Below the pieces are notes generated by a model. That model had not been told where the DNA came from. It made no database searches and was given only the letters and a program-made list of their open reading frames with translations. 64,000 bases of DNA, from NCBI GenBank assembly GCA_964406795.1, contig CAYOTA010000007.1, positions 5,898-69,897 on the forward strand, given 5' to 3'. The position numbers were made by a program, and so were the translations under genes. Source of the stretch: an uncultured Gammaproteobacteria bacterium. Lineage in GTDB: Bacteria; Patescibacteriota; Microgenomatia; Levybacterales; GWA1-39-11. Positions 1-64,000 of the stretch are shown one piece after another; within the stretch, counting starts at the first letter, position 1; the number at the start of each line of letters is the position of its first letter.

Positions 1-1
1 A

Positions 2-1156
2 AATAAGGTAGGAAAAGACGGAATTGTAACTGTAGAAGAGGGAAAAGGAGTTGAATTTAGCATAGATTACAAAGAGGGAATGGAATTTGATAAGGGTTAC
101 GCGTCATCTTATTTTGTAACAAATACTGACCGCATGGAGGCTGAAATCAATGACGCATACATTTTAATAACTGACAAAAAAATTACAAACCTTTCAGAAT
201 TGCTTCCGTTCCTCGAAAGCTTTATTAAAGTTTCCAAAAATTTAGTTATCATTGCAGATGACATAGAAGGTGAAGCACTTGCCACCTTGGTACTCAACAA
301 ATTAAGAGGCTCATTTAATGTGTTAGCTCTTAAAGCACCTGGATTTGGTGACAGAAGAAAGGCAATGTTAGAAGATATCGCAGCACTAACTGGTGCAACT
401 GTTATTTCTGACGATTTAGGCCGCAAGTTTGACTCAGTAACTATTGAAGACTGTGGAAGAGCTGAAAAAGTAAAATCCACAAATGAAAATACTCAAATAA
501 TTGGAGGTAAGGGTGAAAAAACAATGGTTAATGCTCGTGTTGGGCAAATAAAAGCAGAATTAGAACGATCAACTTCAGAATTTGACCGCGAAAAACTTCA
601 GGAAAGACTTGCTAAATTATCAGGCGGAGCTGCAGTAATAAACGTAGGAGCAGCAACTGAGGTTGAGATGAAAGAGAAAAAAGAACGCGTTATTGATGCA
701 GTTGCGGCTACTAAAGCAGCACTTGAAGAAGGAATAGTTCCTGGTGGTGGAGTAACACTATTAAAAGCAAGTAAGGTTCTTCCTAAACTAAAAGCGTCAT
801 TAGCTTCTGATGACGAGAAACAAGGAGTACAAGTCTTATATGAAGCACTAGCTCAGCCTGCATCTTGGATTGTCAAAAATGCCGGAGAAGAGCCGGGAGT
901 TATCATGCGGGACCTAGAAGCGTCAAAAGAAGATGATTATGGATTTAATGTAATGACCATGAAATATGGCTCTATGATAGAGGCAGGAATTGTGGATCCG
1001 GCAAAAGTAACCCGCACCGCAGTTCAAAATTCAGCATCTGTTGCCATGATGGTACTCACCACAGAGGCACTTATTTCAGATATTCCAGAAAAGAAAGATT
1101 CTCCAGCAGGCGGAATGCCGGGCGGCATGCCAGGCATGGGCGGCATGGATTTCTAG
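2..1156 (+). CDS. groL: Chaperonin GroEL (60 kDa), 5-prime truncated by window edge
   Basis: The frame stays open from nt 2 and reads [33 protein letters not shown]..., matching the GroEL apical/intermediate region. The C-terminal [15 protein letters not shown] tail is typical of GroEL. Confidence 0.95.
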
Positions 1157-1198
1157 TTAATCCTCGTTTTTCATCTTCCAACAAGGTAAAATAAACAC

Positions 1199-2071
1199 AT
1201 GATAGATGTGCATTGCCATTTAAATTTCTACAAGTTTAATAATGATTACGATCAGGTAATTAAAGATGCATTAAACGCTGGTGTTTCAAAAATTGTGAAT
1301 ACCGGTACTTCTATTGAATCCAGTGCCAAAGCTGTGGAATTAGCCTCAAAATATCCAGAACTGTATGCAATTGTGGGAATCCACCCACACCATGCAGATA
1401 AGACCGAAGCTTCGTTCTTGCAGTCCTCGGCTGCGCCTGCGGGCTTAAAAACAGACGCAAAATATGAGGGGATTCCAGCTGAGAATTGGCTGGAACAACT
1501 AGAGATTTTGGCCAAAAAGCCAAAAGTAATTGGAATTGGAGAAATAGGCATGGACTATTTTAGATACAAGTCTAATGGAATAGTTGAGAAAAAACTTCAG
1601 GAAGACGCATTTAGAAAACAGATAGAATTATCAATAAAGCTTGGATTACCGCTTCAAATACACAATAGGTTGGCGTGGGATGATACTTTAAACATGCTTT
1701 TAGAATACAAAAATCAGTTACAAAGGGTTCCGGGAATGTTCCATTGCTATTCGGGAAGCATAGGATTTACCAGGAAAGTTTTGGATGCGGGATTTTACCT
1801 GGGCTTTGATGGAAATTCCACCTATCCGGGAATTCCTCCCGGTGAAAGTACGTCACTTTCAGATCTTATAAAGTATGCACCCATGGATCGGATCCTTACA
1901 GAAACGGATAGTCCGTTTTTATCCCCACAAGAACTTCGCGGGACTCGCAATGTTCCTCAAAATGTTATAATTGTAGGAGAGCACATAGGGCATCTTAAAG
2001 GTATCTCAAAAGACGAAGTAAAGGCCGCAACTGAGGCTAATTTTAAAGCAGTTTTTGGAAAACATATATGA
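1199..2071 (+). CDS. TatD-family metal-dependent hydrolase/DNase
   Basis: N-terminal IDVHCHLNF (HxH metal site), a GIGEIGMDY motif and C-terminal TETDSPF are TatD/YabD hallmarks. The stop overlaps the next start in an ATGA junction. Confidence 0.85.
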   Translation: MIDVHCHLNFYKFNNDYDQVIKDALNAGVSKIVNTGTSIESSAKAVELASKYPELYAIVGIHPHHADKTEASFLQSSAAPAGLKTDAKYEGIPAENWLEQLEILAKKPKVIGIGEIGMDYFRYKSNGIVEKKLQEDAFRKQIELSIKLGLPLQIHNRLAWDDTLNMLLEYKNQLQRVPGMFHCYSGSIGFTRKVLDAGFYLGFDGNSTYPGIPPGESTSLSDLIKYAPMDRILTETDSPFLSPQELRGTRNVPQNVIIVGEHIGHLKGISKDEVKAATEANFKAVFGKHI

Positions 2072-3567
2072 TTAACACGTATCTTAATAAGTTTTTTACC
2101 CGTTACCCCAGAAAATCAATTCGTCTTCTTGAAATACTACCTCCGTTAACAGCGTTATTTTTAATCAGTATTCCGTTCTGGGGAGCGCTCATTTTTCCTG
2201 TAGAGTTAGCTTATTTTATTATTTTTTTTGACATATATTGGCTTTATAAATCATTAAATCTTGCTATTTGTTCATTTACTGCATCCCGGAAAATTAAAAA
2301 GGCAGAGAACACTAATTACGCAGCATTAGCAGCCCTTCAGCCAGACTTTAAAAAAGTGCATCACGTGGTAGTAATTCCAACATATAAGGAATCTGTAAGT
2401 AAATTATCAGACACCATTGAAAGCTTAAAAGCTCAAACTCTGCCATTATCCCAAATTCACATATTTTTAGGATTTGAAGTTCGTGAAGAAGAAGCACATT
2501 CTAAAGCAGAAGAGTTGATTAGTAGTTATGGAAAGATATTTGGTACGGTTCATGCTTCTTACCATCCGGATATAGAAGGCGAGTTAAAAGGAAAAGCGTC
2601 TAATCAGGCTTTTGCGGCTCGTGAGGCATATGACATGCTTGTTACAAGGAAAAAAATGGACGTAGATTTTATGACTGTGTCCTCCGTTGACGCAGATTCT
2701 ATATTTGACCCTCAATACTTTGCATATCTTACCTATGAATTTTTAATCTCCCCGGAAAGACACTTAAGATTTTTCATGTCAGCAAATGTGTATTACAATA
2801 ACTTCTGGAAGGTTCCAGCTGGAACACGCGTGTTTGCGTTTTTTGGAAGCTTGGTAAGAACGTCTTTATTAGTTCAAGGAATTCGTTTAATTCCAAATTC
2901 CACGTATACGTTATCTTTTAAGCTTTTGCATGACATAGATTTTTGGGATACCGACGTTATACCTGAAGATTATAGAGTATTCTTTAAGGCTTTTTTTCAA
3001 AAAAAAGGTCGGGTATCTGTGGTTCCAATTTTTCTTAAAACCTCCATGGACTCTCCTCAATCCATGACGTATTTTGGAAGTCTTATGAATAAATATAATC
3101 AAGAAAGACGTTGGTCATGGGGAATTTCAGACGACGCAGTATTTATAAAGTGGTGGCTAACAGTAAAAGATGTACCATTTTTGAAAAAAACATTCTTAGT
3201 TTCCAACGTTATGATGGATCACATTTTGTGGCCTGTGAACTGGTTTTTAATTACAATATCTGCAAATTTAGTAGTATTTTTAAATCCGGAATTCTCACGT
3301 ACAGCGCTAGGATACACGCTTCCTCATTTGTCAGGTTTCATTTTAACTATTTGTTTATTTGCACTGTTTGTTCTTATTTACGTTGACTTTGATTTGCGCT
3401 CTAATAAATATGCGTCTCCTCCTAAAATGAAACAATTTATGTTTCCGCTAGAATTTGTATTAATGCCTATAGCCGGCCTGTTTTTATCCACAATTCCAGC
3501 GTTAATCTCTCACATACAATTAATTCGCGGAAAACGCCTAGAATATAAGGTCACCGAAAAGGTGTAA
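2068..3567 (+). CDS. Membrane-embedded processive family-2 glycosyltransferase (CesA/PgaC/NodC-like)
   Basis: N-terminal TM helices, then VVIPTYKE (GT2 nucleotide-binding start), a SSVDADS D-x-D motif and QERRWSWG (the QxxRW motif of processive beta-glycan synthases), followed by C-terminal TM helices. Confidence 0.7.
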   Translation: MINTYLNKFFTRYPRKSIRLLEILPPLTALFLISIPFWGALIFPVELAYFIIFFDIYWLYKSLNLAICSFTASRKIKKAENTNYAALAALQPDFKKVHHVVVIPTYKESVSKLSDTIESLKAQTLPLSQIHIFLGFEVREEEAHSKAEELISSYGKIFGTVHASYHPDIEGELKGKASNQAFAAREAYDMLVTRKKMDVDFMTVSSVDADSIFDPQYFAYLTYEFLISPERHLRFFMSANVYYNNFWKVPAGTRVFAFFGSLVRTSLLVQGIRLIPNSTYTLSFKLLHDIDFWDTDVIPEDYRVFFKAFFQKKGRVSVVPIFLKTSMDSPQSMTYFGSLMNKYNQERRWSWGISDDAVFIKWWLTVKDVPFLKKTFLVSNVMMDHILWPVNWFLITISANLVVFLNPEFSRTALGYTLPHLSGFILTICLFALFVLIYVDFDLRSNKYASPPKMKQFMFPLEFVLMPIAGLFLSTIPALISHIQLIRGKRLEYKVTEKV

Positions 3568-3573
3568 TACAAC

Positions 3574-5109
3574 GTGAAAAAACTTATTCATTCATTTTGC
3601 AGATTGGAAATTGCGCCTCACGCATATGACTTCTTTTTATTAGGAGCTGTATTTGTTTTTTCTTTGCTTAGAATCCCATCCCTAATAGAACCCGAATGGT
3701 ATGGTGATGAAGGGATATATCAAGTAATTGGGGCAGCGTTAAATCAAGGCAGTCTGTTGTACCGTGACATATGGGACAATAAGCCTCCGCTTTTATATGT
3801 GTATTACGCATTAGTTAATGGAGATTTATTTGCCATTAAATTTATGTCTTTACTGTTTGGACTTGCCGCAGTTATTTCATTTTTCTTCCTTGCAAAAAGT
3901 ATCTTCCAAAATAAAAAATTACCTACGTTTGTTTCGACCAGCGTATTTGTGTATTTATTTGGTGCGCCAGTTCTGGAGGGAAATGTAGCAAATGCAGAAA
4001 ATTTTATACTTTTCCCCATTATTCTGTCTCTTCTATTAATTACTAAACTTACTTCAAGGTCAAACTTTTTAATACCCGTAGTATCCGGACTGTTACTGTC
4101 AATTGCCTTTTTAACAAAGATAGTTGCAGTTTTTGATCTTACTGCATTTTTGGTTATTCTTTTTTGCTTAAGGTTTTATAACAAAAATATTTTAGACATA
4201 AAAAGACACGCATTGTCCAAGCCAAAGGAATTTCTAGTAGCTATCAAACAAGAATTGTTGATTTTGGGTGCGTTTATAATTCCTATTTTTCTTACCTGGT
4301 TATATTTTGTTTTTATGGGTTCGTCATCAGAATTTTTAAGTGCAACATTTTCAAATAACGTTGGATATGTTGGATGGAAAAATTATTTTGTCATGCAAGT
4401 AGGAACTATAAATATTTCAATTCCTCAAGGATTACTTATTATAAAAATTATCTTACTGATAATAAGCACGTTAGGAATAATTATTTACAGAAAGAAGTTT
4501 TCCATCACATCGTTAATTGTGTATACGTGGCTTATATTTAGTTTATTTAATGCGTTTTTCTCAGGGCGCCCTTACACACATTATGTATTAACATTTGTTC
4601 CGGCATTCAGTTTGCTTATAGGACTAATATTTCTTCAGCGAAAACGGTTTGTTGCGCACGCAATAGTTGCATTTCTTGTGTTACTTCTGGTACGTGAGAA
4701 TTTTGATATATATAAAAAGAATTTTGCATACTATGTAAATTATACTGATTTTGTAATGGGAGAAAAGTCGGTTTCAGATTATCAGAAATTTTTTGATGGA
4801 GATACTCCCAAAAATTATGCTATCGCAGAATTTATTAAAGACAATACAAGCATCAACGAAAACGTTTTTCTCGTATCAAATAGTTCTACTATTTATTATA
4901 TGGCAGGTAAGTTTCCTCCAGGCCGATATATTGTAGGCTACCATATAGAGTCTTATAAAGAAGCTGTTCTTGAGACACAAAAAGCTTTAGTAAAGTCTAA
5001 GCCAAAATATATAATAAGCACTAATGATAGTTTAGCCAAAAATTTTATTGACAATTATCAATTGCAGTATATACTCTACAATGTAAAGATTTATGAGAAG
5101 CAATTTTAA
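3574..5109 (+). CDS. GT-C fold glycosyltransferase, ArnT/PMT (GT39/GT83)-like polytopic membrane protein
   Basis: N-terminal YGDEGIY...IWDNKPPLLY loop-1 motif typical of dolichyl/undecaprenyl-phosphate-sugar dependent GT-C enzymes, about 11 TM segments, and a soluble C-terminal domain. Confidence 0.65.
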   Translation: MKKLIHSFCRLEIAPHAYDFFLLGAVFVFSLLRIPSLIEPEWYGDEGIYQVIGAALNQGSLLYRDIWDNKPPLLYVYYALVNGDLFAIKFMSLLFGLAAVISFFFLAKSIFQNKKLPTFVSTSVFVYLFGAPVLEGNVANAENFILFPIILSLLLITKLTSRSNFLIPVVSGLLLSIAFLTKIVAVFDLTAFLVILFCLRFYNKNILDIKRHALSKPKEFLVAIKQELLILGAFIIPIFLTWLYFVFMGSSSEFLSATFSNNVGYVGWKNYFVMQVGTINISIPQGLLIIKIILLIISTLGIIIYRKKFSITSLIVYTWLIFSLFNAFFSGRPYTHYVLTFVPAFSLLIGLIFLQRKRFVAHAIVAFLVLLLVRENFDIYKKNFAYYVNYTDFVMGEKSVSDYQKFFDGDTPKNYAIAEFIKDNTSINENVFLVSNSSTIYYMAGKFPPGRYIVGYHIESYKEAVLETQKALVKSKPKYIISTNDSLAKNFIDNYQLQYILYNVKIYEKQF

Positions 5110-5446
5110 AATAGTATTTGCCGACAGGGTTATTTTCTACGCATTGCTAATTTCCATATTGGGAATTTTGCTGCAAATTGCGCTATCCGGTTTTCAATTT
5201 TTAAACTTACCTCCTGTTATTCCGTTATTTAATAGTCTGTCATGGGGGCAAGAACGACTTATTCACAAAATCTTTTTATTTGGTGTTCCTCTATTTTTAT
5301 TACTTATTTTAATCTTAAATCTTTCATGGGCTGCAAAGCTGTATAAAAAAAATGCCTTGTTGTCTAGAGTTCTTGTATTCAACGTTCTATTGGGCGTTTT
5401 TCTTTCTTGTATTGCTCTTGTGCAAATATTTTTTCTTGTATTTTAA
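5093..5446 (+). CDS. Small polytopic membrane protein (3-4 TM), possible GtrA-like flippase accessory
   Basis: Strongly hydrophobic 117-aa ORF that overlaps the GT-C gene end by 17 nt and ends 2 nt before the WecA-like start. No diagnostic motif. Confidence 0.3.
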   Translation: MRSNFKIVFADRVIFYALLISILGILLQIALSGFQFLNLPPVIPLFNSLSWGQERLIHKIFLFGVPLFLLLILILNLSWAAKLYKKNALLSRVLVFNVLLGVFLSCIALVQIFFLVF

Positions 5447-5448
5447 AA

Positions 5449-6492
5449 ATGAATTTTTTAACTTTTTTTGCTCCTTTTTTAGTTGCACTTATTATAGCAC
5501 TTGTGTCCGTACCAATTACTATAAAGTTTGCCAACAAATTTAAGTTAGTGGACGATCCTAAGACTCATAAGCATCCTGCTATAATTCACAAGAAACCAAC
5601 TCCCAGAGCTGGTGGACTACCTATATATATAGCTGTTTTTGTATCTTCAATTATTTTTCTTCCTTATAGTTTTCAGCTCTCAATGATTTTACTTTCCGGC
5701 TTGGGCGTTATAACAGTTGGCTTACTAGATGATAAGTATGATCTGTCTCCCTACATTCGTTTTGGCACAAATATTTTATTTGCCGCTATTGTAGTTTTTT
5801 CAGGTATTACTATCCCCTTTGTAACAAATCCTTTTGGAGGTATTCTTCAATTTTCAAGCGCAGACCTATCTGCATTTTTCATTCCTCAAATACTTGCTAT
5901 CATTTGGATTGTCTGGGTCATGAACATGCTAAATTGGAGCAAAGGGGTAGATGGGCAGATGCCAGGAATCGCGACAATATCAGCGATTGTTATAGGGATT
6001 GCATCACTTCGTTTTCCAGCGCTAGCCGAAGGAAATATTGTTGTTGCAGAATTAGCATTTCTGACGGCAGGTGCCTCCTTAGGTTTTTTGTTTTTTAATT
6101 TTTACCCTGCAAAAATATTTCCCGGATATAGTGCAACTTTATTAGGATTTTTGATTGGTATCCTTTCCATATTGTCAGGTGTAAAGCTTGCAACTGCAGT
6201 GTTAGTGATGGGCATACCTACGGCAGATGCACTTTTTACAATCTTACGGCGGACTATGTCAAAAAAGTCCCCCTTTTGGCATGATAAAGGGCATTTACAT
6301 CACCTTCTCTTGCAGCTAGGCCTGTCTCAACGAAGTATAGCCATGTTTTATTGGTCTATGTCAGCTGTGTTAGGTGCTATAGCATTAACACTATCTAGTA
6401 AAGGTAAACTTTTTGCTATAATTTTATTAGTAGTCTTGGTTACTGGCGGAATATTGTTCTTGCGTTTTGTAGCACGAAAAAAAGCAGCATGA
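5449..6492 (+). CDS. Polyprenyl-phosphate sugar-1-phosphate transferase (WecA/MraY family, GT4)
   Basis: VDDPKTHKHP...RAGGLPIY, LLDDKYDL (DDxxD) and NMLNWSKGVDGQMPG are MraY/WecA signatures. The ATG at 5449 follows the upstream stop; the ORF-track start at 5407 is probably an over-extension. Confidence 0.85.
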   Translation: MNFLTFFAPFLVALIIALVSVPITIKFANKFKLVDDPKTHKHPAIIHKKPTPRAGGLPIYIAVFVSSIIFLPYSFQLSMILLSGLGVITVGLLDDKYDLSPYIRFGTNILFAAIVVFSGITIPFVTNPFGGILQFSSADLSAFFIPQILAIIWIVWVMNMLNWSKGVDGQMPGIATISAIVIGIASLRFPALAEGNIVVAELAFLTAGASLGFLFFNFYPAKIFPGYSATLLGFLIGILSILSGVKLATAVLVMGIPTADALFTILRRTMSKKSPFWHDKGHLHHLLLQLGLSQRSIAMFYWSMSAVLGAIALTLSSKGKLFAIILLVVLVTGGILFLRFVARKKAA

Positions 6493-7427
6493 CAAACTCT
6501 TTGGGTTTTTATATTTTTAAATTAATGCGTCCACGTCAGTGGATTAAAAACTTTGCATTATTTGCAGCTCCCATGTTTGGAGCGCAACTATTCGTAGAGG
6601 ACTTGCTGTTTAAAATCAGTATGGGTTTTATAGCATTTTGTTTATTGTCCTCATCAACATATATCATAAATGATTTGTTAGATGTTCAAAAAGATAAACT
6701 GCATCCGTTTAAGAAAATGAGGCCGATAGCCAGCGGACACGTTTCTGTAAACCAAGCAATAGTTGTATTTGCAATCTTAATATTTTCGTCCCTTTTTGTT
6801 TCATATCAAATATCCGTATTCTTTCTTTTAATTTCTATTCTGTATTTAATACTTCAACTCTCTTATTCATTACTTTTTAAAAGCTTAGTAGTTTTTGATA
6901 TTCTGTTTATAGCAGCAGGATATATATTACGTGTTTTAGCAGGAGAAGTTATTTCAGGGTATCACATTTCTGTATGGTTGCTGTTGACCACCGTATCTCT
7001 TTCACTGTTCTTGGCTGTTGGAAAACGTCGCTCAGAGTTAACGCTTTTAAGAAATCAAACTGGCGCACATATAGCCAATGTCAGGAAAAGCCTATCTCAT
7101 TATTCGGATCATTTGCTTGATGCGTACTCAATGATGTTTGCGACCACAACTTTGATTTTTTATTCATTATTTACGTTTCTTGAAAGTACGAGGAGTGTTC
7201 AGCTGCCGGAAATATTATTGCCTGAATTTTTGCCTGAATACCTTCAGCGTAAGTGGCTCATGATTACAATCTTGCCCGTAATTTATGGCGTCATGAGATA
7301 TTTACAGGATATATATGAAAAAAGTGAAGGAGAAAGTCCAGACCGAGTATTGCTTTCAGACAAAGCGCTTTTGGCGGCAGTTATTTTGTGGGGAATACTG
7401 GTTATGTTTGTAATTTACGTGTTATAG
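6489..7427 (+). CDS. UbiA-family prenyltransferase, decaprenyl-phosphate phosphoribosyltransferase (DPPR synthase)-like
   Basis: N-terminal MRPRQWIKNFALFAAPMFG and NDLLDVQKDKLHP (Asp-rich motif), with about 8 TM. Resembles Rv3806c-type UbiA enzymes. ATGA overlap with the upstream gene. Confidence 0.75.
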   Translation: MTNSLGFYIFKLMRPRQWIKNFALFAAPMFGAQLFVEDLLFKISMGFIAFCLLSSSTYIINDLLDVQKDKLHPFKKMRPIASGHVSVNQAIVVFAILIFSSLFVSYQISVFFLLISILYLILQLSYSLLFKSLVVFDILFIAAGYILRVLAGEVISGYHISVWLLLTTVSLSLFLAVGKRRSELTLLRNQTGAHIANVRKSLSHYSDHLLDAYSMMFATTTLIFYSLFTFLESTRSVQLPEILLPEFLPEYLQRKWLMITILPVIYGVMRYLQDIYEKSEGESPDRVLLSDKALLAAVILWGILVMFVIYVL

Positions 7428-8264
7428 CTTCTTTTCAGCAAAGCTGCTGCTTATCCAGCCTTCGACTCCATTTTTCAGTTGTATTTTATACCAATCATTT
7501 TCTTCAGCTACAAGTACCAATTCATCTTTAGGAAGCACTCTCCCAATTTCTAAAGACGCGATATTTGGTTCCTGCCGTACTCGCAAAAAGCCGGTAGGGG
7601 TTGCGAGTATGGTAACTAGCCGCTGAATGGTTGTAGGTGTTGGACTTGGGGAACCAAGGCTCCCGGGAAGCACCTCTTCTGCTTCTGGCTGTGTTCCCAA
7701 AAGTGCTTCAATAACAAGTTTGTAGCCGGGAATAGTTTTAACACGAATCGTCTTTTTTCCATACCCTCCTTTTTGCAGTTCTACTTCATGTTCGGATGAT
7801 GATATGGGTGTGATTAAGTTTGGTGTAGCACCTGTTTCATTCCCATCCACTGAAACGAGAGCGCCTGAAGGAAGGGATGACACAAAAAGTTGCGGGTCAG
7901 TACCTGATGCCTTTTCAAGCGTAAGAATATATGAGCTCGCATAGCTTCCTGGAAGAAATGTTCTATCTACAGCTGTTAGAACACCGCGTCCTATTTTTAT
8001 TTTTGTTGAAAACTTTTCAAAGCCTCCTTCGGGTATTAATTCAAGCGTATAGTTTCCCGCATCTACCCTGTCTACCTGTTCACACTTGCACAGTGGAGTT
8101 GTCCCAAGTGTTTTTCCATTTAACACTACTTTAGCAGGTACATTTGACGTAACCTGGAGAGCTCCAGTACCTTTAGGGATAAGTGTGCCAGCAACTCGAA
8201 AGAGAAGAAAAAACCCTATGAAGATAACGAGAATAGAAAGCATACTGACGAACTTTTTTCGCAT
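7422..8264 (-). CDS. PEGA-domain / SH3b-domain membrane-anchored protein
   Basis: N-terminal TM helix. ALQVTSNVPAKVVLNGKTLGTTP and a second PEGA-like beta unit are present, plus a C-terminal WYKIQLKNGVEGWISSSF SH3b-like motif. Start taken at MRKKF (8264) rather than the ORF-track 8333. Confidence 0.55.
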   Translation of the reverse strand: MRKKFVSMLSILVIFIGFFLLFRVAGTLIPKGTGALQVTSNVPAKVVLNGKTLGTTPLCKCEQVDRVDAGNYTLELIPEGGFEKFSTKIKIGRGVLTAVDRTFLPGSYASSYILTLEKASGTDPQLFVSSLPSGALVSVDGNETGATPNLITPISSSEHEVELQKGGYGKKTIRVKTIPGYKLVIEALLGTQPEAEEVLPGSLGSPSPTPTTIQRLVTILATPTGFLRVRQEPNIASLEIGRVLPKDELVLVAEENDWYKIQLKNGVEGWISSSFAEKKL

Positions 8265-8327
8265 GTCATTATAGTAGCAAACAACTACAATCTTCTCAAC
8301 ATGCCAAAGACTAAGTTCTTGACAAAT

Positions 8328-8354
8328 TAGCACTCAATGTGATAGAGTGATAAC
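8328..8354 (+). promoter_or_regulatory. CIRCE operator (HrcA binding site) overlapping the hsp20 promoter
   Basis: TTAGCACTC-aatgtgata-GAGTGATAA against the consensus TTAGCACTC-N9-GAGTGCTAA: left arm perfect, right arm one mismatch. A TTGACA -35 hexamer lies at 8320-8325. Confidence 0.75.
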
Positions 8355-8417
8355 ATATAAAACAAAGCCTTTTTGAATTGTATCTTATACGAAAAGTAAC
8401 GAAAGGAGGTGAGCAGT

Positions 8418-8858
8418 ATGGCAATAATCAGACTAAATCCTTGGAGCATTGACCGTATATTTGATGATGACTTTAATTTTCCTACTATTCATGGAGTATC
8501 CAAATTAATGGGTCAAGGAATAAACATTTACGAAACACAAGACTCAATAGTAGCAGAAACTGCTATCCCTGGACTTTCTGAAACAGATGTAGATGTAACT
8601 TTTGAGGACGGTGTTGTTAGAATAAGCGGGACAAAAGAGGAGAAACAGGAAGAAAAAGATAAAAGAAGGTACTTCATGTCTTCAATGATTGCATCATTTA
8701 ATTATTCATTTAGAATTCCACAAGGTGTTGTAAAAATACAAGAACCTAAGGCAGAACTTGAGGATGGTATTTTGAAGCTCACCTTCAGTAAGGTTGAGAA
8801 AAAAGAACCTAAAAGAATCAAGGTTTTTAAAAAAGCAAAAGTTAAAGCAATTTCATAA
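8418..8858 (+). CDS. Hsp20/alpha-crystallin small heat shock protein
   Basis: Alpha-crystallin domain (ETQDSIVAETAIPGL...VDVTFEDGVVRISG...SFRIPQGV). A GGAGGTGA SD sits 6 nt before the ATG at 8418; the ORF-track GTG at 8409 is unlikely. Confidence 0.85.
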   Translation: MAIIRLNPWSIDRIFDDDFNFPTIHGVSKLMGQGINIYETQDSIVAETAIPGLSETDVDVTFEDGVVRISGTKEEKQEEKDKRRYFMSSMIASFNYSFRIPQGVVKIQEPKAELEDGILKLTFSKVEKKEPKRIKVFKKAKVKAIS

Positions 8859-8881
8859 TGTTTTAATGTGCTTTTATAAAA

Positions 8882-8914
8882 TGTGCCCCTGTAAATTACA
8901 GGGGCACATTTGTT
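8882..8914. terminator. Bidirectional rho-independent terminator between convergent genes
   Basis: Perfect 10-bp stem TGTGCCCCTG / CAGGGGCACA with a 7-nt loop, A-rich 5-prime flank and TTTGTTT 3-prime flank. Confidence 0.7.
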
Positions 8915-8940
8915 TAAAATCATAATTACTAAGCAAGCAG

Positions 8941-10596
8941 TTATGGTTTCCAGTTGCCGAGTAGAATGGAGAGATCCAGTGTGTTAATTGTGCCATTGTT
9001 ATTTAAGTCGGCCAGCGCATCATTACTTCCCCATCGAGATAATAAAAAGGATAAGTCTTGTACGTTCACCTTGCCGTCACGGTTTATGTCACCAATCGCA
9101 AATAGTGGAGGTGTTGGTGTACTCGTGGGAGTAGGTGTGCTGGTAAGGAATATGATTGGTGAAGCAGTGATAGGGGCTATAGTTGCGGTTGCCGTGGGAG
9201 TATTGGTTATTGTGGGAGTTGGGCTTGTGCCGCCCGTTTGTGTACTTTCCCTTGACCAAATCGCAAAATCTTTAGCAAGATATGGCCAAGCACCATTGTA
9301 CCAACTGTCTTGTGAAAATCTTAATTTTACAGTCTGAGTTCCTGCAGGAATTGGCGTCCAATATGAAGAGAATTGACCTGGTCGATGTTGTCCGGTTGCT
9401 TCTACGCTACCCAGCTGACGTGATGCAGGAGCGTAGGTTGCCCCATTATTATAGGAGACTTCAACGGTGCCCACTGCTGAAAATCGGAGATTTGCGTTTT
9501 CTGGTGCGGGTAAGTTAAATTGTAAGGTTTCAGAGTTACTGCTTATAGTTCTCTTATTCGCCTTAATCATGGTGAAGGGAACAGAACTCGAGATTTGCAC
9601 ATTATCCCAATGCCATGTGTTTGGTTTACATGTTCCATCAGGTCCCGGATGATTTGCTACAGCACAATCTTTTGTAGGGTTGTACGAGTGATGTCCTAAT
9701 TGGACAACTCCCTGGGTCCAGTCTAATTCGGGAATATCAGTATCTACCCAATAAATAGATCTGTTAGAGGTGAGTGGTTGTGGAGGTATTCCAAATTTAA
9801 TGCGATTTCTTGAAAGTTGAAGCTCAAATGTTGCTCTGTCTCTGGGACTTGGGGTAAGTATGTCATCATATTTTGAAAATTGATTAGAGCTAATCTCAGT
9901 TTCAACATAATTCCTAATAATATATGTCTTAAATATACCTTGATCTTGTTTGATGTGAATCGCGTTTTTTGGTGTTCCTTGCAGGTCGGGAAGCCAATCG
10001 TCAAGTGGTAGCTGCATGTTATCCTCATAAGGTGTAATCCATAAATCAATCCAATCACGGCTTGTTGACCGATAAGTAGACACGTCAAATTTTAGAGTAG
10101 TTGTTCCATTTGAAATATCCATTAGACGGTTAGGCGTTAGATATATAACCGCGTAACCTTCTTCGTTTATAGCAGTCATTATGTGATCTTTACACATAAA
10201 GACCGCATCCTCATATATCCCGGTGGTGAGATGAGTAACTAAGTTGCCTGCAGTATCAAGTGGAGGAGTGCATCCTATACCATGATGTGCGTCTTGTTGA
10301 TTTAATTTCTGTAATGTATCTACATCCCGGGAGTGGATTGCTACATCCCATTCATTTTGGCCAGCTTGCGTGAATGGCTGTGGGGTTGTAGGGGAACCAT
10401 CAAAAGTTTCAGTAAAAGGAGTAGGTAAGTTTTCAGCTGCATAATTTCTTATATCCTGATTTTGGGTAAACAGAAAGTATGTCACAAAAAATGCTCCTGT
10501 AATAAATAGAACCAGCAAGACGGAAAGACTCTTTTTATTCTTAATCAGTTTAGTAATTTTTTCTCTTGCACTAATTTTAGGAATAATTTTAATCAC
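8941..10596 (-). CDS. Secreted/anchored protein with Thr/Pro linker and C-terminal type-I dockerin module
   Basis: N-terminal TM/signal, a large domain of unknown function, a TPTPT linker, then GDINRDGKVNVQDLSFLLSRWG and ADLNNNGTINTLDLSILLGNWKP. These are two canonical 12-residue Ca-binding loops plus helices. Confidence 0.6.
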   Translation of the reverse strand: MIKIIPKISAREKITKLIKNKKSLSVLLVLFITGAFFVTYFLFTQNQDIRNYAAENLPTPFTETFDGSPTTPQPFTQAGQNEWDVAIHSRDVDTLQKLNQQDAHHGIGCTPPLDTAGNLVTHLTTGIYEDAVFMCKDHIMTAINEEGYAVIYLTPNRLMDISNGTTTLKFDVSTYRSTSRDWIDLWITPYEDNMQLPLDDWLPDLQGTPKNAIHIKQDQGIFKTYIIRNYVETEISSNQFSKYDDILTPSPRDRATFELQLSRNRIKFGIPPQPLTSNRSIYWVDTDIPELDWTQGVVQLGHHSYNPTKDCAVANHPGPDGTCKPNTWHWDNVQISSSVPFTMIKANKRTISSNSETLQFNLPAPENANLRFSAVGTVEVSYNNGATYAPASRQLGSVEATGQHRPGQFSSYWTPIPAGTQTVKLRFSQDSWYNGAWPYLAKDFAIWSRESTQTGGTSPTPTITNTPTATATIAPITASPIIFLTSTPTPTSTPTPPLFAIGDINRDGKVNVQDLSFLLSRWGSNDALADLNNNGTINTLDLSILLGNWKP

Positions 10597-10636
10597 ACTT
10601 TATTTTACATTGAGCCATCCTAGCCGTGTCAATGAG

Positions 10637-12103
10637 CTAAGGAAGCCGTGGGAAAAGTGGTTGGCCGGAGCGGACTATACCTTGGTTAAATTGGCTGAGT
10701 ACTTTTTTGGCGGTTGTAGGCAAAAACGGTTGTAAGTCAAAACCAATTTGCGCAATGGTAATACATAATGCGGACAGAACAGACGTTAATTTTTCGCCTT
10801 CTTTTTCCCATGGTTTTTCTTCATTTATTAATTTGTCTGACTTTTTTATCTCATCCCATATATGTGATAATGCAGTATTAAAGTTATATTCATCAAGTGA
10901 TTTTTGAACATTTTGGCTAAATGTTTTCGGAGCATATTCATTGTGGAAATTAATTTTTTCACACAGTTTGGAAACACGTGCGGTTAAGTTCCCCAATCCA
11001 TTTGCAAGATCAGCGTTGTAAACTTCTTTAAAGCGCTCTTTTGTAAAATCCCCGTCCCCATCTGTTGGAATTTGAGATAACATAAAATATCTAAATCCTT
11101 CCAGTCCATACTCATCTGAAATCTCAAATGGGTCTATAACATTTCCAAGCGTTTTTGACATCTTTTGGCCGCCTGATTGAACAAATCCATGAACAAGAAT
11201 TAATTTAGGTAGGTGTAACCCCGCTGACATAAGCATTGCAGGCCAATATACAGTGTGAAATCTATTAATATCCTTTCCAATCACATGCACATCAGCAGGC
11301 CACCATTTTTCAAACATGCTTGTGTCAGTTCCATATCCAATTCCTGTTATATAAATTGCTAATGCATCAAACCAAACATACATAACTTGATTGGAGTCGG
11401 TTGGGACCGGTACTCCAACTCCTTTAGCCCGGTCTCTTGATCTTGAGATGCTAAAATCTTCCAGACCACTTTTAATAAACGAAACAATTTCATTCTTTTT
11501 ACTTACTGGTACAACCTGTAACGTATTGGATTTGAGAAGTTCTAATAATTTTTCTTGGTAATTTGAAAGTTTAAAGAAATAATTTTCTTCGGTTATTTTA
11601 TCAGGAATTGTTAAATGGTCTGGGCACTTTCTATCTATCAATTCTTTATCTGTTTTAAAACTTTCACATCCTACGCAATAAAGTCCCGTATATGATTTTT
11701 TATAAATATCTCCGTTTTTGGCGCATAATTCCCACAACTTTTGAACACCAGGGAAATGAGATTTTGTATCAGATCCGCGTTCAAACACATCAAGTTTTAC
11801 TCCAAGTTTTTCATATGCTTCTTTGAAAACTAATGAATTTTTATCTAAAAATTCCTGAACAGGAAGCCCCTCTTTTTCGGCGGCCTGTACATTTTTTAAA
11901 GCATTTTCGTCAGCACCGGATAACAAAAGTGTTTCTTGGCCTAAAATTTGGTGGTAGTTTCGTATGGTATCTGCCTGAAAATACTCAAGTGCGTGTCCAA
12001 TGTGTGGCTTTCCATTCACATACGGGATTGCCGTGGTAATATAAAACGTTTGCTTTGCAGTGCTCGGTTGCGACTGTGCTCCTAAAAATGGCTTAGTTGT
12101 CAT
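10637..12103 (-). CDS. metG: Methionyl-tRNA synthetase (short form without C-terminal tRNA-binding domain)
   Basis: PYVNGKPHIGHALEY (HIGH) and QKMSKTLGN (KMSKS), plus a CxxC zinc knuckle in the CP domain. Confidence 0.9.
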   Translation of the reverse strand: MTTKPFLGAQSQPSTAKQTFYITTAIPYVNGKPHIGHALEYFQADTIRNYHQILGQETLLLSGADENALKNVQAAEKEGLPVQEFLDKNSLVFKEAYEKLGVKLDVFERGSDTKSHFPGVQKLWELCAKNGDIYKKSYTGLYCVGCESFKTDKELIDRKCPDHLTIPDKITEENYFFKLSNYQEKLLELLKSNTLQVVPVSKKNEIVSFIKSGLEDFSISRSRDRAKGVGVPVPTDSNQVMYVWFDALAIYITGIGYGTDTSMFEKWWPADVHVIGKDINRFHTVYWPAMLMSAGLHLPKLILVHGFVQSGGQKMSKTLGNVIDPFEISDEYGLEGFRYFMLSQIPTDGDGDFTKERFKEVYNADLANGLGNLTARVSKLCEKINFHNEYAPKTFSQNVQKSLDEYNFNTALSHIWDEIKKSDKLINEEKPWEKEGEKLTSVLSALCITIAQIGFDLQPFLPTTAKKVLSQFNQGIVRSGQPLFPRLP

Positions 12104-12140
12104 GCCGTTAAGTATAACTTATGAGGCTATATATTACAAA

Positions 12141-12473
12141 TTACTTATTTCGAAACCCCAGCTCAACTAACACAATTATTGCAAGTAATATTCCAGCATA
12201 GAGCACATTTAAAAATCCTATAATTTTTAGAAAAAACAAAGATGTTAGGAAAAATGATGTAAGTATTCCCATTCTCAAATTTGTTGTTATAAAACTTGCA
12301 ACTGAAAAAAGAAAAATAAATAAAAGAATAAAAAAGAAAAATATCGGTGAAAATGTAAAAGACCCTAAGGGAGATGTTTTTTCAGGATCTACAAAAAACA
12401 CAAAAAATAGCAATGCACATAAAGAGGCAAAACCTATAAGTAGATAGGGGAGTACGTGTTTTCTTTTTCGCAT
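12141..12473 (-). CDS. Small membrane protein, function unknown
   Basis: 110 aa with 3 predicted TM helices and no motif. Confidence 0.3.
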   Translation of the reverse strand: MRKRKHVLPYLLIGFASLCALLFFVFFVDPEKTSPLGSFTFSPIFFFFILLFIFLFSVASFITTNLRMGILTSFFLTSLFFLKIIGFLNVLYAGILLAIIVLVELGFRNK

Positions 12474-12491
12474 GTAATTATTGTACCAGAC

Positions 12492-13313
12492 CTAGCGGAA
12501 AGAATTTATTTCATTCCGTAATTTTTGTGCTTCAGCTCTGGGTGAATTAGCAAGAATAATTCCCCTTGAGGAGTTAATTATAAGTCCTTTTCCCTGAGAG
12601 TTTTTTCCAGCTTTTACAAATGTTTCAACGCTTCCTCCCTGAGCTCCCACGCCAGGAACTAACATAGTCATCTCGCCAACTAGTTTTCTTATAGCTATCA
12701 GTTCTTCAGGATATGTCGCCCCAAAAAACATCATTGAGTTTGGATTTTCTCCGTGTGTCCGTATAAGCTCTTCTGCTACTTTTTGGTAAAGTAATTGTCC
12801 GTCTACTTTAAGTTCTTGGAATTCTTTTGCTCCTGGATTTGAAGAATGAACTCCTAAGATAATTCCTTTATCTTTATAATTATAAAACACTTCTAGGGAT
12901 TCTAAACCCATGTATGGCATAATAGTAATTGCGTCTCCTTGAAGATATTCAAAAACAAACTTAGCATATCCCTTATTTGTGTTTCCTATATCTCCTCGTT
13001 TTGCATCAATGATCACCGGAATTTCAGGATAATTTTGAGTCAGATAATCACATGTCATCTTAAGGTCTGTTATTCCATCAATTCCGCGAGATTCATAAAA
13101 TGCTGGGTTTGGTTTATATGCACAGACATATTCTGCAGTTTGATCAATAATAATTTTATTAAACTCAAATTGAGGATTTGGGTAAAGGCTAATGTTTGCG
13201 GGAATTCTCTCGAGTTCGGGATCAAGGCCTACACAAAGTAAAGAATTATTTTTTTTGATGGCAGCATCAAGTTTTTCAAAGAATGTCATGTTGCGTAAAG
13301 TATACCAAACCAC
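12492..13313 (-). CDS. pyrF: Orotidine-5-phosphate decarboxylase (long type-2 form)
   Basis: LCVGLDPE and DAKRGDIGNT motifs; about 273 aa, the size of the type-2 OMPdecase. Confidence 0.85.
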   Translation of the reverse strand: MVWYTLRNMTFFEKLDAAIKKNNSLLCVGLDPELERIPANISLYPNPQFEFNKIIIDQTAEYVCAYKPNPAFYESRGIDGITDLKMTCDYLTQNYPEIPVIIDAKRGDIGNTNKGYAKFVFEYLQGDAITIMPYMGLESLEVFYNYKDKGIILGVHSSNPGAKEFQELKVDGQLLYQKVAEELIRTHGENPNSMMFFGATYPEELIAIRKLVGEMTMLVPGVGAQGGSVETFVKAGKNSQGKGLIINSSRGIILANSPRAEAQKLRNEINSFR

Positions 13314-13351
13314 GTGCTTTATTGAAATGTTAAATATGGTATTATACTAGT

Positions 13352-14428
13352 GTGAAAACCCCTTTCTACGACCCATTAAAAACCTATGAAGAAAATTACG
13401 ACTATGGTCCTTTTGGAAGTTTTGCTAATCCAGAAAAATACCAATTAATGACAGACCTTTCACACGATTTTTTAGGTCATAAAGTAAATCTTCCTTTTGG
13501 CATTCCAGCAGGCCCACTTTTAAATAGTAAATTTGTAAAAGCGGCATTTGAAAAAGGATTTGATATACCCGTATATAAAACGGTGAGAAGTAAAACTTAT
13601 CAGACTCATCCATTTCCAAATGTGTTGGGTGTTCATGTAGATGGGGACTTAACACTTGAAAAAGCTCAGCAGCCACTTATTGCGGACGATAAATATGAAG
13701 ACCCAATCTCTATTACCAACTCCTTTGGTGTTCCTTCAAAAGATCCGAGTGTTTGGCAGGAAGACGCAAAAAAAGCTATTTCATATGCAGGAGTAGGGCA
13801 AGTAATGGTTTTAAGTTTTATGGGAACAGTTCAGCCAAATCAGACAGAGCAGGAATTGATTGAAGACTTTGCGCTGGCCGCGAGATTATCATTTGAAACA
13901 GGAGCTAAAATTTTGGAAGTGAATTTATCATGTCCTAATATTGGTAACGAGGGACTAGTTTGTTACAACTTGGACATGACAAAAAAAGTGTTAGAAGCCA
14001 TTAGAAGTAAAATTGAGAATGTTCCTCTTATCGTAAAGGTTGGATACTACAAAGAGGAAAAAGATTTGGAAAAGCTAGCTGAAATAGTGCCAGGGTATGC
14101 AAATTCTATTTCAGTAATTAATACTATCAGTGCGCCAATAGTTGATAAAGATGGAAATCAAGCACTTCCAGGAAATCCCGTTAGACTCAAAAGCGGTGTA
14201 TGTGGTGCTTGTATAAAATGGGCCGGGTTGGAGATGGTAAAAAAACTTAAAAGTATTCGGGAAAAACACAGTTATAAATTTTTCATAGATGGGGTGGGGG
14301 GAGTTACAAAACCACAAGATTATTTAGAATATAAAAATGCTGGAGCAGATGCTGTGTTTTCAGCGACTGGTGCTATGTGGAATCCAGAACTTGCAATTGA
14401 AATTAAAGAAAAAGTGAAAAACAGTTAA
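13352..14428 (+). CDS. pyrD: Dihydroorotate dehydrogenase, class-1 type (Cys active-site base) with N-terminal extension
   Basis: GIPAGP...KTV...GNP-like N-terminus, LEVNLSCPN active site, and a GVGGV FMN-binding C-terminus. Confidence 0.8.
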   Translation: MKTPFYDPLKTYEENYDYGPFGSFANPEKYQLMTDLSHDFLGHKVNLPFGIPAGPLLNSKFVKAAFEKGFDIPVYKTVRSKTYQTHPFPNVLGVHVDGDLTLEKAQQPLIADDKYEDPISITNSFGVPSKDPSVWQEDAKKAISYAGVGQVMVLSFMGTVQPNQTEQELIEDFALAARLSFETGAKILEVNLSCPNIGNEGLVCYNLDMTKKVLEAIRSKIENVPLIVKVGYYKEEKDLEKLAEIVPGYANSISVINTISAPIVDKDGNQALPGNPVRLKSGVCGACIKWAGLEMVKKLKSIREKHSYKFFIDGVGGVTKPQDYLEYKNAGADAVFSATGAMWNPELAIEIKEKVKNS

Positions 14429-15051
14429 GTTTTGTTTTTAAATTCGAGGAATTTTTTTCCGTGACCTACTGTTGTATTTACCGGTTTTCCCTCTTTACAT
14501 AACGGACACTTTTCAGCTGGCCATGTTTCAACCGGCAGCTCACCTAAGCTCATAAACGGTGCGCCTACCGTATCTCCATTAACTGTTTTAGGACTCCTGT
14601 TTACCATTACAATAACTGCCACAACTCGGCCGCCAGAAGCCTTTATGGTATCTACAACTTTTTTAACTGAGCCACCTGTAGTTGTTAAATCTTCTATAAC
14701 TAGTACATTTTTATTTGCTACATACTTATCATAATTTCTGGTAAACACTTGATTTTTTGATTCATCTTTCTCTGTGTAAATTCCTAAAATTTCTTTATTT
14801 TTTAATGATGACAGGTGATATGCCGTCCAGGTTGATAAAATAATTCCACCTAGTGCCGGGCCCACTACTACATCTACGTCCAAGTTTTGTGCTTTCTTAG
14901 CAAACAACATTCCTACTTGAGATGTTTCTTCAGTGTGCGGGTAAAGTGCATCTTTATTTATGTAGATAGGCATATGAAGGCCGGAAGTTCCTACAAAATG
15001 ATCATCTGTTAATACTGCTCCTACTTTTTTTAGAATTTCTAATACTTCCAT
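14425..15051 (-). CDS. pyrE: Orotate phosphoribosyltransferase with C-terminal Cys zinc-ribbon tail
   Basis: VLVIEDLTTTGGS PRPP-binding motif and a C-terminal CPLC...H cluster. Confidence 0.85.
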   Translation of the reverse strand: MEVLEILKKVGAVLTDDHFVGTSGLHMPIYINKDALYPHTEETSQVGMLFAKKAQNLDVDVVVGPALGGIILSTWTAYHLSSLKNKEILGIYTEKDESKNQVFTRNYDKYVANKNVLVIEDLTTTGGSVKKVVDTIKASGGRVVAVIVMVNRSPKTVNGDTVGAPFMSLGELPVETWPAEKCPLCKEGKPVNTTVGHGKKFLEFKNKT

Positions 15052-15059
15052 TGTATTTA

Positions 15060-16118
15060 TTATACCGCTGGCATAAGTACTCGTCCAGAGCCGGGTTTTG
15101 CAGTTATTTTTTCATTTTCAAAAACTATAGTATTTTCTAATGTGACTTTTTTAATTTTCCCCTGCATTTCACATCCGTTAAATGGTGACCACTTACATTT
15201 TGTAAATAATTTGTCATTTTCTATTTTGTATTTTTCATCCATATCTATTTCTACATTGGATTCTATATCTGGGATTTTTAAAATACTTTTAGGATTTGTG
15301 TAGCATAAGCGTTTAATATCTTCTATTGTTAACTTTTCTTGATTCACAGCGGTTAAAAGTAGTGGAAGTGTAGTTTCTAATCCAGGAACACCAAAGGGAG
15401 TTGGATGTAATTCTTTTTCCACTTTTGTATGCGGTGCGTGATCTGACTCAACCACATCTATATGTTCTAAATTTTCCCATAAATATGACACATCGTTTTT
15501 TGATTTTAAGTATGGTTTCATTTTCCCGTATGGTCCTAATTTTTGAGCATCTTCCTGGGTTAAAAATAAATGGTGAGGGGTAACACCGCATGTTATGGGA
15601 AGCCCTTCTTCTTTAGCGCTCATTATTTGTTCTAAGTCTGAGCGCAAACTTATATGGCAAAAGTGAGTAGGTTTCTTGGTGCGTTTAACATTTTTTATAA
15701 CTTCTGCTACTGCATCATCTTCTGCGTGAACTAGAATTGGCCCCCCATTCCATGCATCAAATATCTTTGAAAGCACATCTGCATTAATTAAAAAGTTTCC
15801 AGTAGTTTCATTCAGGTAAAGTTTTATCCCAAATACTTTTGATTTTACTTTTTCAAATTCGTCTAAATTTTCTCCCTGAGATCCAAAATAAAATCCAATA
15901 GTTGAGACAATTTGTAATTTCGCAAGTTCTATTTTTTCGTTGAGTAGTTCACTAGTTTTTATAGGAACAGTATTATTCGGCATATCTATAACTGTCACAA
16001 ATCCGCCCGCCAATGCTGCTGAAGTTCCTGATAAAAAATCTTCTTTTTGTGTTTGTCCAGGAGTTCGTAGGTGGACATGCATATCTATGAGTCCCGGTAG
16101 TGTAGTAATGTTAGACAT
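15060..16118 (-). CDS. pyrC: Dihydroorotase
   Basis: IDMHVHLRTPG metal-binding HxH, an amidohydrolase fold, and an 8-nt overlap with the carB stop. Confidence 0.85.
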   Translation of the reverse strand: MSNITTLPGLIDMHVHLRTPGQTQKEDFLSGTSAALAGGFVTVIDMPNNTVPIKTSELLNEKIELAKLQIVSTIGFYFGSQGENLDEFEKVKSKVFGIKLYLNETTGNFLINADVLSKIFDAWNGGPILVHAEDDAVAEVIKNVKRTKKPTHFCHISLRSDLEQIMSAKEEGLPITCGVTPHHLFLTQEDAQKLGPYGKMKPYLKSKNDVSYLWENLEHIDVVESDHAPHTKVEKELHPTPFGVPGLETTLPLLLTAVNQEKLTIEDIKRLCYTNPKSILKIPDIESNVEIDMDEKYKIENDKLFTKCKWSPFNGCEMQGKIKKVTLENTIVFENEKITAKPGSGRVLMPAV

Positions 16119-19100
16119 ATTCGTTCCAAGATTTGATTTCTAAGTCAGTTAATTTATACTCCGTAAGAGCCTTAACATACAAATCCGCGTTTTTTCTATT
16201 TGTGATAAGTCTGATATTGTGATCAATGGCCGCTCTTCTCATAATGTATCCGTCATCAATATCACGTCGTAACTTTGAGTCAACAATGTTTATTGCAAGA
16301 TCTACTTTTCCACGGGCAAAGTAATCAAGAACATTAGGGTTTTTCTTTTCATGTATCTTGTAAAGCCGTTTGGCCGCAATACCATGAAATTTTAAAAATC
16401 TTGCAGTTTTTTCAGTTGCATAAATTGGAACATTTAGTGTGTTTAATAGTAGTGCGGAATCCAAAAATCTAATTTTATTGTCATCAGTACCCAGTGAAAT
16501 AAATATTCCTTTTTTTGGAATAACACCCTCAACTGACAGTTCAGCTTTTAGAAATGCTTCTGCCAGTGTTTTCCCAAACGCAGCTGCTTCTCCGGTAGAC
16601 GCCATCTCTACTCGCAGTAGTGGGTCTGCACCTTCAAGTCGGGAGAATGAAAATTGCGGAACTTTTACTAAATACGAATTAGGATATTCTATTTTTTTGA
16701 CAACCCCTTTTTTGAAAAATGAGTCCACTATGATATGCGCAAGGTTAACTCCAGTCGCTTTAGAGATGAAAGGAAATGTTCTGGATGCGCGCAAATTTGC
16801 CTCAATAACATGCACCTGTCCTTCACGGGCTAAGAACTGAATATTGATAGGACCCGTAATTTGCAGTTCTTTTACAATTTTTTCGGCAATTGAAATAATT
16901 TCTTTTTCATAGTGAATATACAGTTGGTGAGGCGGATAAGAAATGGATGCGTCCCCTGAATGTACTCCTGCATTTTCTATGTGCTGGGAAATAGCATATG
17001 ACAAAAGTGTTCCTTCTTGGGCTACTCCATCCAATTCTATTTCGCGTGCATGCTCCACAAATTTACTAACGGTAATAGGATATTCATTGCTGAGAATGGT
17101 TGCCTTTTTAACAAATATTTCCAAATCATACTGGTTATAGCACACACTCATAGCATCCCCTGACAAAACATATGATGGTCGTATTAAGACAGGGTACCCA
17201 ACTTTTTTAGAGAACGAAATAGCATCTTGGAGATGTTTAAATTCTCTCCATTCAGGCTGGGAAATAGATAATGTGTCAAGTAGTTTTGAAAATGTATTTC
17301 TGTCTTCAGCCCGATCAATATTTTTAGGTGATGTTCCTAATATAGGAACTTTATATAGATCAAGTTTTTTAGATAAATTATTAGGTGTTTGTCCTCCAAC
17401 TGATACAACAACTCCAAATGATTTTTCAAAATCATAAATATCCAAAACGCGTTCGAGTGTTAACTCTTCAAAGTAAAGCCGTTCTGACATATCGTAATCA
17501 GTTGATACTGTTTCAGGATTACAGTTAATAATAATTGATTTCTTTTTATGCTTCTTAAGCGCATGTGCTGTGTTAACACATGTCCAGTCAAACTCAACAG
17601 AGGAGCCAATTCTATATGGTCCGGATCCTAACACAATTACACCGTCCTGTAAAAGTGGCCGCACATCATTATGATGTGCGTGATAGGTAGTGTATAAATA
17701 GTTTGTTTTTGCAGGAAACTCTCCTGCCAGTGTATCTATTTGTAAAATTGAAGGAGTAACTTCATTCTTAATTCTTAATTCTCTAACTTGTGACTCTGAC
17801 ATATTAACTAATGTTCCAATTCGCGCGTCAGCTATCCCTAATTTTTTATACGAAAGTAAAGACTCGCGGTCCAGTTTTTTATTTATTTGAAGTTTTTTTT
17901 CAGCGAGCACTATATTTTCTATAGCATATAAAAACCATGGATCAATTCCGGTAACTTTATTAATTTCAGAAATGGAACTTCCTGTTTTAAGCGCTTCAGC
18001 AATAGCAAAAACACGTTTTGGGGTGGGAACTTTTAAGAAATGCGCTATATTTTGTTTTACATTTAAGCCTTTTTGTTTGGGAATTGAATTATCAGACACT
18101 CCATTATTTTGCGTTCCTAGCATGCGGATTGCTTTTTGAAGTGCTTCCTCAAAACTCCTTCCAATACTCATTACTTCCCCCACAGACTTCATAGATGATC
18201 CTAATTTTTCCTCCACTCCTTTAAATTTTTCCAAATCCCATCTGGGAATTTTAACAACTAAATAATCAAGCGCGGGTTCAAATGCTGATTGGGTTACAAG
18301 TGTAACCTGATTTTTAATTTCCGTAAGCGCTTTGCCAAGTGCTAACTTGGCTGCAACATATGCCAATGGATATCCAGTCGCTTTAGAGGCAAGAGCTGAC
18401 GACCTTGAAAGTCTTGGGTTCATTTCAATTACTTCATATTCTAGCGGTGGATTGTCACCTTCTGTCTTTTTAGGTTTTACCTGCCCGCCGGTCAATTCAG
18501 CTTGCTGGTGTTGCGGGCGGGGATTGAGCGCAAATTGCACATTACATTCCCCAATGATATTAAGACTTCTGACAATTTTTATAGAAATGTCACGTAAATA
18601 TTGATATTCGTAATTAGTGAGAGTTTGGGACGGTGCAACTACAATAGACTCTCCGGTGTGAATTCCTAACGGATCCATATTCTCCATATTGCATACAGTT
18701 ATACAATTATCAAACGAGTCCCGAACAACCTCATATTCAATTTCTTTCCAGTGATGAAGATATTGTTCTACTAACACTTGCGGTGAGAAAGAAAGTGCTG
18801 CCTCAACACGTTCCTCAAATTCTTTTTCGGTATAACACACGCCTGACTTTTGCCCGCCCAGCGCAAATCCAGCTCGTACCATAACCGGAAGTCCTAATTT
18901 TTTCATGACTCTTTTGGCAGCTGCCATATTTCTTGCAGCGTGTGAAGTTGGGGTTTTTACGTGAATTTTTTTAAGGTGATTTGCAAACATTTGCCTGTCT
19001 TCCGCTATAATAACGCTTTCCACAGAAGTTCCAAGTACTGTTACGCCGTACTTTTGAAAAATCTTATTTTTATATAAATTCATCCCAGCATTAAGTGCTG

Positions 19101-19371
19101 TTTGTCCTCCAAATGAGAGGCTTATAGCATCCGGTTTTTCTTTTTTGATAATTTCTTCTATAAAGTATTCGTTGACAGGCAAGAAATATACCTTGTGTGC
19201 CATAAATTCAGAAGTTTGAATAGTTGCTATATTTGGATTGAGTAAAATTACCTCAATTCCCTCTTCTTTAAATGCTTTTATTGCTTGGGATCCGGAATAA
19301 TCAAATTCTCCAGCTTGTCCAATTTTTAACGCACCGGATCCTAACAGTAATACTTTTTTTATTTTTTTCAT
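16111..19371 (-). CDS. carB: Carbamoyl-phosphate synthase large subunit
   Basis: 1086 aa with duplicated ATP-grasp halves and an MGS-like C-terminus; unmistakable CarB. Confidence 0.95.
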   Translation of the reverse strand: MKKIKKVLLLGSGALKIGQAGEFDYSGSQAIKAFKEEGIEVILLNPNIATIQTSEFMAHKVYFLPVNEYFIEEIIKKEKPDAISLSFGGQTALNAGMNLYKNKIFQKYGVTVLGTSVESVIIAEDRQMFANHLKKIHVKTPTSHAARNMAAAKRVMKKLGLPVMVRAGFALGGQKSGVCYTEKEFEERVEAALSFSPQVLVEQYLHHWKEIEYEVVRDSFDNCITVCNMENMDPLGIHTGESIVVAPSQTLTNYEYQYLRDISIKIVRSLNIIGECNVQFALNPRPQHQQAELTGGQVKPKKTEGDNPPLEYEVIEMNPRLSRSSALASKATGYPLAYVAAKLALGKALTEIKNQVTLVTQSAFEPALDYLVVKIPRWDLEKFKGVEEKLGSSMKSVGEVMSIGRSFEEALQKAIRMLGTQNNGVSDNSIPKQKGLNVKQNIAHFLKVPTPKRVFAIAEALKTGSSISEINKVTGIDPWFLYAIENIVLAEKKLQINKKLDRESLLSYKKLGIADARIGTLVNMSESQVRELRIKNEVTPSILQIDTLAGEFPAKTNYLYTTYHAHHNDVRPLLQDGVIVLGSGPYRIGSSVEFDWTCVNTAHALKKHKKKSIIINCNPETVSTDYDMSERLYFEELTLERVLDIYDFEKSFGVVVSVGGQTPNNLSKKLDLYKVPILGTSPKNIDRAEDRNTFSKLLDTLSISQPEWREFKHLQDAISFSKKVGYPVLIRPSYVLSGDAMSVCYNQYDLEIFVKKATILSNEYPITVSKFVEHAREIELDGVAQEGTLLSYAISQHIENAGVHSGDASISYPPHQLYIHYEKEIISIAEKIVKELQITGPINIQFLAREGQVHVIEANLRASRTFPFISKATGVNLAHIIVDSFFKKGVVKKIEYPNSYLVKVPQFSFSRLEGADPLLRVEMASTGEAAAFGKTLAEAFLKAELSVEGVIPKKGIFISLGTDDNKIRFLDSALLLNTLNVPIYATEKTARFLKFHGIAAKRLYKIHEKKNPNVLDYFARGKVDLAINIVDSKLRRDIDDGYIMRRAAIDHNIRLITNRKNADLYVKALTEYKLTDLEIKSWNEYV

Positions 19372-20417
19372 TTTTTGTGTGCTTGAATCATATCCAAGAA
19401 TGTATCAAATAACCACTCTGTGTCATGCGGTCCCGGATAACTTTCAGGATGAAACTGTACTGACATAAAAGGAAGCGTTTTATGTCTTATCCCTTCATTT
19501 GTGTTGTCATTTGCATTAATAAACCATTCTGTAAATCCAGGCGGAATTTTTCCTACTGCAAATCCATGATTTTGAGTAGTTATAAAACATCGTTTTGTTC
19601 CAACCTGAATACAAGGTTGATTTTGGCTTCTATGTCCAAACTTTAATTTATACGTGTCTCCCCCGGCAGCTAATGCAAGTAATTGGTTTCCCAAGCAAAT
19701 CCCAAAAGTAGGTATTTTTAAATCTAGGACTTTTTTTATTATCTCAATAGTTTTGGCGGCCATTTTAGGATCCCCAGGACCATTTGAAATCATAACACCA
19801 TCCGGTTTTATTCCGTTTGCTAAAAAATCATAATCCCATGGGACTGTTGTAACAGTTGTATCTCGCTTTAATAAACTTCTTTCAATATTGCGCTTTGCCC
19901 CACAATCAATTAAAACAATTTTCTTTTTCCCTTTTCCTTTTGTTTGTGGGGTTGTGTTTGATACTTGCGCTACTAAATTTTCTAAATTTGGATCGTATTG
20001 CTTGACGTCCTTTCCAATAATAATTTTGCCTAACATAGTACCATGTTCACGTAATTTTTGGGCGATAAACCTAGTGTCAGATATTTCTAATGCCGGAATC
20101 CCTTCTTCTTTGAGCCAGGAAGACAAGCTCATATTTCCGTGCGGATGAGAGTATTTGTCCACATAGTTGCACACAATAATTCCTTTTACGTGAATTTTGC
20201 TGCTTTCAAAAAACTTTTTATCAAAGATTCCATAATTACCTATGAGAGGGTAGGTGAAAACTAAAATCTGTCCTGCATAAGAAGGGTCTGTCATACTCTC
20301 AGGATACCCTACCATACCGGTTGCAAATACAATTTCGCCGGATGTAGAAATATCTTTCCCAAAAGAAATTCCCTCCATTACTGTTCCGTCTTCAAAGAAT
20401 AATTTTCCTTTTGTCAT
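19368..20417 (-). CDS. carA: Carbamoyl-phosphate synthase small (glutaminase) subunit
   Basis: CarA N-domain plus class-I glutamine amidotransferase (GICLGNQLL catalytic Cys, HPE near the C-terminus). Confidence 0.95.
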   Translation of the reverse strand: MTKGKLFFEDGTVMEGISFGKDISTSGEIVFATGMVGYPESMTDPSYAGQILVFTYPLIGNYGIFDKKFFESSKIHVKGIIVCNYVDKYSHPHGNMSLSSWLKEEGIPALEISDTRFIAQKLREHGTMLGKIIIGKDVKQYDPNLENLVAQVSNTTPQTKGKGKKKIVLIDCGAKRNIERSLLKRDTTVTTVPWDYDFLANGIKPDGVMISNGPGDPKMAAKTIEIIKKVLDLKIPTFGICLGNQLLALAAGGDTYKLKFGHRSQNQPCIQVGTKRCFITTQNHGFAVGKIPPGFTEWFINANDNTNEGIRHKTLPFMSVQFHPESYPGPHDTEWLFDTFLDMIQAHKK

Positions 20418-21373
20418 GTTGTTTTTCCTAATAAAAGGGCAAGTAGCGCCATTCTAACATATACACCATTTTTCATTTGTGTTGAAAGATATAATGCATT
20501 AGGATTTTTATCAACGCGGGTATCTATTTCTCCAACTCTCGGCAACGGATGCATAAAATATGTATCTTTTGAAGCGTATGTCTTGATTAATTCAGGTGTT
20601 AGGACAAGAGAATGTTTGAGTTTTTCGTACTCTTTCTCATCTGTGAATCGTTCTTTTTGAACCCGTGTCCAATACCAGAAGTCAGCACTTTTTGGAATGT
20701 CTTTCGTGCTAGTAATCTCAATAAGCTTAATTGATTTTGAAAATGCTTCCAGTTCTACTTTTTTTATTTTTAGTTTTTCAGGAGATAATAAATACAATGT
20801 GTTATTGCTAAAAAGAGAAAGCCCGCGGATTAGGGATTTAACTGTTCTTCCATTTAGCATGTCGCCAGCTAATACTCCGGTTAAGTTATCCAATTTTTTA
20901 GAGCGCTCATAAATTGTATATAAATCTAATAACGTTTGAGTGGGGTGTTCATTTGTGCCGTCTCCAGCGTTAATTATTGGAATTGTGGCGGCGTCTGCTG
21001 CAATTTTTGCACTTCCTGCTTCTGGGTGTCTTATCACAATAAGATCGGAATAGCTTTCTAAAACATGAATCGTGTCTTCAAGACTTTCTCCCTTTGCAAC
21101 TGATGTATTTGAAATTCCGTGGATGGGTAAAATTCCCGCACCTAATTGTTGAGCTGCTGATGCAAAAGATGAAAAAGTTCTAGTGGATGGTTCGTAAAAT
21201 AAAAGGGATATTATTTTTCCTGAAAGAATATCAGAAGGTTTGCCAAATTCTCGCAAAGGTTTTAATTTTTTTGCAGTTTCTAAAACTTTCTTAATATCAG
21301 CTGACGAAAACTGGTCAAGGGAGAGTATGTGGGAGTTAATAAATTTTCCTGCAATTTTATTAGTTGTTACCAT
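20414..21373 (-). CDS. pyrB: Aspartate carbamoyltransferase catalytic subunit
   Basis: STRTFSSF (STRTR) and HPLP motifs. Likely start at MVTTNK (21373), giving about 319 aa; the ORF-track start at 21481 adds 36 non-conserved residues. Confidence 0.85.
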   Translation of the reverse strand: MVTTNKIAGKFINSHILSLDQFSSADIKKVLETAKKLKPLREFGKPSDILSGKIISLLFYEPSTRTFSSFASAAQQLGAGILPIHGISNTSVAKGESLEDTIHVLESYSDLIVIRHPEAGSAKIAADAATIPIINAGDGTNEHPTQTLLDLYTIYERSKKLDNLTGVLAGDMLNGRTVKSLIRGLSLFSNNTLYLLSPEKLKIKKVELEAFSKSIKLIEITSTKDIPKSADFWYWTRVQKERFTDEKEYEKLKHSLVLTPELIKTYASKDTYFMHPLPRVGEIDTRVDKNPNALYLSTQMKNGVYVRMALLALLLGKTT

Positions 21374-21485
21374 TATTTCTCTAAAGTATGCGTTTCTTGA
21401 ATCCAACTTTATCAAAAATAGGGTATTAATACAAGGTTTATTACATTGTTCAACAAATCTTATTGAATAACCTCTTGACAAGAAT

Positions 21486-21512
21486 TAGCAGTCATGTTAT
21501 ATTATTGCTAAG
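21486..21512 (+). promoter_or_regulatory. Degenerate CIRCE-like inverted repeat upstream of hrcA
   Basis: TTAGCAGTC-atgttatat-TATTGCTAA has 3 mismatches to the CIRCE consensus but the correct N9 spacing. Confidence 0.4.
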
Positions 21513-21594
21513 TTGCTGGAAGATAGAATGTTGAACATAGAATATTGATTTTTATTAAAAATTTCTACATTCTGCTTTCTACATTCTATATTCT

Positions 21595-22317
21595 ATGTAT
21601 GACTTAACGCCACGACAGGTAGACATTTTAAAACTGATCGTAAAAGAGTACATTGACAACGCAGAGCCAGTTGGGTCAGAAACACTTGAAAAAAAACATG
21701 ACATAGGTGTTTCTCCGGCAACCATTAGAAACGAAATGGCAAACATGGTAAAGCTTGGATATTTGTCCAAGCCGCATACATCTGCTGGAAGAATTCCCAC
21801 AACCAAAGCTTTAAAACTTTACATCAATGAATTGATGAAAGAAAAAGAAGTATCAGTTGCTGACGAAGTTCAGGCGCGTGAGCATGTGTGGGACTTACGT
21901 AAAACTGAAGATAAATTTTTGCGCGAAATAACACGGGATTTAGCCGCAAAAACACATTCTTTAGCGGTTACAACCACAGATGATGGAGACATATACTATG
22001 CAGGATACGCTCACATTTTAGAAATGCCTGAGTTTTATGATATAGACATTGCTAAAAATTTGTTAGCCATTTTAGATAACAGTTCACATTTTGAGATGAT
22101 TGCAAAAAAAATTGAAAACGATTTTGGAATTTTCTTAGGAGATGAACTGGAGCTGGAATTATTTAGACCGTACAGTTTTATCTTTTCACGATTTGACACA
22201 AAAAGTCATTGTGCTGGATCAATCGGAGTTGTAGGACCGGCTCGTGTTAAATATGATTCGCTTGTTCCAACAGTCAAATTTTTTGGAGGACTAATTGACG
22301 ATGTTGCTGAGTGGTAA
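21595..22317 (+). CDS. hrcA: Heat-inducible transcription repressor HrcA (short, about 240 aa)
   Basis: N-terminal wHTH LTPRQVDILKLIVKEYIDNAEPVGSETL is a classic HrcA signature. It is followed by grpE and dnaK. Confidence 0.85.
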   Translation: MYDLTPRQVDILKLIVKEYIDNAEPVGSETLEKKHDIGVSPATIRNEMANMVKLGYLSKPHTSAGRIPTTKALKLYINELMKEKEVSVADEVQAREHVWDLRKTEDKFLREITRDLAAKTHSLAVTTTDDGDIYYAGYAHILEMPEFYDIDIAKNLLAILDNSSHFEMIAKKIENDFGIFLGDELELELFRPYSFIFSRFDTKSHCAGSIGVVGPARVKYDSLVPTVKFFGGLIDDVAEW

Positions 22318-22354
22318 TGGGAAGAGGGAAAATTTGGAATACAGAATGTAGAAT

Positions 22355-22891
22355 ATGGACACAAAAGTAATAAAACAAAAAAAGGATGAAGAGATAGACA
22401 CGCAAGATTTAGAATTGGATGACAAAAATGCAGAAGAAGAGGTAATTGTAGAAGACGAAGAAAATGTAGTGCAGGATAATGCACTTGAGGAAAAGGTGAA
22501 AAGCTTGGAAGACCAGTTAAAACGAGCAGTTGCAGATTATAGAAATTTAGAAAACCGAAACAGAGAAGAACGGATAGAATTTGTAAAGTATGCAAATAAA
22601 AATTTGATAGAACAGTTGTTGCCGGCATTTGACACGTTGTTGTTGGCCGAAAAGTATACGGATGATCAAAACTTTAAAGTAACAGTGAAACACGTTTTGG
22701 AAGTTTTAAAGCAGGCGGGAATTGAACGGGTTGAAACGTCAGGGAAAAATTACAATCCGGTGACAATGGAAGCAATAGAAGTAGTAGAAGGAGATACAGA
22801 CAAAGTAGCTGAAGAGCTGCAGCCGGGATTCACTCTATTTGGTAAAACAATAAGACCTGCAAGAGTAAAAGTAGGCGGGAAAAAAGAGTAG
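22355..22891 (+). CDS. grpE: Nucleotide exchange factor GrpE
   Basis: Acidic N-terminus, a coiled coil, and a C-terminal GrpE beta-domain (FDP...AMEP-like motifs). Confidence 0.85.
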   Translation: MDTKVIKQKKDEEIDTQDLELDDKNAEEEVIVEDEENVVQDNALEEKVKSLEDQLKRAVADYRNLENRNREERIEFVKYANKNLIEQLLPAFDTLLLAEKYTDDQNFKVTVKHVLEVLKQAGIERVETSGKNYNPVTMEAIEVVEGDTDKVAEELQPGFTLFGKTIRPARVKVGGKKE

Positions 22892-22979
22892 TAAGTAGCA
22901 GGTATTATGTAGAAAGTATATCTTGAATTTTTTCTATACTTAATACATACTACTTAATACGTAATATATTTTTAAAAAT

Positions 22980-24917
22980 ATGAGCAAAATTATAGGAATT
23001 GATTTAGGAACAACAAATTCATGTGTAGCCGTTATGGAGGGTGGAGCGCCAAAGGTTATATTCTCTGCCGAAGGCCGAAATGTTACACCATCTGTTGTTG
23101 ATCCAGTTGACCGTGTGGTAGGTGACGTTGCAAAGCGCCAAATGGTCTTAAAGCCAAAGCGCATTCTCTTCTCCATCAAAAGACTTATGGGTAGACGTTT
23201 TAAGGATAAGTCTGTCCAAGATGATTTAAAACTTTTACCATACACAGTTAAAGAAGGAAAAGAAGGAACAGCAGTTGTAGAAGTGGACGGAAAAACTTAC
23301 ACGCCTCAAGAAGTGTCTGCTATGATTTTGCAAAAATTAAAAGCAGATGCTGAATCATACTTGGGTGACAAAGTAACTCAGGCAGTTATTACAGTTCCTG
23401 CATACTTTGATGACGCAGAGCGCCAAGCAACAAAACAGGCTGGAGAAATTGCCGGACTTGAAGTGTTACGTATTGTAAATGAACCTACAGCAGCAGCGCT
23501 AGCTTACGGGTTGGACAAAAAGCATGCGCATACTATTGCAGTATATGACATGGGAGGCGGAACATTTGATGTTTCCATTCTTGAACTGGGAGACGGCGTG
23601 TATGAAGTAAAAGCAACCAACGGAGATACTCATCTGGGTGGAGATGACTTTGACCAAAAAATAATAGGATATTTAGCTGACGAATTTAAAAAGGAAAACG
23701 GAATTGACTTACGATCTGATCCTCAAGCACTACAAAGACTGAAAGAATCTGCTGAAAAAGCAAAGATTGAATTATCCAGTTCAACAGAGGCAGAAATTAA
23801 CCAGCCATTTATAACTCAAGGTCCCAACGGTCCACTTCACTTAACTATGAAGTTAACACGCGCAAAGCTGGAAGATATTGTTGGAGATCTTATCACCAAA
23901 TCATTTAAACCTGCAGCAGACGCGCTAAAAGATGCAGGCCTTAAGGCAGCTGACATAAATGAAGTTATTTTGGTGGGTGGTATGACTAGAATGCCAAAGA
24001 TTGTTGAAGAAGTTGGAAAATTCTTTGGAAAAGAACCTAATAAGTCAGTTAATCCTGACGAGGTTGTAGCTATTGGTGCGGCAGTCCAAGCAGGAGTACT
24101 AGGTGGAGACGTTAAAGACGTATTACTTTTGGATGTGACCCCATTAACACTTGGAATTGAAACACTAGGCGGAGTAGCTACCCCACTTATTAATAGAAAT
24201 TCCACAATTCCTACCAAAAAATCACAAGTTTTCTCAACTGCAGCTGATAACCAAACTCAAGTAGAAATACATGTAACCCAGGGCGAGCGTCCTATGGCAG
24301 CAGATAACAAATCACTTGGCCGCTTTGTACTTGACGGGATTCCTCCGGCTCCTCGCGGAGTACCACAAGTTGAAGTTACTTTTGACATAGATGCGTCAGG
24401 AATACTGTCAGTAACTGCAAAAGACAATGCGAGTGGTAAAACTCAGAGTATTAAGATTACAGGAGGTACAGGTCTGTCTAAAGATGAAGTAGAAAGGATG
24501 ACAAAAGAGGCTGAGGCAAATGCCGAAGAAGATGAAAAGAAAAAGGAAATGATAGATGTTAGAAATAGGGCTGATTCACTTATTTTTACCGCTGAAAAGT
24601 CATTGAAAGATCTAGGAGATAAAGTTCCAGCTGAGATTAAGACTGATGTTGAGGCAAAAATAGTTGCTCTTAAAGAGGCTATAAAAGGAGAAGATAAAGC
24701 AGATATTGAGGCTAAAACAACAGAACTTTCAGACCATTTATCAAAAATAGGAGAGTCTATGCAGCAACAACAGCCAGGAGGACAGCCTGCAGGTGAGCAA
24801 CCAGGTGCAGAGTCATCAGCAGGTGAAACAGCGAGTGCCGATACAGGTGAAGAAGCGAAAGAGGAAAAAGATAAAAAAGCAAAAGAAGAAGCAGTTGAGG
24901 GAGAAGTAGTAAATTAA
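22980..24917 (+). CDS. dnaK: Hsp70 chaperone DnaK
   Basis: [14 protein letters not shown] and DMGGGTFD; full Hsp70 NBD plus SBD. Confidence 0.97.
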
Positions 24918-25152
24918 ATGAAGTAACTGCTTGGTATCGTTATAATATTTCTCTGTGGTCTGATTATAATCGCAGTTCGTTTGATTGGTGTTGTTTCAGG
25001 TGGGGATAGTTGGAGGGATTTTATAAAAAATAGTGCTTTTGGATTCGTTTTTTTGTCAATTGGTGGAGCATTTTTATCTCGAAAAAAGAAATAATTCATC
25101 TTAGACCTCTTTTATTTATTGAATTTATTTTCTCCTGTGGTAATATATTATT

Positions 25153-25395
25153 ATGAAGAAAAAAGCAGATGGATTGGATTTAGTTACCAAAGAATATTTA
25201 GACTTTACTCTTAGTACTAGGTTTGATGATTTTGAAGAAAAAATGAGGATCCTTTTTACTGAAAATAACAGTGTCATTTTTACTCGTATCGATCCATTAT
25301 TGTCTGAGCTAGAAGATAAAAGATTGGATAGAGAAATTACTACGCAAAAATTAGAAGAGCTTGATGCTCGAGTTACAAAACTTGAGAATAGTTAA
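25153..25395 (+). CDS. Small coiled-coil protein, unknown function
   Basis: 80-aa ORF with heptad-like charged repeats and no motif. Confidence 0.3.
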   Translation: MKKKADGLDLVTKEYLDFTLSTRFDDFEEKMRILFTENNSVIFTRIDPLLSELEDKRLDREITTQKLEELDARVTKLENS

Positions 25396-25552
25396 TTTTA
25401 TAGTATAATTATTAATATGAAATTTGCATCATTACCAATGCCTACGCGAGACATCCCTATGGGAATGGGATGTCATGTGCGTGGGAGACAGATGTAGCTA
25501 ATAACTACTAACTAATAACTGAAATAGGCCTCCCACAAAGGGGAGGTTTTTT
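25379..25552 (+). promoter_or_regulatory. Putative promoter plus structured leader ending in an intrinsic terminator 12 nt before the next start codon
   Basis: TTGAGA-16nt-TATAAT at 25379-25406. An 8-bp hairpin GACATCCC/GGGATGTC sits at about 25452-25479. The terminator stem CCTCCC-acaaag-GGGAGG plus T7 is at 25527-25552. TGGGAG at about 25490 could pair with the terminator arm CTCCCA as an antiterminator. Confidence 0.45.
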
Positions 25553-25564
25553 TGTGTTTAAAAT

Positions 25565-25936
25565 ATGACTACAAAAATTGAATTAGGAAGCTATACAACT
25601 ATTCGATTGAAAAACAATGGAGTAAGGTCTGAGGAGTACAGGATATCTTCCGAACGTACTCTTATGGGTAAAATTCCTGACGAGCCTGGCGAGTATGACA
25701 TAGTAGGAGGAAAAATTTCAATGGGGTTTAGCAGTGACAATAATGGGCATAAATTTGTTGATTTAGGATTAGAAGCTAATAATAACCTTGGGCGTTTCTT
25801 AAAGGGCGGAAAAGAGAGAAGCGTGTGCATTTCAAATAAAGGGGAAGGTCATATATTTCTTCCAAAAGGAAGAGTTTTATTTGTTGCAACACAAGCAGCT
25901 GCTGAAACATTTACGGTTATTGATAGGAAAAAATAA
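25565..25936 (+). CDS. Hypothetical protein
   Basis: 123-aa ORF directly downstream of the structured leader, with no motif. Confidence 0.35.
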   Translation: MTTKIELGSYTTIRLKNNGVRSEEYRISSERTLMGKIPDEPGEYDIVGGKISMGFSSDNNGHKFVDLGLEANNNLGRFLKGGKERSVCISNKGEGHIFLPKGRVLFVATQAAAETFTVIDRKK

Positions 25937-25948
25937 TACTTAGGAAAA

Positions 25949-26371
25949 TTATTTTAGTAATTCCATTTTTCCATTTAAAATAATTGGCTCCATGGCTGAG
26001 ATTTCATCATGGAATGGATCGGATTTAGGATATTTGTTCAGTATATACATCTTAATCCCGGCATTAAACGCTATTCCCATTTCCATGAGTGCGTTTCCAC
26101 CTATGTATCCTCTCATTCCATTTTTTGTATTATTTACAATTAAGATTAAATCTGACTGGGCTATTTTATCAAAGTGAAGCTTGATAAATTTTCCTTTGTC
26201 TTTGGGTTTTAGATTTTGCCTGAAATGTTTTGGGTCATAGTCATTTTTCTCCTTCATGATCAAGGCTGAGGCGGGGTAAAGCACTTTATACCCTTTTTTC
26301 TCAAGCTTATCTCCTATTTTTAGCACCTCTTTATAAAATGACATAGAGGAGCAAATCGTAATTGTCATCAT
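25949..26371 (-). CDS. Nucleoside 2-deoxyribosyltransferase-like (Rossmann-like) protein
   Basis: LILIVNN...GNALMEMGIAFNAGIKMYIL resembles the D.GTAFE.GYA.A.GKPV core of the Nuc_deoxyrib_tr superfamily. Tentative. Confidence 0.35.
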   Translation of the reverse strand: MMTITICSSMSFYKEVLKIGDKLEKKGYKVLYPASALIMKEKNDYDPKHFRQNLKPKDKGKFIKLHFDKIAQSDLILIVNNTKNGMRGYIGGNALMEMGIAFNAGIKMYILNKYPKSDPFHDEISAMEPIILNGKMELLK

Positions 26372-26427
26372 GAAGCTAGTATAGCTTAAAAAAGATTGTG
26401 TAGTGTAAGTTTTTTATGCTACTATAA

Positions 26428-26739
26428 GTGTATATGGCTGCAGGTGTGCCTTGCAAAATTAATGAAGTGCAGACAGATTTCGGTTGTTTACCAAATGAGC
26501 CTGTTCCGTTTATCGCAAAATTTTACGGAATAGGACTGGGTCTTATTGGAGGTATAGCTATATTGTTTCTCATCTACGGCGGGTATACGGTTATGACATC
26601 TGCAGGACGCCCTGATAGACTGCAAAAAGGTAAGGAATATATTTATTATTCTATTGCAGGTTTATTATTGGCTATTTTTGGATTTGTCTTTATAGAATTT
26701 ATTGCAGGACCGTTGCTGAGAATTCCCGGATTTTCATAG
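26428..26739 (+). CDS. Small two-TM hairpin protein, VirB2/TrbC-like T4SS pilin candidate
   Basis: 103 aa with an N-terminal Cys pair (CKINEVQTDFGC), then two hydrophobic helices separated by SAGRPDRLQKGKE, matching the TrbC/VirB2-like topology. It lies immediately upstream of the VirB6-like gene. Confidence 0.4.
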   Translation: MYMAAGVPCKINEVQTDFGCLPNEPVPFIAKFYGIGLGLIGGIAILFLIYGGYTVMTSAGRPDRLQKGKEYIYYSIAGLLLAIFGFVFIEFIAGPLLRIPGFS

Positions 26740-26742
26740 TAT

Positions 26743-29157
26743 ATGAAAAAATTTCTGCCCGTATTTATAAGTCTTTGTGCTTTTTTATTCCTTATTTTTT
26801 TAGTAAGTTCTCCTACCTTTGCATCAAATGGTGCGCCTACATTGGCACCCACAATCGCAGCTGGCCAGAAATTGGGTACTGATGCAACAGATAGATTTGT
26901 GCCTGATTCCAATGTTACATTCGTTGGGAAAACTGCAAGTAGAGCAGGTGATTTTTTAGACCTAACACTCAGAAATTATGACTGGGCATGTGTGACAAGA
27001 AATCCAGTAGATAATACCTGTGACAATAGAAACAATCCGCTAGCTGTATTTTGGGCCACTATCAGAAATATTATTTACGCAATTTTGGTAATCGTAGTGT
27101 TGGCCGCAGCCTTTATTATGATTGCAACTCGTGGAAGAAGTTTGACTATCACGCGCTTCATTCCCCGCTTTATACTCATAATTCTTTTAATAACATTTTC
27201 ATTTTCACTTGTTCAGTTTTTGTATCAAATTGCAGATATTATTCAGGGGTTTTTCCTGCGTACCGGAGAGGGGGCTGCTAGGCATATTATCTCAACTCGC
27301 GACCTCATATTTATAGGGTTTGATTACAAAAACTTTACAGGACTCAGGCTCCCGGGTCCGGAAAATGATGAGTCCGCATTTATGACACTTCTTTTAGTAC
27401 GACTTACCGCTGTTACTTATTACGTTATGACAGGAATTTTGATTGTGAGAAAAATTATCTTGTGGTTTTTTATAGTCTTGTCCCCAGTCTTTCCTCTTTT
27501 ATTGTTCTTTAAGATTATTAGAAATACAGCCAAAATTTGGATTGGTGAATTTTTCAGATGGCTGTTGTATGGTCCACTTTTTGCAATTTTCTTAAACGGT
27601 TTAGTTGTTTTATGGAGTAGCGGAAGTGAGACGAATCCTGGTATTCCGCTCGGGTTTACTATGGTAGGCGTAGGGGATCCAGGAAAAGTTATTTATCCAA
27701 CAGCCGTTAATATTTTGATTGGTGGACCTGGTCAAGCATTAGGTTTTAATAATTCAGTAAATACCCAAGACACATTTGCCTTGTATGTTGTAGCTCTCAT
27801 CATGTTATGGGTTGTTATGATTTTGCCGTTTATTCTGCTTAAGATTTTTCTTGACTTTGCCTCAGGATTGTCCATCCAAAACAACAGAGCATTTAAGCAG
27901 ATGTGGAATAAAGTTTCTCCCGTAACGCCTCCTCCGCCGTCTGGCCCACCACCTCCGGCAGGAGCTGGTTTGGCTATGAAAATGCCTTTTGGAGCCTCAA
28001 AAACTATTACTATGCCGGCTAGTACCTATACCAGTACAGGCTTAGCACGTGAGTTGCCGAGATCTGAAAATATTTCAAGATCAGTTCCAACGATTGCAAG
28101 AATTCCTGAAAATATGCGTATCTTACAGCAGGCAAACATAACAATTCCAAGACTAACGGATATTGCGCGTTTCGAAAAAACCATCGAAACACGTGACACA
28201 TCCAAAATTTCTGAAGTAACGCGCATGACAACTTCTCTGCAAAGAATTTCAAACCCTAGCTCAGTTTCCTCATCTGTTGAAAGAAGCAGGTATCAGCAGG
28301 TTAGAACAGAATTGGTGAAAGAACGCCAGAAGGGTAATGTGCTGGCTACATCTATTTTGAATGCAGCAAATGTTACAAACAACACAAATAATAACACTTC
28401 AAGTTCAAGAGTGGGTGGTTTGCATACTCAGTCAATTCAAAACAATTCATCCACAATAAATAATTCTCAAAGCTCAACTCTTAATAATTCACAGAGTTCT
28501 ACTGTTAATAACAGCCAGGTTTCAACAAGTATGTCAACGGGAGTTAAAAATGCATCAACAAATGTAGTAGGAGGCCAAGTTACAAGCGACGGAGTGCCAA
28601 AGACTGCGATGACAACTCCTTCCGCTGTTCATTTACCCGCAGTAAACAAAGTTCAGCAGGTAAGTATTGAGGATTATGAAGAGGTCAAGAAAATGTGGCT
28701 TGAAACATATGAAACATCCAGTCCTCCAACTGACTTAAATGGTAAAAAATCAACCCGGGATGAATGGATTACCAATGATATGAACAATATTAATCAAGCG
28801 GTGTCACTTTTGAATTCAGTGGATCCAATTAGAGTTAATGAGGGTATGAATATGGTCTCAAATATCCTTCCGTTTTTGATGGTTGGAGGATTTTCAAAAA
28901 CAGAGGTTGTTGCCTATCTTAAAGCAAAACTTGAAGCAGGAAAACAAGTAATGTCTTCCGGAACTAATAAAAAAGATGAGGATGACACGCTTCTTGACCG
29001 TAACACTCACACAACACAAGCAAGTAAGTATATGGAAGCACAACAAGCAGCTGCAATTCCAACTGATACGCCAGGCGCCCCAAGAGAAATGAGTGATGAA
29101 ATGTATAAAACTCCTACTGCTATTCAAAATAAGACTGAAGAATCAATTAAAAAATAG
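26743..29157 (+). CDS. VirB6/TrbL (TcpH-like) polytopic membrane protein with long low-complexity C-terminal tail
   Basis: Signal peptide and a Cys-containing exodomain, then 5-6 TM helices with VirB6-like spacing. The following roughly 400-aa tail is N/S/T/Q-rich with a PPPPSGPPPPAG segment. The architecture resembles Gram-positive conjugation TcpH. Confidence 0.45.
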   Translation: MKKFLPVFISLCAFLFLIFLVSSPTFASNGAPTLAPTIAAGQKLGTDATDRFVPDSNVTFVGKTASRAGDFLDLTLRNYDWACVTRNPVDNTCDNRNNPLAVFWATIRNIIYAILVIVVLAAAFIMIATRGRSLTITRFIPRFILIILLITFSFSLVQFLYQIADIIQGFFLRTGEGAARHIISTRDLIFIGFDYKNFTGLRLPGPENDESAFMTLLLVRLTAVTYYVMTGILIVRKIILWFFIVLSPVFPLLLFFKIIRNTAKIWIGEFFRWLLYGPLFAIFLNGLVVLWSSGSETNPGIPLGFTMVGVGDPGKVIYPTAVNILIGGPGQALGFNNSVNTQDTFALYVVALIMLWVVMILPFILLKIFLDFASGLSIQNNRAFKQMWNKVSPVTPPPPSGPPPPAGAGLAMKMPFGASKTITMPASTYTSTGLARELPRSENISRSVPTIARIPENMRILQQANITIPRLTDIARFEKTIETRDTSKISEVTRMTTSLQRISNPSSVSSSVERSRYQQVRTELVKERQKGNVLATSILNAANVTNNTNNNTSSSRVGGLHTQSIQNNSSTINNSQSSTLNNSQSSTVNNSQVSTSMSTGVKNASTNVVGGQVTSDGVPKTAMTTPSAVHLPAVNKVQQVSIEDYEEVKKMWLETYETSSPPTDLNGKKSTRDEWITNDMNNINQAVSLLNSVDPIRVNEGMNMVSNILPFLMVGGFSKTEVVAYLKAKLEAGKQVMSSGTNKKDEDDTLLDRNTHTTQASKYMEAQQAAAIPTDTPGAPREMSDEMYKTPTAIQNKTEESIKK

Positions 29158-29174
29158 ACATACTATCTTTCGTC

Positions 29175-29203
29175 TTGATTAGGTTTTAAAAGTTGCATAC
29201 AAT
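29175..29203 (+). promoter_or_regulatory. Sigma70-like promoter for the clpC-like gene, probably giving a leaderless mRNA
   Basis: TTGATT (29175-80), 17 nt, TACAAT (29198-203), and the ATG at 29210 is 7 nt after the -10. Confidence 0.35.
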
Positions 29204-29209
29204 AAATAT

Positions 29210-31927
29210 ATGTTCGGAAATTTATTTACTCCAAAAAAAGACGATGTGTTAAATGGTTTACCTCAAGATGCGCCTGTAGTGTCTACTGAATCACAAGAGA
29301 CTATGAGTATGGGGCAGCAGTCGGGTATATCCAGCTCAGATCAGGACATGAATGCCGGAGGAATAGATCCCCAAAAAAGGCAAAGTATGTCAGCTCTTTC
29401 CAAACTTGATCCTCGATCTTTGCAGGTTTTGCACCATGCTGAGCAAGAAACTAAACGCGTTCAAGCCTCTCAAATTGGCTCTGAACAGCTGCTTTTAGGA
29501 ATGTTTTATGACGGTGAGATTTTTCAACTTCTAGAAAGTTTCCAAGTGGATGTGGCAAAGCTGACACAGCAAATTCAAAGCAAAGAAAAACCTGGCGGAT
29601 TTACCGGACAGCCCACCATGAGTACTGCCGTAATTCAGATATTTGATGAGGGTTACAAAAGTGCAAAAAAAAGAGGCGCTTCCTTTGTCTCCCCGGAAGA
29701 TATATTGGTTGGATTCTTTGCGGATCCCGCAACAACCTCATTTTTAAAAGCATTTGGAATTGAAAAAGGAAAACTGGATGATAAACTTTCCAAAACAACT
29801 TCTTTTGCCCAATCATCTAGAAAATCAGTGTTGGAAAAATATGGAATTGATCTGACTCAGGAGGCAAAAGATGGAAAGCTTGACCCAGTTGTAGGCCGAG
29901 ACAAAGAAACAGAGCGTTTAATTCACATTTTATTAAGACGCACAAAAAATAACCCTATTATTATAGGTGAAGCTGGAGTTGGAAAAACGGCTATTGTTGA
30001 GGCACTTGCACAAAAAATAGTAGAAGGATCAGTTCCTCATGATCTACTAGACAAAAGAATTATTCAGCTTGAATTGTCATCCCTTGTGGCAGGTGCGTCT
30101 CACAGAGGTGAGTTTGAGGAGCGACTTCAGGATGTAATTCATGAAACCCAGGCTTCAAATGGGAAAATTATTTTGTTTATAGACGAGATACACACGCTCA
30201 TTGGCGCTGGAGACACGGGCGGAGCACTTGACGCGTCCAATATCATAAAGCCATATTTGGCCCGTGGACAGCTGCAACTTATCGGAACTACCACTACGGC
30301 CGAATACAGAAAGCATTTTGAAAAAGATAAGGCATTTGAAAGACGTTTCCAGTCAGTGTTAGTAGATGAACCTGAAGAAGAAGTAGCGCAGCAAATGTTG
30401 GACGTACTGCGTCCTAAATATGAAAAATTTCACTCTGTAGTTATAACCCCAGAAGCAATTGAGGCAGCAGTTCATTTGTCAAAAAAATATATTGGTGAGC
30501 GCTATCTTCCGGATAAGGGAGTTGACCTATTGGATGAGGCTGCCGCTGAGGTAAAACTTCAGCACACTGAGGGCAAGCGTGCAGATAATAATGTGGTGAA
30601 AGCTGACATTGAAAAAGTGGTTGCAGCTTGGACCGGAATTCCTATAACCAGACTTACTGAAGATGAAAGTCAAAAACTAATTCATTTGGAAGACACAATT
30701 CACAAGCGCTTTATAGATCAAGAAGAAGCTGTAGGATCAGTATCTGAGGCTGTAAGACGCGGAAGAATTGGACTCTCGGCCGCCAACAGACCCATTGCGT
30801 CATTTATTTTCCTAGGCCCTACGGGTGTAGGTAAAACAGAGTTAGCTAAAACGCTTGCTGAAATTTTATTTGGCCGCGATGACTTACTGGTCAGACTTGA
30901 TATGTCTGAATATATGGAAAAGCATGAGGTAGCAAAGCTTATAGGTGCACCTCCTGGGTATGTAGGATATGAGGAGGGTGGACAGTTAACGGAGGCGGTA
31001 CGTGCAAAACCCTATTCTATTGTGTTGCTGGATGAAATTGAAAAAGCTCATCCTGATGTGTTTAATATTCTTTTGCAGCTTTTGGAAGATGGTCGCTTAA
31101 CTGACAATAAAGGAAACACAATTTCATTTAAGAACACTATCATAATTGCGACTTCAAACATTGGAAGCTCAGTTATTCAGCAGACATTATTAACACAAGC
31201 ATCCAACGGAACGCAAGTAGTATCCCCGGAAGAAGAAGCTAAAAAGTATTCTGAACTGTCAGCAACCCTTATGGAAGAGTTGAGAAAATTCTTTAAACCG
31301 GAGCTGTTAAATCGTTTTGATGACATAGTTATGTTTAAACCCTTACGAATGCGCGATATGGCCCAAATTGCAAAATTGGGAATAGGAAAAACACAAAAAT
31401 TACTGGAAGAGCAAAAAATCCATTTGGAAATAACAGAGAAAGCAATTGGAATATTGGCAAAAGAAGGATACGATCCAGTTTATGGTGCGCGACCTTTAAG
31501 ACGCCTTGTCCAGACCGCAATTGAAAATCCCATTGCAGTTCTATTAATCAACAAAACATTTGTGCCGGGGGATATTATTAAAATCGATTATGATGATGCA
31601 AAGTCTGAGTTTACCTTTACAAAAGGTGTACCTGCGGTTGCAGGGCCTCAACCATCTATATCTGAGACAGCACAAAATCCAGTTGTTCAGCCTCAATACG
31701 TGAATCAAGCACCTCAAGCTTCAGGTGTGTCAGCTAATCCATCAGGTATTGCCCAACCGCAACAGACTCAGCCCATGAATGCTATGCCTCAGCAGCCAGT
31801 AGATGATCCAAATGCAGGAATTTTGTCACAGATTGCGCAGGAACACACAGTAACACCTATACCATCAGCACCAAATGGTACTGCTCCTCAGCCTGGAGTT
31901 GGCGGAACCATGATGCAACCCGCATAA
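29210..31927 (+). CDS. clpC: ClpC-like class-I AAA+ unfoldase (Clp_N, D1, short linker, D2) with disordered N- and Q/P-rich C-terminal extensions
   Basis: Two Clp_N repeats; D1 Walker [10 protein letters not shown] and Walker B ILFIDEIH; D2 [12 protein letters not shown] and LLDEIEKAH; GAR sensor-2. There is no long ClpB M-domain. No [LIV]G[FL] tripeptide occurs at the ClpP-loop position ([22 protein letters not shown]). Confidence 0.85.
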
Positions 31928-31949
31928 GTATTCCTTATAATAAGGAGGT

Positions 31950-33881
31950 ATGTGGAAAGAAAAGATTTTACCGTTTCTTAAAAAATATTACCCTTTTTTA
32001 CTCCTTATTCCCCTTGTAATACTCGCATTGTTTTTTGTTCTTAGAGTGTTTGCACGTGACATAGTGGTAAATCCTGGGGGAAATCCGTTTCCCAAAGGCT
32101 CCGAGTATTCAAATGACCAAATAATTGTGAAGTATAGAAAAGGACAGTCACCTGAAGAACTTAAAAAAGATGGAAGACTGGAACAGGAAAAGTCACTTGC
32201 AGATACGCTAGTAGCATTAGGTGTGGAGTCTCAGCAAAAACTATTTACCTCAGTGGATGATTTTTTGAAAAACTATTATTTACTGTACTTAAAGCAGGGA
32301 ACAAACATTCAAGATTTATATAAGAAATTGTCAGATGTTCCTGAGATAGACTCTATAACACCTGACTATATTTTAAAAACTGATAAGCCTGATAAGGAAA
32401 CAACTAATGTACCCAGTGTGCAGTCACCACCCATCAGTGATGAAGAACCAAACGACCCGTATTTTGTGGACGGGCAGCAATGGGATATGAATTCTATAGA
32501 TATGAAAAAAGCGTGGAATATAAAAAGAGCTGGAGCTGAAACTGTAGTAGCTGTGATCGACACAGGCGTTGATTATAATCATCCTGATTTGGTGGGGAAG
32601 GTAATAAAGGGAAAAAATTATATTAATAACACAGATGATCCAATGGATGATCATGGGCATGGAACTCATGTAGCAGGGACTATAGGCGCAATTACAAATA
32701 ACGGAATTGGTATTAGCAGCGTTTCATGGGGAGCCAAAATATTAGCAATTAAAGCGTGCGATAATAATGGGGATTGTATAACATCAAACGTAGTAAGAGG
32801 CATATCATACGCTTTAAGCCAAGGTGTTAAAGTTATTAATATTAGTATTGCGGGGGTTGGGTCATGTACACGCGAAAACTTTTTTGGGGGGGACCGTGTG
32901 TATGAAGACGTTATAAAAGAGGCAAATAGTAAGGGCGCAATTATGATAGTTGCTGCCGGAAATAATAACCAAGATGCGAAAAACGAAGTTCCTGGTGCAT
33001 GTGAAGGTGTTGTAGCGGTTGGAGCCACCAACCAATCAAATGAAAGGTGGGTAAGTAGTGACTCTACGGGATCTAATTTTGGAGACAAAATTGATTTATC
33101 GGCACCTGGGTCGCCCATTCTTTCAACAAGTGTCCAAAATGGGTACAGCATAAGAAATGGTACGTCTATGGCAGCTCCTCATGTTTCCGGTGTGGCTGCT
33201 TTATTATTATCATTTAATAAAAATTTGTCATCCAGTGAACTTAAAAAATGTATAGTTGAAAGTGCTGGAAAGATAGAATCTGACCGCTACATTGGTGGGC
33301 TTTTAAATGCGTACAATGCGCTTATGAGGTGTGGTGCAAGTAATCCTCAAAGTATATCTGCGCTAACACCCACATCTATCCCCTCAATTCTTCCAACCGC
33401 GCCAGACGAGATTATTGGAGGTAACAATATAGATAATTATTCTATCTCAGGCACTATATTTATAGATCAGAATAATAATGGTTTGTTTGACAGTTCTGAA
33501 AAAACTCTGGGTGGAGTGCAGGTACTAGTCTCCCCCACAGACCCTTCAACCAGTATACTTGCCAATCCGCGTGGATTTTATTTTTTTAATGACTTAGGCA
33601 GGCCGGATGATTATTTAGTGTCATTAGTAATTCCAGGAGTAAGCGCAGTTAATCTTCCCACCAGAACTGTTACGTTAAGTAACACAATTAAATCAGCACG
33701 TATAAATATTCCTGTATCTCCCTTGGCACTTCCCTCCCCTTCCCCGAGGCCTACAAATATGGCTCAAAATGGTGCTCCTTCTCCTACCTCATCTCAAAAT
33801 GTACCGCAAGGTTGCTACTATGATCCTGGATGTTTTAGTAGTAATCAGTCGGTTCAGGCATGCTCTTTTACGTGTGACTGA
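31950..33881 (+). CDS. Membrane-anchored subtilisin-like (S8) serine protease with C-terminal SdrD-B/CnaB-like domain and Cys-rich tail
   Basis: Catalytic triad motifs AVIDTGVDYNHPDL, HGHGTHVAGT and GTSMAAPHVSG. N-terminal TM plus propeptide. C-terminal ...GTIFIDQNNNGLFDSSEKTLGGVQV... B-type fold and a CYYDPGCFSSNQSVQACSFTCD tail. Confidence 0.85.
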   Translation: MWKEKILPFLKKYYPFLLLIPLVILALFFVLRVFARDIVVNPGGNPFPKGSEYSNDQIIVKYRKGQSPEELKKDGRLEQEKSLADTLVALGVESQQKLFTSVDDFLKNYYLLYLKQGTNIQDLYKKLSDVPEIDSITPDYILKTDKPDKETTNVPSVQSPPISDEEPNDPYFVDGQQWDMNSIDMKKAWNIKRAGAETVVAVIDTGVDYNHPDLVGKVIKGKNYINNTDDPMDDHGHGTHVAGTIGAITNNGIGISSVSWGAKILAIKACDNNGDCITSNVVRGISYALSQGVKVINISIAGVGSCTRENFFGGDRVYEDVIKEANSKGAIMIVAAGNNNQDAKNEVPGACEGVVAVGATNQSNERWVSSDSTGSNFGDKIDLSAPGSPILSTSVQNGYSIRNGTSMAAPHVSGVAALLLSFNKNLSSSELKKCIVESAGKIESDRYIGGLLNAYNALMRCGASNPQSISALTPTSIPSILPTAPDEIIGGNNIDNYSISGTIFIDQNNNGLFDSSEKTLGGVQVLVSPTDPSTSILANPRGFYFFNDLGRPDDYLVSLVIPGVSAVNLPTRTVTLSNTIKSARINIPVSPLALPSPSPRPTNMAQNGAPSPTSSQNVPQGCYYDPGCFSSNQSVQACSFTCD

Positions 33882-33887
33882 TAAAAC

Positions 33888-35417
33888 ATGCATAGATTAG
33901 GTAAAAAATATTTATTCCTTAAAGATCGAAAAGCGTTTATTTTAATTAGCGTGTTTTTGTTTTTAGGTATAGTTGTCTCTACGCTTTTCTTAAGTGCAAA
34001 ACATAGTACTAATGAGCAGGGTACAGCAGATGTTAAAAGTGGAACATGGGAAATAACAGTTGCATATAAAACAGAAACAAAAAAATTAGAACTTAAAAAA
34101 CTGCAGCTGCTATCTGAAAAAATTAATTCTGACAGCCGTACTGCATTATTTTCACCGTATACACTTTCTGTGATTGGAAAAAGTAACACAGTGCTTTATT
34201 CATCTCCGGTATTTATTGCAACAGAATACATATTTAGCATTTATGCCGGCTCGCGGGAATCACCAGGATTTAGCAGTTTTTCACAAGATGTTCCGCCAGT
34301 ACTTCCCAGGCCCCCAGCTGAGTTGGAGACTGTGTTATACGCGCCTTTAATTGCAGATTCATCTGAAATGGTAATTAAAAATGACGGAAAACAAGAATTA
34401 TCTATAAATTTGCCGGGTATAACAGGAATCTCTCAAAGCTCAAAAATTGCTCAGTCAGTATGCGGACCTTTACAGGTAGTGTTTATGAGTGACGGTTATA
34501 CTGATTTTCAAAAATTTCATCAAGATGTTGAGAGATTGAAGCAGACATTCTTATCAGCAGATCCGTATACTAAGAAACCAAATATGTTTGACTTCAAGAC
34601 AGTGGATAACGCACAAAGTCTTGGTTGCATGCAGAGCCTTGGATGTATTCGTAACCCAGATGTTCCCCGTATTGGTCGGCAAGCGTTTCCTCAGGCATCA
34701 AAATTTATAGTTATTGCAGATATTTCATATAATAATCCACCTCAGGGAGCCGCACTGGGAGTTATAAATGGGATAGGGGGGAATGTTATGGCTTTTCCAA
34801 GAAGTGCATATGTGCAGGGTCGCGAACTTGTAAATGAGATAGCAGTGCATGAATTTTTGGGTCATGGGGTTGGATTTTTGTACGATAGATACGTAGTAAA
34901 AAACAACACTCAGAGTGTAAAACGTAACTGTTCCAATAATCCAGCTGGGGAGTCGTTTTGGTCAGCGGCAGGTGTAACCCAAACTTACCCTGGGTGCTTT
35001 GCTGAGTCAAGATTTGCGCCAACCCCAAATGACTGTACGACCCCGGGACATCCAACACTCGTAAGTGGTGGTTCATTAAGTTCAGTTATGAGCGCAGGGG
35101 GATGTGGAGCAACACAATTTGATACCGTTGAAAAATATTGGATTGAAAACTATATTTTTCCAAAATATTCTAGCTGTAGTGATCCCACTACCACACTACG
35201 TCCTACGATGACAAACAGTCCAAGTGTTTCTCCAACTGGAGTTGTGGTGTGTAATCCGGACGGTGTAGGAGGGATTGATTTTGCTGATTTGCGCCTGGCA
35301 AGGCGTGAAATTGCTGGCATAGCTTCTACCTCACACGCCGCATGTATGACTGGTGGGCAGAGCACAGTATTTGCTGATTTGCGCAAAATACGGCGTATAA
35401 TTGCTGGTTTGGAATAG
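33888..35417 (+). CDS. Secreted zincin-like metallopeptidase candidate (M64/IgA-peptidase-like motif) with C-terminal dockerin-like repeats
   Basis: N-terminal [18 protein letters not shown] resembles the M64 HEFGHsfggLaDEY motif but with one extra residue (HExxxH). The C-terminus [23 protein letters not shown] ... [13 protein letters not shown] looks like a dockerin loop-helix duplication. Confidence 0.45.
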
Positions 35418-35464
35418 TAATTTTCCGCCCCATTTTTAAGGCTAAATTTGATAAAATATACAGT

Positions 35465-36331
35465 ATGGCAGCAAAAAAAGATTTTTATGAGACATTGGGT
35501 GTTTCAAAATCCTCAACTCCAGAAGAATTAAAACGAGCCTACAGAAAATTAGCGCTGGAGTATCATCCTGATAAAAATAAAACAAAAGAGGCTGAAGAGA
35601 AGTTTAAAGAAATAAACCAGGCATATGAAGTATTATCTGATCCTCAAAAGCGTACCACATATGATCAAGTTGGTCATGCTGGGTTTGAGGGAGGAGCAGG
35701 GGCTGGCGGCCCATTTGGCGGCCAGGGTGGGCAATATGGTCCATTTACTTACTCGTATTCGAATGGTGGAAACGCGTCCGGATTTGATTTTGGCCAGGGT
35801 GGTGCTGATCCATTTGAAATATTTGAGCAATTCTTTGGGGGTGGATTTGCCAAAAGAAAACCAAGATACAGTATTGCGATAGATTTTCTTGAAGCAGTCA
35901 AAGGGGTTACAAAAAATGTTTCAATTGACGGAAAACCACAAAACATAAAAATTCCGGCAGGAGTGGATAACGGCTCAAGGATACAATTTCCTGAGTATGA
36001 GGTTGTTGTGTCAGTAAGATCCAATAGTAAGTTTCACCGCGAGGGAAATGACATTTTAACTGAAAAGCAAATTTCATTGTCTCTCGCAATTTTAGGGGGT
36101 ACAGTAGATGTTGAGACTGTGCATGATACGGTAAAACTTAAAGTATCAGCTGGTACTCAGCCTGATTCGCTCATTCGTATCAAAGGAAAAGGCGTACCGC
36201 GCGTAAGAGGGGGTGGAAGCGGGGATCATTTTGTGCGAATTAAAGTTGTGATTCCTGCAAAAATTTCAGGAAGACAAAAAGAACTAATTGAAGAATTTGA
36301 TAAAGAAAGCAAAAAACGCACCTGGTTTTAA
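35465..36331 (+). CDS. dnaJ: J-domain co-chaperone, class B (DnaJ/CbpA-like, no zinc-finger domain)
   Basis: J-domain with HPD (YHPDKNK), a G/F-rich region and CTD I/II. The CxxCxGxG repeats are absent. Confidence 0.8.
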
Positions 36332-36378
36332 TCTTCTAAGCTTGATTTACGCGTCACCTCCCTCTACACTATATCTAT

Positions 36379-36705
36379 ATGGGTATTCTGCTCTATCCCT
36401 TTGTAGTGCTTTTATTTTGGTATAAAGATGGTCTCTTGTCTATCTTTTCATTTTTCGGATCACTTAATGATTATTCTCTAAGGCTATTCTCACTTCCCGG
36501 TCTTTTTGCCACATACTTCAGGCCGCTTAAAAACGAATACAGAAAAAACCTTATTTTGTTTTCAATTCTATTTGGAATGGTTGTTAAAACATTTCTTATC
36601 ATAGGTTCATTGACTATTTTTTCCATAATTTTACTGTGTGAACTAATCGTCATTAGCATATATTTAATTTTCCCGCTTTTGCCAATTATTTTATTTTTAG
36701 GATGA
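36379..36705 (+). CDS. Small 3-TM membrane protein, translationally coupled to the downstream membrane ClpC paralog
   Basis: 108 aa and hydrophobic, with an ATGA stop/start overlap with 36702. Confidence 0.4.
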   Translation: MGILLYPFVVLLFWYKDGLLSIFSFFGSLNDYSLRLFSLPGLFATYFRPLKNEYRKNLILFSILFGMVVKTFLIIGSLTIFSIILLCELIVISIYLIFPLLPIILFLG

Positions 36706-39071
36706 AACTATTTAATTATTACGACTTTTATAAGTTGTACTCTCTGGTACCCATGAGGGTTTTGCGTGTTTTAATTTTGTTGGGATTAGCTAGTCTTATA
36801 ATTCTTAACTATGAAGAGTTTTTATTGTTTAGACTTTTTCTCATAATTTATACACTCTTTCTTATTAACGAGATATTTATTTACTTTAAATTAAACAAGT
36901 CTTTCCCCCGATTTTTAGTTATAGATAATAAAGCAAATTTTGAAGGCTCCACTCTTTTTAAAACAAAGAAAATTATGTCAGGAAGGAATCTTTTCTCCAA
37001 TCTTCATGACTTATTCAAAGAAATAGACGTAGCATTTCTTATAGAAAGAATTGGCGGAACCATGCAAAGTTATGAGCAGGTAGATCTAAAAATCTTATAT
37101 GAAAAATCTTTAGAAGTGGCTCGGCGATCTGGGGGAAAATACATAACATCCGCCGATGTTGCGGTCGCATATTTACTTATCACGGAAGAAAAAACAAAAT
37201 ATTTGTTTCAGCAAGAAATAACAGAAAACGATTTATATGAAATACTTATGTGGGCACGTGGGAGGTATGGTTTAGATCGAGCTAAATCAAGCACATTGCA
37301 CTTCACCGGTTATGGGGTTTTTGACTTCTTTATTTATGGATGGGATACATTAATTAAAGAATATTCGTATGACATTTCTTTAAGTGTAATCAATAAACAT
37401 GAAACGCCAATTGTTGGCCGGGAAAAAGAGTTTCATGCAATGGTATCTATATTATCTAAAAATACAGCAAATAATGTTATTTTACTTGGGGAGCCAGGTG
37501 TTGGAAGATCGGCGTTAGTGCGCAAATTTGCACTTGAAGCATATAGAGACTCTCACTTTGTGCTGGCACACACAAAAGTATATGAGTTATTGGCAGACAG
37601 ACTACTTTCAGGAGTGCAAAACACGGGGGACCTAGAGTCTCGGTTATCTCTCTTGTTAGCTGAACTGGAGCATTCAGGGAATATTATTTTGTTTATTCAA
37701 AATATAGAAAATATATTTGGTGGCGGTGGGTTTAACTTTGATATGTCAGGTATTCTGTTTCAATACTTAAAAAGTGGGCGGGTGCAGATAATTGGAACAA
37801 CAACTCAATCTTTCTATAAAACCGTGCTTGAGAAAAAACCCAGCATATCTAATTTATTTGAAAAAATAAGAATTGAGGAGCCTGACCGGGCAAATATTTT
37901 CCAGATGATTGCTTCACATGTGGATATTATTGAGCATGAGTATCAACTGTCTGTCTCATATAAAGCAATTCATGAATCCGTTGAGTTATCTTCTACATAC
38001 ATGCCTGATTTATATCTTCCGGGAAAGGCAATAAATCTTTTATCTGATGTTGCGGCCCAAGCCAGAATGAATGGACAAAAAAATGTCTCCAAAGATGACG
38101 TAACGCGTGTTATTCAGGAGAAGACAAATATAATCCTTGAAAAGCCTACGGAAGAAGAGAAGAAAACGCTATTGTCGCTTGAGGCAGATTTACATAAAAG
38201 AGTTATTGGGCAAAATGAAGCAGTTGATGCTGTTGCAAAAGCCATCAGACGACTGCGTTCAGGATTTTCTCAGCATAACAGGCCCATTTCAGTATTTTTG
38301 TTTTTAGGCCCAACAGGGGTTGGAAAAACTGAGACAGCAAAAGCACTGGCTGCATTATATTTTGGCGATGAAAATTCCATGATCAGGCTTGATATGTCTG
38401 AGTATCAAACTCAAAATGAAGTAGAGCGTTTACTCGGTGGAATTCCTGGAGGGGAAGAACTTGCTAACTCATTGCCGGAAGCAGTAAGACAGCATCCATT
38501 TTCACTCCTTCTTTTAGATGAGTTTGAAAAAGCACATCCTCGTATTTTGGATATTTTTCTTCAAATTTTTGAAGATGGACGTCTTACTGATAACCAGGGT
38601 AAAACAGTTTCATTTAAAAACACAATTATTATTGCAACTTCCAACGCTGGATCAGAACTAATAAGACAAATGGTTAAAATGGGCCTAAACGGAGATAATA
38701 TGAAAAATGACTTGGTTGAGGCATTGCTTTCAAATGGCCAATTTAAACCAGAATTACTTAATAGATTTGATGACGTTATCGTGTTTAAACCGCTTACTGT
38801 TGAAGAAGCTTCTCAAATAGCCGGTCTATTGCTCTCACATTCACTAAAAACATTAGAAGATGATCAAATATATCTTACATTTGATGCAAGTGTTATCGAA
38901 AAGATAGTAAGGGAGTCTTATGACCAGGAGGCAGGAGCACGTAATATGAGAAGGTATATAGGTTCTACAATCGAGGATTTTATATCTAAACTTATTCTTG
39001 AGAATAAACTCGCTCGAGGAACACACGCAGTAATTGGTACTGATGTAAACGGAAATTATATACTACAATAA
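36702..39071 (+). CDS. Membrane-anchored ClpC paralog with degenerate (pseudo-ATPase) D1 and intact D2
   Basis: Two N-terminal TM helices and a Clp_N-like repeat. The D1 Walker A is GEPGVGRSA (K to R, T to S), the Walker B is ILFIQNIEN (DE to QN), and the Arg-finger region is altered. D2 is intact ([26 protein letters not shown]). An MGL tripeptide sits at the ClpP-loop position (KMGLNGDN aligned to ClpC KHLGFNVQD). Confidence 0.75.
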   Translation: MKLFNYYDFYKLYSLVPMRVLRVLILLGLASLIILNYEEFLLFRLFLIIYTLFLINEIFIYFKLNKSFPRFLVIDNKANFEGSTLFKTKKIMSGRNLFSNLHDLFKEIDVAFLIERIGGTMQSYEQVDLKILYEKSLEVARRSGGKYITSADVAVAYLLITEEKTKYLFQQEITENDLYEILMWARGRYGLDRAKSSTLHFTGYGVFDFFIYGWDTLIKEYSYDISLSVINKHETPIVGREKEFHAMVSILSKNTANNVILLGEPGVGRSALVRKFALEAYRDSHFVLAHTKVYELLADRLLSGVQNTGDLESRLSLLLAELEHSGNIILFIQNIENIFGGGGFNFDMSGILFQYLKSGRVQIIGTTTQSFYKTVLEKKPSISNLFEKIRIEEPDRANIFQMIASHVDIIEHEYQLSVSYKAIHESVELSSTYMPDLYLPGKAINLLSDVAAQARMNGQKNVSKDDVTRVIQEKTNIILEKPTEEEKKTLLSLEADLHKRVIGQNEAVDAVAKAIRRLRSGFSQHNRPISVFLFLGPTGVGKTETAKALAALYFGDENSMIRLDMSEYQTQNEVERLLGGIPGGEELANSLPEAVRQHPFSLLLLDEFEKAHPRILDIFLQIFEDGRLTDNQGKTVSFKNTIIIATSNAGSELIRQMVKMGLNGDNMKNDLVEALLSNGQFKPELLNRFDDVIVFKPLTVEEASQIAGLLLSHSLKTLEDDQIYLTFDASVIEKIVRESYDQEAGARNMRRYIGSTIEDFISKLILENKLARGTHAVIGTDVNGNYILQ

Positions 39072-39075
39072 ATAT

Positions 39076-40077
39076 ATGGAAAAAATTGCGGTTTTTGAAA
39101 TAGAAGAGTGGGAAAAGGAATTTATAAAAAATGCGCTTCCTCAAAAAGAGTTTATATTTTTTGATCGTCCGTTGCGACTTGAGGATGTAGGTGCGATAAA
39201 AGACATTAGTGGGCTTGTTGTATTTATTTATTCTCAAGTTACAAAAGAAGTTATAGATGCGCTTCCAAATCTAAAATTTGTAACAACCATGTCCACAGGT
39301 TTTGACCACATTGACCTAGAAACATGTAGGCAAAGACAAATAACCGTATGTAATGTTGCTGGGTACGGAGAGATTACTGTTGCAGAGCACACGTTTGCGC
39401 TTCTTCTGGCTATTTCCAGACGACTTATTGAGTCATATACCAGGGTTAAAGATGGATATTTTTCACCAGAAAATCTAACGGGTTTTGATTTGAATGGAAA
39501 AACATTAGGAGTAGTTGGCGTAGGAAGTATAGGTGCACACGTAATTAAAATTGCGCATGGTTTTGGGATGAATGTAATAGCATACAAAAGAACACCTGAT
39601 CCCGAGTTGGAAAAAAAACTAGATTTTAAAATTGTAGATCTTGATACGCTTTATAACACATCAGATGTGGTGTCATTGCATGTTCCCTATACAAAGGAAA
39701 ATCATCATATGATTAATGCAGAAGCAGTTTCAAAAATGAAAAAAGGTGTAGTTATTCTTAATACATCTCGCGGTCCGTTAATTGATACAACCGCTTTATT
39801 AAAATTTCTTGAAGAAGGAAAAATTGGTGGAATTGGCTTAGATGTTTGTGAGAACGAACCTATGTTACGAGAGGAAAAGCAGATATTATCAAAAGAGTTT
39901 AATAAGGAAGACTTATTGTGTTTGCTTGAAGAAAAGATGCTTTTAAATTATAAAAACGTGATCGTTACTCCTCATAACGCATTTAATAGCCGCGAAGCGC
40001 TGCAGAAAATTTTAACAACCACTATTGAAAACATTAACACATGTTTAAAAGGAAGTCCTCAAAATGTAGTTTCTTAG
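39076..40077 (+). CDS. D-isomer-specific 2-hydroxyacid dehydrogenase (D-lactate/phosphoglycerate dehydrogenase family)
   Basis: GVVGVGSIGAHV NAD-binding Rossmann motif and a catalytic R...E...H arrangement (TSRGPLID, TPHNAF). Confidence 0.8.
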   Translation: MEKIAVFEIEEWEKEFIKNALPQKEFIFFDRPLRLEDVGAIKDISGLVVFIYSQVTKEVIDALPNLKFVTTMSTGFDHIDLETCRQRQITVCNVAGYGEITVAEHTFALLLAISRRLIESYTRVKDGYFSPENLTGFDLNGKTLGVVGVGSIGAHVIKIAHGFGMNVIAYKRTPDPELEKKLDFKIVDLDTLYNTSDVVSLHVPYTKENHHMINAEAVSKMKKGVVILNTSRGPLIDTTALLKFLEEGKIGGIGLDVCENEPMLREEKQILSKEFNKEDLLCLLEEKMLLNYKNVIVTPHNAFNSREALQKILTTTIENINTCLKGSPQNVVS

Positions 40078-40421
40078 TTTTTGCCGGGAGTTATTAAAAG
40101 ACTTAAGAACCAGTTCACAATTGACACAATTATACTAAAGAATAACGCTGATAAAAATCCGTTTACAAAAAATCCAGGGACAATAACTGACGCAAGTAAA
40201 ATTATCAAAGCGTTTAATACAAAGATAAATAGGCCTAACGTTATAATTGTGATAGGTAATGTCAACAAAACAAGAATTGGTTTTAATATGGTGTTTAGTA
40301 TCCCAAGAACTATAGCCAGAACAAAGACAGTTATCGCACTTTCCACAACAATTCCTGGAACAATGTATGCCGCTACAAAAATTGATACACAACTTACTAA
40401 AAGATATATAAGTAATCTCAT
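40074..40421 (-). CDS. 4-TM membrane protein, phage-holin-family-IV/YvlD-like
   Basis: 115 aa with four hydrophobic helices resembling the Phage_holin_4_2 superfamily. Last gene of the sortase operon. Confidence 0.45.
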   Translation of the reverse strand: MRLLIYLLVSCVSIFVAAYIVPGIVVESAITVFVLAIVLGILNTILKPILVLLTLPITIITLGLFIFVLNALIILLASVIVPGFFVNGFLSALFFSIIVSIVNWFLSLLITPGKN

Positions 40422-40439
40422 GAGTTAAGGATAATATTT

Positions 40440-41036
40440 TTAGCGCGGCTTGTCAACCTTGGGCACAGCAAATACTAAAAGACGCTGTAGTGACGTACCA
40501 ATGGGAGTACATGTTTGCAAAATAAGTTGGGTTTTTTGAGTGTTTTGAAGATAAGAAACTTCATTTGGCCACACTGTTTTTTTATCACTCACTATATACT
40601 TGTATTTTTTACCATTCTTAATAAGCATAATTTCATCGTTTTTTTGAAGCTCACCTAATCTATAGAATGCACTATTTTGTCTTGTGATTCTCCACGGTAA
40701 GTCGTATGAATGAGCAAAAAGGAATATAGTACCACTGGTGGATGCAATAGTTGCTGTTCCTTTTGCATGAGCTACTCCTTTTTTTAACTCTTTTTGATAC
40801 TCTGCTTCATTCCACGGATTTACATTTTCTATAATGGGCGCTTGAGCCTGAATTTTTGGTATTTCTATAAATACACCTTTTTTGGGTGAAGCTTTGATAG
40901 CAGGTGGATTAACATACACAAACAATAGTGGATAATAAATATAAAGCAATACAAGAATGGGAATTAACATCAAAGTATTTCCGATATTTTTTATGATATT
41001 TAGTTTTTGTTTTTTTGTGAGCTTGAGATTTGTCAT
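40440..41036 (-). CDS. Sortase (transpeptidase), class-E-like
   Basis: N-terminal TM anchor, a His loop (GVAHAKGTA), and a LILQTCTP catalytic-Cys TLxTC motif. It lies directly downstream of an LPXTG protein. Confidence 0.7.
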   Translation of the reverse strand: MTNLKLTKKQKLNIIKNIGNTLMLIPILVLLYIYYPLLFVYVNPPAIKASPKKGVFIEIPKIQAQAPIIENVNPWNEAEYQKELKKGVAHAKGTATIASTSGTIFLFAHSYDLPWRITRQNSAFYRLGELQKNDEIMLIKNGKKYKYIVSDKKTVWPNEVSYLQNTQKTQLILQTCTPIGTSLQRLLVFAVPKVDKPR

Positions 41037-41086
41037 GTGGGTATTATGCGTGAGAAGAGCGTGAAAGTCAAACGTTTACAAATACT

Positions 41087-42190
41087 TTATTTTCCAGGAG
41101 CAATCCCAGAGCGATAGCGCAGATACCAACCTGAGAAGAATGTTATTAGACTTGCCAAAGTAATGAAATACAAAAGATATGATCCGGTTGCCGGAAGAAC
41201 ATCTCCACCACTAGCAGCACTGGACGCTGATGCTCCCCCTACAGATCCGCTTGAAGGATGGCAATTTTCAATACATGGCTTAGGGGACGGAGCAGGAGTT
41301 ATGGTAGGTGTTGGAGACGGGTTTTCTGGTTTTTCACAATCACAATCAGCATATAAAAAATTACTGTTTGCTGAATTATTTATTTCAATAAGGGACAATA
41401 TTCCGCCTGTTTTAATATAGACGTCACCCGTATTTCCTTTTGCTGTATTTTTCCCTGTGTTGAGCAATGACATAATATTATTTGTTATAAATGAATTGTT
41501 TGAGGATGTAGAAGCTAATGTCTTAGGGTCGGAGTAAAACATTTTATTAATTGAATCAGCTGCATTATTATGAATCGCAAGCACAACTGCTTTTTGTCCA
41601 AATGACAAGTGCTGGACAGAAGAGTTAATATTTGAGTTATCTAGTTGAATACTTGAAGTAATACTTCCTGTATTTATCACCACATGTCCATTGTTGTAAC
41701 TTGCAGTATTACTTCCGGTATTTGCTTTGACGGTAATATTATTAGTAATTACAGTGTTGTTGTTTTGGTTGGAATTAACTGTCTGAGAAGTTTGAGAGTT
41801 AATAATGTTATTAGATTCGGCACCATTGTTTTCAATTTTTATAGTTGTTTCTGAATTTGTGCAGCAAGGGTTGTTAGTAGCTACGTTCGCATTTATATTT
41901 TCATTTGAAATGTTTACTTCAGATGATGTGTCACCGGTTTTGATAGCCGTATCCCCTTGGTTACTATTTGAAGTATTGTCGCCAGTATTTGCATTAGAGT
42001 CTACATTATTTTGAATCTCTGAGCTATTGTCTTGGTGTACGGCAGTGTTTTGGTTTGATTCAACACTTACTTCATTTTGGGAGTTCGCCCCGTTTCCTGA
42101 TATTACAATTTCTTCAGCGTATGCTTGTGTGAAAATCTGCAGTTGTAGTGCTACGCAAAGAGTGAGTGATACAAAAATCTTTTTTGACAT
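41087..42190 (-). CDS. LPXTG cell-wall-anchored surface protein with Asn/Thr-rich repeats
   Basis: Signal peptide, ISGNGANSxNEV...TGDN...IKTGD repeat modules with CC/CDC motifs, a PSPTPT linker, and a C-terminal LPATG plus hydrophobic stretch plus RYRSG sorting signal. Confidence 0.7.
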   Translation of the reverse strand: MSKKIFVSLTLCVALQLQIFTQAYAEEIVISGNGANSQNEVSVESNQNTAVHQDNSSEIQNNVDSNANTGDNTSNSNQGDTAIKTGDTSSEVNISNENINANVATNNPCCTNSETTIKIENNGAESNNIINSQTSQTVNSNQNNNTVITNNITVKANTGSNTASYNNGHVVINTGSITSSIQLDNSNINSSVQHLSFGQKAVVLAIHNNAADSINKMFYSDPKTLASTSSNNSFITNNIMSLLNTGKNTAKGNTGDVYIKTGGILSLIEINNSANSNFLYADCDCEKPENPSPTPTITPAPSPKPCIENCHPSSGSVGGASASSAASGGDVLPATGSYLLYFITLASLITFFSGWYLRYRSGIAPGK

Positions 42191-42226
42191 GTATTTGGGG
42201 CAAGAGTAGGCAGGGGAACAATTTAG

Positions 42227-44455
42227 CTATTTGTGGGGCAGGTATTTAATAGCTTGTGAAAGTCTTTTTTTGAATGCAAATAGTGCAATTGCTGGAATTA
42301 AAAGTAATGCCCATGCGAGATTTAAAGTAACTGCTTTTGGTATCTCTGATTTAGCAGACACACCTGCAACCATTTTTGATATTCCAGTATCATACCCTTG
42401 TGCTAGCAGTTTGGTATTCGATTTATTATTAGAATTAGCACCGGTTGTTGATGCTACTGCAGCATGTGCAGTTTTAGGTGTATTAGTTGGAGTAGCTACT
42501 GTATTAATGTTGTTGGCTTGAGCAGTTTGATTTGATGAAGAAGCACTCGTATTAGTTTTTTCTTGTCCACCTCTGTGCGATTCGTTAGATGTATTTTGTG
42601 CAACACTTTTTTCTGCTTTCTTTTGTCCTGGCATTATCAAATCCCCCATCCAGTTACCAAATACATTAACTACTGTTACCATGAGTTTTCCTCCACCTGC
42701 TACGTTGTTATTCACAAAGTTAACAAGATTTGCAACAATCTGTGCGTCTCCTGTTTTTATAACATTATCTTCACCAATGTTGTCATTAACCTGATTATTT
42801 CCTGTATTAGCTGTAAGATCCAATGTATTAGATACTTTAGCTGTATTATTTTGAACTGTTGTATTGTTTTCCGTATTGTTAATAGTAGTGTTGTTGGTAG
42901 ATCCTTCACCATTTCCGCTAGTATTAATAGCTGTTATAGTTCCATCGTCATTCACAATAAATTCTGTACCAGCACTTCCTGCCATGGTAGAACCGTCAGG
43001 ACTGCCCATTATTTTACCAACCCATTTTCCGGCTTGATTAACAATAGCCAACCACCATGTACCATCAGACGCAATGTTTGAGTTTGCAATATTTAATACA
43101 TTCGCGGTTATGTCAGTGTTTCCTGTTTGAATAAATGCTGTTCCTTTTCCGCCATTTCTCATTGCTTCGTTGCCGCCAGTGTTTCCGTCAAGAATCAAAT
43201 TATTTTCAATTACAGTGTCATTATTTTGGAATGTTAAATCATTTTGCGCGTTATTAACTGTTGTATTGTTTTGGGAATTTGCTCCATTATTAGAAGTATT
43301 TGCAGCTGTTCCATTGGCACATGTTGCACATTGAAATGCACTTTCAGGAATAATGATGTCGCCGATTAAGTTTCCAAATATATTTACAAAATTTAAGGCT
43401 ACATTTCCAGCGATGTTATTATTAACAAATGTTAATGCATTAGCTGCTACATTAGCGTCTCCCGTTTCTACATATGAGTTACCACCGCCATTTCTGTTTG
43501 CCTCATTATATCCACTGTTTGCTGCAAGAGTTAATGTAGCATCTATATCTGCACTATTTGTTTGGAATGTATTGTTACTAACTGTGTTGTTAACATCAGT
43601 ATTGTTGGTAGAATTTGCCCCGTTATTTGTGTTCGCTACCGTTGTGCCACCATTGCCGCCACACCCGATGATGCAGCTTGCTCCAAAGTCTAAGATGATG
43701 TCTCCAGTGTGATCGTCTAGTACGTTGAATTCTGAAACTGCAACCCCATCAACATTTGTATTAACACCGGTTATAACTGTTCCCGTTGTGTTTGCATTAC
43801 CTGTTTTAATGGTGGCATCTCCCATATTGTCATTGGTTGTGTTGTATCCTGTGTTGCTTGCAAGCTCCAAAGAGCTTGCTACTTGCGCGTCATTAGTTTG
43901 AATGCTGTTATTGTTAGTAGTGTTTCCGACAGAAGCGCTATTGTTAGATCCAGCAAGATTTCCCGAATTAATTACCCCAACTGATCCGCCATCCGGAGCG
44001 GTTGTGCTGGTATTATTGTTTCCTAATGTGGTTATCGCCCCTGTTTCAGTTGCGTTTCCTGTTTGAACAGTTGCATCTCCGATTTGAGCATTTTGGGAAG
44101 TACCTTGTTGTGTTGCTGGTGTTGGAGTAGGTATTGTTTGTACCTTGTTTGTTTGTTGTGTCTGACTATTATTTTCTTGGTTTTCCTGTCTTTGTTCATC
44201 TCTATTTTTTTCACGAGGAGTGCGTGTTGGCTCAGGTGTACTAGTTGGTTCACCAAAAGATGGAGAAGTTGGAGCATTTGGAGCTGTTGGTGCAGCTGGA
44301 GCTTGAGGAGTACTTGGCGCACTTGGCGCAGATGGCGCTTCAGGAGCGCTTGGCGCTTCTTGAGCAAGTGTTATAGGTGCACTTTGAGTCACAAGTAATG
44401 ACAATAATACTAAAATTACTATTCCTTTTTTAATTTTTTCTGTTATCCTGTTCAT
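42227..44455 (-). CDS. Large surface repeat protein (same repeat family) with Pro/Ala-rich N-terminal linker and C-terminal TM anchor
   Basis: Signal peptide, (A/S)P(S/T/E)AP tandem repeats, then about 8 copies of a 75-aa module (GANSxN..V.N...TGxNxA..N.G...I.TG.A...AN..NFVNNN). The C-terminal hydrophobic helix plus KKRL has no LPXTG. Confidence 0.6.
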   Translation of the reverse strand: MNRITEKIKKGIVILVLLSLLVTQSAPITLAQEAPSAPEAPSAPSAPSTPQAPAAPTAPNAPTSPSFGEPTSTPEPTRTPREKNRDEQRQENQENNSQTQQTNKVQTIPTPTPATQQGTSQNAQIGDATVQTGNATETGAITTLGNNNTSTTAPDGGSVGVINSGNLAGSNNSASVGNTTNNNSIQTNDAQVASSLELASNTGYNTTNDNMGDATIKTGNANTTGTVITGVNTNVDGVAVSEFNVLDDHTGDIILDFGASCIIGCGGNGGTTVANTNNGANSTNNTDVNNTVSNNTFQTNSADIDATLTLAANSGYNEANRNGGGNSYVETGDANVAANALTFVNNNIAGNVALNFVNIFGNLIGDIIIPESAFQCATCANGTAANTSNNGANSQNNTTVNNAQNDLTFQNNDTVIENNLILDGNTGGNEAMRNGGKGTAFIQTGNTDITANVLNIANSNIASDGTWWLAIVNQAGKWVGKIMGSPDGSTMAGSAGTEFIVNDDGTITAINTSGNGEGSTNNTTINNTENNTTVQNNTAKVSNTLDLTANTGNNQVNDNIGEDNVIKTGDAQIVANLVNFVNNNVAGGGKLMVTVVNVFGNWMGDLIMPGQKKAEKSVAQNTSNESHRGGQEKTNTSASSSNQTAQANNINTVATPTNTPKTAHAAVASTTGANSNNKSNTKLLAQGYDTGISKMVAGVSAKSEIPKAVTLNLAWALLLIPAIALFAFKKRLSQAIKYLPHK
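44255..44365 (-). repeat. Imperfect tandem 9-15 nt DNA repeats encoding an (A/S)P(S/T/E)AP linker
   Basis: Reiterated ggcgc(a/t)cttggcgc units on the plus strand, translating on the minus strand to APSAPEAPSAPSAPSTPQAPAAPTAPNAP. Confidence 0.5.
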
Positions 44456-44490
44456 ATTTGTCAGTTTGTTTATTTTTATTTTCTAATTTA

Positions 44491-44540
44491 AGCTGTAGGG
44501 TGTCTTGAATTAGGTGCCCTTCAAGTGCACCCTACAACTT
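44491..44540 (-). terminator. Intergenic nested hairpin (possible terminator/attenuator) between two repeat-protein genes
   Basis: GTAGGGTG...CACCCTAC 8-bp outer stem enclosing a GGTGC...GCACC inner stem. There is no clean U-tract, so its function is uncertain. Confidence 0.3.
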
Positions 44541-44549
44541 AATGAAGTT

Positions 44550-45809
44550 TTAGAGACCTAAAACTCTTAAAAGATCTGAAAGATCAAAATTAAGAGATAA
44601 ATCTACATTAACTCCTGGTACGTGAACACTTGGCATTTGTGTAGCTCCGAAAACATTAACGTTTCCTTCGTTGGAAACTTTAGTCCATGAATCTGCGTTT
44701 CCAGTCTTGATAGATGGATCATCATATTCTGTTCCTCCGTTTCTGTTTGCGTCGTTGTCTCCAGTTTTAGCGTTTCCGTCTACATCATTGTAAAGTTTTG
44801 CGTTGTTTCCAGCGCCTTCTCCTCCTTGGTAAACTTCTGTGTCATTGCCGAGTTTAGCTTTGATTTTATTTTCAGAATCAACAAGATTCTGTGAGATCTT
44901 AGCTGTAACATCTGTTTCACATTCGCATCCAACTTCAGCCATGTTGAAATTAACTGAATTGTCAACTTCTACTTCTGATTCTGCATTTCCTGTATCTATC
45001 ATTACAGTTCCTCCAATGTTGTCATTGGCATCATTGTATCCAGTTTTTGCATCTGAATCGATTTCGTTTTTAACTTTGGCGTCGTTGTCTTGCACAACTA
45101 ATACGTCATTGTCTAATCGTGCGTCGATACTGTTGTCTGTATAAGCACCGTTTCCAGTGATCATAAGCTTAAGTGATCCAGCGTCACCATTTCCTCCAAC
45201 TGTTGCAGAATTAACATTTGCGGTTGTTGAAACAGTAACTTCAGATGTGGCGTTTCCGGTTTTAATGGATACGTCACCACTTCCGTTTCTGTTTGCATCG
45301 TTTCCGCCAGTTTTAGTGTTAGAGTCTACGTTATTTTTAACATTAGCTTTGTTGTCTTGGTAGACAGCAGTCTCGTTACTGTTAGAATTACGTCCACTGT
45401 TAAGCTGAACTTTGTTGTCAGATCCTGCTAGGTTTCCAGAGATTTTAACTTCTGTATCCTCTGCACAATCGCAGTTGTTAACATCTGCTACGTTTTTGTT
45501 AAGGTCATTAGCAATATTTGTAGTAGATGTTGCATCACCAGTTTCGATTCTCACTTCACCTGTGATGTTGTCATTTGCTTTATTTCCTCCAGTTGAAGAA
45601 TTAGATGTAACATTATTTGTTACAACTGCGTTATTATTCTGAGTAACAGTTGTGTTGCTTGAATTATTAACTTTTACTTCATTGTTGGAATTTGCTCCAT
45701 TGCCTGTTATTTCAAGCATTGTTTCTGCGTGCGCTAATGGCGCAAATACGTTTAATAGCATTGCTGATGTTGCAACAGCTGTTGCAACTCTTTTATGTAA
45801 GTTTGTCAT
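44550..45809 (-). CDS. Secreted Asn/Thr-rich repeat protein (four 95-aa modules; CDC/CEC motif in alternate modules)
   Basis: A strong SD GGAGGAGGTGA sits 7 nt upstream. Signal peptide ...APLAHA. Repeats I[TS]GNGA..N......TG.NDAN.N.G...I.TGNA.SEV.V, with no sorting signal. Confidence 0.6.
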   Translation of the reverse strand: MTNLHKRVATAVATSAMLLNVFAPLAHAETMLEITGNGANSNNEVKVNNSSNTTVTQNNNAVVTNNVTSNSSTGGNKANDNITGEVRIETGDATSTTNIANDLNKNVADVNNCDCAEDTEVKISGNLAGSDNKVQLNSGRNSNSNETAVYQDNKANVKNNVDSNTKTGGNDANRNGSGDVSIKTGNATSEVTVSTTANVNSATVGGNGDAGSLKLMITGNGAYTDNSIDARLDNDVLVVQDNDAKVKNEIDSDAKTGYNDANDNIGGTVMIDTGNAESEVEVDNSVNFNMAEVGCECETDVTAKISQNLVDSENKIKAKLGNDTEVYQGGEGAGNNAKLYNDVDGNAKTGDNDANRNGGTEYDDPSIKTGNADSWTKVSNEGNVNVFGATQMPSVHVPGVNVDLSLNFDLSDLLRVLGL

Positions 45810-45921
45810 ATATTTAATTCACCTCCTCCCTTTTGTTCCCCGTAAAACGGGAAAGCACCTTGGAAATTCGAACTATGTCCGTTTTTTCCGTTTTCTTCCT
45901 GCCTAAACGGTTAAAAAGAAA

Positions 45922-45977
45922 ACAAAAAAAAACGGAGGCCTCTCTATCTAATTAGCTTAGATACAGACGCCTCCGTT
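45922..45977 (-). terminator. Rho-independent terminator (minus strand)
   Basis: 9-bp stem AACGGAGGC / GCCTCCGTT with a 29-nt loop. A9 lies on the plus strand upstream, which is a U9 tract after the stem on the minus strand. Confidence 0.6.
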
Positions 45978-46125
45978 TACGGTCAGCTCGTTTATTAAAT
46001 TGTCAAGGTTTCAAGTACTTTCATATTTACTATTCATCTGTCTACGAACACTAGTATAGTGTTGTAATAGCAAATCTAATATAATACACATCAAACTTCA
46101 ATGTCAATGGGTCAATATAGATCAG

Positions 46126-46290
46126 TTATGTTTTTTTCTCAGACATTTTCTTAATACTTCTTTCAGTAATTTGGACTACCATGGAATCCTGTACAAAAAT
46201 TTCAATACTTCCCCATTTGATTGTAGACAAGGCTTTTTTTATTTCGTCCAATAATTCAGTATTGGCTGTATTTGTAGAATATGCTTTCAT
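46126..46290 (-). CDS. YezD/DUF2292-like small protein (54 aa), missed by the 60-aa ORF track cutoff
   Basis: Translates to MKAYSTNTANTELLDEIKKALSTIKWGSIEIFVQDSMVVQITERSIKKMSEKKT. The pattern L..I..AL..IK.GS..I.VQD..VVQIE...K matches the YezD family. Confidence 0.4.
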   Translation of the reverse strand: MKAYSTNTANTELLDEIKKALSTIKWGSIEIFVQDSMVVQITERSIKKMSEKKT

Positions 46291-46308
46291 GAGTATCTAG
46301 AGATGAGA

Positions 46309-47028
46309 TTAGAAAGAAATTTTGATAGTTTCTTTTTTGCCGTTTATTTCTCCCACTTTTAATTCCAAATTTTTATCAGTTTCATTAATTGGAAATCCAA
46401 TTCTTGTTTGTTTTGTTGAGATTGCCTGCACCTCAACTGGGTCATTGTGAATGTCAGCTGCTACAAGTTCTTCACTGTTTCCGTTTACGGAAAGTCTAAT
46501 GTAGTCCTTACTGCTTATTTGAATACCTTGATTAAATGTATTTGTAATTTTTAAGTCTAATATAAGGAATGTTCTTCCTTGAATTGCTCGTGCACGTTGT
46601 CCTTTTACCAATATTTCATCTTGAAGTGATGCAGACTGAACAAGATATTTAATTTCACTTAACTCTTTATTGTTCTGGTCTTTAATAGGGAAGCTAAACT
46701 CTTTATTTATAACTTTTTTATTTTTAACAACTGGAGCTGCAGGTTTTTCACTACTTGCAGTCGTTGCAGTAGTAGTTTGTGTATTTTTAACAAGAACAAT
46801 TATTCCTCCTACAACCAATAGTAGAATACCAATTATAAGAAATTTAGGTGATAAGGGATTTTTGAAGTTTGTTTTTTTAGAAATAGCTGATTTAAAATTA
46901 TTCACCTGAGAAAATTTGGATCCTGTGAAGGAAAAAAGATATGTAGAGAGTGATAATGCCCTAGTTTTCATAAATTGTACTTTGGGCAGAAGTGTTGTGA
47001 TATTATCACAGGTGAAATTTACTGTCAA
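46309..47028 (-). CDS. Membrane-anchored hypothetical protein (single N-terminal TM, beta-rich ectodomain)
   Basis: Hydrophobic helix LIIGILLLVVGGIIVLV, a T-rich linker, and no motif. Confidence 0.4.
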   Translation of the reverse strand: MTVNFTCDNITTLLPKVQFMKTRALSLSTYLFSFTGSKFSQVNNFKSAISKKTNFKNPLSPKFLIIGILLLVVGGIIVLVKNTQTTTATTASSEKPAAPVVKNKKVINKEFSFPIKDQNNKELSEIKYLVQSASLQDEILVKGQRARAIQGRTFLILDLKITNTFNQGIQISSKDYIRLSVNGNSEELVAADIHNDPVEVQAISTKQTRIGFPINETDKNLELKVGEINGKKETIKISF

Positions 47029-47045
47029 GTAACTTTTGTAAGAAA

Positions 47046-47537
47046 TTAATTGAGCTTGATGGTGGTTTTGCTATCCCCTGAGTTTTTTGTTATTTCTACG
47101 TGTAACTTTTCAACACCATTATCAGCTGCCAAAACGTTTTTGACATTATCATTTGTATTAGTTGTAACGACAGAAGTAGTGTTCATATTTTTATCCTTTA
47201 TAAAGTTTTTATACCAATCTGTGACAGCTTGAGGACTGTCAGTGCTTTGATAGCTATTCTCCCCAATTGCAGTTGAATTTGGGTAAACGATATTTTGAGA
47301 ACTTGAGCTGTTTGGCGTATGAGTAATTTCTACACGTACCTCAGAATTTCCTAATTCTTTTAAGGTGTTTGTAGGTGTAGTAGTGGGAATTGAAGTTGAA
47401 TTGGCAGGAATTGTAGGGCTTATAGATTCATTTGTTCCAAGGACATCATCTTTTAGAGGTGAAGCTTTGATTGAAATATTTGTCACAACAAGTGCAGTGA
47501 TAATGAACAGAGGAACAAGTAAATTCATTATTTGCAT
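47046..47537 (-). CDS. Secreted hypothetical protein
   Basis: Signal peptide MQIMNLLVPLFIITALVVTNISIKA, Ser/Thr-rich, no motif. Confidence 0.4.
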   Translation of the reverse strand: MQIMNLLVPLFIITALVVTNISIKASPLKDDVLGTNESISPTIPANSTSIPTTTPTNTLKELGNSEVRVEITHTPNSSSSQNIVYPNSTAIGENSYQSTDSPQAVTDWYKNFIKDKNMNTTSVVTTNTNDNVKNVLAADNGVEKLHVEITKNSGDSKTTIKLN

Positions 47538-47565
47538 TGTAGACTTCTTTTATGAGTAATGCAAG

Positions 47566-48609
47566 TTATTTAATATACATCCCATCTCCAAATGAAAAAA
47601 ATCTAAAGTTATTTTTCTTTGCATGCTCATATAGTTCAAATAATTTATTTCTTCCAATAAAGGCCGCAATCAACATAAGCAGGCTTGACTTGGGTACATG
47701 AAAATTAGTTATCACAGAGTTAACAAATTTTAGTGTGTAGCTTTCTGTTATGAAAAGATCAGTTGTGCCAGTTAGTTTTTCAAGCATTCCATCGCCGTTA
47801 ACTGCTGATTCAAGTGTTCTTACTACCGTTGTTCCCACAGGAATTATGGTCCTTCCATTTTTTTTGGCATCATTTAGTGCAACGGCCGTATCTTGTGAAA
47901 TTTCAAAATATTCTTCATGAAGTTTCATTTTTTCAATATGTTCTTGTGTAAGTTTTGCAAAAGTCCCTAAATTTACATGGAGTGTTACAAAAATTATTTC
48001 ATGTCCTGCATTTTTTATTTCTTCCAATAATTTGTTTGTAAAATGTAGGGAAGCAGTAGGAGCTGCCACAGATCCTTTTTCTTTTGCAAATACTGTTTGG
48101 TACTCACGACGTAAAACATTTTCAGTTTGTGAGTTATGTTTGATATATGGAGGAATAGGAGTCGTGCCGTGTTTTTCTAAAATTTCAAAAAGTTCTGATA
48201 CATCAAATGATGGTTTTAAGATATATTCAGCTTCTTGTTTTTCTAAAACATCAAAGTTAATTGTATTATTTAATGTAAGTATTGTGTTTATGGCTAGTTT
48301 TGTATTCGCCAGTACACGGATATTTTTTTCTTCTTTTTGAAGAAACAGTATTTCTACGTTTCCACCCGTAGGTTTTTTTACATGTATTCGTGCAGGAATT
48401 ACTTTTGTTTCATTAAAGACCAATACTGATTTTGCAGGTAGATATTTGGTGATATTTTTATACGTATCAATGTCTATTTTCTTTGAATCTTTATTAAAAA
48501 TGAGAAGTTTTGCAGAGTCTCTTGGATTTGCTGGCGTTTGAGCTATAAAACTTTCAGGAAGTTCATAATCATACTCTTCTAGCGTTTTTTCAAAACTAGA
48601 TTTTGCCAT
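47566..48609 (-). CDS. queA: S-adenosylmethionine:tRNA ribosyltransferase-isomerase
   Basis: HGTTPIPPYIKH, IIPVGTTVVRTLES and a LLMLIAAF-type C-terminus; it overlaps tgt by 14 nt. Confidence 0.85.
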   Translation of the reverse strand: MAKSSFEKTLEEYDYELPESFIAQTPANPRDSAKLLIFNKDSKKIDIDTYKNITKYLPAKSVLVFNETKVIPARIHVKKPTGGNVEILFLQKEEKNIRVLANTKLAINTILTLNNTINFDVLEKQEAEYILKPSFDVSELFEILEKHGTTPIPPYIKHNSQTENVLRREYQTVFAKEKGSVAAPTASLHFTNKLLEEIKNAGHEIIFVTLHVNLGTFAKLTQEHIEKMKLHEEYFEISQDTAVALNDAKKNGRTIIPVGTTVVRTLESAVNGDGMLEKLTGTTDLFITESYTLKFVNSVITNFHVPKSSLLMLIAAFIGRNKLFELYEHAKKNNFRFFSFGDGMYIK

Positions 48610-49747
48610 TTAGAATATCCTCTCTAATTTTTGTCACTTGCTGCTGAAAAAAATATAAATTGTGGAATGATAAAAGAGTTAGCGGGGTTATTTCATGGGC
48701 TTTTAACATGTGTGCTAGATATGAAGTTTTATATTCTTGGCAAACAAAACATAAACAGTTTTTGTCCAGTGGCTCGTTATTTTTAAGTGCTTCAGCTTTT
48801 CTCATGTTTACTCTGCCTGCGGAGGTAAATACCATTCCGTGTCTGGCGTAGTGAGTTGGCGCTATACAGTCAAATGTGTCAACACCCTCATTGACGATTG
48901 GTAAGAAGTCATCAGGATGGCCAATTCCCAGTAAGTGTCTTGGCTTATTATCATCTAAATTCGGCATAACCCATGAAAGCATTTCTGTTAATGTTTTTTT
49001 GTCGTCTCCAAATTCTCCGCCAATTCCATAGCCATTAAATCCCATGCTGTTAATTGCCTTTGCACTTTCGACTCGTAAATCTTTAAACTTTCCGCCTTGT
49101 ACAATTCCATAAATTGCCTGATCAGATTTTTTAACATCAATACAAACTCTCGCCCATCTGTGGGTTTTTTCCATGGATTTTTTTGTATACTCGTAGTCAG
49201 CTACTGGGGACGTGCATTCGTCAAATGCATTAATAATATCAGCACCTAAATCTTCTTGGATTTTTATACTTTCGCGTGGACCTATAAAAACTTTTTTGCC
49301 GTCTACTGGAGATCTGAATTCTACCCCGTCTTCTGTTATTATTATTTTTTGCGGTTGTTGGCCTTCTGTAATTTTTAAATCAGACTTTTCTTTTAATATT
49401 TTTCCTACTCCGTGGTCTTCACCAAAACCTAGAGAAAAAACCTGAAACCCACCAGAGTCAGTCATAATAGGTTTTTTCCAATTTGAAAATTCATGAAGTC
49501 CACCGGCAGCTTTGACAATTTTTTCACCCGGCTTTAAATGAAGATGAAATGCGTTTTCAATTAATACTTGAGTATTTGTTTGCTCCACTAGGTCCCAAGT
49601 TAATGCTTTCATGGTTGCTTGAGTTGCAACTCCCACTAACGTAGGTGTTTCTATTTCTCCATGTGGAGTTTTGAGGATGCCAGCCCGCGCACGGGAAGAT
49701 TTGGACTTTTTAATAACATCAAATGAAATCATATTGTATTTTACCAT
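48596..49747 (-). CDS. tgt: Queuine/preQ1 tRNA-guanine transglycosylase
   Basis: TIM-barrel TGT with DSGGFQ and a C-terminal Zn site CLCFVCQEY...H. Confidence 0.9.
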   Translation of the reverse strand: MVKYNMISFDVIKKSKSSRARAGILKTPHGEIETPTLVGVATQATMKALTWDLVEQTNTQVLIENAFHLHLKPGEKIVKAAGGLHEFSNWKKPIMTDSGGFQVFSLGFGEDHGVGKILKEKSDLKITEGQQPQKIIITEDGVEFRSPVDGKKVFIGPRESIKIQEDLGADIINAFDECTSPVADYEYTKKSMEKTHRWARVCIDVKKSDQAIYGIVQGGKFKDLRVESAKAINSMGFNGYGIGGEFGDDKKTLTEMLSWVMPNLDDNKPRHLLGIGHPDDFLPIVNEGVDTFDCIAPTHYARHGMVFTSAGRVNMRKAEALKNNEPLDKNCLCFVCQEYKTSYLAHMLKAHEITPLTLLSFHNLYFFQQQVTKIREDILNGKI

Positions 49748-49822
49748 AGATTGAAGCTGAGTTGTATAAATTTAGCTTCATTGCTCTTGATATGGAATAT
49801 TTTACATGCTATAAATGCATTT

Positions 49823-50074
49823 ATGAACGAAAGATTAAAGGGTAATAAGCCAGAAAAAAGGACAAGGATTAATCTGGTTGTTAACGAGAGGTTGATGTCT
49901 GATGTAGGGAAGCTTGCTCATGATAATAATACAACGCCAAGTGAGGAGGTAAGAAGTGCGTTACTACTAAGACTTTACCTGGAGGAACTTAAAGGGCAAG
50001 GTTACTATTTAACTAGAGCACCAATTGAAGGACAAATTACCCCAGTAATTCCAGTTGAGAATTTATTGAGATAA
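49823..50074 (+). CDS. Possible ribbon-helix-helix (CopG/Arc-like) small DNA-binding protein
   Basis: From MNERL: a beta-strand RINLVV, then helices ERLMSDVGKLA and SEEVRSALLL. The ORF-track start at 49751 adds a non-coding-looking N-terminus. Confidence 0.3.
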   Translation: MNERLKGNKPEKRTRINLVVNERLMSDVGKLAHDNNTTPSEEVRSALLLRLYLEELKGQGYYLTRAPIEGQITPVIPVENLLR

Positions 50075-50079
50075 TGTCT

Positions 50080-50868
50080 TTATAAACCTAGTCCGTGTTG
50101 TTCTGACTGCTTGTTATCTTTTTTTATTTTTGGCATTTGTTCTTTAGCAAACTTACAATAATCGCATCCAAAATTATATTCCGGTGTAATGTCTGACGTA
50201 AGCAATATTCTTATTTGTGCCAATGTATCAAAAATCCAAGACGTATCACCTGCATATGGGATAATGGATAATTCAAATTCCAATTTCCCGTCAAATGTAT
50301 CTCTGTTCTTGCCTGCATTTGCAAAAACAAAATATCCGGTTCGGGATACTTTATATCCTGAGTTTCTAAATATCCATTGGTAAATTTCCATTTGTTTTTT
50401 ATAGCTACTTTTATATTCATCATTTAAATTTATATCGCGGTCAGTGCTTGTCGCCTTATAGTCCACAATCATAAGTTCCTTTTGAGGGTTTTGCCATATA
50501 TCATCAATTGCGCCAGTTACTATGAAATTATTTTCCCTTTCAAAATATTCCTTTCCTTTAAAATTTTCGCGCCACCTGTTTATTTCAGGATGTTGAAACG
50601 GAATAACGTCAATTTTATATTTCTCAAATAAAACGTGCTTCTCGCCTTTGAGACGCAATAAGTCAAATTCTTTTTTAAGTAAAAGGTCAACTGTATTATT
50701 TAGCGTAAATGATGGGATAGAGGGGCGAACAATTCCCAGCCTTCTATCTAAATAAAAACATCTGGGACACTGAAGAAATAAGTCTATTTTAGAACGAGAT
50801 AGTTTGTATGGTTCTTTACTTTCCGGGTCAAACAGAGGGGAGAAGCGGTATTTTAAATCTTTTTGCAT
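50080..50868 (-). CDS. PD-(D/E)XK nuclease superfamily protein with Cas4/RecB-like Cys pairs
   Basis: N-terminal CPRCFY, a central D...IVDYK (D/ExK) motif, and C-terminal CDYCKF. No CRISPR array or cas genes are nearby. Confidence 0.5.
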   Translation of the reverse strand: MQKDLKYRFSPLFDPESKEPYKLSRSKIDLFLQCPRCFYLDRRLGIVRPSIPSFTLNNTVDLLLKKEFDLLRLKGEKHVLFEKYKIDVIPFQHPEINRWRENFKGKEYFERENNFIVTGAIDDIWQNPQKELMIVDYKATSTDRDINLNDEYKSSYKKQMEIYQWIFRNSGYKVSRTGYFVFANAGKNRDTFDGKLEFELSIIPYAGDTSWIFDTLAQIRILLTSDITPEYNFGCDYCKFAKEQMPKIKKDNKQSEQHGLGL

Positions 50869-50896
50869 AAGAAAAAATTATAACAAAAACAGTTTG

Positions 50897-51721
50897 CTAT
50901 TTAGCAGGTATAAATGGATTTTTAGTAGGCGGTTTGGGAATCTCAGGATAAATTCTCCTCAGTGGTTTGTCTTTTTTGCCTAGATAAAGTGTTAATCCAT
51001 ACTCTTTTGACGCAAGCTTGTTCAACTTATCATAGTTTGGAGCACCTTTTCCTGGTTTGCCCATCTCACCTTTATCATCTTCACATCCTAAAAATTCCCA
51101 ATTATTTTTTCTCATCCAAGTTTCTTGAAATTGCTTTTGACTTTTTGCTGCGGTGTTAATTGACTGCGCAGTTCTTACTGCAAACACATTATCGTCCCCA
51201 TCTACAACTCCCATAATTGAATCATTAGACCCCCGGTGTACTAAGGTATAGAAATCCCCCAAGGAGAAATGTCCTGGGCCAGAATCTACAAGTCTGTCCA
51301 GAGGTCTTATCGTTTTTATTCTTGGATGAGAGTGTATATCGCCAATTCTTCCAGTTTGTTTTCCGCTAATTTGTTCCATTATGCTTCCAAACTGAAGTGC
51401 GTTGGACGTTACGCTACCAGTTGCGCTTACGAGGGGTTTATTCCTTAACCATAATCCACTTTTGTCATCCTTGTATCCAATACCTGTCCATCTTTCTCTG
51501 CCATCCTGTGCGGTGCCATCCCTCATGGTGTCAAGTGTCTCATGCCACTCAGGACTTAATTGAATCTCTGCTGGCATCTGATCCATGGGTAGTCTAAATT
51601 CCTTACCTCTGGACATTGCAAGGAGGTAGTCTTTAAAAGTTTGGTAGTCCCATTTATCCGGAAGTGTGGTTGTGGGTTTTTCGGCTGTACTAAGTTTATC
51701 CTTTACAATTGAGTCCGTCAT
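50897..51721 (-). CDS. Hypothetical protein
   Basis: 274-aa ORF containing IGDIHSHP, with no family assigned. ATGA overlap with the upstream small membrane ORF. Confidence 0.35.
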   Translation of the reverse strand: MTDSIVKDKLSTAEKPTTTLPDKWDYQTFKDYLLAMSRGKEFRLPMDQMPAEIQLSPEWHETLDTMRDGTAQDGRERWTGIGYKDDKSGLWLRNKPLVSATGSVTSNALQFGSIMEQISGKQTGRIGDIHSHPRIKTIRPLDRLVDSGPGHFSLGDFYTLVHRGSNDSIMGVVDGDDNVFAVRTAQSINTAAKSQKQFQETWMRKNNWEFLGCEDDKGEMGKPGKGAPNYDKLNKLASKEYGLTLYLGKKDKPLRRIYPEIPKPPTKNPFIPAK

Positions 51722-51954
51722 ATTTTTGGTTTTTCGCCGGTGAAGTAGCAGATAAAGGAGAGAATAATAGTAATAATTAAAAACTGTACTATGAAGTTAA
51801 AAAGAAAATCTATAACAGTGCCAGATCTATAAAATACCCATAAAAATGAAGCTATAACAGATACAAAATAAAGAAAAACAATAAGCCAGCCTTGCCAGGT
51901 GGCAGGTTTCCAGCCTATACCTCTATTAAGCGACGCAAACCATCTTTTTCCCAT
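51718..51954 (-). CDS. Small 2-TM membrane protein
   Basis: 78 aa, hydrophobic, translationally coupled to 50897-51721. Confidence 0.3.
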   Translation of the reverse strand: MGKRWFASLNRGIGWKPATWQGWLIVFLYFVSVIASFLWVFYRSGTVIDFLFNFIVQFLIITIILSFICYFTGEKPKI

Positions 51955-51975
51955 ATGCTACAATACTATCAATAA

Positions 51976-52599
51976 ATGAAACACTCTGTCAAAGAAGCAC
52001 TTTCTCATTTTAAAAAGGCAGATCCTATTTTATATAAAGTTGCAATAAGACTGGAGTTACAGGACTTAACTCCTCATGATAATTACTTTTTAGAATTATA
52101 TGATTCCATTGTAAGCCAGCAATTATCAGTTAAAGCAGCGGGGACTATTATGGAGAGGCTTAAAAAGCTATACCCCAAAGAAGAAATCACACCGGAATAT
52201 ACGTTAAAGTTAGATGACCAGAAAATGAGGGATGCAGGAAATTCTTTTGCAAAAATAAAATATCTTAAAGACTTGTCACAAAGAGTAGCGGATGGAAGAT
52301 TAAAATTGGACAAGTTTAAAGATTTGCCGGAAGATGAGATCATGAAAGAATTACTGGAAGTTAAAGGAATAGGTCCGTGGACTGCTGAAATGTTTATGAT
52401 GTGGTCCCTTGGACGTCCGGATTTATTTTCCTATGGTGATCAGGGTCTAAAAAATGCCATAAAAGCAATTTATAAATTATCAGACCGGCCAACACTGCAG
52501 GAAGCACTTGCCATATCTGCTAAATGGAGTCCTTATAGAACGTATGCATGTAAAATACTCTGGAAGTCGCTTGATAACACCCCGTTAATCAGTCCCTGA
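51976..52599 (+). CDS. DNA-3-methyladenine glycosylase II (AlkA-like HhH-GPD)
   Basis: HhH motif LLEVKGIGPWTAEMFMM followed by a GDQGL catalytic Asp loop. Confidence 0.75.
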   Translation: MKHSVKEALSHFKKADPILYKVAIRLELQDLTPHDNYFLELYDSIVSQQLSVKAAGTIMERLKKLYPKEEITPEYTLKLDDQKMRDAGNSFAKIKYLKDLSQRVADGRLKLDKFKDLPEDEIMKELLEVKGIGPWTAEMFMMWSLGRPDLFSYGDQGLKNAIKAIYKLSDRPTLQEALAISAKWSPYRTYACKILWKSLDNTPLISP

Positions 52600-53724
52600 T
52601 TCCAGTAGATCAAGTCCTTTTATTTCAGGAAGCGCGCTTCCCATAATTCCTTTTAAATCTCCTTGCATGCCAAACGTGTTATCTATTACTTGACGTATGT
52701 TTTTTTCATCCCGAGACCATTTATTTGCAAAATAGCGTTTTTCTTTTTCTATTTCTCCCTGCATGCTGGTAAAAGATTCCACAATCGCTTCAACGCGTTG
52801 TCTAAATTCTGTTCCAGTTAAATACGTATACAAGATATCCATTTTCTCATTTTTTCCCTCAAGCGACCTTTTGGCCATTGCGACTTGGATAAGATCCATT
52901 CGAAGAGCTGAGGCAAGACCTACGACAAATAAGCGTTTTGTAATCCAAATTCCTTTATAGAACTTTGCACTTGTTACATTGTCGGGGGTTGCTTCTGAAA
53001 TAATAATTCCAAATTCTGCAACAATATGTCTTTGGTCGGCTTTAAGTTTGTCTACCCACAAATCACTCCAAAGTTTTGTATTTTTGAGTTCCCAAAGTAA
53101 TTTTCCGCATGAATTTCCCTTGCTATCAACTACTTCCTGGACTATGTCACCACCCCGCGTTCCCTTGGCGACTTCCGAAATAATGTCATTAGGAAATTCA
53201 CGTTTTAATAAATCTTCAAACTCTAGCTCAAATGCTTCTCCTTGGGTTTGTTGAGAACCTTGGTTTGCTTTGCGTTGTGCATCATCTAAGGCCTTTTTCA
53301 AATCTTCTATAACTTTTTCTTTCTCTAAATCTTTTAAGTGATGTTTTTCTTCTTGGGATTTAAATACTTGCTCTTCAATTTTCTTCTTTTCTTCATCTAT
53401 CTTTCTTTCAACAGATAATTCTAATTCCTTTTCTTTTTCTTCCAGTCTTCTTTTTTCTTCCCGGAGTTCTAATTCCTTTTCTCTAAATTCATCATTTTTC
53501 TTTTTTTGTTCTCCCACCTGCTTTTGGAGATCTAGGAGTTCTGTTTTGTTTTTGTCTTCTAACTCCTTGGATATTTTATCTGTGGTTTCTTGTCTTACTT
53601 TTTCAAGTTCTTTTTTATATTCTTCTTCTGTTTGTTTTTTAATATCTGCTTCTACCTGATGGCGGAATACTTCATCTATTTGGAAATCTATTTTACAGTG
53701 GGGGCACGTTATTGTGTTTTGCAT
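52585..53724 (-). CDS. DUF2130-like coiled-coil protein with N-terminal zinc ribbon
   Basis: ITCPHCKIDF zinc ribbon, a long E/K-rich coiled coil, and a conserved C-terminal globular domain. Confidence 0.55.
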   Translation of the reverse strand: MQNTITCPHCKIDFQIDEVFRHQVEADIKKQTEEEYKKELEKVRQETTDKISKELEDKNKTELLDLQKQVGEQKKKNDEFREKELELREEKRRLEEKEKELELSVERKIDEEKKKIEEQVFKSQEEKHHLKDLEKEKVIEDLKKALDDAQRKANQGSQQTQGEAFELEFEDLLKREFPNDIISEVAKGTRGGDIVQEVVDSKGNSCGKLLWELKNTKLWSDLWVDKLKADQRHIVAEFGIIISEATPDNVTSAKFYKGIWITKRLFVVGLASALRMDLIQVAMAKRSLEGKNEKMDILYTYLTGTEFRQRVEAIVESFTSMQGEIEKEKRYFANKWSRDEKNIRQVIDNTFGMQGDLKGIMGSALPEIKGLDLLESGTD

Positions 53725-53753
53725 GTGACTTATTGTAGCAGATTAGTGAAAAT

Positions 53754-54323
53754 TTATCTGGGGACTGATTCACCGTTTGGGCAATATCCGCCGTTTATCA
53801 AAACTCCTCTTACAGACCAGGGTCCCCAATTTGCTCCGCCATCACTAATTCTTATGGCTGCTGCTACATTTCCTTCTGGGTCATATGTTGCGTCTGGGTG
53901 AACCCAAGGATTAATTTGAAACCAGCCTTTTTCTCCAATTGATCCTGTCGCGTTTTGATCCCATTTACTTTCACAAAATGAAACAGCACAGCCAGCATAT
54001 CCAAGAGCTCGAGAAATAATAACAGGACAACCAGGCATAAGTACTTCCGGCTCGGGAGCAGGTTGACGAACTGTTTCAAGTGGTCCAATGCTTACACCTG
54101 TTACCGCAATCCCATCGTGAGAAGCAGCGACAAAAAGCTTGTAAGGATGGCTATCTGCTTGTGACACTACGTTAGGAATTGGAATAGAATTGGGGTTAAG
54201 CGGGCCTTCTGCATGTGAAGGTTTTGCAAACGGGAGCATCATTACTCCTGAAGTAATTACGCCCATCGCTATTTTGTTAAATTTGTTAGGTTTTCTACTT
54301 CCTACAGATGCTTCTTTATTCAT
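53754..54323 (-). CDS. Secreted transglycosylase-like (Rpf/lysozyme-like) domain protein
   Basis: Signal peptide, then CESKWDQNATGSIGEKGWFQINPW, matching the Rpf-type motif CESggnW..n..tG..GlfQf...W. Confidence 0.5.
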   Translation of the reverse strand: MNKEASVGSRKPNKFNKIAMGVITSGVMMLPFAKPSHAEGPLNPNSIPIPNVVSQADSHPYKLFVAASHDGIAVTGVSIGPLETVRQPAPEPEVLMPGCPVIISRALGYAGCAVSFCESKWDQNATGSIGEKGWFQINPWVHPDATYDPEGNVAAAIRISDGGANWGPWSVRGVLINGGYCPNGESVPR

Positions 54324-54531
54324 AGTTACGAAAATACCTCAGAAAATTCAGAGGTCTATACATTATAGGGTAGCGTTCGTAAAATTACAAGCTCAAAAGT
54401 GTATAATTATAGGAGATATTTACTTGGAATCAATTAATTTAAGGAACACAGCGAATGTAATGAGCGAGTACCGCAAGATCATTGAGTATCAATGAGCTTT
54501 AGGAATGCAAGGTTTACTTGCATGACGCAAG

Positions 54532-55824
54532 TTAGTTGTTGTCAACTAACTTATATCCGCGGGTTTTAACAGTCACAATTTCAAAATTTGAATTCTGTTG
54601 TTTGAGCTTCACTCGTAAGCGCGCAACTAATCTATCTATTGCCCAGTCTGAAACTCCAAGTAATTCTGCTTCCGGCCAAACACTTTCAATGATTTCTTCG
54701 CGCTCGCATACATCATTTTTGTGTTTTTCCAGATATGTTAAAAGTACATGTTCTTTTTTTGATAACTCAAGTATATGATTGTCCTTTTTTTCGTTTGGAA
54801 TTTTCTCAGATAAATATGTTTCAAAAAGTGGGCTGAAAATAGAATTATTTTCTTTGATAAGTCCGGTATTAAATAAATAGTTTCCTTTTTCAGTGTCATC
54901 TGCAGTGAGTTTAGTTTTTTGAAGTATTTTTTTGAGTACTTCCTGCTCGTCTGCTGTGAGGGAATCAAGAAGCTCCTCTGACTGAAGAAGTATTCGCTCA
55001 TCTGATAACAAAAGTGTTGAAAGATCTTGCCCCTTGGAGTCTTTATTTTGCTCATGAAGCGCAATGAGTGCAAACTGAAGATACTGATTGTAACCGTCAA
55101 CAAGTGTTAACAAATCATCTTTTGAGTTATTTGAAATTTCCATATCATACTCCTTATCTGTTGTTTTAAAAATAATTTCCACATCTTCTTTTTTTGCGGG
55201 CTTAATATATAAAGTATCTGCAAATACAGATAGCGCATGTTTGGTAAAAATCTCAGAAGAAAGACTGTCAAGCGGTCTAACACTTGTAAATACAAAGCTT
55301 AATTTTCTATCCGTTGCATCAATTAGCCCCTGGAAGTTGCCAAAGAAAGTGTGTGTAGCTGATTCAATAATTCTATCAAAACGGACAAAAAATAGAGTCG
55401 GCTTATATCCAGATTCGGTTAAGAGTGTCAGGCTTTTTCTGATACCATCTATTGTTAAAAACAAATCTTGTGTTTGTATACTGTCTAAGAACAGTTGAGA
55501 TACACGTTTTTTAATCTCATTATCTTCAATAGTTTCATCCACAAAATCTGAAATCCTTTTAAAAGTAAGTATCCAAAATGGGAAAATTTCACGTTCAACA
55601 AGATCATTTAAGTCAACGGTAATAAATAGATGATTCGTGTCTTTAATGTAATGCTCTTTAATTTCTTTGTGATTGAGAAAGAATCTTAAAAAATTGCTAA
55701 TTCCTACACGTTTCATTCCAACCAGCACTACAGATCTTCTATTTTTAAGAAGTTGTCCTAATTTTTCAGAATCTTCCTGCCTAAAGGTTATGGGATATTC
55801 TGCTTCAATAATTGTTGTCCTCAT
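54532..55824 (-). CDS. Transcriptional regulator with C-terminal OmpR/PhoB-type winged-helix DNA-binding domain and large N-terminal domain of unknown function
   Basis: C-terminal LTYLEKHKNDVCEREEIIESVWP...DRLVARLRVKL...VKTRGYKLV is a trans_reg_C signature. There is no receiver domain. The N-terminal 330 aa contain a P-loop-like GMKRVGIS segment but no clear Walker A. Confidence 0.55.
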   Translation of the reverse strand: MRTTIIEAEYPITFRQEDSEKLGQLLKNRRSVVLVGMKRVGISNFLRFFLNHKEIKEHYIKDTNHLFITVDLNDLVEREIFPFWILTFKRISDFVDETIEDNEIKKRVSQLFLDSIQTQDLFLTIDGIRKSLTLLTESGYKPTLFFVRFDRIIESATHTFFGNFQGLIDATDRKLSFVFTSVRPLDSLSSEIFTKHALSVFADTLYIKPAKKEDVEIIFKTTDKEYDMEISNNSKDDLLTLVDGYNQYLQFALIALHEQNKDSKGQDLSTLLLSDERILLQSEELLDSLTADEQEVLKKILQKTKLTADDTEKGNYLFNTGLIKENNSIFSPLFETYLSEKIPNEKKDNHILELSKKEHVLLTYLEKHKNDVCEREEIIESVWPEAELLGVSDWAIDRLVARLRVKLKQQNSNFEIVTVKTRGYKLVDNN

Positions 55825-55934
55825 GCCCCTATTTTACCTGTATGTTAAGTTATTATCAAATTTGTCAGGAATATGTCACGGAGAGCGTGTAATCCAGTCA
55901 AGCTAGTGATTCACTGAAGTTATACTATAGTAGT

Positions 55935-56219
55935 ATGCCAGTTGATAGGTATTATTACAGAAACATTCAGGAACAGAGGGAACAGCCCAGTTATAAACGT
56001 GTGGTAATTGAAAAAGAGCCGCAAGAAACTCCGCCTGATCTCCTTGTAGCTTACGTAGAAAGTATAAGAGGTGGAAATGAACAAAAACTTGAAGAGTTTA
56101 GAGCAGGATATAAATCAAAGCGTGATGCTTGGAATAATTCTAGTGCAAGCACTAGGCCTTCAACCCGTGAAAGAATTTTGGCTAAATTTCGTCAGGGGCG
56201 CCAGCCTTCAAAAGCGTAG
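55935..56219 (+). CDS. Hypothetical small basic protein
   Basis: 94-aa ORF convergent with and slightly overlapping the CAP gene. Low support. Confidence 0.2.
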   Translation: MPVDRYYYRNIQEQREQPSYKRVVIEKEPQETPPDLLVAYVESIRGGNEQKLEEFRAGYKSKRDAWNNSSASTRPSTRERILAKFRQGRQPSKA

Positions 56220-56782
56220 TAGTCACCAGATCTTGCGACACAAATGAAGGGTGTGTCTTTTCGCATATTTTCTTCGTGGCCTGGGGATGCAATCCATCTC
56301 TTAACAACATCAGTATAATCTGTGTTATAGGCAATATTTTCTGTTACCTCTTGGTAAGAGGGGTATGGTAAATTCTTGTCAGTTACTCTTTTATTAAATC
56401 CATCATGTGTAAAGCTGTTTGAAATTTCCTCAGCTCTCACTTTTGCAAAACTGCATGTTTCTGTATTTGAAGATACCCTAGACAAGCCCTTTGTCTGTCT
56501 GTAACTATTTATTTCATCCAAAATATAGTTCAATGGGGAAAATGATGGGTTAGGTGCTAGTCGTGCTTTTTTTATACCAATGGATGGGGTGGGGGTTAAC
56601 GTGCTTGTAGGAGAAGGGTTACTTATTATGATGGCTGTTGGTGTTAAAGTTATGTTAATCGTTTTTGCAGCAAGTACTTGTTGTGACGTACCAGAGCTTG
56701 CATTGTCCCACAGAAAGAAAACTGCAGCTATTGAAATGATGGGAAAGATAAAGAGCACTAACAAAATTCTGCCTTTTTGCAT
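56192..56782 (-). CDS. CAP/SCP/PR-1 superfamily protein (YkwD-like), membrane anchored
   Basis: N-terminal TM, a Pro/Thr linker, and a CAP domain with SPGHEENM (SxGHxxNxL) and a C-terminal YYA...GW. Confidence 0.6.
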   Translation of the reverse strand: MQKGRILLVLFIFPIISIAAVFFLWDNASSGTSQQVLAAKTINITLTPTAIIISNPSPTSTLTPTPSIGIKKARLAPNPSFSPLNYILDEINSYRQTKGLSRVSSNTETCSFAKVRAEEISNSFTHDGFNKRVTDKNLPYPSYQEVTENIAYNTDYTDVVKRWIASPGHEENMRKDTPFICVARSGDYYAFEGWRP

Positions 56783-56854
56783 GAGTTATAGTTTTAAACT
56801 ATTTTGAAATATTTTGTCAAGAAATTTAAAGATTTTGAGGCTAATTTGCTACAT

Positions 56855-57649
56855 TTAGTTAAGAAAAATATATTCTGTTTTTATCTTTATAAATTTTTCT
56901 TTCTCAAGTTGTGCGGTGGCCGTTGAAAAATGTTCTGAGTTAATTTGTTTTTCAAGTTCTGTAATTTTCATTTTAGGATTTTTTATAAGTTGTTTTAAAA
57001 TTTTTCCTCTGACTTGTCGCACTGATCCTTCAAACTTACTTTGCTTAGTATAATGTTTACTTTTTCTGTTAGGATTTATTTCTATTTTTGAAAGAAATGC
57101 GCCGTAGTCCATAAGTGCATAATACCAATCACGCGAATTTTCGTGATCAAGAGTTGTTCCAACTAGCTGTAAGATTTCCTTATCAGTAACGCTTTTTGTA
57201 TTTTTAAAAAACTCATGAATCAAAACACGTCGTATGTTTGTCTCTATAAATACGAAAGGTTTGTTATAAGAAAATACAAAAATAGCACCAGCTGTATTTT
57301 TTCCAATACCTTTAATCTTTACTAAATTTTCCACACTAAAATCGGGATGAGTATTTAATTCTTCTGCCGCATTTTTTAAATATAAAGCACGTCTGTTATA
57401 TCCTAGTCCACTCCACAGTTTTAAAACATCGATAGTATTACCCTTTGCTAAGGATACAAGTGTAGGGAACTTTTTTATAAACTCCTCGTACTTTGAAATT
57501 ACCCGAGAAGTTTGAGTTTGCTGCAGCATAAATTCTGAAACCATAATTTTATATGGGTCGGAAATATCTCTCCAAGGGAATATGCGTTTGTTAGTTTTAT
57601 AAAAACTTAAAATCTTTTCTTGGAATTTTTTTATCTTTTCTTTTGTCAC
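56855..57649 (-). CDS. HhH-GPD DNA glycosylase, endonuclease-III-like without Fe-S cluster
   Basis: MLQQTQ motif and an HhH IKGIGKNTAGAI with Lys at the Nth catalytic position. There is no C-terminal Cys4 cluster. Confidence 0.7.
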   Translation of the reverse strand: MTKEKIKKFQEKILSFYKTNKRIFPWRDISDPYKIMVSEFMLQQTQTSRVISKYEEFIKKFPTLVSLAKGNTIDVLKLWSGLGYNRRALYLKNAAEELNTHPDFSVENLVKIKGIGKNTAGAIFVFSYNKPFVFIETNIRRVLIHEFFKNTKSVTDKEILQLVGTTLDHENSRDWYYALMDYGAFLSKIEINPNRKSKHYTKQSKFEGSVRQVRGKILKQLIKNPKMKITELEKQINSEHFSTATAQLEKEKFIKIKTEYIFLN

Positions 57650-57668
57650 AAAAAGATTATAACAGTCT

Positions 57669-60600
57669 TTAGTTTTTCTTTTTTAAATTTGCAGGAGTAA
57701 ACCAGGAGTAATACACAACCGGTATAAAAAGCAGCATGATGGTTCCTGAAAAGAAAAGGCCTGCGATAATTGCGCCCCCTAGCCCTCTCCAGAGAGGGTC
57801 AGAGAGTGTAATAGGTATTAACCCCATGATTGTTGCAAATGATGTAAGCGCAATAGGTTCAAGCCGTGATTCAGTTGCATCAACTATTCCTGCAACGAAT
57901 GGCATATTTTGTTTTTCATTAGCAGTTATTTTGTCCACAATTAGGATTGAGTTTTTAACAACAATTCCAAATAATGCCAAAATTCCAATAAGTGCCGGGA
58001 AAGAAAGTGGGGTTGCAGATATAGCAAACAAAATAAATACTCCCGAAATAGATAGGGGAATAACCAACATAACTATAATTGCTTTTCTGAATGAGGCAAA
58101 TTGAATTACCATTGTGGCTAAAATTAATACGAATGACAGAAGCATTGCTTGAAGCATGGAATTAACTGATTGTTGGTTCTCTTCATTTACGCCTCCGGTT
58201 TTCCATGAATATCCAGCAGGTAAGTTTAATCCTGAATTTGCATACTCTTCAAGCCCAGCATTTACCTCTGTAGTAGTGGCACCTCCCGTTACTTTGGCGG
58301 AAACAGACACGGTACGTTGCCCATCCTCGCGCGAAATAAGTGTAGGATTTGGTTTTAGTTCAAATCTTCCAAGAGCAGTTAGGGGAACATTGCCTGTTTG
58401 TGTAAGGATAGAAAGACTATATAGATCTTCTATGTTTTGTTCTCCTGTTCCAAGCCGCAAGGTTATGTCTTGTTCTTCATTTTTGTCGCCTGTAATTTTT
58501 GCATCATCTAACTTCATTCCTGATGCAAATGTTCTCATCCAAAGACCTAAGCTGTCTGAAGTAATACCATATGAAGTCATAATCTCAGCGTTTGGGACAA
58601 AAGATACTTTTGAAGTTCCTTCTTTTATAGATTTTTTGGCATCAATTACACCTTCTTGGGATTTAAGGTATGAAACTATTTTATTAGCATAGGTATCAAG
58701 TACCGATAAATCTTCTCCTAGTAATTTAATTTGGATATCTGCTCCTGCAGGAGGTCCTCCACTTACTTCCGTTACTGTAATTGTACCCTTTTTGTAATCA
58801 GAAAGATTATCCCGTAAGTCTTGTGCAATTGTAATTGAGTCTTTTGAACGCTCAGATCTTTCAGGAAGAGTAATTGAGAAAAGAACATTATTGCCTCCTG
58901 CTCCTGCACTTCCACCCATATCTGACATTGCCTGTCCAACGTCTGCCGTAATATAGAGAAGTTCAGGTACTTTTCTCAATTTCTCGAGTATGGCCTGAGC
59001 TTCATTTTCTGTAGTAGTGCTATTTGTTCCGGCGGGAAGTTCAAGAGAAACATATAGGTTATTTTGATCGCTACCCGGGAAAAATTCATTTTTTACAAAT
59101 CCAAATGGAACAAGTAAGTATGAGAAAATTGAGAACAAAACAACCATTACAATAACCCGCCTTCTGTTTGTTTTACTATCTAAAATACGCTCTAAAATTC
59201 GTTCATAACGCGCTCCAATTTTTTCAAAACTGATAAACCCGTGATCTATGTAGTAAGGGATTTTTTTGAATAATGGATTTTTTTGGCCTCTTTTTTGAAA
59301 CACAGCTTTTGAATTTGCAACAAGCGTTAGCCATACAATAGTAGTTATAAATACAGCTGCCAACAGTGCCATAATTGAGAAGATTAAAAATATTCCTTTT
59401 GGGGCAACTACAAAGAACACTATAAGGAGAACTACAAAAAGTAAGATTTTAAGAAATATGGAAACGCGTTTAGGAATTTCTGGTTTTAATAAAAATACCA
59501 TGAATGGAAGGGTTAAAAACATAGCAACAAAGAATGATGCAATAAGCGTGCTTGATACCACAATTGGGATTGATTTAATAAACTCACCGATAAGTCCGCT
59601 GGCAAGTAAAAGTGGTAAAAATGCCCATACGGTAGTTAATGTTGTAGTTAAGATTACCACTAAAAAATCTTTCCATACTAAAATTCCTGTTTGAAGTGGG
59701 GTAAATTTTCCCGATCTAAAATATGAAGTCATGGCAGAAATTACTACAATCGCATCATCCACTAATAGTCCAAGGGACAAAAGAAGGGAGAACATGGACA
59801 AAAAGTTAAGAGACAATCCGCTCAGGCTCATAACGGTAAATGAAATAAGAAATGTTAATGGCACTGCAAAGAAGGATACAATTGCCTGCCTTAGTCCTAG
59901 AAAGATAAATAATACAGCAAATACTAAAATAATTGTGAACGTAAAGTCCTTAAATAAGTTACTGAATTCTTCATCAATTTGTTCTGCAGAATTTTGAATA
60001 CTTCTTGTGTAAAACGAATTACTGTGCGGCTCTACAGTTTCGGCTACCACTTCTTCTGCATCGTTTGCTGCCTTATCTATATTTGTTGCGTTTGTTTTAT
60101 ATACTTCAAATAAAATAGCTTTTGTTGTTTTTTGATTATTAGAGGCAAAATATGTGGCCCGAGAGTCTGGTTTTGATCGTTCTGAAATGGAGGCAACTGC
60201 TGAAAGTGGAACAATTTGATTATTTATCTGAAGCTTTAAATCCCTCAGATCCTCTATGGAGTTAACCTGGCTGTCAATTGACAGTGTAAATGATGAATTC
60301 TCTGTTCTAATTGTTCCTGATGGGAATGAAGATAGGGATCTACTTACAAGTTGGGACAGAGTAAATGGATTAATGCCGTACGCTGCTGCTGTGGTAGGGT
60401 CAATGAGTACACTTATTTCCTGAGTATCTAGTCCTCCGGTTCTGACTTTATCAATTGTAGGGAGCTCTTCAAGTTTATCGGTAAGTGTTTTTGATAGACG
60501 GGCAATACTCGCGTAGTCTCCCGTTCCAATTAACACAAATGACCAGACTGGAGCATTTTCAAAATCAATTTTTTGAACCTGCGGATTTAGTGCGTCCTCT

Positions 60601-61007
60601 GGAAGTGCTACGGAGTCAATCGCGCCTTGCACGTCAGTTTTTGCTTTTTCTGGGTCAACGCGTGACGAGAACTCAATTTGGATAATGGATGCATTGTCTT
60701 GTGAAGTTGACGTAACAGTATTTACATTATCCAAGGATCTAACAGTGTTTTCCAGCGGAACAGTAACTAAGCTTTCCACGTCCGCTGGTCCTGCTCCTGG
60801 AAGTATAGTGGACACAATAACAAGTGGAATTTTAACTTCGGGGTTAAGGCGTCTTGGAAGGTTAATATAACTTATAACACCAATTCCAACAACCAGTATA
60901 AGCAGCAAAAGAGCAAGCCGAGGATTACTAATATATTTTGCAATCCACGAATTCTCTAATTTTGGATCAAACTTTAATTTGTGAAGATATGATAAGGTTT
61001 TTTTCAT
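57669..61007 (-). CDS. RND-family efflux transporter permease (AcrB-like, 12 TM, two large extracytoplasmic loops)
   Basis: 1112 aa with a duplicated 6-TM architecture and large loops after TM1 and TM7. It is adjacent to an adaptor gene. Confidence 0.85.
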   Translation of the reverse strand: MKKTLSYLHKLKFDPKLENSWIAKYISNPRLALLLLILVVGIGVISYINLPRRLNPEVKIPLVIVSTILPGAGPADVESLVTVPLENTVRSLDNVNTVTSTSQDNASIIQIEFSSRVDPEKAKTDVQGAIDSVALPEDALNPQVQKIDFENAPVWSFVLIGTGDYASIARLSKTLTDKLEELPTIDKVRTGGLDTQEISVLIDPTTAAAYGINPFTLSQLVSRSLSSFPSGTIRTENSSFTLSIDSQVNSIEDLRDLKLQINNQIVPLSAVASISERSKPDSRATYFASNNQKTTKAILFEVYKTNATNIDKAANDAEEVVAETVEPHSNSFYTRSIQNSAEQIDEEFSNLFKDFTFTIILVFAVLFIFLGLRQAIVSFFAVPLTFLISFTVMSLSGLSLNFLSMFSLLLSLGLLVDDAIVVISAMTSYFRSGKFTPLQTGILVWKDFLVVILTTTLTTVWAFLPLLLASGLIGEFIKSIPIVVSSTLIASFFVAMFLTLPFMVFLLKPEIPKRVSIFLKILLFVVLLIVFFVVAPKGIFLIFSIMALLAAVFITTIVWLTLVANSKAVFQKRGQKNPLFKKIPYYIDHGFISFEKIGARYERILERILDSKTNRRRVIVMVVLFSIFSYLLVPFGFVKNEFFPGSDQNNLYVSLELPAGTNSTTTENEAQAILEKLRKVPELLYITADVGQAMSDMGGSAGAGGNNVLFSITLPERSERSKDSITIAQDLRDNLSDYKKGTITVTEVSGGPPAGADIQIKLLGEDLSVLDTYANKIVSYLKSQEGVIDAKKSIKEGTSKVSFVPNAEIMTSYGITSDSLGLWMRTFASGMKLDDAKITGDKNEEQDITLRLGTGEQNIEDLYSLSILTQTGNVPLTALGRFELKPNPTLISREDGQRTVSVSAKVTGGATTTEVNAGLEEYANSGLNLPAGYSWKTGGVNEENQQSVNSMLQAMLLSFVLILATMVIQFASFRKAIIVMLVIPLSISGVFILFAISATPLSFPALIGILALFGIVVKNSILIVDKITANEKQNMPFVAGIVDATESRLEPIALTSFATIMGLIPITLSDPLWRGLGGAIIAGLFFSGTIMLLFIPVVYYSWFTPANLKKKN

Positions 61008-61022
61008 GAGTTAACATATTGT

Positions 61023-62477
61023 TTACGGCATCACTTCAATTTTCTGCCCTTCTACGACATTTCTGTTGACAATAACTTTGTCTCCGTTTTTGATTCCGGA
61101 AGTTATCTCTACATAATTTCCATATACCTCACCAAGTTTTATATTTCGTACTTTTGCCTTATTTTTTTCAGCCACAAAAACATATGAATTAGTTTGTGAC
61201 TGGAATACACTGTCAATCGGAATAAATGGAACTGACGCAAGCGTATCAGCGTAACCAACTGGAACCTCAATGGATATAAAGCTGTTATTTGCGACTTTTG
61301 AAATATATTCTTCCGGAATGTTATAGGTTATCGAGTAAAGTAGTTTATTGGTTGCAACAGTTGAAACATATGAAGGCACAACTTTAACTTCTTTCCCATT
61401 AATGTGAAGCGTACTTGGCTCAGTTCGGGATACACCTTGTGCAATATTTTGAGGAATGAGTACATTTAGTGTAGCCTTTGGATTATTACTTGAGACAACT
61501 GCAAGTACTGTTCCTGGATTTACATTTTGTCCAGGAGACACTAATACTCGTTCTACCGTTCCGTTAAATGGTGATGCTGGGTTCATAAGGGAGGCTTGTA
61601 CTAGTGCTAAGTTATACTGGATTTTAGAAACCTCTTTAGATAATTCTAGCGCTCTGCCTTGAACATCTAGCTGTTTTAAAGAAATATCTTTTTGAAGATT
61701 TGCAAGAGCGGTTGGTGGGTTATCTGTATTTGTAGAATACTCTAAGCCTCTCAACGCCCCTCTTAATTGATTAACTCCGGCTTGAACCTGTGCAACTGCG
61801 CCTTGTGCTTGCAAAACTTCTTGTGGGGTCGAAGCAGGATTTTGCTTTACCGACTCTAGCCCACTTCTTAACGTGTCGAGCATTGATTCATTTAAGCTAA
61901 GAAGGCTAGATGTGTCTCCCTCTGCTTTATCTGATATTTTTCGTAGTTCTTCTGTGTTGTTGCCAGTTTTTTCAGCAATTTCGCGCTGCTTTCCAATTAT
62001 TTCTTTCTGAGTATCAAATGTGTCTTTTACATTTTTATATTGTGTATAAGCTAGTTGTGCTTGAAGCCCCGGTGCATTTCCGCCTTGATAGTTGGAAGAT
62101 AAGGACACAATTGTGCTTCCGGCTCCTACCTGTTGGCCTTCATACACGTGAACATTTTGTACAATTCCTGGAGTTTGGGCAACTATCTCAATTACCCCTT
62201 CTTGATTTACTTCTGCTTGTAAGGAAACTGTTGGAGATGTCCCTATAGAGTACGTTTTAACTTGTGCAACAGCCTCTTTTACGACCGGGGTAGTTTTTGA
62301 AAAGCTGGAGATAACCTGACCAAGTAGTATGACTAGCAAGAGGAGGCCTAATGCACTAAAAAATGCAGCATAGGGATGAGCTTTTAAATATGCTGAAGTT
62401 TTTTTATACCTTCTGCTTTTTAAAGGATTCCTGGTTGCGTAAGTTTTTTGAATAGACTTTTTTACACGATTAAACAT
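61023..62477 (-). CDS. Efflux periplasmic adaptor (membrane fusion protein, HlyD family)
   Basis: N-terminal TM, a long coiled-coil hairpin, a lipoyl/beta-barrel region and a C-terminal GDKVIV...G motif. Confidence 0.7.
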   Translation of the reverse strand: MFNRVKKSIQKTYATRNPLKSRRYKKTSAYLKAHPYAAFFSALGLLLLVILLGQVISSFSKTTPVVKEAVAQVKTYSIGTSPTVSLQAEVNQEGVIEIVAQTPGIVQNVHVYEGQQVGAGSTIVSLSSNYQGGNAPGLQAQLAYTQYKNVKDTFDTQKEIIGKQREIAEKTGNNTEELRKISDKAEGDTSSLLSLNESMLDTLRSGLESVKQNPASTPQEVLQAQGAVAQVQAGVNQLRGALRGLEYSTNTDNPPTALANLQKDISLKQLDVQGRALELSKEVSKIQYNLALVQASLMNPASPFNGTVERVLVSPGQNVNPGTVLAVVSSNNPKATLNVLIPQNIAQGVSRTEPSTLHINGKEVKVVPSYVSTVATNKLLYSITYNIPEEYISKVANNSFISIEVPVGYADTLASVPFIPIDSVFQSQTNSYVFVAEKNKAKVRNIKLGEVYGNYVEITSGIKNGDKVIVNRNVVEGQKIEVMP

Positions 62478-62691
62478 ACATGAGGGGCAGGTGAGAGAAT
62501 GGCAGAGTTGAGAGTATATAGTATGTAGGTGTGATAAGTCAACCTATAATTATTCGTAACGGGTTTATCTCCTATATGGTAGTTGGTATAATTTGAATAC
62601 ATTGTATTTCGTCCATTGGTCCTAAAAGACCGCGTGCTCACTTGTTATGGCTTTGTGCATGGTGTATAATAGGGAAAGTAAAAGAAGTTTT

Positions 62692-62720
62692 GAGGTGGGA
62701 CGAAAAGCCCACCTTTTTTT
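62692..62720 (+). terminator. Intrinsic terminator-like hairpin in the nusA leader (possible autoregulatory attenuator)
   Basis: AGGTGGG-acgaaaag-CCCACCT followed by T7, ending 28 nt before the nusA ATG at 62749. There is no plus-strand gene upstream. Confidence 0.5.
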
Positions 62721-62748
62721 AAGCAAATGGTTCTTTTATCAACATATT

Positions 62749-63813
62749 ATGGCAGTCGTACAAAGATCAGAATTCGCATTAGCGCTTAATCAAATTGCCT
62801 CCGAACGGGGAGTTGATGCTTCTGTGATTATAGACACCATGAAGGGCGCTATTCTAGCTGCCTTTCGAAAAGATAATCCCTCTGACGAAGAAGACGATGT
62901 TTTCTCAGTAAGTTTAAATGATAACACCGGTGAAACACGCATTATTAAAGACGGAAAAGATATAACACCTCCTGGATTTGGACGTATTGCAGCGCAAACC
63001 GCAAAACAAGTTTTGCTTCAAAAAATTCGCGAAAAGGAAAAAGACGCAATTATTGACGAATACACAAAGAGAGTTGGAACAGTGGTAAATGGTATGATTT
63101 TGCGTTTTGCAGGCCAAAATATCATCGTTGATATTGGAAAAGCCGAGGCAATTTTGCCTTCTTCTCAAAGAATTCCTAATGAGCAATATTTCTTAAACAA
63201 GAAAATGCCTGTATATATTATGGAAATTTCAGAAGAAAAAGGCCGTGAGGTTTTAGTATCACGTGCAAGTATTGGGCTAATTGAAGGGTTATTAAAGCGT
63301 GAGGTACCGGAAATTGCCTCAGGTGCGGTTGTTATTGATAAAATTGTACGTGAGCCAGGAAGTAGAACAAAGATCTCAGTTTCATCTAAGCAATCAGGAA
63401 TTGATCCGGTTGGTTCTTGCGTAGGACAAAAGGGAGTACGTATTCAGGCCGTTATTGATGCACTTGATGGGCTTGAAAAAATTGATGTAATCCAAGGAAG
63501 TACAGACACCGTAAAGCTTATAACAAATGCTCTGTCTCCTGCAAAAAACCTTGAAGTTGTAGTTGATGAAAAAGAAAAAATTGCTCATGTTACAGCTCCA
63601 AAAGAAGAATTACCGCTGATTATTGGCCGTGAAGGACAGAACGTGAGGCTTGCGTCAAAACTTACCGGTTATAATATTGAAGTAAAAGATATTGCACCAG
63701 TTGAGGTAATTGAAGAAGTTGAACCAGTTGTTGAAGAAACTGCTGAAACACTTGAAAATCCTGAGCCAGAAGTGGTTAAGGAATCAGAAAATGAGCCTAA
63801 AGCTTCAGAATAA
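62749..63813 (+). CDS. nusA: Transcription termination/antitermination factor NusA
   Basis: NusA N-terminal domain, S1 and KH1/KH2 (GSCVGQKGVRIQAV, IGREGQNVRLA), and an acidic C-terminal tail. Start taken at MAVVQ. Confidence 0.9.
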   Translation: MAVVQRSEFALALNQIASERGVDASVIIDTMKGAILAAFRKDNPSDEEDDVFSVSLNDNTGETRIIKDGKDITPPGFGRIAAQTAKQVLLQKIREKEKDAIIDEYTKRVGTVVNGMILRFAGQNIIVDIGKAEAILPSSQRIPNEQYFLNKKMPVYIMEISEEKGREVLVSRASIGLIEGLLKREVPEIASGAVVIDKIVREPGSRTKISVSSKQSGIDPVGSCVGQKGVRIQAVIDALDGLEKIDVIQGSTDTVKLITNALSPAKNLEVVVDEKEKIAHVTAPKEELPLIIGREGQNVRLASKLTGYNIEVKDIAPVEVIEEVEPVVEETAETLENPEPEVVKESENEPKASE

Positions 63814-63839
63814 TATACTTATGAGAAGCTATTTTTACT

Positions 63840-64000
63840 ATGAGTACAGATCAAAAGAATCAAGAACAAGCCGCTTTATCTAATTTCCCCCCTGTTGTCT
63901 CTGTTTTGGGACATGTTGATCACGGTAAAACCTCACTTTTAGACGCAATCCGTAAAACAGATATTGCCTCAAGCGAGCACGGCGGAATTACCCAGCGTAT
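63840..64000 (+). CDS. infB: Translation initiation factor IF-2 (short N-terminus), 3-prime truncated by window edge
   Basis: MSTDQKNQ... then [25 protein letters not shown]...GGITQR, which is the IF2 G-domain G1 motif. Its position after nusA matches the conserved nusA-infB order. Confidence 0.85.

Follow-up and report, generated by a model that had tools for sequence, protein, structure and literature searches.

Five open reading frames lie in a row on the minus strand where a preliminary description of the window (the whole stretch of DNA analysed, 64,000 nucleotides) had placed them. They code for three proteins termed A, B and C, a sortase and a holin-like protein. A (44550-45809, 419 aa) has a signal peptide followed by four modules of a repeat (aa 29-116, 118-206, 213-298 and 300-393), with CDC and CEC after modules 1 and 3, and ends in a conserved amphipathic tail (aa 396-419) with no anchor. 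Its 437 homologues are about 400-430 aa long. Mature A has a pI of 4.17 and the family a median of 4.05, i.e. the protein is strongly acidic family-wide. B (42227-44455, 742 aa) comprises a signal peptide, a PA-rich region (aa 32-70), a half-module and four modules, each extended by a conserved insert, then a low-complexity stalk, a C-terminal transmembrane segment (TM, aa 714-728) and a short basic tail. A B-type protein of about 700-790 aa with a C-terminal TM was found in 60 loci.

C (41087-42190, 367 aa) carries a signal peptide, three modules and a Pro-rich stalk, then LPATG (41183-41197), the TM-containing stretch SYLLYFITLASLITFFSGWYL and RYRSG. It thus combines the signal peptide, LPXTG, hydrophobic segment and basic tail expected of an LPXTG surface protein; the Pfam model Gram_pos_anchor scored just E 0.33. 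C-type proteins with LPxTG or the variant G-L-S-x-T-S/A-G ahead of a TM and a basic tail were present in 51 loci. No sorting signal was found in A and B of the window, nor in the A-type proteins of 67 loci and the B-type proteins of 60 loci. This agrees with the preliminary description, which had assigned a sorting signal to C alone and a PA-rich region plus a C-terminal TM anchor to B; the PA-rich region is N-terminal. Their sequence features mark A, B and C as Sec-type secreted paralogs, and we propose that A is an abundant free subunit and B a membrane-anchored paralog.

The sortase (40440-41036, 198 aa) has an N-terminal TM and the conserved His (FAHS, aa 107-110), Cys (aa 176 in LILQTCTP) and Arg (LQRL). 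It matched Pfam Sortase PF04203 at 4.7e-23 (81.7 bits, gathering cutoff 26.6 bits). Its closest solved relatives are class C sortases (E 4e-06) and its best NCBIfam match was the class C model NF033745, yet with 64 bits it failed the 160-bit cutoff of the latter, and every NCBIfam class model scored below its cutoff. An assignment to the pilus-type class C was therefore rejected. The sortase gene follows that of C in 46 loci. Two sortase sequence types track the type of sorting signal, with 25% identity between and about 50% within types. The next gene (40074..40421) codes for a 4-TM protein of 115 aa with a match to Phage_holin_4_2 (PF04020, 9.2e-30, 103.8 bits, cutoff 28.8). Thus Pfam bore out both the sortase, described before by a TLxTC motif whose TC is that of LILQTCTP, and the holin-IV-like gene after C.

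Conservation of the gene cluster

The gene order U163 – U239 – DUF2292 – A – B – C – sortase was fixed in 65 species-level genomes; the loci were gathered by similarity to A, and the census is conditional on the presence of A. Thirty-nine of these genomes are labelled Levy-, Woese-, Gottesman-, Ames-, Davies-, Curtiss- or Roizmanbacteria, Microgenomates or Patescibacteria, one is labelled Nealsonbacteria and 25 bear placeholder titles. A rearranged version occurs in one Parcubacteria-labelled genome. Each paralog keeps its number of modules across loci (A 4, B 4-5, C 3 or 1, D 2), and sequence identity stays at 40-50% over seven named phyla. In L001, L002 and L004, which are among the loci closest to the window, A is 75-80% identical, and flanking genes such as queA are common only to the four closest loci. 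Judged from this synteny, A, B, C and the sortase form the central part of a cluster of seven to eight genes that is conserved across Microgenomatia, a class of ultra-small uncultivated CPR bacteria (OP11-type).

The first cluster gene, U163 (47046..47537, minus strand), is an open reading frame for a small protein, secreted or anchored in the membrane, with a linker rich in Pro and Thr. It matched no Pfam family; homologues in the same position were found by phmmer in 33 of 68 loci, and they share the C-terminal motif S.D..iT.WYK.kI...gmn..sFv.T.tNg.vlNkL. U239 (46309..47028, minus strand), present in 66 of 68 loci, combines an N-terminal TM with a highly conserved extracytoplasmic beta domain. 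The latter is weakly similar to DUF4352 (matched in 4 of 11 members, best E 0.001) and DUF5067 (E 0.079 for the window protein). Because the homologues begin with MKTRAL, the true start of U239 is probably Met20 at 46971. The third gene (46126..46290, minus strand) encodes a DUF2292 (YezD-like) protein of 54 aa without a signal peptide, which scored above the Pfam cutoff (PF10055, 1.3e-09, 37.9 bits, cutoff 22). It lies directly upstream of the promoter candidate and leader of A and is in the same position in 63 of 68 loci.

Downstream of the sortase most loci have a convergent two-module paralog, D, in the place of the window's holin-like gene; the window has no D. In most relatives D is without an anchor, and it is neutral to basic, unlike the acidic A. 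The holin-like gene was found in only 6 of 68 loci, five times in the window's position after the sortase and once ahead of the cluster; the loci named are L001, L002, L004 and L027 for the former position and L008 for the latter. Hence we regard this gene, of putative function, as a neighbour and not as a conserved cluster member. An operon of five genes had been described; its order, A-B-C-sortase-holin-like, is correct, but its membership is not, as U163, U239, DUF2292 and D belong to the cluster and the holin-like gene does not.

The repeated module

The module of about 88 aa is rich in Asn, Thr and Gly and occurs in 11 copies in A, B and C (4 + 4 + 3), plus the half-module in B. The copies align across about 88 positions with invariant N, G and T positions, and the same Asn, Gln, Ala, Val and Gly positions are kept in each module; in the family alignment of A invariant N, G, Q and C columns stand out. 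A module HMM scored the individual window modules at 74-107 bits, which is a consistency check only because the HMM was built from these same modules. Independent support that the repeat is real came from 3,298 homologous protein clusters at 50% identity in a library of 1.84 billion proteins. No match in Pfam, NCBIfam or PDB sequences was obtained with the window proteins, 48 family members scanned singly or the module profile. By these searches the module, all-beta in the model given below, is previously undescribed. The preliminary description had viewed A, B and C as paralogs built from a shared repeat outside any named family, and the alignment and the database searches uphold both points; a confident match to a Pfam repeat was looked for and not found. 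It had further considered the repeat unique to its lineage. The search of other genomes contradicts this, with the 3,298 clusters and the presence of the gene cluster in 65 species-level genomes.

Cysteine pairs are located at the module junctions, CDC and CEC in A, CxxxC and CxxC in B, and CC, CDC and CxxxC in C. That they line up, as had been suggested for checking, holds family-wide: the pairs are conserved and the modal numbers of Cys are even (A 4, B 4, C 4, D 2). Cross-linking by disulfides or metal is the probable role of these vicinal pairs. Cys is absent from the A-like protein of the Parcubacteria-labelled genome; thus cross-links would not be essential. CPR are enriched in VKOR and an MdbA-like oxidoreductase, and nearly all Microgenomates have a sortase (PMC6744442).

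The AlphaFold model of A was all-beta at a mediocre confidence (pLDDT 58). An isolated two-module construct was modelled less confidently than the four-module protein, which suggests that modules need partners. On both sides of a TGxN turn DSSP assigned unbroken strands of 18-23 residues, the layout of an H-bonded hairpin. Direct coupling analysis (DCA) likewise yielded a long antiparallel pair across which the conserved Asn/Ala/Val face co-evolves, with co-evolution limited to this one face of the long strands. Thus model and co-evolution concur in supporting a long antiparallel beta-hairpin or arch as the core of the module. The contacts 66-76/79 and N10-Q30, on the other hand, fit poorly to a single straight hairpin, there is a register shift at 71-73, and the GNG-loop contacts both base and tip. 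The contacts 66-76/79 and N10-Q30 might reflect a compact sandwich as in ordinary tandem Ig-like adhesin repeats. Foldseek with the AlphaFold model revealed no structural neighbour (best match E 0.018, TM <0.1); FapC, many parallel beta-helices and CsgA (8c50, E 1.1) were among the weak top matches, none of them significant. Of the beta-solenoid/beta-sandwich envisaged before, the all-beta character is retained in the model, while model and co-evolution gave no demonstration of a solenoid.

Expression signals and RNA elements around A

A candidate sigma-70-like promoter of A (46078..46107, minus strand; TTGACA-18-TATATT, 11 of 12 matches) had the top score in a scan of 7.8 kb. Leader alignments place TTGACA and TATA boxes at the equivalent position in related loci, from which we infer promoter function. 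Downstream, a leader element (45924..45987, minus strand) consists of the block GCUGACCGUAAACGGAGGC, a variable stem-loop and GCCUCCG plus U9. Its hairpin has a folding energy of -34.8 kcal/mol (z -5.25), and its SD-like 5′ arm is predicted to pair with an anti-SD-like 3′ arm. CGGAGR/YCUCCG arms were found in 57 of 65 loci and CUCCG followed by at least four U in 54 of 65. Within the window the block is unique; 51 loci carry a single copy upstream of A, and L015 has a further one upstream of D. These features liken the leader to a terminator or attenuator that is conserved. The view of the genes as a single operon is contradicted by the promoter-like site of A, its terminator-containing leader and a stem-loop 3′ of the gene.

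The Shine-Dalgarno sequence of A, GGGAGGAGGUGA (45819..45830, minus strand), is strong and near-perfect, confirming as GGGAGGAGGTGA what had been described earlier. The mean longest match to AGGAGGUGA was 6.9 nt for A and 8.2 nt for D but 0.9-1.5 nt for every other cluster gene; a near-perfect SD is limited to A and D, and B, C and the sortase have none. A strong SD is an indirect proxy for expression.

Directly 3′ of A a second stem-loop (44486..44545, minus strand) is formed by an 8-bp outer helix of GUAGGGUG and CACCCUAC, a bulge and an inner helix (-28.3 kcal/mol, z -7.45). Covariation was pronounced: over 15 pairs 81.5% of cells were paired compared to 38-48% in slid controls, and none of 500 shuffles attained the score. 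The covariance model R1 had a single sense-strand match per locus, always right after A, in 61 of 67 loci, and in the window this is the sole site. The stem-loop was considered as an intrinsic terminator and rejected, since a U-tract is missing and A-rich sequence follows in the window and its relatives. Rfam contained nothing relevant to either element at E <=1 for the window region or E <=0.1 for four diverse loci. Leader and 3′ stem-loop thus present themselves, from folding and comparative alignment, as two new conserved RNA elements.

Seven nucleotides of the apical loop of the 3′ stem-loop, GGGCACCUAA (44508-44519), are complementary to the leader heptamer AAGGUGC (45855..45861, minus strand), which is GAAGUGC in most relatives. 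Among 59 non-redundant loci the pairing was perfect Watson-Crick in 37 and complete with GU pairs included in 47, against backgrounds of 0.8% and 2.4%, and compensatory variants were seen across loci. The two RNA elements flanking A therefore appear to base-pair with each other. In Staphylococcus aureus a short 3′UTR motif of icaR mRNA is complementary to its own 5′UTR as well; it pairs with the SD and represses translation (PMC3868564). In the A transcript the leader partner precedes the SD by about 25 nt and the AUG by about 50 nt, and its 3′ counterpart occupies the loop of a long hairpin that covaries. Across a bacterial class the A pair has been maintained through compensatory changes; it may stabilise or repress the mRNA or, once processed, act in trans.

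Possible assembly at the cell surface

We favor the view, at a probability of roughly 55%, that the cluster builds a cell-surface structure of several paralogs, a coat or fibres, in which abundant secreted A attaches to C in the wall and to B in the membrane. In its favor are the gene anatomy and anchors, the conservation of the cluster, the SD contrast, the matching types of sortase and sorting signal, the even numbers of paired Cys, the acidity of A and the co-evolving face of the module. The sortase would cleave C at LPAT|G and join it to peptidoglycan, while B would remain in the membrane on its long low-complexity stalk. The acidic A, produced in large excess, would dock onto these anchored paralogs by beta interactions between modules via the co-evolving Asn/Ala/Val face and so form the coat or fibres, probably cross-linked through the Cys pairs at the module junctions. 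High, regulated and stoichiometrically separate expression of A might be set by the terminator-containing leader and the 3′ hairpin with its leader-pairing loop. The pLDDT of 58, the lack of a Foldseek neighbour and the lack of D in the window count against this assembly.

That a free major subunit goes together with an anchored paralog is familiar from CsgA/CsgB and from short and long chaplins. In Streptomyces short chaplins (ChpD-H) are secreted and long ones (ChpA-C) sortase-anchored, i.e. paralogs with a shared module are in part fixed to the wall while others assemble on them, as proposed here for A. Yet, Chaplin (PF03777/DUF320) was not matched in Pfam scans, and the chaplin domain is hydrophobic with about 40 aa, whereas the present module is Asn-rich and acidic with about 88 aa. 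The cluster goes beyond chaplins in its membrane-anchored paralog, its dedicated sortase, the three accessory genes and the RNA elements. S-layer genes such as Lactobacillus slpA resemble A in encoding an acidic, Cys-poor secreted protein rich in Asn, Thr, Ala and Val with a strong promoter (a candidate in A), a strong SD and a 5′UTR that is long and structured. The high stability of S-layer mRNAs is due to strong promoters and structured 5′UTRs (PMC10221546). However, no S-layer anchoring domain (SLH, CWB2 or similar) was detected in the window proteins with Pfam and NCBIfam, anchoring of A would be indirect via C and B, and a lattice of A is hypothetical, with the SD, the promoter candidate, the leader and the acidic pI as proxies. 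By analogy, the operating logic of the cluster matches chaplins and curli, and its expression anatomy matches S-layer genes.

Alternatively, A, B and C could be independent adhesins for host or substrate, made of tandem compact beta-sandwich repeats (Ig-like or G5/Rib/SHIRT-type) that do not co-assemble, with the sortase merely anchoring C. We consider this unlikely, even though CPR bacteria are believed to be host-attached and are enriched in surface proteins (PMC6744442; PMC7143001). A module of about 88 aa and about seven strands has the size of an Ig-like domain, and the contacts 66-76/79, the register shift and the GNG-loop contacts would suit a compact fold-back. Repeat numbers of adhesins usually vary among strains and their sequences diversify, but here the module numbers are fixed (4, 4-5, 3 and 2) and 40-50% identity spans seven named phyla. 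Unanchored paralogs with very strong SDs, as in A and D, are unexpected for adhesins, and the conserved face is rich in Asn, Ala and Val instead of forming a hydrophobic sandwich core.

A functional amyloid of the curli, Fap or chaplin style, in which each module would be a beta-arch rung in a cross-beta solenoid held by Asn/Gln ladders, with nucleation by C or B and polymerisation of A outside the cell, seems rather improbable. Like the present proteins, curli CsgA/CsgB and Pseudomonas FapC consist of imperfect repeats with Asn, Gln, Gly and Ala positions and pair a free major subunit with a surface-bound paralog. Conservation of the Asn/Gln/Ala/Val/Gly positions in all modules, co-evolution of one face as expected for inward-facing arch residues, and FapC, parallel beta-helices and CsgA as top Foldseek matches accord with it. 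However, those matches were not significant (TM <0.1), and Curlin_rpt (PF07012), Chaplin or any amyloid family was not matched in 48 members at E up to 10. The cluster encodes no CsgG/E/F-type secretion machinery; the source organism is presumed to be a monoderm. The module is four times longer than a curli-type repeat, a rung of two strands of about 22 residues far exceeds the width of known bacterial amyloid rungs, and the long strands flanking TGxN are laid out as an H-bonded hairpin, in line with the co-evolving antiparallel pair.

Finally, a pilus of the Gram-positive Spa/Fim type, in which the sortase links A, B and C covalently into a shaft, is suggested by several structural paralogs adjoining a gene for a sortase with class C relatives, but it is very improbable and already contradicted by A and B, because polymerisation requires a sorting signal on each pilin and C alone has one in every locus examined, no CnaA, Cna_B, FctA or pilin-type domain was found in A, B, C or 48 members (Pfam, E up to 10), a pilin motif is missing as well, and the sortase misses the class C cutoff.

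The envelope of CPR bacteria has been described as unresolved (PMC5220378), and the cluster bears on this question. As an extension of the favored docking of A on B and C that we consider less likely, it may encode the long-unidentified S-layer-like proteinaceous envelope of OP11/Microgenomatia, with a free major subunit held by sortase-anchored and membrane-anchored paralogs. Synthesis of the major subunit might then be governed by a new RNA device, i.e. a leader that attenuates transcription, possibly read by the adjacent DUF2292 protein, and a 3′ stem-loop that would circularise the mRNA through a kissing contact of its loop with the leader.

Repeat proteins A, B and C and their module

All five minus-strand open reading frames placed between 40074 and 45809 by the preliminary description were found exactly there. 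Its sortase and holin-like gene were confirmed by Pfam (Sortase, 4.7e-23; Phage_holin_4_2, 9.2e-30). The remaining three encode the paralogs A (419 aa), B (742 aa) and C (367 aa), which contain 15.5-16.7% Asn and abundant Thr, Gly, Ala, Ser and Val. The repeats claimed for them were recovered as four modules in A, four and a half-module in B and three in C, with about 88 aligned positions and invariant N/G/T columns; no further copies were present elsewhere in the 64-kb window. The cysteine pairs reported earlier are the only cysteines of the three proteins and are located at module junctions. C alone is an LPXTG protein, as had been stated, with LPATG, a TM segment and RYRSG at its C-terminus. 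The N-terminal region of B is PA-rich and its C-terminus is a TM segment; A is unanchored, with a conserved amphipathic tail at its end. The anchoring role proposed at the outset was upheld. The mature proteins are acidic with a pI of 4.2-4.5, and the A family is uniformly very acidic (median 4.05).

The module had been described as unrecognised, and the searches agreed. Pfam and NCBIfam scans of all proteins of the cluster assigned no family to the module and matched none of A, B and C. When 48 A-family members were scanned singly against Pfam at E up to 10, no consistent family emerged, and in 10 relatives with unusual architectures no known Pfam domain co-occurred with the module. Neither A nor the module profile had a sequence match in the PDB, PDB searches with the products of the upstream genes DUF2292 and U239 found nothing, and Foldseek of the A model against PDB gave no significant match. 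A profile of the 11 modules of the window retrieved 3,298 representatives (50% identity) at E <= 1e-3 among 1.84 billion proteins, 788 of which were found at E <= 1e-30. Judged from these sequences the module is a sizeable undescribed family. Its supposed restriction to one lineage did not survive this number of clusters, nor the occurrence of the gene cluster across many named groups (see below).

AlphaFold modelled A from 48 sequences as an all-beta protein with a mean pLDDT of 58 and a pTM of 0.49, the module cores reaching 80-88. Each modelled module consists of two short strands, a strand of about 22 residues, a TGxNxAxxNxGG turn, a short strand and a strand of about 18 residues. A two-module construct modelled from 118 sequences was worse (pLDDT 49), which hints that the modules need partners. 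An independent test by mean-field DCA covered 1,701 non-redundant modules (Meff 1,465). Nineteen of the 40 top couplings fell on the anti-diagonal i+j = 107-113 against a chance expectation of 5.4%, and this excess puts module positions 26-51 antiparallel to 59-81. In the long strand (26-44) couplings occurred at even positions only, i.e. at the conserved Q/N/A/V residues, and three couplings near the turn were at odd positions (47, 49, 51). Furthermore, the GNG loop (10-14) was coupled with the turn at 49-55, and beta1 (4-8) with beta2 (16-21). Couplings of 66 with 76/79, a register shift at 71-73 and the coupling of N10 with both Q30 and V59 are not jointly satisfied by one straight hairpin; they would require a compact sandwich fold-back or couplings between modules or chains. 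Thus a long antiparallel hairpin or arch in the module is established, while the beta-solenoid of the preliminary description is unproven. Overall, that description reported a real observation and interpreted it correctly in part.

Conservation of the gene cluster and its sortase

For A, 437 homologues were found, all unnamed proteins that hardly vary in length; where their source is named, it is Levybacteria or Gottesmanbacteria. With an 11-sequence alignment as query, a scan limited to one genome per species yielded 65 loci. They belong to Levy-, Woese-, Gottesman-, Ames-, Davies-, Curtiss- and Roizmanbacteria and to generic Patescibacteria MAGs. Of the 65 records, 25 are titled 'uncultured Gammaproteobacteria', a title that we take for a placeholder on TPA MAG records. 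A census by ORF and HMM revealed a single fixed order, U163 – U239 – DUF2292 – A – B – C – sortase, with four modules in A, four to five and a C-terminal TM in B, and in C either three with LPxTG or one with a variant signal. The operon as first drawn was therefore too short, since the conserved arrangement takes in the three genes upstream of A, among them the previously unlisted DUF2292 gene at 46126-46290, and elsewhere the additional paralog D. The mechanical ORF of U239 (46309-47028, minus strand) begins at TTG; its real start is probably 46971, because the first residue of its homologues corresponds to Met20 (MKTRAL…).

D, a protein of about 200 aa with two modules, is encoded convergently after the sortase in about 35-40 loci. 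It has a single CxC and a perfect SD and is neutral to basic, its second module being rich in Lys. In L005, L016 and L023, for example, it lies on the minus strand downstream of the sortase. D is missing from the 64-kb window, where the holin-like gene occupies its position. This gene recurs there only in L001, L002 and L004, the nearest relatives of the window, and in L027, which places it outside the system in spite of its earlier inclusion. Likewise, genes beyond the cluster such as queA are common to the nearest relatives only, so conservation is specific to the cluster.

A rearranged set without an adjacent sortase was found in the Parcubacteria-labelled locus L070 (GCA_016203935.1, 5867-11552). 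Its A-like protein has 375 aa and four modules and is Cys-free, its C-like protein ends in LPAAG, a TM segment and RRRNR, and its B-like protein of 1,183 aa has nine modules and apparently no C-terminal TM. Neither the 3′ stem-loop nor the leader motif described below was found in this locus.

Two forms of sorting signal were seen in C, namely (V/I)LPxTG and, in the proteins of Woese-, Gottesman- and Amesbacteria, G-L-S/A-x-T/A-S/A-G; a TM segment and a basic tail come after each. The non-canonical form is seen, for example, in L003, L005, L011, L014, L015, L018, L037 and L064. Two sortase sequence types track the signal, FAHSS…LILQTCxPiGT in LPxTG loci and FAHAR…LTLfTCSGFlD in variant-signal loci, with 25% identity between the types and about 50% within each. 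This match would fit C being the cognate substrate, with lineage as a confounder. The sortase is nearest to class C enzymes, yet below every class-specific cutoff. Sortases are near-universal in Microgenomates (PMC6744442); a literature search on CPR sortase substrates or abundant surface proteins returned nothing specific.

RNA elements flanking A

Directly past the stop codon of A an RNA stem-loop is predicted at 44486-44545 (minus strand; -28.3 kcal/mol, z = -7.45). An equivalent hairpin exists in essentially every locus and lies just after A in 61 related loci. The stems vary in sequence between loci, and the loop reads GCACUUC in almost all of them (GCACCU in the window). The hairpin is not followed by a U-tract. 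In a plain MAFFT alignment of 54 sequences 81.5% of the cells of a two-helix structure were paired versus 38-48% with the partners slid, all 15 pairs had changed on both sides, and none of 500 shuffles reached the observed score. A covariance model gave exactly one sense-strand match per locus, always just after A, also in 8 loci left out of model building. Beyond these the model matched nothing in the window and the 883 kb of loci searched, together about 950 kb, and a general type of terminator was rejected on this ground. Rfam contained no match for the stem-loop or the leader.

The leader of A is conserved in detail. TTGACA/TATA promoter boxes, the block GCUGACCGCAAACGGAGGCU and a variable stem-loop are followed by GCCUCCG with a U-run (54 of 65 loci), a CGG motif, GAAGUGC, a small hairpin, AAAGGAGGUGAA and the AUG. 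In the window a sequence scan located a near-consensus promoter-like site at 46078-46107 (minus strand). The leader hairpin with U9 is at 45924-45978 (minus strand; -34.8 kcal/mol), its arms being SD-like (GGAGG) and anti-SD-like (CCUCC), and two ACGGA repeats lie past it at 45878-45891 (minus strand). The block GCUGACCGYAAACGGAGGC is conserved class-wide and occurs as a single copy in the window and once per locus upstream of A. Since promoter boxes precede a terminator-like hairpin, the leader resembles an attenuator, and the adjacent cytoplasmic DUF2292 protein is a candidate for its reader. In some Ames-/Woesebacteria a GCUGACCGC…CGGAGGC block is also found upstream of D (L015, 12511-12526, minus strand; L033; L064). 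These copies do not have the CCUCCG-U-run half, so the block may be a separate protein- or DNA-level site common to both paralogs predicted to be highly expressed.

The leader heptamer and the 3′ loop are reverse complements (45855-45861 with 44508-44519, minus strand). A perfect Watson-Crick 7-mer partner was present 30-110 nt upstream of the AUG in 37 of 59 non-redundant loci versus 0.8% of windows from the same loci (binomial P about 1e-61, with independence overstated because the loci are phylogenetically related). Allowing G·U, 47 of 59 loci had a partner against a background of 2.4%. Compensatory variants of loop and leader were GCACCUU with AAGGUGC in the clade of the window, GCACUCU with AGAGUGC in L030, ACACUUC with GAAGUGU in L007 and L059, and UCACUUC with GAAGUGA in L005; several leaders had changes that were G·U-compatible only. 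In four of the loci that do not have the loop motif (L003, L009, L034 and L063), complementarity to the leader was likewise not above the shuffled control. Co-variation flanking the core was rejected, as the anchored test was at chance (39-49% paired), and the pairing claim is thus limited to 7 bp. The duplex of the window alone has a predicted energy of -14.6 kcal/mol, which 18 of 500 shuffles equalled, so the comparative evidence carries the claim. The data suggest either a 5′-3′ pairing of A mRNA or a processed 3′ fragment that may act in trans. The nearest precedent is the pairing of the icaR UTRs, where, unlike the leader heptamer of A, the 3′ motif targets the SD itself (PMC3868564). By comparative sequence analysis both RNA elements are new and backed by covariation.

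The RNA signals separate A from its neighbouring genes. Upstream of the start, the longest stretch matching AGGAGGUGA averaged 6.9 nt in A and 8.2 nt in D, but 0.9-1.5 nt in B, C, sortase, U163, U239 and DUF2292. The unanchored paralogs thus seem to be built for strong translation, the anchored paralogs and the enzyme not.

A putative surface assembly

We consider the predicted protein system to be a sortase-linked surface assembly of anchored and free paralogs from a new family. C would be anchored to the wall through its dedicated sortase and B held in the membrane, while A, and D where present, would be made in excess and dock on the anchored paralogs via the shared module. The cysteine pairs would be optional cross-links; Parcubacteria-type A has no Cys. 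To this model, the most economical reading of comparative genomics and gene anatomy, we assign a probability slightly above one half. Its rivals are a set of independent adhesins, each paralog working for itself, and an amyloid-type fibre. A sortase-polymerised pilus fails its defining test, as the sorting signal is found in C only.

The expression anatomy of A resembles that of S-layer genes (PMC10221546). According to a genome paper the CPR envelope remains unclear (PMC5220378). The cluster is a concrete, class-wide candidate to make this question testable, comprising a dedicated sortase with its putative cognate substrate, a membrane-anchored paralog and a free paralog predicted to be highly expressed, all surface paralogs coming from one undescribed family of > 3,000 clusters. 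Around A it adds a structured RNA with covariation support and a further entry in the very short list of candidate bacterial 5′-3′ UTR pairings, here backed by comparative evidence and not by a single species. The division of labour between the paralogs resembles that of chaplins and curli. Cryo-EM of ultra-small groundwater cells by Luef et al. in 2015 reportedly showed a distinctive envelope with a surface layer.

Two Clp/AAA+ ATPase genes are also located in the window (36702-39071 and 29210-31927, both plus strand). The one adjoining the cluster, as it also does in the close relative L001, encodes 789 aa with a hydrophobic, TM-like N-terminus of about 70 residues, which is unusual for the ClpB/ClpC type. 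The secreted or membrane protein of 804 aa encoded at 26743-29157 (plus strand) resembles TrbL/VirB6 weakly (E 7e-4, below cutoff); downstream of it are a ClpB-like ATPase and a subtilase with an SdrD_B-like domain.
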